A model generated the notes under the pieces. That model had not been told where the DNA came from. It searched no databases and saw nothing but the letters and a program-made list of their open reading frames with translations. Below are positions 1 through 64,000 of a stretch of DNA of 64,000 nt, one piece after another. A program made the position numbers and the translations under genes. Numbering within the stretch: position 1 is the stretch's first letter; every line of letters starts with the position of its first letter. The stretch is from NCBI GenBank assembly GCA_964016885.1, contig OZ024757.1, positions 10,788,001 to 10,852,000 of the forward strand, read 5' to 3'. The stretch comes from Eledone cirrhosa (lineage: Eukaryota).

Positions 1-900
1 TTACGGTGGAAGGCAGGAGACCCTCATGTTACCACTGCGCTGGCAGACGTCACCTGAGGACGGCATGCCCTCTAATAACAACAAAAAAAAACACTGCTAC
101 AAACACCACAACAACAACAAAAACAACCAGCACCACCACCACAAAAACAACAAAATACACTACCATCACCACCATAACGACAACAAAAACCAACAACACC
201 ACCTCCAGCACCACCACCACAACAACAACATCAACAACAGCTCAAGAAAATAACCCAAAACACGGTGCCACCCAGCCTCTCCCCACAGAACACAAATACA
301 AAAACACACGCAGTTCATACACAACCCGGAAATATACCCCTCCCCTCCAATACGGAAGAGGAGCTCATATCGTCGGAAGACGAGGGGGCTCCCTTCCAAA
401 AAGTGAAAAGATAAAAACGTACACACACCACACAAACAAAAATAACCCCACCTGACAACACAACATAAACAACAAAACGCAAACTCACGCAAGAACAACA
501 AGCAAAAACAAACACAACAACACAAAAACTCTACACATACATAAACAAAAACAATAAAAACTTAACGGAAAAAATAGAAAACAACCCTTCGGTACAAACC
601 GAAGGGCCTAATTTTGCAACGGCAATGGGACTCCCTAACCTGAAAATGGTGAAAGTCCCACTTGACATTTTCAAAACTTTGAAAAACATTTACCCTGAGG
701 ACGTGGGACCACCCTGCACCAGGCCACTCAACCGCGTCCTCCTGAAAGGTTTTCCCCTCCCCTCCTCAAACACCCACACAACTCCAAACACCCCAACCCC
801 TCCACACACTAATACCCCCCCCCCCCTCCAAAAAAAAACTCCACCAGCCCCATGGAAACTGAGCGGCCCGAACCCCGGGACGCAGAGAGGTAAGAGCCTC
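1..900 (+). mobile_element. Tx1/L1-clade LINE ORF1 3' part (CCHC zinc knuckle, then Thr/Asn-rich low complexity), degenerate
   Basis: ORF 6..455 begins CYHCAGRRHLRTAC (CX2CX4HX4C gag-like knuckle) and lies directly upstream of an APE-RT ORF2. Confidence 0.7.
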
Positions 901-916
901 TTTCTTTGTCACCAAC

Positions 917-3900
917 ATGGCTGTGTTAAGAGTGGGTTGTCTAAATGCGCGTGGCCTGGGCTCACATTGGAAGCAAGCTAAACTTCTAAATGACCTCAGG
1001 TCACAATGTATAAATGAGATGGTTATTTGCGAGGCCCGGATCACCAGCGTGCGACAGCTAGCCCCCACCTTTGATGACTTTGAGATGCACGCATCTCTCT
1101 GTCAGCTCGGAGGTGGGGGTGGGGTTGTCGTTCTGCTGCAAAAACATCTGGGTCTCGCTACACAGACGGTACACTTGGACCCGGAGGGTCGACTCGTGGT
1201 TCTGGACCTTGGCAATGGTGAAGGCGAAGCTTTTAGGCTTGTCGCCGTATACGCCCCTTTTGGGGCAATGCGGTCGGACCTCTTCCATCGTCTGGAGACT
1301 TTTCTAGGGACGTCCCGCTCCTTGCTTTTAGTGGGGGACTGGAATGGTATCCTAGATGCACGTTGGGACTATGTAGGGGCATGTCCCGATAGAGGGGGTG
1401 TAACAGCCTCAAGGGGTTAATCGGCCGATTTGACCTGGCCGATAGATACCGACTAGATTTTTCAACTGTGCCATCCTGGACTTGGTCAAATAACAGTCGT
1501 CAATCTAGATCGTAGCTAGATAGATTCTTAGTTAGAATTAAAATAGGGACTTTTTAAGTTGTCCAGAAATGCTCATGGTGGGCTATTCAGACCACAAGTT
1601 AGTGACCTGCGTAGTCCACCTTGATAGAACGCATAGGCAGGGACCCGGTTACTGGAAGCTCAACTTGTCCTTACCAGCAAGTAGAGCTTACAGGGACCGG
1701 ATTAGAACCTTAGTTAAGGAGCGGTTGACGGGCGCCATCGTCAACAGCAGGTGGTGGGGCTTTCTAAAAAGAGAGATTAGTGTAGTTTCAATAGGAGTTA
1801 GTAAGGAGTTAGCCTCAGATAGAAATAGGAAGGAAAGGGAGTTGGTAGTTAATGTTGAAGAGGCAATGAGTAGCGGCAACGTGGCCAGAGTGCAAGCGTC
1901 GAGAACGGCCTTGAACCAGTTCTTCGACGCGAAACACGAAGGCTGCGTTGTCCGAAGCAAAATACGTGCTCTGGGAAACGAGGGGACCAAATCTGTTAGC
2001 TGGGCCCGCGTGACAGAAGCGAAAAGTGGGATTAAATCCACTATCCGGTCTTTGCGGGACCAGGATGGACGGGTGATCCTTGAACCTAAGCAAATGTGCG
2101 AGGCCTTTCAAAGGCACTTTGCCCGATTGTTCGGGAGGGGCGGGGGGCCGGTTGGAGATGTGGATTTCGGTCCATACCTCGACGGCCTGCCGCGTCTTTC
2201 GGACAAGGAGGCGAGGTCCTGCGACGGGCCGATCTCAGCTGCTGAAATAGAGGACGTGCTGAGCCTATGCGGCAAACGCAAATCTCCAGGGCTCGATGGT
2301 CTGCCCTACGAACTATATATTAATATGCCGGACTTCTTCCCCGATCTCCTCGAGGCGGTCTACTGCAACTGGCAACAGAACGGGAGAATTCCCTGTTCTG
2401 TGACCAAGGGCGTAGTCTCGCTAGTGAGGAAGGACGAGAACAAGGGGGATGACATTAGTAATTTTAGGCCCATAACTCTGCTAAATGCAGAGTTAAAGAT
2501 TTTGGCCAAGGTGTTAGCGAAGAGGTTGGCGCTTGTCGTGGGGGGGCCTGGTGGGAGATGCGCAGACATGCGCTATCCCGTCCAGGTCCATCCACGACAA
2601 CCTCCACCTCATGCGATACATCATAGCGAGGGTTGGGAACGAACCCGGCTTTGGTGGGGCCCTGATAAATTTAGATCAGTCTAAAGCGTTCGATAGGGTG
2701 GACCATGGTTACCTGGATGCGGTGCTAGCGGCGGCTGGGTTCGGACCCGTTTTCAGGGGCTGGATCACTGCCATGCACAGCAGCCGCATCTGCTCTAGAG
2801 TCAAGGTGAACGGCTACCTTTCGGAGCCGTTCGAAATCATCCACTCCATCCGACAGGGGTGCCCTCTCTCCTCCCTTCTATATGTATTGGCTCTCGAGCC
2901 ACTACTGCGGAAGTTGGAGTTGTTGCAGGGCATCGCTTTGGAACCGGGATTGCGCAAAGCGGTGTCGGCCTATGCCGATGACATAACAGTAATGGTGTCG
3001 AACACCTCGGAAATCGAGGCAATCGGCACCTTACTGGAGGAGTACGAAAGGTTGACAGGGGCTAAGCTGAACCGGGACAAGTCAGTCGCTTTGCAACTCG
3101 GCGAATGGAGGAGAAAAGCGATGTCGTCCGACGGTATCGTCGGACGGTGGAGGGAGGGCCCGGTGAAGTTGCTTGGGGTCTGGTTCCGACCGGACCTCCA
3201 GTTGGAGAAAAACTGGGATGAGGTGACGAATAGGGTGTTTGCACTGACCCAGAAATGGACCGAGTGCAAACTATCCCTGAAAGGTCGGGCGGAGGTGGCG
3301 AACGCTTACATAGCGTCCGTCATCTATTACCGCTTGACTGTCGTTCCTTGCCGGGTGAGATCCTCACCAAAATGGAGCGCGCCCTCTTTTATTTCTTTTG
3401 GAAGAAGAGGTCTCCTCTGGTGAGGAGATCCATCTGCTGTCAACCCCCTTTGAAAGGAGGGCTGGGGATGCCGTGGCTAAAAATGCGTAAACACGCATTT
3501 AGGCTAAGGCACCTCCAGGTATTTCTCACCGGTCAACCGGTGTGGGCCCCGTTTGTGAGGCGAGCCTTCCCGAGGCTCGTCTCGCTCACCGATCTGCAGT
3601 CCTGGGTGAAGCAAAGACCGAGAAAACTGGGCGACTGGTACACCGAGTGTGCCCAGGCGCTCACGGCTCTCTGGCAGGCGGACCCGGCTATCGATGGTGA
3701 CTCCACCTCGTCATTCTATAGAGGGCTGGTGGTTAGCGGGTGCGACGACGCCCTCGGAGAAACCCTAGGCATGGAGGAGGACGAACTGGCCAGTCTATTC
3801 GGTAAGACTTTCGGCCCGGGACCTATGGAGAACTTCCAGAAGTCCTTGGCCTGGCAGTGCTACCGAAAAAGATCTGTCCCAGATGCGTGCGCGACGAGGA

Positions 3901-4513
3901 AACCGTCGCGCACACATTGGTGCACTGCCCGGGCGTTGCCGATCTGTGGGGCTATGTCGAACAACTGCTGTCACGGGTGGAACCAATTAGGTTGACCACC
4001 GAGTCCATTGCAACGATCAAGCCGCCTCCCCCTTCAAAAATGAAGGAGAGGCGGTCTTCCTCTGTGTAATAGCCATGGTAAAAGAGGTTATATGGTGGAC
4101 GCGTCTGAAAGGGCTGAGGTCGGACACCTTTCTTTCCGGCCAACAACTGGTCCTTTTCTTCCGATACCATTTCGGAAGAAGGATCAGGATGGAGAGAGAG
4201 GTGCTCCACTCCAGCCAGTTTTATGAAAGGTGGGTGAACGTTGCGAGAATGGCCCGTGTGAATGGGCCTTCTCTCTACCTGAGCCTGTAGGTGGAAAAGG
4301 AAGAAGGGAGCACCCTCTCTTTGTGCTCCCGTGGAGAAGGGTCGCACATTCTTTCGGGGGTGTGTGTGACCCCAAAACGATCCCTCCCTATTGAGGACCT
4401 TCTTGTTACTATTTTGTTTGTTATATTTTTCTTACTCGATTTTTATGTAAACTCCCCCCACCCATGTACATGTCCCTTTCTTTTGTGCCCTAGTGGCAAA
4501 TAAACAGAAATTA
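917..4513 (+). mobile_element. Tx1/L1-clade non-LTR retrotransposon ORF2 (APE endonuclease, RT, C-terminal Cys/His motif), frameshifted, plus 3' UTR
   Basis: APE motifs (CLNARGL, LVAVYAP, VGDWN, SDH), GPGYWKLN, KSPGLDGLP, FRPITLLN, KAFDRVDH, QGCPLS, YADD, GGLG and CPRC..ETVAHTLVHCP are spread over frames 917-1420, 1569-2684, 2533-3423, 3255-3995, 3857-4069 and 4075-4290. AATAAA at ~4499 is followed by a (gtct)-like tail. Confidence 0.92.
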
Positions 4514-4779
4514 GTCTGTCTGGATGTCTGGATGTGGGTAAACGTGAAGCGTCTCTCGGCTGCCTGAAATTCCAACGTTACGTCAGGCGTGGGTCGTTAT
4601 CAGTCTGTCCGTCTCTCAGTCTCTCAGTCTGTCTGTCTGTCAGTCAGTCTGTCTGTCAGTCTGTCTATTCGTCTCTCAGTCAGTCTGTCTATCTGATTGT
4701 CAGCAACAACCGTAACAACTCCCTCTCCCACCACCTCCACCATCCCAACCTGTAGATCCTGTTGTTTATTCTAACCGTT

Positions 4780-4936
4780 AAACACGCATACACAGACACA
4801 CATACACAGACAGACACACAGTCGCACACATACACACACAGTCACACACATACACACACACGCACAGATACACAGGCACACATGTACAGAAAGACACACA
4901 GACGTACAGACACAAACACACACAGATACACGAACA

Positions 4937-4983
<47 letters not shown>

Positions 4984-5215
4984 ACACAGACACAGACACA
5001 GACACACACACACACACACACACACAGACACACACACAGACACACACACACACACACACACACAGACACATACACAAACACACACACACACACAGACACA
5101 CACATACACACACACAGACACACACACAGACACACACACAGACAGACACACACAGACACACATACACACACACACATAAACACACACATACACAGACACA
5201 CACACACACACACGG
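4780..5215. repeat. Compound (CA)n/(CAGACA)n microsatellite
   Basis: Seen directly; accounts for the spurious VC/HT-rich ORFs. Confidence 0.95.
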
Positions 5216-5491
5216 ACAACAGACTAAATAATGGACCACAAGCTGAGATGTAACAGTAAATCTGTCAACAATTATGTATAGGAACTTTACTCAGGAACCC
5301 ACAAAATGGAGCAATCAGAAGACAGATACGTCTACTATTAGGAGTAAAATGAACCAATCAGAAGACAGATACATCTACTATTAGAACTTATTGAGAAAAG
5401 AGATTCAGAGACTCATATGTCTGCTGGCATCACGACTGAATGGTAATACGCACCAGCCACATATCTCCATGATACCATAACTACACCTATG

Positions 5492-5552
5492 ATTGTATAA
5501 GCGCCTGATGAAGTCGCATGCATAACCATGTAACAGAAATATATGATACAAT
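5492..5552 (+). ncRNA. Degenerate hammerhead ribozyme motif in a Penelope-like LTR remnant (~5255-5600)
   Basis: attgtat..CTGATGA a gtcgcatg-cataac-catgtaac a GAAA..atacaat; stem III and cleavage site appear deleted; AATAAA follows. Confidence 0.45.
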
Positions 5553-5593
5553 AAAGTAATTATGGAGAAGTAACCTCATCTTAACTACTTTTC

Positions 5594-5632
<39 letters not shown>

Positions 5633-5696
5633 CAGTATATGATGGCTGCCCCCGTCGTTATCGAGTATGGCCATTGCACGAGAAAAAAACCCATAA

Positions 5697-5888
5697 TAAT
5701 TGTTTCTACGTTAGGCACAAGGCCAGCAATTACCCAGTGTATTACTGGTACTTTATTTTATCGACCCCGTAAGGATGAAAGGCAAAGTTAACCTCGGCGG
5801 GATTTGAACTCAGAATGGCAAGGGCCGTAACTCTATGCGTCAAAGCATGACGTCCGACCCTCTACCGATACTGCCAATCCACCGCCCT
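5697..5888 (-). mobile_element. tRNA-derived SINE (family A)
   Basis: Minus strand reads ggcggtggattggcag...gagttcaaatcccgcc (A/B-box-like head), then cctttcatccttacggggtcgataaaataaagtaccag and a gtagaaacaattatt tail. Further copies at ~6755-6945(-), 8862-9055(+), 9092-9215(-), 17565-17780(-), 18795-18962(-), 24590-24810(-), 29065-29285(-), 32932-33123(-), 33655-33836(-), 38700-38912(-), 62468-62552(-). Confidence 0.8.
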
Positions 5889-5994
5889 TAATAAAAACAA
5901 CAATAATAACGACAACAGCAATAATAATAAACATATATATATATACACACACGCGCACACACATAAACATATCCACACACACACAAGATAGCAA

Positions 5995-6650
5995 TTAACA
6001 GCGCTGCGATCGAATGTGGCTTTTTAGCCCAGCCAATGATCTAAAATGTCTTGCACAAAGTTGGCAGCCAAAACATTCACTGGGAATAGCCGGCTGTGGT
6101 TGGAGTTCATGTACTTTTGCATGTCGTTTGAACCCTCCTGCTGATTTACATTCTCTACCACATGCTTGGCAAGCATGATGAGTAGCATCTCCAACAGCAG
6201 CCTGGTAGTCAACCACTGGTCTTACTTTGTGACTGCGAAGATGACTTTCGAGTCCAGCTTTGCTTACGCAGTCTCTCTCACAGACGCTGCATGTCAGCGC
6301 CACAGGAGGACCTTCGCCGTCTGGAAATGCAACAGGAATGCCCTTCCTCACATCCCGCTTTACTTTCTTGTATGCGATTTGAGATGCCTCAAAGGCAACT
6401 TTTCCCACATATACAGTCTTTCTCCATCTGTAAGATGACCATCTCCAGCTAACCTCGTCTCAGATAAAGCTACGATGTCAAGATCGTAACGTCGAAGCTC
6501 CTTTGCAACAAGAGCGGTCCTTCGTTCAGGACGTTCCAAGGAATCCCTGTCAAGCAGCGTCCGTACGTTCCAGCAGCCAAGACTAAATGCCTTGTTTGGC
6601 TCTATTACAGTGGTACGATGACGAACGGGCTCAGGCTGTGATAACCTGGG
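5995..6650 (-). mobile_element. Internally deleted RTE/BovB-like LINE: APE N-terminus joined to a C-terminus with three C2H2 fingers
   Basis: LGCWNVRTLLD..ERRTALVAKELRRYDLDIVALSETRL (APE start) is followed near 6410 by a frame encoding CSVC..SKAGLESHLRSH, CQAC..GFKRHAKVH and CQLC..LAGLKSHIRS. Confidence 0.75.
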
Positions 6651-7221
6651 GCCCCTGCCATTATTGCCAATTATCTCTTTTGTTCCAGAACCTTTATTGC
6701 CAATTATATTGTTTTGGAACATCATTGAATTGGGGAAAAAAAAGTAATAATAATAATTGTTTCTACTTTTGGCACAAGGCCAGTAATTACCCAGTGCATT
6801 ACTGGTACTTTATTTTATCGACCCCGTAAGGATGAAAGGCAAAGTCAACCTCGGCGGGATTTGAACTCAGATCGTAAAGGGACGTAACTATGCTGGAAAG
6901 CATGGCGTCCGACCCTCTACTGATGCTGCCAATCCACCACCATTGCTGCCAATCCATCACCAAAAGTAATAATAATAATACACTATTAATAATTATTAAT
7001 TAATGCAATCGTTCAATGCCTGTGCGTGAAGAATATTTTTAAAGTGAGGAAAGACTGTGCACTGAGCCAATCCCACTCTCTGAGCGACAGTAGCTATAAC
7101 CCGAAAAGAAGAAAAGATCATTTATTATAATGCTCGGTTTGTTTGTAAACAAAAGCCCGAATTATTAGCCGTACAGTGTTCGGCAACCATCGTTGTCCTT
7201 TTGTTCAACACTGACAAAGGA

Positions 7222-7264
7222 ACGATGAACTAGTTTCTAGCTTATTAGCTGTCATCAGCACCGT
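7222..7264 (-). ncRNA. Minimal type I hammerhead ribozyme (Penelope-type), core intact
   Basis: Minus strand: acggtg CTGATGA c agct-aata-agct a GAAAC ta GTT catcgt. Stem I acggtg/catcgt; self-complementary ACTAGT in stem III. Confidence 0.75.
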
Positions 7265-7444
7265 ATACCTTCCTATCAATCGATTGAACGTTTGAAAGTA
7301 TGGGACACACGACGTGGTGGTGGTGATGGTGGGGGAACTCGACATGGTGGTGATGGTGGAGAGTTTAGGGCAAGAATAGCATTAAAGTCTTCGACAAAAT
7401 ACACTGCGGTGTTTGACCCGAGTTAGACGAATTTCGTCTACAAG

Positions 7445-7790
7445 TCATCTCCAGATGTAAATCATCTCCAGATATAAATCATCTCCAGATGTAACTCATC
7501 TCCAGATGTAACACATCTCCAGATACAAAACACCTCTAGATGTAATTTATCTCTCCAGATGTAATACATCTCTAAGTGTAATACATCTACAGATGTAATA
7601 CACCCCCAGATGTAATACATCTATAAATGTAATTTATCTCTCCAGATACAATACATCTTCAGATGCACTTTATCTCTCCAGATGTAATACATCTCTAGAT
7701 GTATTATATCTCTAGATGTATTACATCTCTAGATGTATTACATCTGGAGATGTAATTCATCTCTCCAGGTACAATACATCCCCCATATGC
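7445..7790. repeat. Minisatellite of ~16-18 bp self-complementary units (catctccagatgtaata)
   Basis: About 20 tandem units seen directly. Confidence 0.85.
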
Positions 7791-8273
7791 CCTTTCTGTT
7801 ATCAACCACTTTACAGAGTGTACTAGGTGTATTTTATCATGACACCAACTCTAGGTTCTTCTTGACTCTGTATTTGCTAAAATTAACATTACAGAGTGTA
7901 CAGGGTGTATTTTATGGTGTGAATCACTAGAACTAGAGAGGTTGTTGTAGAGAGAGAGATGTGACAATGACCTTCCAATCACGTCCGATCGATAGATCAG
8001 AGATCATTGACTACGTGATACCCCCAGCAGACGACATCCGCTTCACTCGTTTCTCTGCAGTTTCTCACTTCACCATCTCACCTTTCTTTCTTTCTTTCTT
8101 ATCTTCTACCTCCTCCTCATCACCACCACCCCATCATCATTCTTTTTTCACTGCCAGCTGACTCAGCTTTAATGTATATTGTACGATATATATATATATG
8201 TATATATGTATGTATATATATATATATACATATATATACATACACACACACACATATATATATATATATACAT

Positions 8274-8304
<31 letters not shown>

Positions 8305-8354
8305 ATGTACGTATGTATGTATATATATATATATATACACATATATATACATAG

Positions 8355-8385
<31 letters not shown>

Positions 8386-8397
8386 CACACGTATGTA

Positions 8398-8441
<44 letters not shown>

Positions 8442-9803
8442 AGACTTGACTTTGTATTTAGCGAGTTGGTTGTTTAGTGTTGTTGTTGTTGGTGGTGGGG
8501 GAGTATTTTTCATCTTTTTTCATTACCAGCTTCTTTATTATCTTGTTGCTGTTGTTGTATAGCTATATTCTGGATGTCTTCTCTGCAATGTTGCTATGTT
8601 GAGGTGGTGGTTGTTGAGGTGGTGGTGGTTGAGGTGGTGGTGGTTGTTGAGGTGGTGGTTGTTTATTATATATATAATCTGTGAACGCAGAAGTAAATAT
8701 TTCGAAAAACTTTGCAACCGAAGGAAGACCGGAAGACAATACTTTGGTCCGTGAAGACGTTTCCTGGCAATGAACGGAAAAAAGTGAAGACAATACGTCA
8801 TTATGTGGAGCGGTGACAACAATTACACGTAAAGACAAAACCATGTTTATGGTATAAATGGAGTCGTTGGATTGGTAGTTTCGGTTGAGGGTCGGACGCC
8901 ATTCTTTGCAGCAAAGAGTTACGGCCCTTTATGATCTGAGTTCAAATACCGCCGAGATTAACTTTGCATTTATCCTTATGGGGTCGATAAAATAAAGTAC
9001 CAGTAATACACTGGGATAATTGCTGGCCTTGTGCCAAAAGTAGAAACAATTATTTAGGAAACTGAATGATTCTCGGCTTCGGAGTTCAGAATAATTTTTT
9101 CTACTTTTGCCACAAGGCCAGCAATTACCCAGTGTATTACTTGTACTTTATTTTATCGACCCCGTAAGGATGAAAGGTAAAGTTAACCTCGGTGGGATTT
9201 GAACTCAGACCATCCATTAAAATAATAATAATTAAATATATGCATACACACATTTATTCAGGTGCATACGTGAAAACACACGACATGCATGCATATACAT
9301 GCACGTACACATAAACACGCACACACGGTTGTAAACTTGCGCGACACATACGAATGTATACACCAAATACACATATAAATATGTTTGTGTGTATATATAC
9401 ATATAATTTTATATACATATATAAATATACACGCATAAATGCGTATAGAACTCACACTCACACATACCTACAGGTAAATACTCATATGTTCACCAAACGT
9501 ACATATACCAACACCCTATGTACACATATACACACCATACATATGTGTAAACACCCATATATACACATATACATACATACGTACATACGCCAAATCAGTT
9601 CCTCTATGAGCAAGGCATGGTCAGCCGACCAGACACTGCCCACAACAGGACAACCCGTCTAACCCATGCTAGCGTGGAAGAACGGACATAAAACGGTGAT
9701 GATGATGATGATGATATATAGTAATAATAAATTTGAAGACTAAAATCCAAAGAGGGCTCGATAAGAATAAATATATATCAAATATATAAGAACCGTAGAG
9801 CAA

Positions 9804-9940
9804 ATATTTATTAAAATAACAGATTAAAGTTTAAGCAAAGAATCGCTGCTTTCACCCTTAACGGGATCTTCAGAAGATCTCGTTAAGGGTGAAAGCAGCA
9901 ATTCTTTGCTTAAACTTTAATCTGTTATTTTAATAAATAT
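9804..9940. repeat. 68-bp-arm palindrome centred on a hammerhead core (CTGAAGA t ccc-gttaa-ggg t GAAA, minus strand)
   Basis: Arms match with 2 mismatches around a 1-nt centre at 9872; flanked by (TA)n. Confidence 0.85.
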
Positions 9941-10225
9941 ATATATATATATATATATATCCAAAATTAAGTTAAATTAAGGGTGACATGTCAGATAGAC
10001 ATGCACCATATCACCTTTAAAATATGCTCCAAGATTCTAATGAATAGATCCGAGCATTTTATATCAATTAATCAATTTATAAGGTATCTATTTTTGAAGT
10101 TCTAGTGAAACTTTATTTAGTTACCTACCTAGCTATGTGTGCTTACACACTTTTACAAATTATCCCCTGTGATTGTTTCATATGTTTATTTTAGATATAT
10201 TTATATGTCAATCAATTTCTAGTTG

Positions 10226-10313
<88 letters not shown>

Positions 10314-11550
10314 CAGTTGTAATGGATAATATCACTGCTATTTCTAGCAGTTAGGGAGACTAGGTTGTGGATCAGATCAGTAGGCATACTTCAAAACATA
10401 ATAAAGATTTATTTTTGCTTGATGTGAACGTATGTACAAAGGGTGTGAAGTGGTACAGACATCCTGTATAACAAAGCTGACATGTAATAGCAAATCTCCT
10501 AGTGGTAAGTACTTTGGAACCAAGTTGTTGGTTATGGTAACTCTCCTAAAAGCCGTATAATGAAACTACTCTCATTGTTAGAGAGCAAAGTGACAGGAGT
10601 AGGGAAGCCATCACTGCAGAAGACCTGCCCCACCTCCCATGTACACAAAATGATATGAAACAAACATGTAGAGTACACACTAATCTGCACCAATCTTCTC
10701 CCTACACCTCACCATTCACCCAGTCCACACTGTAATGTGGTTGGCATTAGGAAGGGCATCCAGCTGTAGAAACCAAACCAAAATACAGATCCATGTGAGC
10801 AAGACATGTTCACATGACCTGACATGTTTCATAACATGACACCTTGTCTAACATATCAAGTGTGAAATAACAGACGTTAAATGATGATGATGATGATGAT
10901 GATGATGATATACACATACATATATATTTGTATGTATATATTTGTGTGCGTGTATACAGAAATAATATATACACTACTTAATTATATATATATTCTCAGA
11001 CCGGGTGATGTGTTGTTTCCTTGAGCAAGACACTTTATTTCACATTGCTCCAGTTTACTCAGCTGTAGAAATGAGATGATAGGACTGGGGTCCCTATCAT
11101 TCCACTGCAAAGTGGTCGTGGAGGTGCCACGGCAAACAAAGCTCCCAGCCCACACTGTAAAGTGGATGTGTAGGCGCCACATAAAAAAAGCACCCAGCAC
11201 TCACTGTAAATGAGGTTAGTGTTAGGAAGGGCATCCAGCTGTAGAAATCAAGCCAGAATCAGTTCCCGTCCCACCCTTGCAAGCAGGGAAAAGCGGATGT
11301 AAAATGATGATGATGATATACACATATATATATATTTGTATGTATATATTTGTGTGTGTGTATAGAGAAATAATATATACACTACTTAATTATATATATA
11401 CAACATATCAAAATAAATCAAATAAATGTAACAAACGACTGAATCTACCAAAATAGAATATTTTATTTATTTATAATTTGGTGATAAACAATATTTTTAG
11501 TAAAAGTAATTCTTCTCTTTTTCACACTTTCTTTCTTTCCATCCTTTTTC

Positions 11551-11596
<46 letters not shown>

Positions 11597-11826
11597 CACA
11601 CACACAAGAGTATAAAGTGGTTGCGTAGCGTGATAGAGTTGCTGGCACAATAAAATAGACCTTGTTCACTCTGTAAATTAGTCATGATGGTTCCACAGTC
11701 CTCTCTGTAAAGTGGTTGTTATTGAAAACGTCATCCAGCAATGTCTGGTCTCGTTCCATGACAACACAAGCCATCCAGCTAATGTTAGAATGGAACACAG
11801 ATATAAGATGATGATGATGATAGAGA

Positions 11827-13482
11827 CTAGTTTTCCTTTAAATATTGACAATAAAGAGCCTCAAAACATTCTTCTGTCTTTAGAGCTTCTTTCAGAGTGG
11901 CTATGGTGCATTTTTCTGGTTTACAAATTTCACACCATCTGCGTAACATTTGAAAAGCCTGTTTCACAACACTCTTAGGATTGTCATGCTCTATTGTGTC
12001 AAGTTCAATAGCTGGAACTTCTAATTGAATACCTGTAAAATATAAAACAATAAGAAACCAATACTATAACAACAACAACATTAAACAGATTAGTTATATA
12101 AAATATGTATACCACAGGTTGTTGTAAATAACAAAGTAACTAGCTGTAGAGTAATAGAAATAATTAACATAAACATTCTAAAATATTGGTGTATGTTTCC
12201 AAGGATACCGACAAAAATAAAGAAGTTGAAGTGAGGAGAAGAAAGAAGAACAAGATTAAAGAAAATAGAATGGAGAAAATTATGGCAAAGAAATGGCAGA
12301 AGTTTTTGTATTGTCAGAACTGGTTCGGAATTTAAATATCCAACATTGATAACCAACATTCACAACATGTCATCCATAGCAAAGGTTTAAAGGATGAGAT
12401 TGAAGACCCCTCAATAACATCACAAGATCAGTGTCTGAAATAGTCATGTTTCTGCCTAAAATCTACCAAGACATCAATGACAAGTGACAAACATTTCCTC
12501 ATCCTCGCTACTAAATTTAATGGACATGTTGAGTAGCACCAAGATGGCTCTTTTGGAATACATGATGGCTAGAGGTATGGCTTGAGGGATAAAGACTCCT
12601 ACAGTTCTGTGATGTAAATGACTTAGCCATTTGCATCACTAACTTCAAGATATCAGCCAGTCATTTGATCAGGTAGACATACAAGCTAGATTAACTTTAT
12701 TCTCATCAGAAAACAAATAGACAGATGGTTGTGAATATTAAATCTTTTTCCAGAGAAGGAAGCCTTTGGTAGAGAGTGTGGACAAAGGAAGACCATAACC
12801 TTAACAATAAGACTACACCATCTCATAAGACCAAGATGACTGAAGAATGAAGGAAAGAGTAACAATCTCTAGGAATAATGTAGGGTGGTCACACCTGGAA
12901 CACCTTCCATTATAAATCTGCAGATCATGGCAGAACCGAGACTAAATAACAATAACAACCTATCTGTAAATTTAATATGTTTCAATAAAAACAAACAAAA
13001 ACATTCCCATTAACTCACTTGTTTACCCCAATACACCAACAGATTTTTATTCCCTGTTTTAGAAGTTATATTGTGTCTTCTAATTTATCCATTTTTACCA
13101 ATTCAGTTAAAAGTAAACTTTATAGAAACTTTATAGACCCTGAAAAAATATTTCCAAGTTATTCATTTTACTGTAAAGATTTTCTATTCCTGTTAATAAT
13201 CTATATTTTATATTTTCAGACATTCCTATCATCAGAAGGAATGGGAATTGAACTCAGAACCTTATGATCATGAGACAAACACACTAACCACTAAGTCATG
13301 AATGGAAATATACAGACAGATTATCAAATAATTACTTATTAAATTCACCCATCGTACTTATAATCATTCCACATTGGGCACAATTTTCTAATGAAGTACA
13401 ACATATTTCACATGTTACTTTATTTCCACATGGATGGAATGTTATGGTGGCTCCATAAGTGTTACATGTGTGACATACAGCT
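11827..13482 (-). pseudogene. RING-finger + death-domain gene, copy A (exons 13340-13482 and 11827-12032), disabled
   Basis: The RING exon AVCHTC..FHPCGNKVTCEICC..CAQC has its donor mutated GT>AT (13334-13339) and a His>Asn zinc ligand. The 72-nt middle exon of copy B is deleted at ~13135. The last exon GIQLEVPAIELDTIEHDNP..QAFQMLRRW..TIATLKEAL ends in TAG. Confidence 0.75.
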
Positions 13483-13634
13483 CTGTAAAAGGAAATAAAG
13501 ATACAACCCATCAACAACATTAATTTACACCAAATATTACATTATATACAAGTTTACAGAGATTATGTGTGAAGGGTACAACAACCTCTCTAGTATTGGT
13601 GACATGATAAAATACAACCAGTACACTCTGTAAT

Positions 13635-16600
13635 CATCATCATCATCATCATCAACGTTTAACGTCCGTGTTCCACGCTTGCATGGGTTTGGACGGGGGT
13701 AGTCCCACTTGAGGCAAGAGTGATTGTCTTGCTCGCATAGGACTGTCTGGCAGGTTTTCTACAGTTGGATGCCCTTCCTAACACCAACCACATTTACAGT
13801 GTGGGTCTGGGAGGTTTTTACCGTGTTGCCTACACGGCCACATTACAGCGTGGACTGTGTGTTTTTTTGTCGTGACACCTACACGATCTCATTTGTTTCG
13901 GCCCGGATGGCGCGGCACCAACATAACTTTACATAGGACGGGGTGGTGTGGATGGGGTGGGGGTGGTGGTGGTGGGACGGGGTGTATTTTGTTAGAGATG
14001 CCTACTGGCAAGGCGGGTCTTCTCTGTTACTGAGTACCGCCAAAGGTCTCGGTCCAGTGACATTGTCTTGGAGAGGTGTAAGTGTGTGAGGTCGGAGTTT
14101 ATCAGCTCGTCCCAGGTTTTTCTAGGTCTGCCTATTCCGTGGCTACCGTCTATCTTTATTGCCCTGCACTTTGTTATACAGCTATCGACTTTCATGCGCA
14201 TCACGTGTCCATACCAACGTAGCCTTCTCTCGAGTAAACAACATCTGATCCCTCTTATCTCTAATTTTTTCCTTAGTTCGTTTATGCTTTGCCGTTCACG
14301 TATATTACTGTTACACATCCAGCGGAGCATGCAAGCTTCGTTCCTCTCTAGTCTGCGTATATCCTCTGCACACAATGCCCAGGTCTCACTGCCATGCAAC
14401 ATTGCTGTTCGTATGCAGGCATCGTACAACCTGCCTTTCATTTTTAGGGAGAACCCTTTAGCAGCTAATAGTGGTATAAGCTCTCTGAACTTTTTCCAAC
14501 CAGTTCTGACTCTAGCTACAGTACTTTCAGAGCACCCTCCCCCACTGCTGATTTTATCGCCCAGGTAACGGAAGCTGTCCACTATTTCTATAGAACCCTC
14601 TGCGCAATTGAAAGAGCTAGTATTGTGTGGGCACTTGCTGCTACTTATTGCACCAGAACACCGGCCACATGTAAAATCTATGTTCTTAGTTAGCTTACCT
14701 GTGATCCCACTACATCTTTTATGCACCCATACTTTGCATTTAGGACACAAAATGGAGTTTCTACCTACGCCTTTCCTACACACCGAGCACGACCATTTCC
14801 CAGAAGGGACCGCCGCCTTGTTTTCTTTCCTACAAACTAGAACTTTGGTCTTAGCCAGGTTAATTTTAAGTCCTTTTGACTCTAGGCCGTGCTTCCATGT
14901 TTGGAATTTCTTCTCTAGCTCGGCCATTGATTCCGCTATGAGTGTCAGGTCGTCTGCGTATAGGAGTTCCCATGGGCAGCCTGTCTTGAACTCCTCTGTT
15001 ATAGCCTGAAGGGCAATAATAAATAGTAGGGGGCTGAGAACAGAGCCCTGATGGACGCCAACTTTTACGCTAAACTCTTCACTATATTCGTTGTTAATTC
15101 TAACCTTGCTGACTGTTTCTTTATACATGGCTTGTATAGCCCTCACAAGCCATTCGTCAACGCCTAGTTTTCTAAGAGCCCACCAGATAATGGAGCGGGG
15201 GACTCTGTCGAAGGCTTTCTCCAAGTCGACAAAAGCTAAGTAGAGGGGTTTACCTTTAGCTAGGTACTTCTCCTGTAGTTGTTGTACTATGAAAAGAGCG
15301 TCTGTGGTACTTTTGCCTGACACAAACCCGAACTGCATTTCATCTAGGTCAATTCTCTCTCTGATTAGTTGCGCTATTACTTTTTCTGTGACCTTCATGA
15401 CCTGGTCGATTAATTTAATGCCTCTATAGTTACTCCTATCTAGGGCGTCTCCTTTACCCTTATAACAGTTAACGATGATGCTGCTATGCCAGTCCTTCGG
15501 AACAGCCCCATTCTGTACGACTTGGTTAACTATGCGGGTGACCATGGTGTGTCCCACCGTGCCAGATGCCTTCAGCATCTCAGCAACTATTTCCGAAGGC
15601 CCAGCCGCCTTACCTGTCTTCATATCCTTGATTGCCTTACTTATTATACTCCCCTCGACTAACACTGCTGGTCCCTCTATTGGGTCGACATGGGGGAGAC
15701 TGTCTTTCTCCCATTTATTCTCCTCATTTAGTAGCCTTTCATAGTGACACTTCCAAGCTGCCTTCTTATCAGTGTCGGTGATGGCAAGTATGCCATCATC
15801 GTTAAGTACACACTTCTCCCCGACAATATCACGGTTTTCCTTGACGCATTGCCTAGCAATCCTGAACACCTCACGTTTTTGGTCATCGCGTTGTAGGACA
15901 TGCTTGAACTTTCTTTCCTCAGCTTCCCTTCTTGCTAAGTACACTTCTCTCCTAGCTTCCCTCCTGGCCACTTGATAGTCTACTCTACTTCCCCCATCCC
16001 GCCATACTTTCCAAGCCTGCTTTTTGGCCTTAATTGACTCCTCCACCTTACTGTTCCACCACCATGTTACTCTCCTCCTGCCTACAGGCCTGCTCCAGCC
16101 ACAGACTTCGTCTGTGGCCAACAGCAGGTTTGCTTTCAGAAATTCCCACTGTCCCTCTATATTGTCCGACTCTAAGTGTTCTTCCTTACTGTCGAAAGCA
16201 TCAAGTAATATGTTTTGAAATTTATTTTTGGCTGTGGGGTCCTTTAGCTTCCATATTTTTCTCCTGAGGATAGTCCTCTTCTGCTGTCGAGTACGTCTCG
16301 ACCTGACTATGAGGTCGCTAATTATCAGTCTATGTTGGGAGGTGCATTCTTCATGGGGGAGGGATTTAGTGTTTACAACAGACACTCTGTCACGTCTTCT
16401 GGTAAGGATATAATCTACCTGGCTTGTGTGTTCCCCGGATCTATAGGTGATCAGGTGATTGTCACGTTTTTTGAAGTTAGTGTTACAGATAGTTAGGTTA
16501 TTTGCATCACAGAATTCCAGGATTCTGGAGCCTTCCTCATTTCTAGTACCAAACCCATAGCCTCCATGGATTTCGTCGTAGCCGTCACAATGTTGCCCAA

Positions 16601-17139
16601 CGTGACCATTTAGGTCGCCTGCAATAATTATATAGTCACTGTCAGATATTTGGGAGGTAGTGAGCATCAGTGTCTCATAGAATCTGTCTTTTATAGTGCC
16701 GGGCAGTCCGGATTGGGGTGCATACGCAGATATTACTGTCACCGTAGTTCTATTGAGGACAAGTCGTATTTTAATTATTCTGTCGTTCACTCTATTTACG
16801 TCTATTATCTTATCCGCCCACTTTTCTGCTACCATGATTCCTACTCCACCCAGCCCATCGTCGTTTCCCACCCAGAAAAGCTTATAACATCGTTTTTTAC
16901 CCTCAATGAATCTAGCAGACCCACCCCTCCACCTGGTCTCTTGAATACAACAAACATCGACCTCCTTACGTTCAAGCATTTCTACAACCTCGTTAGCGCG
17001 CCCCTTTAGGGTGCCTACATTTATGGTACCAACTCTGAAGTTTTGGATCGCGTTTGGAGGGTGGGGGTGGTGTGGGGCGGGGGGAGATGGGGTTATGTTA
17101 GCCATCCGCGGGCGAAACAAAGAAGAGTGCTCGCATTCT
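13635..17139 (-). mobile_element. RTE-clade LINE, young, ORF intact, (GAT)n 3' tail
   Basis: Boundaries set by the empty site in the paralogue (62298-62320 ctctgtaat|gtggttggta). The tail appears as (cat)n on the + strand at 13635-13652. Confidence 0.93.
13992..17105 (-). CDS. LINE ORF: APE endonuclease, reverse transcriptase, PHD-like zinc finger (1037 aa from the first element-internal ATG)
   Basis: GTINVGTL, IQETRW, GDLNGHVG, SQHRL (APE); NYRGIKL, FVDLEKAFD, QGSVLSP, LLYADD (RT); CSVC..CPKC..HKRC..CGRC; RRLRWYGHV, GRPRKTW. The first 40 aa of the 1077-aa ORF are flanking DNA or element 5' UTR. Confidence 0.93.
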   Translation of the reverse strand: MANITPSPPAPHHPHPPNAIQNFRVGTINVGTLKGRANEVVEMLERKEVDVCCIQETRWRGGSARFIEGKKRCYKLFWVGNDDGLGGVGIMVAEKWADKIIDVNRVNDRIIKIRLVLNRTTVTVISAYAPQSGLPGTIKDRFYETLMLTTSQISDSDYIIIAGDLNGHVGQHCDGYDEIHGGYGFGTRNEEGSRILEFCDANNLTICNTNFKKRDNHLITYRSGEHTSQVDYILTRRRDRVSVVNTKSLPHEECTSQHRLIISDLIVRSRRTRQQKRTILRRKIWKLKDPTAKNKFQNILLDAFDSKEEHLESDNIEGQWEFLKANLLLATDEVCGWSRPVGRRRVTWWWNSKVEESIKAKKQAWKVWRDGGSRVDYQVARREARREVYLARREAEERKFKHVLQRDDQKREVFRIARQCVKENRDIVGEKCVLNDDGILAITDTDKKAAWKCHYERLLNEENKWEKDSLPHVDPIEGPAVLVEGSIISKAIKDMKTGKAAGPSEIVAEMLKASGTVGHTMVTRIVNQVVQNGAVPKDWHSSIIVNCYKGKGDALDRSNYRGIKLIDQVMKVTEKVIAQLIRERIDLDEMQFGFVSGKSTTDALFIVQQLQEKYLAKGKPLYLAFVDLEKAFDRVPRSIIWWALRKLGVDEWLVRAIQAMYKETVSKVRINNEYSEEFSVKVGVHQGSVLSPLLFIIALQAITEEFKTGCPWELLYADDLTLIAESMAELEKKFQTWKHGLESKGLKINLAKTKVLVCRKENKAAVPSGKWSCSVCRKGVGRNSILCPKCKVWVHKRCSGITGKLTKNIDFTCGRCSGAISSSKCPHNTSSFNCAEGSIEIVDSFRYLGDKISSGGGCSESTVARVRTGWKKFRELIPLLAAKGFSLKMKGRLYDACIRTAMLHGSETWALCAEDIRRLERNEACMLRWMCNSNIRERQSINELRKKLEIRGIRCCLLERRLRWYGHVMRMKVDSCITKCRAIKIDGSHGIGRPRKTWDELINSDLTHLHLSKTMSLDRDLWRYSVTEKTRLASRHL

Positions 17140-17794
17140 GTGGTTGGTAAATAGGAAGGGCTTCCTGTCATACAAAACTTTCCAAACAAAGGATAGAGAG
17201 GATTCTGTAGTGGTTTCAAAGACATGACAACATCCCTAGTGTTGGTGCCATGATTAAATCAGCAGTGCATTTCATGATGATAATGATGATGATAATTTAT
17301 AATAAAAGTATTACAATACATCACCTGTGTTTGTATGTTTATATATAATCCCACCTGTAATTCTTTAAAATTTACACACACAAACATACACACACATAGA
17401 TACAATACATTTCCTATCTCAGACATGTTGCTATAATATGTTCACAACTTTAGTCATGAGAGAAACAATATAAAAAAAGATTTCTTTACCATTTTGATTC
17501 AATAATTTATCTTTTATGAATAAAGTATGAAGTGTGGAAATCTTGTATGTATTAAATATTATAATAATTGTTTCTACTTTAGGCACAAGGCCAACAATTT
17601 GAAGGGAAGGGGAAAGTCAATTAAATCAAGCCCAGTGCAATACTGCTACTTTATTTTATTGACTCTGTAAAGATAAAAGGCGAAGCTAACCTCGGCGGGA
17701 TTTGCACTCAGAACGTTCAGGGTCATAACTCTATGCTACAAAGCATGGTGTGTGACGCTCTACTGACACTGCCAATCCATAATCAATAAGAATA

Positions 17795-17970
17795 AAGAAA
17801 ATTATTTTGTACAATGCTCAGGTGCACTACAACTCATCAAAGGTGGATGTATTGTACATAGAGTAATGTAGAAATATCAGGAAAGTGAACAGTGATTGAG
17901 TCATGATATACACACACACATGTATGGAGGGGGGATATCAGGAAGTATGGAGGTTTTGAAGGATGCAGTG
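17795..17970 (-). mobile_element. CR1-like LINE 3' end fragment (paralogue at 62565-62860)
   Basis: Reverse complement matches the 3' UTR of the CR1 at 23540-23730 (gtagtgcacctgagca..gtaca). Confidence 0.7.
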
Positions 17971-18194
17971 TCATACATCTTTACATTGATCTTATGTTAT
18001 TGATTTGAAGTTGTCAGCATTTTACAGAGTGTACTGGGTGTATTTTATTGTGGAAACAGCTCCACCACAACTAACAATAATAATGATGATAATTACATCA
18101 GTAAGTATATTTATTAAGTTACATTATTAAAAAGACAACATAACGATGACCCATGGTGGGATTTTGACATTAATGACTAAATAAAAAAGAGACA

Positions 18195-18630
18195 TTATTG
18201 AGTAAATGTGCAGCAACTGCAGAGGATATGCGACGGCTGGAGAGAAATGAAGCAAGCATGCTCCGTTGGATGTGCAATGTCAATGTGCATGAACGACCAA
18301 GCATAGATGTGTTGAGAGAGAAACTGGGTATAAGAGGGATAAGTTGTAGTGTGCAGGAGAGATGACTGCGTTGGTATGGACATGTGATGTGCATGGAGGA
18401 TGACTGCTGCGTCAAGAAGTGCCAAGAAATCCCAGTAGAAGGAAGACACAGTAGAGGAAGACCACAAAAAACATGGGTGGAGGTGGTGAGAGCAGACCTC
18501 AGATCACTGAAACTAACAGAGGAGATAATGAGGTACCGTGACGAATGGAGAGATGCTGTGCTGAATAGGACCCGTCTCACTCTTGCAAGCAGGGAAAAGT
18601 GGACGTAAAATGATGATGATGATGATGAAC
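18195..18630 (+). mobile_element. RTE LINE 3' fragment
   Basis: RRLERNEASMLRWMCNV..WYGHVM..GRPQKTW; ggacgtaaaa(tga)n tail. Confidence 0.85.
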
Positions 18631-19380
18631 ATAAGCATAACAAAAGTCTATAAAAACTAGTGCATGGATCAAATATAAACTTAAGAATGTAAAAATACAT
18701 CTTCAAAGTATATTTTTAATATATTTATAATAAAAAGTTCAACTACATCTTTCAGTCTTAAGTATATAGATAATCTGTTATACTTCAAATGTAATAATTG
18801 TTTCTACTTTTGGCACAAGGCCAGCAATTACCCCAGTGTATTACTGGTACTTTATTTTATCAAAGGCAAAGTTATCCTCGGCATGATTTCAACTCAGACC
18901 GTAAAGGGCCGTAACTCTATGCTGCGAATCATGGTGTCCGACCCTCTACCAATCCACTGCCCTAGTCAAGGTATAATAATAACAATAATAAATATTAGGG
19001 CTAATGATTATACAACTAGAGAATTATTTGAAAAATTATTAATAATAATTTTACAATAATATATTACCAAATACAATAAAATAATTTATCAATGTAGAGT
19101 AAAAAGCTGAATATTATGAACATTTATAAAAAAATTAATACAAAAAATGTTATCAAAACATTTTATAAAAAAATTATGTTTCAGCTCTGTATTATATTTG
19201 TTGTTTTACATTGAGCTATTGTCATACTTGTAATTGGATAATATTTAATATTACCCACATTATATATATGTATATATCCAGGGAGTGTAACACGGAGTTA
19301 CTGTAGGTTCACCTGGGTGAGTACTCCATCTTTAGGTTCACATCTGTAGTGAAGTGTAGAGCTAGACAGAGTGTAATAGA

Positions 19381-19564
19381 ATAATACAAGGACAAAAGGT
19401 TACTCCTTCATTACTTTTATTGGTTGGTGACACATGTTTCGTTATTGATCAGCTCAAGGTTTGATCTATATTGATACAGATCAAACCTTGAGCTGATCAA
19501 TAGTGAAACATGTGTCACCAACCAATAAATGTAATGAAGCAGTAACCATTCGTCCTTGAATTAT
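19381..19564. repeat. ~85-bp-arm fold-back with degenerate hammerhead 3' half (GAAAC atgt GTC)
   Basis: Inverted arms around ~19472; AATAAA downstream of the motif; (TA)n flanks. Confidence 0.8.
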
Positions 19565-19591
19565 TATGTATGTATATATATTAACACAATT

Positions 19592-22290
19592 CATCATCAT
19601 CGTTTAACGTCCATCTTCCACGCTAGCATGGGTTAGACGGGAATTGTCCCACTTGAGGCAAGATTGATCGGGTGACCATGTCTCGCTCGTATAGGACTGT
19701 ATCTGGCAGGTTTTCTACAGTTGGATGCCTTTCCTAACACCAACCACATTTCCAGTGTGGACTGGGAGTCTTTTTGTGATGACACCTACACTACCTCTTT
19801 AGTTTGGACTGGATGTTGTGGTACCAACATAACTTTACAGAGACATGGTGGTGTTGATGGGAGTGGGAGGATGGAGTAGGATGTGTGGGTTGGGGTGTAT
19901 ATTTGGTTAGGACGGGCCTACTGACTGTAGGTTAACTTTGCACGTCGGGAAGGCAGGTCTTCTCTGTTACTGTGTGGTGCCATAGATCTCAATCCAGTGA
20001 CATTGTCTAAGAGAGGTGTAAGTGTGCAAGGTTGGATTTTATGTCGTCCCAGGTTTTTCTGGGTCTACCTACTCCATAACTTCCATCAATTTTGATCACC
20101 CTGGACTTTTTTTATAAAGCTGTCATCTTTCATGCGCATCACATGACCATACCAACATAATCTTCTCTCAAGTAAACAGCATCTGATCCTTCTTATTCCT
20201 AATTCTCACTTAGTTTTTTAATTTTTTGCCATTCATGTCTCACACATCAACAGATCATGCATGCTTCATTCCTTCCCAATCTGTGCAGGTCCTCTGCACA
20301 CAATGCCCATGTCTCACTGCCATGTAGCATTGTTGTTTGTATGCACGCATCATACAATCTGCCTTTCATTTTTAGAGAGAAACTTTTTGTGTCTAGCAGC
20401 GGTATAAGCTCTCTGAGCTTTTTCCATCCCATTCTAACTCTGGCTACTACACATTCAGAGCACCCTCCACCACTGCTGATTTTGTCACCCAGGCAACAGA
20501 AAGTGTCCACTATATAGAACCATCTGGGCAGTAGAAGGTGCTAGTATCCTGTTGGTACTTCCTGCTTATTTCACCCGAGCAAGGCATCAGTGCCCTATTT
20601 TCTTTTCTACATACTAGACCTTTAGTCTTAGACAAGTTAACTTTAAGGCCTTTTGATTCAAGGCCATGCTTCCATTTTTGGAATTTCTTCTCTAGTTCAG
20701 CCATAGATTCAGCTATGAGAGTTAGAGCATCTGCATATAGAAATTCCCGTGGGCAGCTGGTCTTAAACCCCTCTGTTATAGCCTGAAGGGCAATAATAAA
20801 CAGGAGGGGGCTAAGGACAGGGCCTTGAAGAACACCTACTTTTATGCTAAATTCTTACTGACTGTTTCTTTGTACATGGCTTGTATAGCTCTTCCAAGCC
20901 ATTCATCTACTCCTACATTTCTAAGGGCCCACCAGATAATGGAGCGGGGGACTCTGTCAAAGGCATTCTCCAAGTCAACAAAAGCTAAGTATAAGGGGTT
21001 TACTTTTAGCTAGCTACTTCTGCTCTAGATGCTGTACAAGGAAAAGAGTGTCTGTGGTACTTTTACCTGGCACGAAACCAAACTGTATTTCATCTAGATC
21101 AATTTGATCTCTGATTAGTTGTGCTATAACTCTTTCTGTGACCTTCATGACTTGGTCAACTACCTTAATGCCTCTATAGTTTCCATTATCTAGGGCATCT
21201 CCTTTACCCTTGTAGCAGTTAACGATGATGCTGCTACGCCAGTCATCTGGTATGACCCCATTCTGTATTACTTGGTTTACTATCTCGGTGTCCATAGTAT
21301 GTTCCACCATTCCAGATGCTTTCAACATCTCAACAACTATCTCTGAAGGCCCAGCTGCCTTACCCGTCTTCATATCTTTGATTGCCTTACTTACTATACT
21401 ATCATTAAGTTGCACCGCTGATCTCTCTATTAGATCGATTTGGGGCATACTATCTTTTTTCCATTTATTCTCATCTTTTAGTAATCTCTCGTAGTGACAC
21501 TTGCAAGCTACCTTCTTATCAATATCAGTGAGGGCAAGTACACCATCATCATTATGGACACACTTCTCCCTGACAATATCACGGTTTTCCTTGACACTTT
21601 GTCTTGTGATCCTGAACACCTCACGTTGTAGAACATGCTTGAACTTTCTATTCTCTTCTTCCCTTCTTGCAAAGTTCAATTGTCTCCTAGCCACCTAATA
21701 GTGTTCTCTACTTTCCCCATCCCACAATACTTCCCAAGCCTGATTGTCTCCTCCACTTCCAAGTTACCCTTCTCCTACCTATAGGTCTGCTCCAACAACA
21801 CATTTCATCTGTTGCCTTCAGCAGGTTAACTTTCAAGAATTCCCACTGTTCCTCTATATTGTATGTCTCTAATTGCACCTCTTTACTGTCAAAAGCATTA
21901 ACTAATATGCTTTTAAATTTATTACTGGCTGTGGGGTCCTTCAACTTCCATCTTCTCCTCAAGGTAGTCCTCCTCTGTCATCGAGTACGTCTAGTCCTGA
22001 CTGTGAGGTCACTAACTACTAAGCTATGTAGGGAGGTGCATTCTTCACAGAGGAGGGACTTAGTGTTTACAACAGACACTGTCACACCTTCTAGTAAGGT
22101 TATAATCTATCTGGCTGGCATGTTCCCCTGATGTACAGGTGATCAAGTAATTGTCTCGTTTTTTGAAGTCTGTGTTACAGATAGTGAGGTTATTAGCGTC
22201 ATTTCCCATCCAGAAAAGTTTATAGCATCATTTTTTACCCACAATGAATCTAGCAGACCCACCCCTGCACCTAGTCTCTTGAACATACAC
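19592..22290 (-). mobile_element. Degenerate RTE LINE (older subfamily of the 13.6-17.1 kb element), internally deleted
   Basis: ORF fragments 21014-21694, 20247-20704 and 21708-21962 are homologous to the intact ORF; duplicated at 34612-37720. Confidence 0.9.
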
Positions 22291-22301
22291 ATATATATAT
22301 A

Positions 22302-23706
22302 TACCTTGACTTTGCGAAAGCTTTCAATTCAGTGCCACACAAAAGACTTATGGCAAAACTCTCTGCAATGGGTGTGAAGGATGATGTTTTTAACTGGTTG
22401 AAGTCCTTCATTCTCAGTCGAAGAGAGGTAGTCACGGTTCTGGGACAGCATTCCTCACCATATGAGATGTCATCTGGTGTACTACAGGGATCTGTTCTTG
22501 GACCCCTTTTGTTTGTGGCATATATTAATGACATAGATGCGAACTTAAAGAATACCACAGTACTAAAGTACGCAGATGACATCAAGCTGTACCTTGGGAT
22601 AAAAAGTACAGATCCTGAACACTATAGATCTTGCTTGCAGTCTGATCTGGACACAATGCAACAATGGATCTCAGACTGGCAACTCAAGCTAGCTGTGGTC
22701 AAGTGCAACACAATGCATTTTGGGAGTAAAAACCCAGCATCCACATACTCCCTCCACAGCACTAATATAAAGAAGTCTTCTTGTGAACGTGACCTGGGCA
22801 TTACGGTCAGCAGCGATTTGCGTTGGACGAAGCACATCTCTAAAATTATCAAGGGAGCTGAGGGTGTCTTAGCATCACTCAGCAAGACCTTTGTCAGCCG
22901 CTCTCCAGCTATATATTTAAGGCTGTACATGGCTATGGTGCAGTCACAATTAAAATTTGCATCATCAGTCTGGAACCCTTATCTTACTCAGCACATTGAC
23001 CGCCTGGAAACTGTTCAGAGAGGTGCAACCAAGCAAATACCCTCCATCAGGCATCTACCATACTCTGAACGCCTTGCTTCCCTGGGCATGGATACATTGA
23101 AACTCCGACGCCTGGCAACTGACTTGGTAAACACCCACAAAATTGTTAACCATCTTGCCGACAACAACCCTGTGTACCTTTTTGATTTCCATGTGTCTAA
23201 CACACGTGGGCATGCTCACAAAGTCAGAAAACAGCACAGTTCCCATGACTTTCAGAAACAATTTTTCACACTTAGAGTTGCTGAAGCATGGAACAAACTA
23301 CCTGCATCAGTTGTTAGCTGTCGAGACACTGCATCCTTTAAAACCTCCATGGAATAAACTACCTGCATCAGTTGCTAGCTGTCGAGACACTGCAGCCTTT
23401 AAAACCTCCATGGAACAAACTACCTGCATCAGTTGTTAGCTGTCGAGACACTGCATCCTTTAAAACCTCCATGGAATAAACTACCTGCATCAGTTGGTAG
23501 CTGTCGAGATACTGCATCCTTTAAAACCTCCATGCTTCCCGAGATTCACCAACACTACACCTAATGTTCCCCCTCCATACACATAGACACATGTATATCA
23601 TGACTCATACACTATTCACTTCCCTGACATTTGTTTATTATTCTATGTACTATACATGCACCTTTGACGAGGTGTAGTGCACCTGAGCACTGTACACAAT
23701 AATTTC

Positions 23707-23730
<24 letters not shown>
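22302..23730 (+). mobile_element. 5'-truncated CR1/L2-type LINE with (ATT)n tail, inserted in (AT)n
   Basis: DFAKAFNSVPH, QGSVLGPLLF..YINDI, KYADDIKL, VWNPY, TRGH, FF..RV..WNKLP; empty site at 37720-37745. Confidence 0.9.
23295..23533 (+). repeat. Four tandem ~59-bp copies of the CR1 ORF end
   Basis: aaactacctgcatcagttg..gagacactgcatcctttaaaacctccatg repeated four times. Confidence 0.9.
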
Positions 23731-23738
<8 letters not shown>

Positions 23739-25319
23739 GATTTCTATATATCTATACATTGACCAAAGGGATGGCTGAAACAGGTTGACAACAATGATGT
23801 CACAGCTCATCATTTAATGTCCAATCTGATGAGTTCCACTCTAGTTGCTAAGGACTGGGATGTTGAGATTTGTTACAAAAATATCACTAAAACCAAGATA
23901 CTGGGTTGCTCTAACTACCTGGTTTGTATGTGTTGTGGTGTGGTGCAGTATGTGGTGTGGTGTGGTATGATGTGTGTCTGTTGTGTGGGATGGGGTGTGT
24001 ATTGTGGTGTGTGTGTGTGCAGAGTGATGTGTTGTTGTGTGAGTGTAGTGTATAGAGGAAATTTTACAAACATAGTACCTAGAAGGGGTGTGTAAGGACT
24101 CTACCCCGCTACAACCCTCTCAGGAATAAATGGGTGAAGAAAGTTGTAAAGTATTTTCAAATGTGAATTTTTTTTTTTTTAAGTCATAATTTCAACTGTC
24201 ATGAAAGTAACATCCAGCAAATATTAAAGTTATAGAATTGGTTTTATTTACACATAAATGTGGATATTTTGTCATAAATATAAACCAGTTAAGGTTTACA
24301 AAATAATCACATAATTCTTTTGCTTTGTTTTTTAATGATGGAGTCATAAGAATGTCACTGTGGACATTTGAAGCTTGGTGGAGCCCTTCACTCTCCAGGT
24401 TTGAACAGTTGATTTCTTCTAGAGAATGTGAGGGAGGAAGAACAGACCCCAGTGGTAGACTGGTATTGTTTTTTATCAACCTTGAATGGATAAAAGGCAA
24501 AGTTGACCTCAGCAGGATTTAAACTCAGAGAGCAGAGAACCAGAACAAATATGGCAGAAAGCATTCTATCTATTGTTTAAAGACTTTAAGTAACTGTTTC
24601 TACTTTTAACTCAAGTCCAGTAATTGTAAGGGAAGGAAAAAGTTGATTAAATCAACCCCAGTGCATTACTGGTACTTTATTTTACTGAACCTCTGAGGAA
24701 GAAAAGTAAAGCTAACCTCAGGATTTTAACACAGAATGTAAAGGGATGTAACTATATGACACAAAACATATCGTCTGACACTCTACCGATTCTGCAAATC
24801 CACCACCCTCAACAATGAAATGAAGTGTCTCTAAAAGAAACCTTAATGACAAATAATATGAAGTGGAACTTCCTCCAGAGAGTATTTGTGGATTACAATA
24901 CAAAACCTCTGAGAATGATTTCTAACATATTTCACCATAATAAATGTTCAACAATATATATTATTATTATTATTATAATTATTATTTATTAGGTCAGGTG
25001 GATTGGCCAGAACAATTCTACTCTCCTTTTTTGGTTGTCACGATATTCTATGGCATTCCTGAGATCGTTAATCTCCAGCTGGACATCCAGAGACATCTGA
25101 TCTATGTAGGTAAATCTCGGTCATCCCACTAGGGTCTTACTATATTTAGGTATCCACCACAGGAGCCAGCTCATCAGGTCATCCTACCGTCAGTAGCAAT
25201 GTCCAGCATATATTGTCCTCTTCTCCCTAGTTATTGTGGTAATCTTCGATACATGGGAGTATATTTCTTCCACTTGAGTGAGGTATATATACATATATAT
25301 ATACACACATATATATGTT

Positions 25320-26115
<796 letters not shown>

Positions 26116-27749
26116 ATTTCTAGCTAGTGATCTTTACATAAAGGATTCTCACTACTTTTACTTATATATTAAGAAATGTAGATATCGTTAATATATGCTC
26201 TGTAGTCTTATATACAAAGGGTCCATAAAAGACTGCAGAACTTGGCTTTCTTCTTCTACAAAGTTGTAATGTAGCATTTAGTTGGTACAAGTAATAAGAC
26301 ATGTGACAGCCCAACTGATTTTCGACAAATTCAAGCGTATATTATATATATGTAGAATTCAATCAGAGAGAAAGTGTGAGAGAGGGGGGTGGGTGGAGAG
26401 ACGTGTGTGTAGAAATATGTGTGTAGGTGTTGTAATAAATCAAGATATTTCACTTCAGATAGAAAAGTTCACAATGTTTGTGTTGTTGTGGAAAACGAAA
26501 TAATACGTACTTTAGTTGTCAAGACCAAATATAAAGTCAAGAAAAGTTAGTAAAAACTAAATGTTCACTGATTTTTGATTAAAATAATATTTTCCTGTCC
26601 TGTAAAATGTTGAACAACCACTTCAATATTTAATAATACAGGTGATAAAACAACAACTATAAGGTAAATAAGTCACCTTATGTTATTTACAAACATTAAC
26701 GTCCACCTTAATATGAAATAATCACCATAAAAGATAAAATTAGATGAGGTTTAAGTTGTAACAATGGAGCTGATATAAATGGTAATATTTCACCGTCTAG
26801 TTGACACCGGTGTCATGACTTAAAAGTCCCCCACATAATTTAATACATTCAGAAACAACTTCCGTTATATGAACTAGCAGAAAACCACCCGAAGGTAGCA
26901 TGTGTAGTGTGTATATTGATATTATACGCAGGTATATAGGATACATGTATGTATATACCTGCGTATAATATCAATATACAGGTGATAAAACAACAACTAT
27001 AAGTCACCTTATGTTATTTACAAACATTAACGTTCACCTTAATATGAAATAATCACCATAAAAGAGGAAGCGAGGGCATCGGCTACCGGCACCCGGGTTG
27101 CTCTCGGGATTCTGAGTGGGATCTTCCGGTGCCGCCTGAGCCAAGCGAGGCTTGGGTGTCAGGCAAGCTCGTTGTCTCATCTGGTGGTGTGCTAGACGGC
27201 CGTGGCTGGGCAGACGAGGCGAAGAGACAGTTTCAGCTTCTCAACGTTGCGAGGGCACTGGAGGTTTGACGCGTCAAGCTAACACAGTTCCAGACCCTCT
27301 ATTTGTGGTGTTGCAGGTGTCGACTGGTGGGAATGGAGGATGGGGCGTGGGGCACCAAGCAGCGTCAGGGGTGAGTGGCTGGTTGTCACCAGCCTAGGTG
27401 GTAGGCACAACTGTGTGGGTGGAAGGGAAAATGCTGATAAGAGGGCCTCATAGCTCACCTACATCAGATATGGAGGTATCAGAAGACAAGAGAGAAAAGA
27501 AGGGGGTGCATGGATGGGGGGGGGGGACACAAGAAGGTAGAATGTTAGCAAATAAATAAATGAATGAAAGGATGAATATACAAAAAAGAAAACAAGGGCT
27601 TGTTCCCAGCAGGAAGACCCAGAGTTCAGCACGCACACATGCGAGCATGTTAGCAGTTTCTCATAGAACCTTGTGGCTAAAGGTGAGTCTTTCAATCCTG
27701 AAAACATATGTGTTGTTGTTATTGTCACTGATGCTGGAGTTGGTTTCCT

Positions 27750-28035
27750 CTTGTTAATGGTAGTGTTTGCTGGTAAGTTGTTGGTGTATACACATATGTT
27801 GTTGTTGTTATTGTCACCGCTGCTGTTGCTGCCTTCCTCTCGTTAATGGTAGTGTTTGCTGGTAAGTTGTTGGTGTATACACATATGTTGTTGTTGCTAT
27901 TGTCACCGCTGCTGTTGCTGCCTTCCTCTCGTTAATGGTAGTGTTTGTTGGTAAGATGTTGGTGTATACACATATATGTTGTTGTTGTTAATGTCACTGA
28001 TGCTGTTGCTGCCTTCCTCTTGTTAATGGTAGTGA
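27750..28035. repeat. ~89-bp tandem repeat, 3-4 copies
   Basis: gttaatggtagtgtttgctggtaag..gctgttgctgccttcctctc repeated. Confidence 0.85.
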
Positions 28036-30228
28036 TAATTGTTGGTGCTACCTATATCGGCTGCTCTATCAGCTTCTGTCAGTGATGCTCCAATGGCCTT
28101 CTTGACCAAAGATGCAGGTCAATGGCTTTTAAATAAATATATTCTCTATTTTTTTTCTTTCTTTTTAATCCAATTCAATATCATCAATTGGAAAGACCAA
28201 TGGAAACATTGTTTCCTTGGTCCAATCTGATGAGTTCCACTCCACTTGGTAAGTAAGAACGAAGATGTTGAGATTTGTTACCAAAAAATCACTAAAATCA
28301 AGATACTGGGTTGGTATAGCTACCTGGTTTGTATGTGTCTGTTGTGGTGTGGTATGGTATGTGGTATGTTGTGGTGTTTGATGTGGTTTGGTGTGGTATG
28401 TGGTGTGGCATAATGTGTATATTGTGGTGTTTTGATGCGGTGTGTGTGTGTGCAAGGTGATGTGTAGTGTAAAGAGCAAACTTTAGACACATTGGACCTA
28501 GAAGGGGTGTGTGAGGACTCTACCCCCTACAACCCTCTCATAAATAAATGGCTGAAGAAAAAGAAAGTTGTAAAGTATTTTTAAATGTGAATTATTTTTT
28601 TAAAAAGTCAAAATTTCAACTGTCATGAAAGTACCATCCAACAAATATTAAAGTCATGCAATTGTTTTTATTGTGGATATTTTATTGGGGATATTTTGTC
28701 ATAAATATAAATATAAACCAGTTAAGGTTTACTAAATAAACACATACAAACACATCAATGTTTTTTTTTTTAATTGATGTAGTCGTATGGGTGGAACTGT
28801 GGACATTTGAAGCTTGGTGGAGCCCTTCACTCTCCAGGTTTGAACAGTTGATTTCTTCCAGAGAAGGAGAGAGAATGAGAGAGAGGAAGTGAGATAGAAA
28901 TATAGAGAGGAAGAACAGACCCCAGTGATAGACTGGTATTGTATTTTTATTAACCTTGACTGGATGAAAGAAAGTTGACCTCAGCAGGATTTAAACTCAG
29001 AGAGCAGAGAACCAGGATAAATATGGCAGATAGCATTCTATCTATTGTTTTATAGACTTTAAATAAATGTTTCTACTTTTGATTCAAGGCCAGCAATTTG
29101 AAGAGAAAGGGGAATGCCAATTAAATCAGGCCCAGTGCATTACTGTTACTCTTTTTTATCAACCTTAAATGGATTAAAGTCAAAGTTGACCATGGCATGA
29201 TTTAAACATAGAACATAAAGGACTGTAACTTTATGACACAAAGCATATTGCCTGACACTCTACTGATTCTGCAAATCCACCACCCTCAACAATGAAATGA
29301 GATTGTGTCTTTGTAATAGCCCTTAATGACAAATAATATGAAGGGGTACTTTCTACAGGGTGTATTTGTTAATTACAATACAAAACCTCTGAGAATGATT
29401 TCCAACATATTTCACCATAATAAATGTTCATCAATATATATATTAATATTATTATTATTTTCTGCTAGCATGTGTAGTGTGTATATTGATATTATACACA
29501 GGTATATATACATGTAGATATGATACATCAAATAAAATCGTAATTGACAATATATAATACACAGAAATTGAACAAGGACTGTGTTACACTGTCTTATTTA
29601 ATCAGTAATGTAATCCACGATACATTAAAAAAGACGATATTATATATAAACTGCATTAGGAGAAAATTAGTGACGGAAATATATGAATGTTTATTTAAGC
29701 AATGGTTAACCGGAAGTGTTGACATTTCAGAAATTTTAAAGAAGTGAATCTTTAAATAAACAAAATATATTTAATCAACATCCACGAAATTTAGTAGATA
29801 AATTATGTAATATTCATTCATTATTTATTCAAAGTAATGCAACTTATTTTACTAATGGGATAAAAAATTATAAACCGTACACAGACCCATGCTCCTTACT
29901 TTTTTATAGTTTAGATTTGTTAGGTCAGGTGGATTGGCCAGAACAATTCTACTCTTCTTTTTTAGATGTCACGATCATCCATGGCATTCCTGAGATCATT
30001 AATCTCCAGCTGGACATCCTGAGACATCTCAGTCATCGCTCTAGTGTCTTACAATGTTTAGGTATCCACCACAATAGCCAGCTCATCCTACGCCCAACAG
30101 CAATGTCCAACATATCTTGTCCTCCGCTCCCTAGTTATTGTGGTAATCTTTGATATATGTCAGTATATTTCATCCCTGTGAGTAATGTATTCAAAACTAA
30201 AAATAATAATATATATATACACACACAA

Positions 30229-30889
30229 AAAAATAAGAAATAAGAGGGATCAGATGTTGTTTACTCGAGAGAAGGCTACGTTGGTATGGACACGTGATGC
30301 GCATGAAAGTCGATAGCTGTATAACAAAGTGCAGGGCAATAAAGATAGACGGTAGCCACGGAATAGGCAGACCTAGAAAAACCTGGGACGAGCTGATAAA
30401 CTCCGACCTCACACACTTATACCTCTCCAAGACAATGTCACTGGACCGAGACCTTTGGCGGTACTCAGTAATAGAGAAGACCCGCCTTACCTAAATACAT
30501 AGTAAAACCTACTACAGCCAGTAGGCATCTCTAACAAAATACACCCCCGTCTCACCACCCTCACCCCATCCACACCACCCCCTCCTATGTAAAGTTATGT
30601 TGGTGCCACACCATCCAGGCCGAAACAAATGAGATCGTGTAGGTGTCACGACAAAAAAACACACAGTCCACGCTGTAATGTGGCCATGTAGGCAACACGG
30701 TAAAAACCTCCCAGACCCACACTGTAAATGTGGTTGGTGTTAGGAAGGGCATCCAACTGTAGAAAACCTGCCAGACAGTCCTATGCAAGCAAGACAATCA
30801 CTCTTGCCTCAAGTGGGAATACCCCCGTCCAAACCCATGCAAGCGTGGAACACGGACGTTAAACGTTGATGATGATGATGATGATGATG
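30229..30889 (+). mobile_element. 5'-truncated young RTE copy, near-identical to the intact element, with 8-bp TSD
   Basis: Matches the reverse complement of 13635-14265; TSD acacacaa at 30221-30228 and 30890-30897; empty site at ~25295-25325. Confidence 0.9.
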
Positions 30890-30974
30890 ACACACAACAT
30901 ATATGTTGAGATGTATAAGATTTCTCAAGCTTCACATTTTATATTCTGACTTCCAAAGTGTGTCTATATATTTG

Positions 30975-31842
30975 TGTTTTTCATATTTCACAGCGATGGG
31001 GTTTACCGCAAGTGTTGACTACGTAGGTGAACAACCAGTGACGAATTCTCAGTGAAATATTTACCTCATATTTTACATGAATGAGGTCTTTCACCAGTAT
31101 GTATTCTTTTGAGAGGTTCAAGTTGAGAACTGCGAGAAAAAGATTTACCACATATTTCACAATGGAAGGGTTTTTCTCCATTGTGTTCTTTTGTGACGTA
31201 CAGGATCAGAATTACTAGAAAAAGATTTACCACATATTTCACAATGGAAGGGTTTTTCACCAGTGTGTATTCTTTTTTGATGTTCAAGAGGAGAACACTG
31301 AGAAAAAGATTTCCCACATATTTCACAATGGAAGGGTTTTTCACCTGTGTGTGTTCTTTTGTGATGTTCAAGATGAGAACTCTGAGAAAAAGATTTCCCA
31401 CATATTTCACAATGGAAGGGTTTTTCACCAGTGTGTGTTCTTTTGTGTTGTAAAAGATGGGAACTACGATAAAAGGATTCCCACATATTTGACAATGGAA
31501 GGGTTTTTCACCAGTGTGTGTACTTTTGTGGACGACAAGAACAGAATTATTAGTAAAAGATTTCCCACATATTTCACAGTGGAAGGGTTTTTCACCAGTG
31601 TGACACCGTATGTGGATGACAAGAACAGAATTATTAGTAAAAGATTTCCCACATATTTCACAGTGGAAGGGTTTTTCACCAGTGTGACTCCGTATGTGGA
31701 TGACAAGAGCAGAATTATTAGTAAAAGATTTCCCACATATTTCACAGTGGAAGGGTTTTTCTCTGTGTATTTTCTCATGTGAGGATAGTTTCAGTTTTGA
31801 AGAGAAAGTTTTCCCGCAAATCTCACAGCTATATTCAGACAT
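30975..31842 (-). pseudogene. Tandem C2H2 zinc-finger gene copy 2 (~10 fingers), frameshifts near 31475 and 31180
   Basis: ORFs 31066-31842 and 31157-31495 carry CEICGKSF..H...HTGEKPFH repeats in alternating frames. Long-read indel errors cannot be excluded. Confidence 0.85.
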
Positions 31843-32702
31843 ATTTCATAAAGGAATCTCACCACTTCCACTCATATATTAAGAAATGTAGCATTCAGTT
31901 GGTAAAGTAATAAGACATATGACAGCATAAGACTGATCTTGGAAGAAGTAGAAGCAAGTGCTAATATATATATATATATATATATATATAACGTGTGTGT
32001 GTGTGTGTATTTTTTATTTTTGTTAAGGTGAGAGAAGCTCTATTCACAATAACATCCTCAGCTCATAAAACAGACGACTCAGTCTTCTATAGTTAAGGTT
32101 CTTGTTATTGAGGACAGTTCAGGTGACAAGAGAATTAATATCCATGATTTCAAAAGATGAAGGTTAATATATATACATATATATATACAGACATACAGTG
32201 TGTAGGTATGAGAGAGAGAAATAGACGTGTGTGTGTGTAGAAATATGTGTGTAGGTGTTGTAATAAATCAAGATATTTCACTTCAGATAGAAAAGTTTAC
32301 AATGTTTGTTGTGGTGGAAAACGAAATAATACGTACTTTAGTTCTCAAGATCAAATATAAAGTTAAGAAAAGTTAGTAAAAACTAAATGTTCACTGATTT
32401 CTGATTAAAATAATATTTTCCTGTCCTGTAAAATGTTGAACAACCACTTCAATATTTAATAATACAGGTGATAAAACAACAACTATAAGGTAAATAAGAC
32501 ACCTTATGTTATTTACAAACATTAACGTCCACCTTAATATGAAATAATCACCATAAAAGATAAAATTAGATGAGGTTTAAGTTGTAACAATGGAGCTGAT
32601 ATAAATGGTAATTTTTCACCGTCTAGTTGACACCGGTGTCATGACTTAAAAGTCCCCTACATAATTTAATACATTCAGAAACAACTTCCGTTATATGAAC
32701 TT

Positions 32703-32839
32703 GCAGAAAACCACCCGAAGGTAGCATGTGTAGTATGTATATTCATATTATACGCAGGTATATATGATACATGTATATATATACCTGCGTGTAATATCAA
32801 TATACACACTACACATGTTACCTTCGGGTGGTTTTCTGC
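32703..32839. repeat. Short fold-back (gcagaaaaccacccgaaggt...accttcgggtggttttctgc)
   Basis: Inverted arms of ~60 bp; partial copies at 26872-26980, 29455-29520 and 39085-39145. Confidence 0.8.
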
Positions 32840-34611
32840 TAGCATGTGTAGTGTGTATATTGATATTATACGCAAGTATATATATATACATGTAGATATG
32901 ATACATCAAATAAAATCATAATTTACAATATATAATTGTTTCTACGTTAGGCACAAGACCAGCAATTACTCAGTGTATTACTGGTACTTTATTTTATCGA
33001 CCCCGTAAGGATGAAAGGCAAAGTTAACCTCGGCGAGATTTGAACTCAGAATGGCAAGGGCCGTAACTCTATGCGTCAAAGCATAGCGTCCGACCCTCTA
33101 CCAATACTGTCAATCCACCGCCTTGACAATATATAATACACATAAATTGAACGAAGACTGTGTTACACTGTCTTATGTAATCAGTAACGTAATCCATGAT
33201 ACATTAAAAAAGACGATATTATATATAAACTGCATTAGTGACAGAAAATTAGTGACAGAAAATTAATAGTTTATTGAAGCGATGGCCAACCTGAAGTGTT
33301 GACATTTCAGAAACTTTAAAGAAATGAATCTTTAAACAAACAAAATATATTTAATCAACAGCCACGAAATTTAGTAGATAAATTATGTAATATTCATTCA
33401 TTATTTATGCAAAGTAATCCAACTTATTTTACTAATGGGATAAAAAATTATAATCCGTATGCAGTCCCGCGCACCTTCTTTTATTATTGATTTAATTCAT
33501 ACTTTCAATAGATATGCTAGTACTTTATTCAGATTTGAATAAATAACATTATTAATTTTATATAACTGTTCATATTAAACCAAAACACATTATTAAAGGT
33601 AATAAAATATTTAAGTAATGGAAAAAAAAAACGAATCAAACAACGAAAATACTTGTTTTTACTTTTGGCACAAGGCCAGCAATTATTCCAGTGTATTACT
33701 GGTACTTTATGTTATCGACCTCGTCAGGCTGAAAGGCAAAGTTAACTCTGGCGGGATTTGAACGCAGATCATAAAGGGAGGTAACTCTATGCTACAAAGC
33801 ATGGCGTCCAACGCTCTACCGACACTGCCAATCCAACCAAAATAATGGGAGAGGGACAGACTTTATATTTCAGTCTGAGCTGTGATTCAGCCGCACCCTA
33901 CAGACAAAATGGCAAAGGTGTTACCACAGAGAATAGCCAGAGACACCCACTACAACATCCACCCCACCTCATGGGACTACTTCCTCAAATGGGCTGCTGT
34001 GTTTCTAATTTTGAGAAGGAAATCAGCAGTGTGGGGACAAAGAGGGAGTGGTTTGTCAGGCCCCGGTATTTAACTATCTCCCTCTTCTCTCTATTGCAGG
34101 TAGTAAACCTGGGTTTGTGGCTGAAGGGAAAATGTTGGAGGCAGGGAATGATCTAACCCATGCTAAACCTCCAACTAAAGCTGATACTTGTCTTTTTCAG
34201 CTGTGGAGATTAGAGACATGTGGAATGATGTGTCTTGCTTAAGGACACAATGTACTTCCCTAACTGAGAATTGAAAACATGATATTACCATATGTTGTAT
34301 GACTTCACTATACAATATATATGTGTTTGTATACATATATATAGTATATATTTGTGTGTATACATTGTCTCATTCCATGAGAGTAACTTGGTCAGCCTAT
34401 GAACCCCTCATCAGACACTTCTATATGTATATACATGTTTGTCAGTATGTGTGTAAATATGTATATAGAATATTGTCACAACTACTATATACACCACATA
34501 TACACTATATATAATATTGTCCAATATATATAGACTATATCTCATGTTGTCCAAGGGAAAGGCTGATATAGATCGGCACCTCTGACATTACAACTATTAT
34601 ATACACTATAT

Positions 34612-37600
34612 ATCATCATCATCATTATCATTTAACGTCTGTCTTCAACGCTAGCACGGGTTAGACGGGAATTGTCCCACTTGAGTCAAGATTGATCGGG
34701 TGACTGTGTCTCGCTCGTATAGGACTGTATCTGGCAGGTTTTCTACAGCTGGATGCCCTTCCTAACACCAACCACATTTCCAGTGTGGACTGGGAGTCTT
34801 TTCGTGATGACACCTACACTACCTCTTTAGTTTGGACTGGATGTTGCGGTACCAACATAACTTTACAGAGACAGTGTGGTGTTGGTGGGAGTGGGAGGAT
34901 GGAGTAAGGGTTGTGGGTTGGGGTGTATATTTGGTTAGGAGGGGCCTACTAACTGTAGGTTAACTTTGCTCGTAGGGAAGGCAGGTCTTCTCTGTTACTG
35001 TGTGGTGCCATAGATCTCGATCCAGTGACATTGTCTAAGAGAGGTGTAAGTGTGTAAGTTTGGATTTTATGTCGTCCCAGGTTTTTCTGGGTCTACCTAC
35101 TTCGTAACTTCCATCAATGTTGATCACCCTGCACATATTTATAAAGATGTCATCTTTCATGCGCATCACATGACCATACCAACGTAATCTTCTCTCAAGT
35201 AAACAGCATCTGATCCCTCTTATTCCTAATTCTCACTTAGTTCCTTAATTTTTTGCCATTCATGGCTCACACATCAACAGATCATGCATGCTTCATTCCT
35301 TTCCAATCTGTGCAGGTCCTCTGCACACAATGCCCATGTCTCACTGCCATGTAGCATTGTTGTTTGTATGCACGCATCATACAATCTGCCTTTCATTTTT
35401 AGAGAGAAACTTTTTGTGTCTAGCAGCAGTATAAGATCTCTGAGCTTTTTCCATCCCATTCTAACTCTGGCTACTACACTTTCAGAGCACCCTCCACCAC
35501 TGCTGATTTAGTCATCCAGGCAATGGAAAGTGTCCACTATTTCTATAGAACCATCTGGGCAGTAGAAGGTGCTAGTATCCTGTGGTTACTTGCTGCTTAT
35601 TTCAAATGAGCATCGGACACATACAAAATCTACATTCTTAGATAGCTTACTTGTGATCTCACTACATCTTTTATATACCCATAGTTTGTATTTGGGACAT
35701 AGAATGGAATTTATACCTACTCCTTTCCTACACACTGAGCATGGCACCCATTTTTGGAATTTCTTCTCTAGTTCAGCCATAGATTCGGCTAGGAGAGTTA
35801 GATCTTCTACATATAGAAGTTCTCATAGGCAGCTGGTCTTAAACCCCTCTGTTATAGCCTGAAGGGCAATAATAAACAGGAGGAAGCTAAGGTTGGGGCC
35901 TTGCTGAACACCTACTTTTACGCTTAATTCTTCACTATATTCATTGTTAATTCTAACCTTACTGACTGTTACTTTATACATGGCTTGTATATCTCTCCCA
36001 AGCCATTCATCTACTCCTACATATCTAAGGGCCCACCAGATAATGGAGCAGGGGACTCTGTCAAAGGCTTTCTCCAAGTCAACAAAAGCTAATTATAAGG
36101 GGTTTACTTTTAGCTAGGTACTTCTCCTGTAGTTGTCGTACAAGGAAAAGAGTGTCTGTGGTACTTTTACCTGACATGAACCCAAACTACATTTCATCTA
36201 GATCAATTCGGTCTCTGATTAGTTGTGCTATAACTCTTTCTGTGACCTTCATGACCTGGTCAACTACCTTAATGCCTCTATAGTTTCCCCTATCTAGGGC
36301 ATCTCCTTTACCCATGTAGCAGTTAACGATGATGCTGCTACGCCAGTCATCTGGTATGACCCCATTCTGTATTACTTGGTTTACTATCTCAGTGTCCATA
36401 GTATGTTCCACCATTCCAGATGCTTTCAACATCTCAACAACTATCTCCGAAGGCCCAGCTGCCTTACCCGTCTTCATATCTTTGATTGTCTTACTTACTA
36501 TACTGCCATTAACTTGCACCACTGGTCCCTCTATCGGATCGATTTGGGCAGACTATCTTTTTCCCATTTATTCTCCTCATATAGTAGTTTCTCGTAGTGA
36601 CACTTCCAAGCTATCTTCTTATCAGCATTAGTGAGGGCAAGTACACCATCATCATTACGGACACACTTCCCCCTAACAATATCACGGTTTTCCTTGACAC
36701 TTTGTTTTGCGATCCTGAACACCTCACGCTGTAGAACATGCTTGAACTTTCTATTCTCTGCTTCCCTTCTTGCAAAGTACAATTGTCTCCTGGCCACCTA
36801 ATACTTTCCCCATCCCACAATACTTTCCAAGCCTGATTGTCTCCTCCACCTCCAAGTTACTCTCCTCCTGCCTATAGGTCTGCTCCAGCAACAGATTTCA
36901 TCTGTCACCTTCAGCAGGTTAACTTTCAAGAATTCCCACTGTTCCTCTATATTGTATGTCGCTAATTGCACCTCTTTACTGTCAAACGCATTAACTAATA
37001 TGCTTTTGTCACTGGCTGTGAGGTCCTTCAAATTCCATCTTCTCCTCAAGGTAGGCCTCCTCTGTTGTCGAGTATGTCTAGTCCTGACTGTGAGGTCACT
37101 AACTACTAGGTTATGTTGGGAGGTGAATTCTTCACGGGGGAGGGAATTAGTGTTTACAACAGACACTGTCACACCTAGTAAGGAAATAATCTATCTGGCT
37201 GGCCTGTTCCTCTGTTCTACAGGTGACCAAGTCATTGTCTCGTTTTTTGAAGTTTGTGTTACAGATAGTTAGGTTATTAGCGTCACAAAATTCCAGGATC
37301 CTGAAGCCTTCCTCATTTTTAGTACCAAACCCATAGCCTCCATGGATTACATCATAGCCATCACTATGTTGTCCAATGTGACTATTTAGGTCACCAGCAA
37401 TAATTATGTAGTCACTGTCTGTTATCTGGGAGGAAGTGAGCATTAGCAAATCATAGAACCTGTCTTTTATAACATCAAGTAGACCAGTTTGGGGTGCATA
37501 AGTGGATATTATTGTCATAGTTGTTCTATTTAGAACAAGTCTTATTTTAATTATTCTGTCATTCACTCTATTTAGGGCAATTACCTTATCTACCCATTTC

Positions 37601-37720
37601 TCTGCTAACATAATTCCTACTCCACCCAGCCCTTTGTCATTTCCCATCCAGAAAAGTTTATAGCATCGTTTTTTACCAACAATGAATCTAGCAGACCCAC
37701 CCCTGCACCTAGTCTCTAGA
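34612..37720 (-). mobile_element. Degenerate near-full RTE LINE (duplicate of 19592-22290)
   Basis: APE fragment 37147-37720 and RT fragments 35823-36797. Confidence 0.9.
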
Positions 37721-39333
37721 ACACACACATATATATATATGATTTCTATATATCTATACATTGTTGTCCAAAGGTATGGCTGAAACAGGTTGACACCAAT
37801 GATGTCACAGCTCATCATTTAATGTCCAATCGGATGAGTTCCACTCCACTTGCTAAGGTCTGGGATGTTGAGATTTGTTACAAAAGTATCACTAAAACCA
37901 AGATACTGGGTTGGTATAACTACCTGGTTTGTATGTGGTGTGGTGTGGTTTGGTGTGTGGTGTGGTATGTTGTGGTTTGGTATGTGTTGGATGTGGTGTG
38001 GTGTGGTATGTGGTGTGGTGTTGTATGATGTGTGTCTGTTGTGTGGGATGGGGTGTGCATTGTGGTGTTTTGATGTGGTATGTGTATGTGTGTGTGTGCA
38101 GAGTGATGTGTTGTTGTAAAGAGGAAATGTTACACACATAGGACCTAGAAGATGTGTGTGAGGACTCTACCCCCTACAACCCCCTCAGAAATAAATGGCT
38201 GAAGAAAAAGAGAAGAAAGTCGGAAAGTATTTTCAAATGTGAATTATTTAAAAAAAAGTCATAATTTCAACTGTCATGAAAGTACCATCCAACAAATATT
38301 AAAGTTATAGAATTGTTTTTATTTACACATAAATGTGGATATTTTGTCATAAATATAAACCAGTTAAGGTTTACAAAATAAACACATAATTCTGTTGTTA
38401 ATTTTTTTAATGATGTAGTCATAAGGGTGTCACTCTGGACATTTGAAGCTTGGTGGAGCCCTTCACTGACCAGGTTTGAACAGTTGATTACTTCCAGAGA
38501 AGGAGAGAGAAGGAGAGAGAGGAAGTGAGAAAGAAATATAGAGAGGAAGAACAGTCCCCTGTGGTAGACTGGTTCTTTTTTTTATCAACCTTGAATGGAT
38601 GAAAGGCAAAGTTGACCTCAGCAGGATTTAAACTCAAAGATCAGAGAACCAGAACAAATATGGCAGAAAACATTCTATCTATTGTTTTATAGACTTTAAA
38701 TAACTGTTTCTACTTTTAACTCAAGGCCAGTAATTGTAGGGGAAGGAGAAAGTTGATTAAATCAACCCCAGTGGATTACTGGTACTTTATTTTACTGAAC
38801 CTGTGAGGAAGAAAAGTAAAGCTAACCTCAATAGGATTTTAACACAGAATGTAAAGGGATGTAACTATATGACGCATCGGCTGACACTCTACTGATTCGG
38901 CCAATCCACCAGCCTCAACAATGAAATGAGATTGTGTCTCTGTAAGAGCCCTTAATGACAAATAATATGAAGGGATACTTTCTACAGGGTGTATTTGTTA
39001 ATTACAATACAAAACCTCTGAGAATGATTTCCAACATATTTCACCATAATAAATGTTCATCAATATATATTAATATTATTATTATTTTCTGCTAGCATGT
39101 GTAGTGTGTATATTGATATTATACACAGGTATATATACATGTAGATATGATACATCAAATACAATCGTAATTGACAATATATAATACACAGAAATTGAAC
39201 GAAGACTGTGTTACAATCTCTTATTTAATCAGTAACGTAATCCATGATACATTAAAAAAAGACGATTATATATAAACTGCATTAGGAGAAAATTAGTGAC
39301 AGAAAATTAATATGTTTATTTAAGTGATTGCCA

Positions 39334-40036
39334 CCGGAAGTGTTGACATCACACACTCTCTCTTTCTATATATATGGTAGTTGAAGTGGTGGTGGTGGTG
39401 GCAATGATATACCGGAAGTGTTGACATCACACTCTCTCTTTCTATATATATGGTAGTGGAAGTGGTGGTGGTGGTGGTGGTAATGATATACCGGAAGTGT
39501 TGACATCACACTCTCTCTTTCTATATATATGGTAGTGGAAGTGGTGGTGGTGGTGGCAATGATATACCGGAAGTGTTGACATCACACACTCTCTATTTCT
39601 ATATATATGGTAGTTGAAGTCGTGGTGGTGGTGGTGGCAATGATATACCGGAAGTGTTGACATCACACTCTCTCTTTCTATATATATGGTAGTTGAAGTG
39701 GTGGTGGTGGTGGTGGTGGCAATGATATACCGGAAGTGTTGACATCACACTCTCTCTTTCTCTATATATAGTAGTGGAAGTGGTGGTGGTGGTGGTGGTA
39801 ATGATATACCGGAAGTGTTGACATCACACTCTCTCTTTCTATATATATGGTAGTGGTGGTGGTGGTGGTGGCAATGATATACCGAAAGTGTTGACATCAC
39901 ACTCTCTCTTTCTATATATATGGTAGTGGATGTGGTGGTGGTGGCAATGATATACCGGAAGTGTTGACATCACACTCTCTCTTTCTATATATATGGTAGT
40001 GGATGTGGTGGTGGTGGCAATGATATACCGGAAGTG
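39334..40036 (+). repeat. Minisatellite of 73-82-bp units, each starting with CCGGAAGTG (10 motifs, 9 perfect)
   Basis: Motif starts at 39334, 39412, 39491, 39567, 39648, 39730, 39809, 39882 (variant), 39955 and 40028. Confidence 0.92.
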
Positions 40037-40083
40037 CAACTTTGAAAAGAAGTCAATTTAAATTATTTATTTTAATTCACGCA

Positions 40084-40201
40084 ATGAAGTATTTCCGTCG
40101 GAAAGGTACAGGAACAAAGAGTGCTCTATGTAGGCTACAGTAATAAGCTCTGTAGCCTACATAGAGCACTCTTTGTTCCTGTACCTTTCCGATGGAAATA
40201 C

Positions 40202-40206
<5 letters not shown>
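40084..40206. repeat. 57-bp-arm hairpin with 9-nt loop and 1 mismatch
   Basis: atgaagtatttccgtcgg..ggctacag taataagct ctgtagcc..ccgatggaaatacttcat. Confidence 0.9.
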
Positions 40207-40245
<39 letters not shown>

Positions 40246-40303
40246 GGGGGGGGGTTTGTATATAAATATTCACTCACACATATACATATATATACATATA
40301 CTG

Positions 40304-40334
<31 letters not shown>

Positions 40335-41216
40335 ACATATATATATATATGTATATGTATATACATATATATATATATACATATATATGTAGATATATAT
40401 ATATATACACATATATATGTATGTATGAATATGTACACATACACATATATACACACACATGCATATATACATATAGTATATATATATACGCACATATATT
40501 AATATATTTGTGCGTGTGTGTGTATATATATATATATAAACGCACACACACATGTCTGTGTGTGTGTACATGTATATATATATACACGCACATACACTCA
40601 TGTACATATATATATGTGTGTGTGCATGAGTCCTTCTTTCTGGTGTTTCCTATAGTGTTGTTAGCTGACTTTTGGCTGCTATTTCTAAAGTGTCTATTAA
40701 TATATGCTAGAAATAGCAGTCAAATGCCAGTTAACAAGACCAAATAAGAAGGTTTATATAAACTGCAGACCCGCAAAATTTTTAACTCAATTTCGGGCTT
40801 TAAGTAAGACAAGAGTTATCTTTCTTGCCAAATATTCTCCGTTTGTTGACATAAAAACATCTATTGTTTAAAAAGTTGAGACTGAACTTTAGGTAACTTT
40901 TTCATCTTGTCCACTTCCGGTTTTAATTTTAGCGCTAGAAATAGCAGCCAAGGCAACATATATAGATATATATAATTCTAATCGTAAAGTGCTTTACTAT
41001 TTAAATATATAAAAGACAAGCTTAACGGTTGGAGCTTCCTGGATAAGAAGCTCCAACCGTTAAGGTTGTCTTTTTTCCGGGTATGTCAATATGTATTTAT
41101 AAAACAAATATGTATTTTATCTGATGAAAGCGCACCATAATTTGCCCTGGTTGCCCTTGAAATATATATAAGAAAATAAATATGGTTTTATAAATATAGT
41201 TTCCATTTATTAATAT

Positions 41217-41282
<66 letters not shown>

Positions 41283-41303
41283 ATATGTATATATGTATCA
41301 CAA

Positions 41304-42325
41304 TGTAAGACAGGTGTCTACAGGATGGGTGGGGTTCAATGGTTTAAAGAAAAGGGAAATTCTTTAGAAGCTAATTCTTTAAGGCTGGAATAAGGGTGAC
41401 AAAAGCAGAAAGGGTTCCATCAACAGATTCAAGAGTTGGGGTGAGCCCCCTATTGTGAAGTTTCTCTTAATATATATTCCAGGTGTTGACAAACACATTC
41501 ACACACTCGCCCACTTACACATGTACACACACATACACGCACGCACACAACACACATACATAATGGTACATACACACATGCACATATACAAATATATACA
41601 CATATATATACACAGACATACACATACATATATATATATGTTATATGTATATATGTGTGTGTGTGTATGTATGTACACATATTTGTATGTATGTGTATAT
41701 ATATGTGTATATATTTGTATATGTGTATGTGTGTATGTAGCATTATGTATGTTTGTTGTGTGTGTGTAGGTGTGTGTAAGTGGGCGAATGTGTGAATGTG
41801 TTTGTCGATACCTGGAATATATATAAAGAGAAACTTCATAATAAGGAGAAGCACCCAACACTTGAATCTGTTGATGGAACCCTTTCTGCCTTTGTCACCC
41901 TTATTTCAGCCTTAAAGAATTAGCTTCTAAAGAATTTCCCTTTTCTTTAAACCATTGAACCCCACCCATCCTGTAGACACCTGTCTTACAGCCATTGTTA
42001 GTCTAAGTGATAAACTAGGATTGGTATTCCAAACATGATTTTGTTTACAGTATTCTTCCTGCCTTTGTTAATACTATAGCTTTAAAGAATTAGCTTTTAA
42101 AGAACTCCCTTTTCTTTAAATCCTTCAACCAATGACCTCCACCCTCTCCTACCACCAGAAAAGAAAACATATAAATACCACTACTTGGACAGCAGCTCCC
42201 TGATGATTTCTCATGAATGAAACAGTTCTAGTCCTGTAGAAGCTCTTCTATATTAAAACTTTTATACTCTGCTATGTATTGAGTACCTTACTTACTGTGG
42301 TTACTTCTGATTCAACCCGGAATAA

Positions 42326-42330
<5 letters not shown>
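41304..42330 (+). mobile_element. Penelope-like fold-back element: inverted arms 41304-41990 plus a unique 3' tail containing a hammerhead
   Basis: Arms of ~340 bp around a microsatellite centre; the tail carries the hammerhead at 42194-42244 and ends in (TA)n. Confidence 0.7.
42194..42244 (+). ncRNA. Type I hammerhead ribozyme, core intact
   Basis: agctcc CTGATGA t ttc-tcat-gaa t GAA acag-ttctagtc-ctgt A gaagct. GUA cleavage triplet; stem I has one mismatch. Confidence 0.7.
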
Positions 42331-42361
<31 letters not shown>

Positions 42362-42415
42362 CCTAATCGTAAAGTGCTTTACTATATATATATATATATT
42401 TTATTTATCACTCTT

Positions 42416-42451
42416 TCTTCTGATAAAGGACTAGCGTCCAAAACGTTAAGA
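42416..42451 (+). ncRNA. Degenerate minimal hammerhead (two core G>A changes)
   Basis: tctt CTGATAA a gga-ctagcg-tcc AAAAC GTT aaga; stems I and II intact. Confidence 0.5.
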
Positions 42452-42559
42452 CCCTCTTCCTGCTATATGAAGCGTAATAAGAGAGACACTTTTATTCGTA
42501 TATCTTCATTTTATTACATAATTCCATTATCCATATACATACATGCATACATGAATATA

Positions 42560-42590
<31 letters not shown>

Positions 42591-42829
42591 AAGAGAGAGG
42601 GAGTGTGTGTGAACTTCGTTCTGTACTTTTCTGGGCTTTGGCTGCTATTTCTACCATGCATATACCTGTCCTTCATTCTTCTCTCGGTCTCTGGAACTCT
42701 AGCATGTATATATATATATATATGTGTGTGCTGTGGCACTTGTATTTACAATTATATAAATAAGTATCTAATTATTTAAAGATAGAAAAACGTTTGTGGC
42801 ATTACTACACCTTTAAGTTTAAATTTCAA

Positions 42830-43037
42830 TTGAATAACATTACAGATATGTTTTATATATATATAAATAACATTACAGATATGTTTTATATATATATATA
42901 TATATATATAAATAACATTACAGATATGTTATATATATATAAATAACATTACATGTATGCTATATATATATATATATATATATAAATAACATTACAGATA
43001 TGTTCTTTATATATATATAAATAACATTACAGATATG

Positions 43038-43095
<58 letters not shown>

Positions 43096-43320
43096 CATTA
43101 CATATATGTTTTATATATATATAAATAACATTACAAATATGTTATATATATATATAAATAACATTACATATATGTTATATATATATATAAATAACATTAC
43201 ATATATGTTTTTATATATATATATAAATAACAGTACAAATATGTTGTATATATATATATAAATAACATTACAAATATGTTGTATATATATATATATAAAT
43301 AACATTACAGATATGTTATA
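42830..43320. repeat. Minisatellite aaataacattacagatatgtt(ta)n
   Basis: About 13 units with variable (TA)n spacers. Confidence 0.85.
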
Positions 43321-43478
43321 TATCATCATCATCATCATCTTCCATTTTCCACGCTAGCATGGGTTAGACGGGAGTTGTCCCACTTGAGGCAAGGTTGGTC
43401 GGGTGACCGTGTCTCGCTCATATAGGACTATCTGGCAGGTTTTCTACGGCTGGATGCCCTTCCTAACACCAACCACAT

Positions 43479-43574
<96 letters not shown>

Positions 43575-43577
<3 letters not shown>

Positions 43578-43878
43578 CACATGGCTTAGTGGTTAGAACA
43601 TTGGTCTTGCAATCGAAAGGTTGTGAGTTCAATTCTCAAACCAAGTGATGTGTTGTTTCCTTGAGCAAGACACTTTATTTCACATTGCTCAAGTTTACTC
43701 AGCTGTAGCAATGAAATGATAGGAACTGGGGCAAAAAAGCACCCAGCACTCACTGTAAATGAGGTTGGTGTTAGGAAGGCCATCCAGCTGTAGAAATCAA
43801 GCCAGAATCAGTTCCCCTCTCACCCTTGCAAGCAGGGAAAAAGCGGACGTAAAATGATGACGATGATGATGATGATGA
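43575..43878 (+). mobile_element. tRNA-head, CORE-like SINE with RTE-derived 3' tail
   Basis: ggcacatggcttagtggttag..gagttcaattc head, then gttgtttccttgagcaagacacttta, then a gttaggaagg..catccagctgtagaaa..ggacgtaaaa(tga)n tail shared with the RTE. Related copies at ~10995-11315, 52345-52670 and 61880-61968(-). Confidence 0.75.
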
Positions 43879-43899
43879 TATATATATATATATATAGAG

Positions 43900-44763
43900 A
43901 GAGAAAATTGAGGTTGGTAATGGCACATGGAATATATAAGAGACAGAATACTTTTTTGTGAAAAAACATAATTTTATAAGGTAAGGAAATAATAAAGGGT
44001 ATAAAAAATGACCGGTTTCGATGGGTCTGCAAAAGCCATCTTTTCAAATGTTGATTAATATTAAGAAAAATTAATAATACGAAGAGTTAAAATTTGAGAT
44101 TTGAAAATTCAAGTATAAAATTCATTGTGGGATTTCATAGCAGTTTTCATCTAGGTAGCAACAACAAGTTGACTGCTGTGTCCCTTTCTGGTAGTGAATG
44201 AGAAGTTATTTGGGGTGTGGGTTATTTTATAAAGGTCAGATGTAGCAATCGCCAACTGGCCAGCTGCTGGTCAGTGAGGGGGTGGAAGCAATATCACGCT
44301 CCACTCTCCTACCCACCACAGGAAGATATGTGTATGTATATTGCTTCCACCCCCTCACTGACCAGCAGCTGGCCAGTTGGCGATTGCTAAATCTGACCTT
44401 TATAAAATAACCCACACCCCAAATAACTTCTCATTCACTACCAGAAAGGGACACAACAGTCAACCTGTTGTTGCTACCTAGATGAAAACTGCTATGAAAT
44501 CCCACAATGAATTTTATACTTGAATTTTCAAATCTCAAATTTTAACTCTTCGTATTATTAATTTTTCTGAATATTAATCAACATTTGAAACGATGGCTTT
44601 TGCAGACCCATCGAAACCGGTCATTTTTTATACCCTTTATTATTTCCTTACCTTATAAAATTATGTTTTTTCACAAAAAAGTATTCTGTCTCTTATATAT
44701 TCCATGTGCCATTACCAACCTCAATTTTCTCTATAACCTTCGTTTTGTGTAGAAAATTACACT

Positions 44764-44768
<5 letters not shown>
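43900..44768 (+). mobile_element. Penelope-like fold-back: ~395-bp near-perfect arms (43900-44294 / 44338-44732), 36-nt unique tail, degenerate hammerhead
   Basis: At ~44580-44625: gatgg-cttttgcagac-ccatc GAAAC CG GTC, with the CTGANGA box mutated; (TA)n on both flanks. Confidence 0.75.
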
Positions 44769-44817
<49 letters not shown>

Positions 44818-44890
44818 TCATATGTATGTTTATATATATATGGACGTTAAACGATGATGATGATGATATATATATATATATATAGAAAAC

Positions 44891-46188
44891 ATGAATATAA
44901 AATGAAAGTGCTTTCATAAAGGAATTTATTAGGTATTGACATATGTTTCTGTAACAGACGGAATACCTATGTATCGCTGCTTGCGTAATCATATAATGTT
45001 AGCAAGTATTCGATAGCAAATGTATAAACAGTTGTCACTTCTTCAGAGATATTGGATAAATTGGAAAAAAATCAGAAAAATTGAAGTATTTATATTAGTT
45101 GTAAGAAAGGAAGAAGAGAGGGGATAGTATATGACAGATGGCAATTCAATTTACTGGTAAACAAGTATATAGAAGGTTTAACCTAAAATGGGATATAATA
45201 GTGTCTGCTCCTGCATATCCCAAGGACAGGAATTTTGTAAATTGTGTAATATGGAATTATTTTGTATTATGAAATCCAAAAATATTTTATTAAATAACAG
45301 AATAGAGCGATCGTTATACTGTAACCATCGTTTGAAATCTACATTTTCATATTACAAACGCTACCAGGATTGAACGCCTGTCTCCATCTCCGTTTGATTG
45401 TCAAAATACATATTAACATTCTCTATTACTCTTAACTCTATCAACTCTTCTATTCTTTACCATTTAATATAAACTGCTATAGATAAAATGAGATTTCTTA
45501 ATTCAATGCCCTAATGCATATACCAGCAGGCTACCAGCATTGTTGTTATACAGTAGCAGTGAAAACCTCCCTCTTCCTTAATTGACACTTTATATCTGTA
45601 TTAATACTACTACACCAAACGACCAGCCCTGTCCATTGTTCATTGGTTAAATATAGATTAAAATAGGCACCCCTAAAAATTCTTATTTAGATAAAATAAG
45701 CCATGTACTCATTGTATTCTCATTAAAAACCTTCTATATACTTGATTACCAGTAAATTGAATTGCCATCTGTCATATACTATCCCCTCTCTTCTTCCTTT
45801 CTTACAACTAATATAAATACTTCAATTTTTCTGATTTTTTCCAATTTATCCAATATCTCTGAAGAAGTGACAACTGTTTATACATTTGCTATCGAATACT
45901 TGATAACATTATATGATTACGCAAGCAGCGATACAGAGGTATTCCGTCTGTTACAGAAACATATGTCAATACCTAATAAATTCCTTTATGAAAGCACTTT
46001 CATTTTATATTCATCTTTTCTACATTTTCTCCGGAATATAATTTATACTCGTTGAGCAAACCTACACGCACGCTGTTCATCTCTAACGTGACGATATATT
46101 ATCACTACATTATTGATAACTTGAAATTTTAATATATATATATATATATTTATATATATGTATATATATATATAGACTCATATGTATG

Positions 46189-46259
<71 letters not shown>

Positions 46260-46605
46260 ATATATATGAGTGTATATATATATACATATATATAAATATA
46301 TATATATATTAGAATTTCAAGTTATCAATAATCTAGTGATAATATATCGTCACGTTAGAGATGAACAGCGTGCGTGTAGGTTTGCTCAACGAGTAGAAAT
46401 TATATTCTGGAGAAAATGTAGAAAAGATGAATATAAAATGAAAGTGCTTTCATAAATGAATTTATTAAGTATTGACATATGTTTCTGTAACAGACGGAAT
46501 ACCAATGTATCGCTGCTTGCGTAATCATATAATGTTATCAAGTATTCGATAGCAAATGTATAAACAGTTGTCACTTCTTCAGAGATATTGGATAAATTGG
46601 AAAAT
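44891..46605 (+). mobile_element. 5'-truncated Penelope-like element (Neptune-type GIY-YIG C-terminus) with inverted pseudo-LTR and a further inverted tail copy
   Basis: 45181-45373 encodes NLKWDIIVSAPAY / CKLCNMELFCIM..LLNNRIERSLYCNHRLK. 44891-45180 is the reverse complement of 45728-46014; 46305-46605 is the reverse complement of 45838-46135. Confidence 0.75.
45854..45971 (+). ncRNA. Hammerhead ribozyme with ~80-nt stem II insertion (mirror copies at ~44932-45050 and ~46468-46586, minus)
   Basis: CTGAAGA(45859) a gtgaca..tgttac a GAAAC(45956) atat GTC; palindromic ACATATGT stem III; stem I weak. Confidence 0.6.
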
Positions 46606-46615
46606 ATATATATAT

Positions 46616-47184
46616 ATAAAGTATTAAAAAAATAATGAATAAAACAATGAAACAGTTCCTTATATTAAACAAAAAAAGTTCATTATTTAACGATCGTTTC
46701 TAGGACATATATGTGTTAGAATTGGCATGCATATTCAACAGATCTATGTACAAAATTATACAAAATTATACAAACTATCAAATCTAATATACATACCAAC
46801 ACATACATATGCCGTCTTCAGAAATAATGAAATATATTTATTGATAATAACAACAATTCAAAATTACAGGTCTGTTTGGGAACAGAGTTCAAATTGACCA
46901 ATGAAATACACAAAAATATATCGAGAAAATACAGTTAGGTGTGTGTATATATGTAAGTAACTTCGTTCACAGATATGCATAAGAATATATGCTCACATGC
47001 ATACGCATGTCGAAAAAATGTATGCAAATACAAACATTCAGGGCTAATGTCTCTGTATGTTTATAATCTACAGATAAAATACACATACGTATATAAACAT
47101 ATATACACACTCATATATACACACACATATACATACATTCACGCACACACGCGCATATACACATAAACATACACATACCCACGA

Positions 47185-47243
<59 letters not shown>

Positions 47244-47465
47244 TATGTATATATTATTATTATAACTACATGGATATTAAGGCACACACACAAAAACACT
47301 GCCACTTACATCTATATGCAGAAGATGGTGAAGGGGTTCAGTAATTACTAAGGGTGTCATAACTGCCTATTTATAGAATGTATCTATAAATTTAGAAATA
47401 AAAAGAAATATATAAAAAAAATAATAAACAAATAAAATATATACTCATACATAAAATACACACCG

Positions 47466-47497
<32 letters not shown>

Positions 47498-48155
47498 ATA
47501 CACACATATATACACATACATATACATACACACACACATACATACATATATACACGCACACATACATACACATATACTTAGAGACACATACACATACATA
47601 TATAAATACATAGACACACATGCATACACACATATATATATATACATATATTCTCAACACACGTATATATATACAGATATATGTACACACATATATACAC
47701 AGATACATATTAATAGTATACTTATATTAAAATGCATAATTTTGCCTTCTTTCTTACATTTCTTAATACTAAAACTAATATGTAAACACATATTATGATC
47801 TAAATGCAGATTAATATTCTTATTTACTATTTCCCACTAATAATTTTAATCCCCTTACCCCCCCCTATAATTATTTGTATTTGTAAGCGTTGATGTATGT
47901 ATGTGTATGTAAGTAGGTATGTATGTTTGAGTGTTTGTATGTGAGTATAAAAATACATATGTGCGCATGTAAATAAGTGTGTATGTCTATATATATATAT
48001 ATATATATGTATATGTATATATATATGTATATATATGTATGTATATATATGTGTATGTATATGTGTGTGTATGTATATGTCTATGTATATATATGTGTGT
48101 ATGTATATATGTATGTGTGCGGGTGTATGTGTATATATATTTGTAGAGATGTGTG

Positions 48156-48209
<54 letters not shown>

Positions 48210-48277
48210 CATAATTGTCTGACTGTGTGTATTTATTTATTTATTTTTTTCTTTATATATATATATAGGTGTGTGTG

Positions 48278-48348
<71 letters not shown>

Positions 48349-48399
48349 ATGTATGTGTGTGTGTGTATATGTGTATGTATATTTATGTGTATGTATATA

Positions 48400-48458
<59 letters not shown>

Positions 48459-48895
48459 ATGTATATCTCTTTATTTATGTATGTCTGAGTTGTGTGAATG
48501 TGTGGTTGTATGTGTACATACATACATGGATACGTGTGTATGTGTGTATATATACGTGTATATATATGTGTGAGTGTGTGTGTATATATATATGTGCGTG
48601 TATGTGTATATATATGTGTGTATATATGTGTGTATATATGCGTGTATATATATGTGTGTGTATGTATATATGTATATGTATGTATCTGTGTATATATGTG
48701 TGTACATATATCTGTATATATATATGTGTGTTGAGAATATATGTATATATATATATATATATATGTGTGTATGCATGTGTGTCTATGTATTTATATATGT
48801 ATGTGTATGTGTCTCTAAGTATATGTGTATGTATATGTGCGTGTATATATGTATGTATGTGTGTGTGTATGTATATGTATGTGTATATATGTGTG

Positions 48896-48961
<66 letters not shown>

Positions 48962-49186
48962 TGTATTTTATGTATGAGTATATAATTTATTTGTTTATTA
49001 TTTTTTTTATATATTTCTTTTTATTTCTAAATTTATAGATACATTCTATAAATAGGCAGTTATGACACCCTTAGTAATTACTGAACCCCTTCACCATCTT
49101 CTGCATATAGATGTAAAAATGTAAGTGGCAGTGTTTTTGTGTGTGTGCCTTAATATCCATGTAGTTATAATAATAATATATACATA

Positions 49187-49231
<45 letters not shown>

Positions 49232-49931
49232 TCGTGGGTATGTGTATGTTTATGTGTATATGCGCGTGTGTGCGTGAATGTATGTATATGTGTGTATATA
49301 TATGAGTGTGTATATATGTTTATATACGTATGTGTATTTTATCTGTAGATTATAAACATACAGAGACATTAGCCCTGAATGTTTGTATTTGCATACATTT
49401 TTTCGACATGCGTATGCATGTGAGCATATATTCTTATGCATATCTGTGAACGAAGTTACTTACATATATACACACACCTAACTGTATTTTCTCGATATAT
49501 TTTTGTGTATTTCATTGGTCAATTTGAACTCTGTTCCCAAACAGACCTGTAATTTTGAATTGTTGTTATTATCAATAAATATATTTCATTATTTCTGAAG
49601 ACGGCATATGTATGTGTTGGTATGTATATTAGATTTGATAGTTTGTATAATTTTGTATAATTTTGTACATAGATCTGTTGAATATGCATGCCAATTCTAA
49701 CACATATATGTCCTAGAAACGATCGTTAAATAATGAACTTTTTTTGTTTAATATAAGGAACTGTTTCATTGTTTTATTCATTATTTTTTTAATACTTTAT
49801 CTTGACTCTGTATTCCGTTTATCTTTCACCGAAAGTGATTTTTGAATGCATCTCTTCTTTCCATGATATCCTGATTACATTGAGTTCTTCATACGGATTG
49901 GACACTACCGTAAACTCTTGGTAGATTTATC

Positions 49932-49935
<4 letters not shown>
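46616..49935 (+). mobile_element. Large fold-back element: ~1.1-kb inverted arms (46616-47709 / 48679-49800), ~1-kb spacer, ~130-nt unique 3' tail
   Basis: Near-perfect reverse complementarity seen directly; contains the hammerhead at 49585-49737. Confidence 0.8.
49585..49737 (+). ncRNA. Hammerhead ribozyme with perfect 10-bp stem I and ~115-nt stem II region (mirror copy ~46679-46831, minus)
   Basis: ttcattattt CTGAAGA cggcatatgtatgtgtt...aacacatatatgtcc ta GAAAC gatc GTT aaataatgaa. Confidence 0.72.
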
Positions 49936-49972
<37 letters not shown>

Positions 49973-50369
49973 TCATATGTATGTTTATATATTTATATAT
50001 ATATATATACACTCATATGTATGTTTATATATATATAAAGATATATATACTCTTACATGCATACATCTGAAAATGTATATATGTATGTAAACACATACTT
50101 AAACGTACAGGTATATACATATAGATGGACAGTTATACATATACAATAATTTATTTCTATACATATACCACAAGTAAGGCATGGTGCTGCCAACTAACCA
50201 GACTTCCCTCATAATGGACCAGCTAGATCCCAAAATACAGGCCTGCTAGCCAACACACAGTCCCAATAAGTGTAAGTTACAGCGCAGCTATCTGGACAGA
50301 CTTGTATTAAGGCTACTCATTATCCCACTACATCTTTTGTATACTATATATATACTGTAGATATATACC

Positions 50370-50414
<45 letters not shown>

Positions 50415-50839
50415 ATTGTGTATTCACACATTATCTTAGTAATGAAATAATTAACAATTTTAGTAAATTGTTCAAAATTCTTCATAACCCTTTTGGTAGA
50501 AACCCAGCCAAAATTGGTTCTCGTTCTATGGAAATGGTTCCTATCTAAATTAAAGTCTTCCAACGAAATTCTATATAACAACCATATGTTAAGTTACTAT
50601 GTGAGTAATTAACTAACAATTGTGATAAATAGCTCAACATTAGTCATAATTAATTGAAGTACGAGGTTCATAATTATAATAAAATCTTTGAATAGGCTAC
50701 GAAGCCGGTAAACCTTAAAGGTATGCAACACACACACATCGCTATAGCGTTTCACCAGCCCCTTCCTTTCTCAATCATTACATAGATGTGTGTGTATGTA
50801 ATAATTATTTTATATTGTGTGTCTGTTTATGAATATGTA

Positions 50840-51222
50840 TGAGTAGATGTGTGTGTGTAACCCAGTAGATGTGTGTGTGTGTAACCCAGTAGATGTGTGT
50901 GTATGTAACAAAGTAGATGTGTGTGTGTGTATGTAACCAAGTAGATGTGTGTGTGTATGTAACCAAGTAGATGTGTGTGTATGTAGCTCAGTAGATGTGT
51001 GTATGTAACTCAATAGATGTGTGTATGTAACTCAGTAGATGTGTGTGTGTGTAACACAGTAGATGTATGTGTATGTAACACACTAGATGTGTGTTTATAT
51101 ATAACAGAGTAGATGTGTGTGTATGTATCACAGTAGATGTGCGTGTATGTAACACAGTAGATGTGTGTATATGTAACACAGTAGATGTGTGTGTATGTAA
51201 CATAGTAGATGTATATGTAACT
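50840..51222. repeat. ~22-bp minisatellite gtagatgtgtgtgtatgtaacnca
   Basis: About 16 tandem units. Confidence 0.85.
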
Positions 51223-51499
51223 AAAGTGTAACGTACTTTACGAATGGACGACTAAATGATTTTAACTTGTTTTTTAATAATTGATGGTGGAAAAGATTTT
51301 AAATTGTCTTAACTCAGACCATAAAGTGCCGCAACACGTGGTGTCTGACACTCTTACCGGCTACATAGCCTGGGAGTCTATTTTACCGGCACCGGCTACA
51401 TAGCTTCTTCCTAAAATCTTACAACTGTTAAGTTACTAATTAATAATTAAAAACTTTAGTAAATCCTTCCAATGATATCTCAGTAATAAAATAATTAAT

Positions 51500-52122
51500 A
51501 ATTGGGCACTGTCGTGGTATTAGCTGTCAGAAAGAAGGTGACGTCAGTCGTCAACCTTCTCAATCCTTTATTTCCGATTCCGTTTATTTACGTTTATGAT
51601 TTTCTTTATGGGTACCAAATAACACCGTAATTTTCGAGAGAAACGATAATATACAATCTTATTTAACATGTGCATTAAAAACTACACTAGCTGTTACAAT
51701 TGTAATTAACGTGTAAGAACTTAAATGAAAATATAGGTGGCCCTTAAAAGGGCCGGTGTTGAACTTAAATTTGTTCTCTAATTTGATAACCATGACTTGT
51801 TTCAACACCGGCCCTTTTAAGGGCCACCTATATTTTCATTTAAGTTCTTACACGTTAATTACAATTGTAACAGCTAGTGTAGTTTTTAATGCACATGTTA
51901 AATAAGATTGTATATTATCGTTTCTCTCGAAAATTACGGGGTTATTTGGTCCCCATATTTTTTTTTTAATAAGTGTATCTCCTCGTAAACGTATCTCTTA
52001 GAAAATCCTAAACATAAATAAACGGAATAGTGATACGGAAATAAAAGATTGAGAAGGTTGACGAATGACGTCACCTTCTACTTTCACTTCTGACAGCTAA
52101 TACCATGACAGTGCCAATAATT
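51500..52122. repeat. Fold-back with ~265-320-bp arms and ~37-nt spacer
   Basis: 51500-51764 is the reverse complement of 51800-52122 apart from indels. Confidence 0.88.
51810..51825 (+). promoter_or_regulatory. Histone-mRNA-type 3' stem-loop without a histone CDS (mirror copy 51739-51754, minus)
   Basis: acacc GGCCCT-TTTA-AGGGCC accta matches the 6-bp-stem, 4-nt-loop SLBP-binding consensus, including the flanking ACC. Confidence 0.65.
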
Positions 52123-52669
52123 GTTATAAATACCTCAAAATTCCTCATTAATTAAACCCAAGACAGGTAAAAACTCCAGAGTCTTTCAGTCGGACATGAA
52201 AGAAATTAATTTCTAATGGAAGAAGAAAAGATGTTAAAGTCAGCCAAGGGAGATCACTCTCAGCGACTTATTGTAATTCTTGTTCGTGAATTAATCCGGA
52301 TTAAGACATTCCGGTGTATTTTGTGTGGAGGAAACCGGTTTTAGGTGGTGATAGCACGCATTACATGAACGTATGGTTCGTGAGGTCGAATCCCAGACCT
52401 GGCGACCTGTACGTTGAGGCCTTGAACAAGACACTTTATTTCTCATTGTTTTATTTCACCCAGGTGGCAAAAATAATAAGTTGTACCAGTAATTATAGTG
52501 GAAACGTTGTTACATAGAATTGTCACACTGAATCTCCCTGAGAACAATGTCAACGGTATACGTATCAATACAATACTCAGACAGATTATAATATAAGATG
52601 GGTTCTACATGTATTTCAAAGGGAAGCCATGTCATACATCTCGCTGAATCTCCCTGGGAACTACGTATA

Positions 52670-53425
52670 TACTAGTGACTATCAGACATAGTGTATCTAG
52701 GACTACATTATCTAATGTACAGTAGTTAGTATTACTGGCTATAAGACATAGTTTATCTAAGACTACATTATCTTATGTATAGTATAGAAATTAGTATTAA
52801 TGGCTATCAGACATAGTGTATCTAGGACTACATTATCTAATGTACAGTATAGTAGCTATCAGACATAGTGTACCTAGGACTACATTATATAATGTACAGT
52901 GTAGTGTCTATCAGACATAGTGTACCAAGGACTACATTATCTAATGTACAGTATAGTGGCTATCAGACATAGTGTATCTAGGACTACATTATCTAATGTA
53001 CAGTATAGTGGCTATCAGACATAGTGTAGCTAGGACTACATTATCTAATGTACAGTATAGTGGCTATCATACATAGTGTACCTAGGACTACATTATCTAA
53101 TGTACAGTATAGTGGCTATCAGACATAGTGTACCTAGGACTACATTATATAATGTACAGTATAGTGGCTATCAGACATAGTGTATCTAGGACTACATTAT
53201 CTAATGTATAGTATAGTGTCTATCAGACATAGTGTACCTAGGACTACATTATATAATGTACAGAATAGTGACTATCAGACATAGTGTAACTACGACTACA
53301 TTATCTAATGTACAGTATAGTGGCTATCAGACATAGTGTACCTAGGACTACATTATCTAATGTACAGTATAGTGGCTATCAGACATAGTGTACCTACGAC
53401 TACATTATCTAATTTACAGTATAGC
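52670..53425. repeat. 52-bp minisatellite, ~14 copies
   Basis: gtggctatcagacatagtgtacctaggactacattatctaatgtacagtata; internal hairpin tacatta-tc-taatgta. Confidence 0.92.
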
Positions 53426-54519
53426 AGTTAGTATTTGTGGCTATCATTATTATAGACTTCAAGTAAATCTTTGTCAACTTACCTCCTTCACATATAATCA
53501 ATGTGTTGTGTTGTTAGTTTTTACTAAACAACCAACGAAATAATCTCTTTGTTATCAAATTAGAAGTTTCAAAGATGTTATCAGCTTTATTTCACGACAT
53601 TAACGCTGGTGTATCCTCTTCATCGTTAGTCATAAATTGATATCTTGTCAGAATGAAGTAGTGAGGCTGACTTTATGTCTTTAGCTACAGATTTGACAGG
53701 AAATATATATATATTAGGTTGATATGTGGTCTAAAATATATATATTGTCTATAAATGACTGATAGCAGATGTCCTGGTGAAATAGTAGTTTTACTACTAC
53801 AGATTGTAATGGAACTCTTTGTAAAGTAAGAATAGATATGATAGTGTAAGACTGATGTCGGGGTGAGAAAATTGTGTATATATATATAATTGTTACACAA
53901 GATATAATTAGATTAATTAAAGTTATAATGAAGGCAGCAGGTACTCGGTGTCGTTGACAATGTTTCACCTCTCTTACCGGTGTCATGCGTTCTTATATTT
54001 GGATACTTTTACTGTATATGCTGCGATATTTCGTGCCTGCTTTTACTGCAAGTGCAAGAAGGAGAACAAAAAGTGCTCAGTCCACACTGTAAAATAGTCA
54101 TTTTGGTGCCACAATAAATAGTACCCAGTCCACACTGTAATGTTATCATGTTGGTGCCATGATAGTACCCAGTCCACACTGTAAAGTTGTCATTTTGGTG
54201 CCACAATAAATAGTACCCAGTCAACACTGTAAAGTAGTCATTTTAGTGATACTGCAGAAAGCACCCAGTACACACTGTTAAGTAGTTGGCGTTATGAAGG
54301 GCATCCAGTCATGGAAACCAAGACACGGTCATCTGATCTGAATTGTCTCACAATAGGACAACTCATCTAACCCATGCTAGCATGGAAAAATGGACGTTAA
54401 ACAGTGATGATGATGATAATGATGATGATGAAAGTCTACGGTGCTGAGACCACAAATCAAGGGAGTAGTCTATTGGTGTGAAGAAGTAGAGTGGGTATAG
54501 AGGAAGGTAAAAACATACC

Positions 54520-55920
54520 TGTGACATGAGTGTGTAACTTAGTAGTTACTGACTTTATAGTTATGTCTCGAGGAACTCAGAGACAGAGGGCAACCTGGAG
54601 AAGAAGAATATGGAAGATAAAGGAGCCCTCAGCCAGTAACACATCTAGAGATATTTTGTTTGACACTGTTTACAGTAAAGAAGAAGATATAGAGACTCAG
54701 AAGATAGAGGAGGTGTTGGTGTTATATATATGTATGCTCTGATGGATGAGCAGCATTAGGAAACTGAGGGAATAAGATGGTATAAGAGAAAGTAGATGTA
54801 GTGTGCTAGAGAGAAGACTACGTTGGTATGGACATGTGATGTGTATGAAAGATAGCAGCTGCATAAAGAAATGGAGAAAAACTGATGTGGTTAGGACCAT
54901 TGGAAGAGGCAGACCCAGGAAGACATGGGATGAGTGTGTGAAGACCTTAAAAGACCTCACAACAGAAATGACAAAGGGCCACAAGGGCTGGCACTATGTT
55001 ATGATAGTGAAGACCTGGTCAACAGCATACACTGTGGCCTGACCTATCCCCTTATCTTCCCTCTCCCTAGCACTCCCTAACAGGTATTTATCACTACACC
55101 ACCCCCACTCCTTATCTGCTGCCTCCTTCAAAACCTCTAGAATCCCTCACAGTTCACAATCTAGTAGATACTCCCCTCACTGTTATGTACTCCATCCATG
55201 CCCACCTCCACTAGTACTCCCTAGCAGCTCTCCTCATCTCCACTAAATACCCCCACACCAGCCATGCCCCCCCTCCAATAGTACTCCCTAGCAGCTCCCC
55301 TCATCTCCACTGAATATCCCCACTCCATCTTTGCCCCCTCCACTAGTACTCCCTAGTAGCTCTCCTCATCTCCACAAAATACCCCCACTCCATCCATGCC
55401 ACCTCCCTCTAGTATTTATCCCTTAGCTTCAGTCTCCCCCACTATAAACCCTTAGAACCCTTCACTATCACACCTTAGTAGCTACCATGCCCCCTTCCCT
55501 ATCTCTCTACTATTCTCTCCATCACTACACCTCCCCGTTTCTGACATTGGTGAGTGCCACCCCCACTACTTTAGTGTTCTCATCTTCATGGAGACAGGAG
55601 ACAGGTGAAGAGGACCCTTCAGTGGTGTCAAAGACAGGACAGTGTTCCTAGTGTTGGTGATCTACAAGATAAACACACCCACTACATGCTATAAAGTTGG
55701 TGCTAGGAAGCCATAGAAAGCTTGCCATACAAAGTGCTGGGAGGACCCTTCACATGACAACCTCTCCTGTGCACTTGATAGTATGTGAGATCATACATAA
55801 GAGAAATAACAGACTCCTAACCATCCTGGAAGGTCAGCAGCCGTGCATCAGTACTGACTTAGTCTATCTATACTCATCTATCCCTTACTAGCAAGGTAAG
55901 CAGACATTAAAACGATGATG
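54520..55920 (+). mobile_element. Old, internally deleted RTE LINE with long pyrimidine-rich 3' region
   Basis: NLVVTDF..RRRIWKIKEP is joined to ERRLRWYGHVM..GRGRPRKTW; (gat)n tail at ~55915. Confidence 0.7.
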
Positions 55921-56612
55921 ATGATAATATATATATATGTGTGTTTGTAGTGAAATGTTTTCCCACAGTGTTCTCTTATGGACATGGCCACCAAGAAGTG
56001 ACCTGTGACGTCTCGCAGAGAAGACAACAGTTAACATTTCTGGGGGCTTAGTTTTACAGCACCATTCCTACAAAGAAGAACATATTCTGGGGCCATCTAT
56101 TATTTATCAAAAATAACTAGCTGCCATTATAAATAGGCTGTCCTGTGGTCCTAACTCAGTCATCTGCCTCTTCATATAAACAACACAGCTCCCTTGCCAC
56201 TGCTTACTACTACCTCTACTGGTACATACTGTCTGACTACAACTTGTCAATTTTTAATCAAACATAGCATATTATACAAAGATTCTCCAGCACAACACAG
56301 AAGCCTTATTATACAACACTATATTCATTTGTACATCCTACAATCAAACTTTATATTTATGATTTGAAGTAATCAGATTTTTTTACCTTTTTGCTGAAGT
56401 GAAGTAACTTATATATCTAACCAGAATTATTGGTATTTGTCTTGTTTATCATCCTCTTTCATAACAACCACTAACTTCCCTTCATGTCTACACACACACA
56501 CACACAGCCAGATGTGTAATTCTCTTAATGTAAAACGTTTAAAAGTGAGTTGGCTGCTATTTCTAGCACATCAAGTAACAAGGTAAGAGACTGCTTCGTT
56601 GATATGTAATAA

Positions 56613-56780
<168 letters not shown>

Positions 56781-57512
56781 TGATGCACATGAAGGATGAC
56801 ATCTGTATAAAAAGGTACAGGGAACTCGAGGCTGTAGGGTGCCTCAAAAGAGGAAGACCTAAGCAGAAGTAGGATGTAATGACAAAAGGCCAACCTGGCT
56901 CAGCTGAACCTCTCAATGGAGATGGCACAGGACTGAGATCTCTGGTACTACAACATACAGCAAAGGACCAGAGTGAACCTCACGAGGTGCAAGGCATCGT
57001 GCGGCCAATTGGCCTGACATCCCTCATAATGGGACCTCTCAGCTCCCAAAATACGGTTCCCCTGTGAGCAGGGTACAGCGAGGCCAGCTGGCCAGACATT
57101 CCCCATAACAGTGCCACCCAGTTCCACACTGTAAAAGTGGTGGGTACTAGGAAGGGCATCCAACAACTGTAAAGACACAGCCACTCTATAGTCAAAGCAT
57201 GAGAGAACTGAGAGAGAAACTAGGCATAAGAGGGATCAGACGGCAAAACACGTATATGTATGTGTATGTATATATATATGTAAACTTTTATATATATTTG
57301 TATGTATATATTTGTGTGTGTGTATACAGAAATAATATATACACTACTTAATTATATATATATATACAACATATCAAAATAAATCAAATAAATTTAACAA
57401 ACGACTGAATCTACCAAAATAGAATATTTTATTTATTTATAATTTGCTGATAAACAATATTTTTGGTAAAAGTAATTCTCTTTTTCACACGTTCTTTCTT
57501 TCCATCCTTTTT

Positions 57513-57601
<89 letters not shown>

Positions 57602-57802
57602 AGGGTATAAAGTGGTGGTGTAGAGTGAGAGTTGCTGCCACAATAAAATACACCTTGTTCACTCTGTAAAGTAGCCATGAGGGTTCCACAATAAAATGCT
57701 CTGTAAAGTGGTTGTCATTGAAAACGTCATCCAGCAATGTCTGGTCTCGTTCCATGACAATACAAGCCATCCAGCTAATGCTAGAATGGAACACAGATAT
57801 AA

Positions 57803-57835
<33 letters not shown>

Positions 57836-57840
57836 AGAGA

Positions 57841-60800
57841 CTAGTTTTCCTCTGAATCTAGACAACGAAGAGCCTCAAAACAATCTGCTGTCTTTAGAGC
57901 TTCTTTCAGAGTGGCTATGGTGCATTCTCCTGGTTTACTAATTTCACACCATTTGAGTAACATTTCAAAAGCCTGTTGGCCAACATAATAAGGAATGTTA
58001 CACCTGATTTTTCTCAGTATATAAGCTGAAACTTCTAATTGAATACCTGTAAAATATAAAACAATAAGAAACCAATACTACAACAACAACAACAACAACA
58101 TTAAACAGATTAGTTATATAAAATATGTATACCACAGGTTGTAAATAACAAAGTAACTAGCTGTAGAGTAACAGAAATAATTAACATAAAAATTCTAAAA
58201 CATTGTTGTATGTTTCCAAGGATACCGACAAAAATAAAGAAGCTGAAGTGAAGAGAAGAAAGAAGAACAAGATTAAAGAAAATAGACTTGAGAAAATTAT
58301 GGCAAAGAAATGGCAGAAGTTTTTGTATTGTCAGAACTGGTGCAGAATTTAAATATCCAACATTGATAACCAACATTCACAACATGTCATCCATAGGAAA
58401 GGTTTAAAGGATGAGATTGAAGACCCCTCAATAACATCTCAAGATCAGTGTCTGAAATAGTCATGTTTCTGCCTAAAATCTACCAAGACATCAATGACAA
58501 GTGACAAACATTTCCTCATCATCATCATCATCATCATTTTACATCCTCTTTTCCCTGCTTGCAAGGGTGGGATGGGTCCTATTCATCATCTCTCCATTTG
58601 ACACGGTCCTTGGTCATCTACTCTTGTGAGCTTCAGCGATCTGAGGTCAGCTCTCACCACCTCTCCCCATGTTTTTTTGTGGTCTTCCTCTACTGTGTCT
58701 TCCTTCCACTGGAATTTCTTGGCACTTCATTACTCAGCAGTCATCACACATCCATACCAACACAGTCTTCTCTCCTGCACACTACATCTTATCCCACTTA
58801 TACACAGTTTCTCTCTCAACTCGTCTATGCTGTGTCATTCACACACATTGACATTGCACATCCAACGGAGCATGCTTGCCTCATTTCTCTCCGGCCGTCA
58901 CATTTCCTCCACAGTTGCTGCCCATGCCTCACTACCATGCAGCATCACACATCTCACACAGCCATCATATAACCAGCATTTCGATTGTAGGGAGAAACCC
59001 TTCATTGTCAGCAGAGGAAGCATCTCCCTAAACTTCTTCCAACCCGTCCTTATTCTAGATACTACGGCCTCGGAACACCCTCATCCCATGCTAATCTAAT
59101 CACCTAGGTATCAGAAACTATCAACTACCTCTATAGATCCTACCTGCATTTGAAAAATCTCTGTCAAATTTCTGTCAATCTCTGTCAAATTTCCCTGTAC
59201 ATCTACTGCATACGTATTTCTCCCTACCTGTCAGTTTTCCTGCTATCCCACTACATCCCTTGTGTACCCAAGATCTGCCTTGTGAACATTCTATAGAATT
59301 TATGCCAACTCCTTTTCTGCATAGCGAACATGGCCATTTCCCTGACAGAATCAGAGTTTTGTCCTCTCTTCTACTTATACACACTTTTGTCTTAGATAGG
59401 TTCACTCTCAGTCTTCTTGATTCCAACTACTGTTTCTATACCCAGAATTTATTCTCTAGCCTCTCTACGGATTCTGCTATAAGAACCAGATCGTCAGCAT
59501 AGAGAAGTTCCCATGGACAGCCAGTCTTAAACTCCTCTGTTATGGCTTGGAGGACTATAATGAACAAGAGCGGACTGAGGACCGAACCCTGATGTACACA
59601 TACTTATATCTGGAATTTCTCACTAAACTCCATTCCTACTCTCACTTTACTGACAGCACCCCTGTACATAGCTTTCACTGTCCTCACAAGCCATTCCCCT
59701 ACACCTAGTTTCCTTAGGGACCACCAGATGACAGATCGGGGTTCTCTATCAAAGCCTTCTCTAGGTCAACAAAAGCTAAGTATAGAGCTTATTCTTCTCT
59801 AAGAACCTCTCTTGTAGTTGTCTCACTAAAAAGAGGGCATCCTTGCTGCTAAATTTAATGGACATGTTGAGTAGCACCAAGATGACTCTTTTGGAGTACA
59901 TGATGGCTAGAGGTATGGCTTGAGGGATCAAGACACCTACAGTTCTGTGATGTAATTGACTTCAAGATATCAGCCAGTCATTTGATCAGGTAGACATACA
60001 AGCTAGATTAACTTTATTCTCATCAGAAAACAAATAGACAGATGGTTGTGAATATTAAAATGTTTTCCAGAGAAGGAAGCCTTTGATAGAGTGTGGACAA
60101 AGGAAGACCATAACAATAAGACTACACCATTGGATAAGTCAAAGATGACCGAAGAAGGAAAGAGTAACAATCTCTAGGAATAATGTAGGGTGGTCACACC
60201 TGGAACACCCTCCATTATAAATCTGTAGATCATGGCAGAACCAAGACTAAATAACAATAACAACCTATCTGTAAATTGAATATGTTTCAATAAAAACAAA
60301 CAAAAACATTCCCATTAACTCACTTGTTTACCCCAATACTCCAACAGATTTTTATTCCCTGTTTTAGAAGACAATATTAGTTATATTGTGTCTTCTAATT
60401 TATCCATTTTTACCAATTCAGTTAAAAGTAAACTTTATAGAAATCAACAAGATATTGTAATCTTATACTCACCAACTTCAAACCATTTTCCTCCTAATTG
60501 TTTTGCTACCTTCCATAGGACTTTCTCTCTAAGATTTTGAGACCCTGAAAAAATATTTCCAAGTTTCTTCATTTTACTGTAAAGATTTTCTATTCCTGTT
60601 TATAATCTATATTTTATATTTTCAGACATTCCTATCATCAGAAGTCAACTAGTGATCACAATGGCTTTAGTCAATATTTTCTCTTCTTGTTATATCAGGT
60701 CATATCTGAGTATTTAGGCCCACAACAAAATATGTTAAACTTTATAAATATTTTTTATCTATAAAAACATCTTATATTACATTATTGTAATTATCTCATT

Positions 60801-62154
60801 CCACTATCAGCTGATTATACATGTTTTTCTCATAGCTTTGTCTTTCACTTATGCCAAATCTACAATATAGCATCACTGTCCTCTCATCTCTGTATTTTAC
60901 TAATAAATATTCTGTTTATTTTCTTCTTAATTCAAATATCAGCCAAGTTGGTTATCAAAGACCTAGCCACAAATTCCTGATAGCCTACATGAAATAGGAG
61001 TAGATACACCTGCTTTCCTTGAGAAAGGTCGATGTTGGCAATCTTTAGTTTAAACTGACCACATCTGTGTTTACCAGAATGTCATCTGATTCATGTAATA
61101 TTTACAAATATTTACATGTCATGTGTCCTCCTTAATGATACAGGATCTTATCGGTGAGCACTGATTATTCTATACAGGTTAGAAGGAAAGTGATAACAGG
61201 TGTCCTAAAACACTGTACACTTACACAAATCCTCATTAGCTACCTTTAACAAGTCATATTTACATTAATGCTGTGAAAATATCTGAAAGGGATCCATGAA
61301 CTGACCCCAACATTATAAATTATCTCCTACAGACCCCTATATAAATAAATCATAGTTTCTCAAATCTTTGCTGACCTCTCCATCAATACAGTGGACATCA
61401 GTAGCGGGAGAAGCCAACTACCTGAAAATTTGAGGAAGTAGAAGTTACACCTGTCTTTTAGACATCTGTCAGTTCTAACAATGAGTGTTCCAATTGTTTG
61501 AATAACAGAACAGTTTACTCATGTAATTAAGGTGCAAATGGCTGAGTATTCCACAGACATGTATACCCATAGCGTAATTCTCAGGGAGATTCAGTATGGC
61601 ACAGTGTGTGACAAAGCTGATCATTTTAATTACAGGTACAGTCCATATTGTGCTATAGTGAGAGTGGCTGAGTATTCCACAGGCATATGTTCTCTTAACG
61701 TGATTCTAAGGGAGATTCAGTGATATGTTGTATGTGATATAGCTGGCCCATTGAATTACAGTAACAATAACGGTCGCCATTATTATAATTCTCAGGGAGA
61801 TTCAGTATGAAACAAAGTTGGCCTTTAGAATTACAAATACAACTCATTTTCCCATCTAAGTAGACTGAAGTAACATGATATAAGGTGTCTTGCTCAAAGA
61901 TACAATATGTTCCTGGGAATTGAACTCAGAACCTTACGATCATGAGACAAACACACTAACCACTAAGTCATGAATGGAAATATACAGACAGATTATCAAA
62001 TAATTACTTACTAAATTCATCCACCGTACATACAGTCATTCCACACTGTGTACAATGTTCAATTGTGGAACAACATTTTCCACAATCAACTTTATGTTGA
62101 CATGGAGTGGATGTATTGGTGGCTTTATTAATCTGACATGGGTGACATACAGCT
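57841..62154 (-). CDS. 3' exons of a RING-HC + death-domain gene, copy B (exons 62012-62154, 60473-60544, 57841-58046); probably an E3 ligase or immune adaptor, upstream exons not located
   Basis: All three exons have AG acceptors; both internal introns have GT donors and consistent phase 1. Product: AVCHPCQINKATNTSTPCQHKVDCGKCCSTIEHCTQCGMTVCTVDEF-R-SQNLREKVLWKVAKQLGGKWFEVG-IQLEVSAYILRKIRCNIPYYVGQQAFEMLLKWCEISKPGECTIATLKEALKTADCFEALRCLDSEEN*. The VA..LG..W / QA..ML..W / T...L..AL pattern is death-domain-like. Confidence 0.8.
58519..59838 (-). mobile_element. 5'-truncated RTE LINE in the last intron of copy B
   Basis: RT and PHD homology (ELLYADD, CSLCRKGVG), (cat)n tail, short catc duplication; empty site at ~12495-12515. 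Confidence 0.88.
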
Positions 62155-64000
62155 CTGTAAAAGAAAATAAAGATACAACTCACCAACAACATTAATTTAC
62201 ACCCAATATTACATTGTATACAAGTTTACAGAGATTATGTGTGAAGGGTACAACAACCTCTCTAGTATTGGTGACATGATAAAATACAACCAGTACACTC
62301 TGTAATGTGGTTGGTAATAGGAAGGGCTTCCTGTCATACAAAACTTTCCAAACAAAGGATAGAAAGGATTCTGTAGTGGTTTCAAAGACATGACAACATC
62401 CCTAGTGCTGGTGCCATGATTAAATCAGCAGTGCATTTCATGATGATGATGATGATTTATAATAAAGGGTGGGATTTGAACTAAGAACGTTCAGGGCCAT
62501 AACTCTATGCTGCAAAGCATGGTGTGTGACGCTCTACTGATACTGCCAATCCATAATAATAATGAAAATTATTGTGTACAATGCTCAGGTGCACTACAAC
62601 TCATCAAAGGTGCATGTATTGTACATAGAGTAATGTAGAAATATCAGGAAAGTGAACAGTGATTGAGTCATGATATACACACACACATGCGTGCATGTAT
62701 GGAGGTGTGAACATCAGGTGTAGTGTTGGAGAATTTCAGGAAGGATGGAGGTGTTAAAGGATGCAGTGTCCTGACAGCTAACAACTGATGCAGGTAGTTG
62801 GTTCCATGCTTCAGTAACTCTGAGCATGAAAAGATGTTTCTGAAAGTCATGGGGTCTGTACTGGTTTCCTGCTATTTCTTGGCTTAAAGCAGAAATCAGT
62901 TGTCGAACTTCTGCAACTTCTGTATTGAGGGTCTATTTTTGTTGTTGTTGATGTTCTTCAACAGGAATGGTAGGGGAAGACATGGTAGTTGGATTGTGTT
63001 GTTGTTCAACAACAATGGTATAGGAAGACACACATGCCAGGGACTGAAAGGACCAATTTGGTAGCTGCACCTTTTCCTAGAATCCATCCATCATCGAAAT
63101 ATGGTGTCTCTTTTTTGACCTGGGATCTTTGGAAAGTTTATGGCACATTGAAAACAGAGAGAAACATGACATTTACCACATTGAATCTATCTATTTTGGA
63201 AATAGTTCTTGGGTTCGGTACATAGATGACAGACGTGATTTTCCTGGCAATCTTCTATTTTGGGACAGTGAACAGTTTTATTACACACACCTCATCTATG
63301 GATGTCACTATAGCAATTATGTTCTGTCTGTCCATCCATACAATACAACAATAGTTAAACAAATAGATATGTCTAAGTATAGCACACTTGTTAAGGAGAT
63401 CAATAAAATATATTTTCTTTCTGTTTTCCTATTCTACGTGTGTGTATATAAAAAGATCTACACATGTATATATAATTAAGAGATGTATATAGGCTAGAAA
63501 TGAAGTCTATATCCAGAGTTTATAATGTAGGTACGATAGTTACTATAGTTTCTCACACACGGAACAGGATTCCCTTGCACGTTCTGTGTGTAGGTATATA
63601 TATATGTGTGTGCGTATGTATATATATATATATTGGTAAACGGAATAGAAAATGCTGACAAATTGTTCACAGTTGAAAAATGGTTTAATTAGGAATAAAA
63701 GAGTATTAGTGACTGTATGGGTTAGTATTCAGTTGTGGTTTTAAGTTTTTAAGTTTTTACCTGTTGCGCATTTCTAAATGCTTTTCAAAAATAATTTTGA
63801 GATAGAGTGTCCGTGTTGTTTGCTCTGATCTGATTAGTTTTGGGAGTTCTACCTGTTTTTATGTTAAAAAAGTGGCTCCAGCGTTACTTTGGTGTTGCAA
63901 AAATTCTTGTGGTCAAAACAATTTTGATTGGTCGGTAGAGGTCATGTGAATGTAAAAAATTGATTTTGCGCCAAGACTGTTTTTATGTTAAAAAAGTGGC

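Follow-up and report, generated by a model that had tools for sequence, protein, structure and literature searches.

Two truncated RING–death-domain copies in Eledone cirrhosa point to an octopod ankyrin–RING–Death gene family, likely of diversifying intracellular sensors

Introduction

In TRIM5, LRSAM1 and the plant XB3/XBAT proteins, a RING is fused to a recognition domain that is variable or made of repeats. A related arrangement is found in the Mind bomb proteins (MIB1/MIB2), where ankyrin repeats are followed by a RING of the zf-C3HC4_3 type. In fungi, the HNWD-type repeat-sensor NLRs of Podospora are described as having a near-identical background in which a few hypervariable binding positions are under diversifying selection, with exchange between paralogues in which pseudogenes also take part (PMC13449251). 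The concave face of ankyrin repeats is reported to be a binding site (PMC8229355, PMC8683736). The detection of intracellular infection by cephalopods is poorly known.

The window analysed here is a stretch of 64,000 nucleotides (G000:C18:10788001-10852000) of the 3.0 Gb genome of the octopod Eledone cirrhosa. A first-pass annotation of this window described two RING and death-domain paralogues, here called copies A and B, as members of a rapidly diversifying birth-and-death family, possibly an immune arms-race system, with hypervariable exons inside near-identical introns. This interpretation is partly supported by our analysis. On balance, we think it probable that A and B are 5′-truncated copies of an octopod ankyrin–RING(C3HC4)–Death gene family whose intact members have a sensor role.

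Structure and divergence of the two copies

Self-comparison of the window revealed that copy A (11316-13634) and copy B (57278-62306) are homologous in blocks. All their exons are on the minus strand; the RING and last exons of both copies have AG acceptors, and the coordinates previously assigned to them proved correct. Copy B starts with a RING exon (62012-62154; 143 nt, phase 2 to phase 1) of the type found in module 1 of the complete genes, with all eight C3HC4 ligands present; the intron upstream of it (62155-63633, minus strand) is common to the intact genes. A 72-nt middle exon (60473-60544, phase 1 to 1), which encodes death-domain helices 1 and 2, had been overlooked. The coding part of the last exon (57841-58046) supplies death-domain helices 3-6 and ends in the stop codon TAG. 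In a processed retrocopy elsewhere in the genome the middle exon is joined to this last exon, and the poly(A) of the retrocopy starts at the equivalent of position 57411, where the 3′ UTR of copy B ends (57411-57840, minus strand; AATAAA near 57428). The last intron of B contains a LINE-like insertion (58524-59837) that is absent from A and present in 16 of the 26 projected copies; an apparently high diversity inside this element was largely a projection artefact, the value being 5.9% among the 16 true carriers. Copy B has canonical splice sites and no disabling lesion in its three exons.

Copy A is broken. Its RING exon (13340-13482) is of the module-2 type, and its donor has changed from GT to AT. 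The RING cysteines are kept in both copies, as had been claimed, but in copy A the histidine ligand is lost (H20N). Its middle exon is reduced to 5 nt (13135-13139), the remainder having been deleted together with the donor, and the last death-domain exon (11827-12032) retains an open frame in this broken copy. Upstream of copy A, on the same strand, lie two degenerate C2H2 zinc-finger exons (25395-26133 and 31069-31845, spanning 25395-31845), and several truncated copies on this contig have exons of this kind beside them.

The RING and Death domain assignments were confirmed across the family. Pfam zf-C3HC4_3 was recognized in 11 of 11 RING exons (best E 1e-7) and Pfam Death in 12 of 20 death exons (E<=0.1, best E 2e-6), the exons of A and B taken alone scoring under the curated cut-off. 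For Death, the exon of B alone gave E 0.15, and full-length relatives pass the Pfam cut-off. The alignment profile of the RING matches XIAP/cIAP RINGs, and that of the death domain matches the death domains of PIDD, FADD and RIPK1.

The contrast between exons and introns of A and B is real. A recount of the RING exon again gave 23 differences in 47 residues; the 26 differences previously reported for the death exon were also found, out of 67 residues and not 68, a figure that counts the stop codon. Purely synonymous codon differences number two in each of these exons, and the switch between ELDTIEHD and ILRKIRCN is present. At the nucleotide level the copies differ by 24.8% in the RING exon and 18.9% in the death exon, and by 2.3% of 220 bp and 3.1% of 385 bp in the respective flanks, in line with the near-identity of introns noted earlier. 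The contrast extends to the whole family: B differs from other copies by 2.0-5.8% in its unique introns, by 4-29% in the middle exon and by 7-23% in the death exon. When pathways through multi-hit codons are counted, pS and pN between A and B are 0.18 and 0.27 in the RING exon and 0.07 and 0.22 in the death exon, the synonymous divergence of the RING thus also being high. Shared synonymous variants are denser than intron variants, and the tree-free ratio of nonsynonymous (N) to synonymous (S) density is about 1 in the RING, middle and death exons, which counts in part against the first-pass reading.

Complete genes of the family and their relatives

A complete gene consists of exon E1, which carries the start codon, exon E2, a large ankyrin exon E3, and the RING, middle and last exons. 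Among the 27 loci examined, all with a death exon, eight are intact, with open frames and a complete set of ankyrin exons: six of them on contig C27, one on C26 and one at 12.63-12.64 Mb on C18, the contig of the window. All eight loci with E1, E2 and E3 have open frames and GT/AG sites. The E1–E2–E3–RING unit is a phase-symmetric module, two of which stand in tandem in the C26 gene and in the C27 gene at 15.05 Mb. At least 35 matches to the death exon, nine of them in one retrocopy array, and at least 29 matches to the RING exon were found in the genome. With many copies, of which eight of the 27 examined are intact and the others truncated or damaged, the idea of a birth-and-death family holds. 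E2-like matches on C1 (217 Mb) and C10, and an ankyrin stretch on C25, were rejected as further members; they are isolated or broken, with no RING or death exons within the 20-30 kb fetched around them.

The spliced form of the family mRNA is shown by the intronless processed retrocopy mentioned above (C1:208.684-208.690 Mb), in which ankyrin, RING, middle and last exons are followed by poly(A). Spliced transcripts, expected under the earlier interpretation, consequently exist.

Two intact genes have a 19-residue stub as their second RING. In the zinc-ligand test, three of the eight intact genes were found to have lost C3HC4 ligands in frame. Neither the stubs nor these losses were counted as lesions. 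With such degenerate RINGs in intact genes, ligase activity cannot be general to the family, whose central task may be sensing coupled to a death-domain output.

Among 1.84 billion proteins searched with a profile there were 62 matches, and 14 of the 32 relatives scanned pair ankyrin repeats with a RING and/or Death match. Thirty matches were looked up: 25 come from Octopus or Argonauta and are mostly auto-named MIB1/MIB2-like, four are weaker (coral, amphioxus or sea-star proteins) and one is nameless. In the tree, eleven copies from the present genome group together (100/100) and separately from those of Octopus, indicating that the expansion is lineage-specific. A word-index protein search with the death exon gave no match, and a protein search with the ankyrin exon returned generic ankyrin proteins only. 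Among the titles and abstract openings listed for the open literature there was no description of an ankyrin–RING–Death family, although subscription papers or supplementary tables may list it.

Selection on the ankyrin repeats

The clearest selection in the family sits outside the window, in the ankyrin repeats, which the earlier reading overlooked. In the six C27 genes, whose flanks differ by 0.3-1.1%, tree-free counting gave 68.5 nonsynonymous versus 3.5 synonymous ankyrin variants (density ratio 6.0, p=5e-5), and the synonymous variants all fall in codons that also change the amino acid. Site models applied to the seven intact short-type ankyrin modules gave an M0 omega of 7.3 and a 2dlnL of 99 for M2a versus M1a. 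These ankyrin tests cover six to seven sequences, with site models of our own writing and branch lengths fixed up to scale, and are confined to modules other than the three of the long type. The predicted binding positions of each repeat, which we take from DARPin design to be 2, 3, 5, 10, 13, 14 and 33, concentrate the change: 22 of 33 binding-face positions are variable, versus 26 of 134 others (p=4e-7). Positive selection on the predicted ligand-binding face, as sought in a diversifying receptor family, is thus observed. The suggestion of positive selection within the family is borne out by these tree-free counts and by the site models on both the ankyrin and the death exons.

Two old RING types in homogenised introns

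The description of the RING exon as hypervariable does not hold. The exons belong to two module types, and identity to B is 85-96% among B-like copies. RING counts were made on exons of 143 nt. In the intact C26 gene, introns of modules 1 and 2 differ by 2.1-2.9%, versus 32% for the RING exon; between the two RING types pS is 0.23 and pN 0.26. The gap between the RINGs of A and B is therefore best read as an old dimorphism lying in homogenised introns, and not as the outcome of a site-wise arms race.

The RING pattern, as seen in the C26 modules, would be well explained without any selection, if old module types or exon haplotypes persisted because divergence blocks conversion, or if cDNA-templated conversion moved exons only, the introns being homogenised. 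Synonymous shared variants are raised as well, and the retrocopy proves that the family mRNA is reverse-transcribed. As an account of the family, this absence of selection is nonetheless very improbable: it cannot yield the excess of nonsynonymous variants clustered on the ankyrin binding face and is contradicted for the ankyrin exons. Conversion by cDNA should moreover raise fourfold sites and the 3′ UTR, yet both are near the intron value of 3.1%, with 4.5% at the fourfold sites of the death exon and 5.5% in the 3′ UTR, the whole death exon standing at 15.3%.

Mosaicism, selection and origin of the death domain

Death exons are patchworks of blocks shared across copies, and the signal of recombination is strong in the RING, middle and death exons (incompatibility test; none of 2000 permutations as low). 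Copies that have one truncation junction in common carry different death-exon blocks, so that exon variants must have been exchanged after truncation.

Site models on the death exon gave an M0 omega of 1.3 and a 2dlnL of 28.6 for M2a versus M1a, with an omega of 3.6 on 22% of sites. Recombination inflates such tests, two of 25 mosaic null simulations exceeding 9.2; the observed value lies above all 25 (maximum 20.8), finer mosaics being outside the simulations. Selected sites fall in helices 3, 4 and 6 and in the loop between helices 4 and 5, the helices being taken from a predicted model, and are mostly on surfaces named as assembly interfaces in PMC8403095. In tree-free counts the shared-variant densities, N 0.415 versus S 0.357 (p=0.66), both exceed that of the flanks (0.086), and over the eight intact genes the mean pN of 0.131 is no higher than the pS of 0.145. 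Copy C6, which has a stop, was omitted from the death-exon tests, C18_12.60 also from the tree-free counts, and the frameshifted C18_5.29 from the codon alignment. Taken together, positive selection on the death domain appears moderately supported.

The predicted model of a relative, P0129, contains a helical death domain (pLDDT about 80-93); among the matches listed for a fold search with this model there were ankyrin structures only. The last exon of B alone gave a poor model (pLDDT 63), for which a fold search returned nothing. In a tree of 91 columns, with limited sampling restricted to sequences found by the family profile, the death domains of the family have those of octopod proteins annotated RIPK1-like as their sister group (96/82). 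On C24 (15.35-15.36 Mb), a death-domain gene contains VQIG, which we take to be a RHIM-like motif, and is split by an intron whose codon and phase (phase 1) are those of the middle/last boundary of the family; its RHIM-like and death exons form a putative single gene. Kinship with a RHIM–death RIPK1/Imd-like adaptor is shown here on sequence grounds.

Truncation and decay

No ankyrin, E1 or E2 match was found in the window or in the next 99 kb, and the matches of a genome-wide E2 search on this contig are confined to two places at 12.6 Mb. Upstream of the RING intron of B, the microsatellite that comes after E3 in intact genes is directly adjoined by a LINE fragment, at about G000:C18:10853940 and so beyond the window. 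Seven copies, including B, have one LINE junction in common, which points to a single origin of these copies. The intron sequence kept by copy A starts about 40 nt downstream of where the long-type module-2 E3 ends. C2H2 zinc-finger exons lie near seven of the truncated copies, including A and B, which suggests that truncated copies spread by segmental duplication.

Stops, frameshifts or lost exons were found in 13 of the 19 copies without a full ankyrin set and in none of the eight complete ones (p=0.002). Twelve of these 13 are hit in the RING, middle or last exon and one only in a broken E3. Private variants in truncated copies have similar densities at N sites (0.116), at S sites (0.155) and in introns (0.139). 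Both window copies are probably dead fragments; with ankyrin exons lacking in both, and A being broken, the original proposal that they are themselves working, diversifying genes is not supported.

Copy B might alternatively be a working ankyrin-less gene, encoding RING and death domains, or a death domain only from a late-RING methionine, behind a distant or borrowed 5′ exon, with direct selection on B-type copies. Besides the three open exons of B, its canonical splice sites and its full set of RING ligands, this would accommodate the six of 19 ankyrin-less copies (B and five others) whose retained exons have no disabling lesion, as well as the 32 of 82 shared death-exon variants that are limited to truncated copies, and CARD-only inhibitors are reported to exist (PMC8403095). 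We regard it as distinctly unlikely, given the damage in 13 of the 19 ankyrin-less copies and the neutral look of the private variants of truncated copies. The contigs of run X4, which like those of X1 are of unrecorded kind, also argue against it. One of them links the middle exon with a short RING exon, spliced as in the intact C27 14.45/15.05 type; this joint is not among the X1 joints listed, a further 749 lying outside the listing. The X4 contigs on B match C27 13.72, 14.45 and 15.05 in 15/16, 13/15 and 13/16 of the listed variants, with a 112-bp deletion in common. These contigs and the sole listed RING–middle junction are of the intact C27 type. Contigs show presence, not absence; these hint that the intact genes are transcribed and say nothing certain on B.

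Discussion

The intact members likely constitute a diversifying intracellular sensor family with a putative immune function. The fast-changing ankyrin face would bind variable foreign targets, with pathogen proteins as the presumed ligands. Where kept, the IAP-type RING would pass on the signal by ubiquitination, and the death domain could assemble with FADD-, CRADD- or RIPK1-like partners through interfaces of the type described in PMC8403095, the output running to NF-kB or caspases. FADD and CRADD have been reported in a cephalopod (PMC11463336). The near-identical introns would let copies recombine and stay alike, selection in working genes would keep divergent exon variants, and recombination would carry such variants into dead fragments like B.

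A conflict not involving pathogens, over self/non-self or gamete recognition or the control of selfish elements, could also cause diversifying selection. The ankyrin selection signal says nothing about who the opponent is, C2H2 zinc-finger exons are neighbours of truncated copies, and fungal repeat sensors of the same evolutionary pattern are reported to act in allorecognition (PMC13449251). We hold such a conflict to be unlikely, since inspection of the intact translations by eye revealed no signal peptide or membrane segment, and since the death domain comes from the lineage of RIPK1/Imd-like adaptors.

The reading as pathogen sensors can be tentatively extended. The family may represent NLR-independent octopod cytosolic receptors that combine DARPin-like ankyrin repeats, a RING and a RIPK1/Imd-derived death domain and that expand lineage by lineage, the headless copies such as B possibly acting as a silent reservoir of variants of the death domain. 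Shuffled into working genes, such variants could alter signalling partners or permit escape from pathogen inhibitors.

The family provides eight intact candidate genes. Changes in their ankyrin faces are nearly all amino-acid replacements, these faces are tied to a death domain whose origin is RIPK1/Imd-like, and databases conceal the family behind the name 'MIB2-like'. It also offers a clean case of exons divergent inside homogenised introns. That the window copies are probably dead lowers the interest of these coordinates, not of the family.

Comparison with known systems

The ankyrin–RING part of the family is built like that of Mind bomb, and mib1-like and MIB2 clusters are among its Atlas look-alikes. 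However, MIB_HERC2 had no match in the 32 relatives scanned, and its matches in the genome, on C24, C4, C14 and C28 (79 and 94 Mb), lie away from the family loci. A protein search with the last-ankyrin–RING region found no true Mind bomb. Unlike Mind bomb, the intact genes start with the E1 methionine directly before the ankyrin repeats (the region upstream of E1 being partly covered), and they have one RING per module and a C-terminal death domain, in a multi-copy, fast-evolving family. No BIR domain of IAPs was found in the 32 relatives, the intact exons encoding ankyrin, RING and death domains only, and no NACHT/NB-ARC was found in the intact exon chain or in the 32 relatives. By its defining domains, the family is not Mind bomb, IAP or NLR.

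With the RIPK1/Imd-like RHIM–death adaptors it has in common sister death domains and the same phase-1 intron within the domain, but no RHIM or kinase was seen in the family, which has an ankyrin–RING head and many copies. Among sensor-E3 proteins, XBAT33-like clusters are found among the Atlas look-alikes; we know of no TRIM5, LRSAM1 or XB3/XBAT with a death domain. The nearest architectural analogue found is the Physella acuta snail protein P0206, with ankyrin repeats, zf-C3HC4_3 and a CARD. As in DARPins, variation lies on the concave binding face (PMC8229355), although DARPins are engineered and this family is natural and germline-encoded. The fungal HNWD NLRs resemble it in their near-identical background, hypervariable binding positions and exchange between paralogues with the participation of pseudogenes (PMC13449251). 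They differ in that the octopod family has no NACHT/NB-ARC, homogenises introns rather than repeats and places a RING between sensor and effector. By analogy, the family would work most like repeat-sensor death receptors, as represented by the fungal HNWD NLRs, and like sensor-E3 proteins.

Results and discussion

The RING exons of the intact ankyrin-RING-death-domain genes on contig C27 of Eledone cirrhosa contain a 36-nt unit in one to seven tandem copies, always with the reading frame kept. These units are located within the first zinc-binding loop of the RING, and in three of the intact C27 genes the His/Cys pair has disappeared. Inspection by eye of the C27 13.03 region also revealed, in the intron preceding the third ankyrin exon (~7000-8900 of this region), an opposite-strand insertion resembling a Helitron-type helicase fragment; by eye, this Helitron-like insertion is common to the C27 copies.

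Elsewhere in the genome (G000), the family is present as a processed retrocopy with a poly(A) tract (G000:C1:208684000-208690200), followed by a tandem array of units of ~325 bp, in each of which the middle and last exons are joined; frameshifts are present at this locus. Frameshifted middle-exon fragments, in at least 17 copies spaced by ~37 kb, form a large tandem segmental array at G000:C28:124.72-125.33 Mb. The tandem array of 22 matches to the second ankyrin exon (E2) with flanks at G000:C12:9.024-9.048 Mb, with a period of ~1 kb, could be either a satellite or an ankyrin-exon array.

Degenerate C2H2 zinc-finger exons were found at window positions 25395-26133 and 31069-31845 and at G000:C18:10860120-10860563. 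Such exons were duplicated inside the window together with the blocks 23730-24976, 28220-29725 and 37732-39349. The long inverted repeats at 44880-49800 (44880-45179 versus 45727-46025, 98%; 46616-47709 versus 48679-49800, 95%) are probably DNA transposon ends.

A two-exon death domain with an upstream RHIM-like VQIG motif marks the locus at G000:C24:15350239-15359295 as a candidate RIPK1/Imd-like adaptor. The protein P0206 of the snail Physella acuta, which combines ankyrin repeats, zf-C3HC4_3 and CARD, follows the same logic as the octopod family but with a different death-fold domain.
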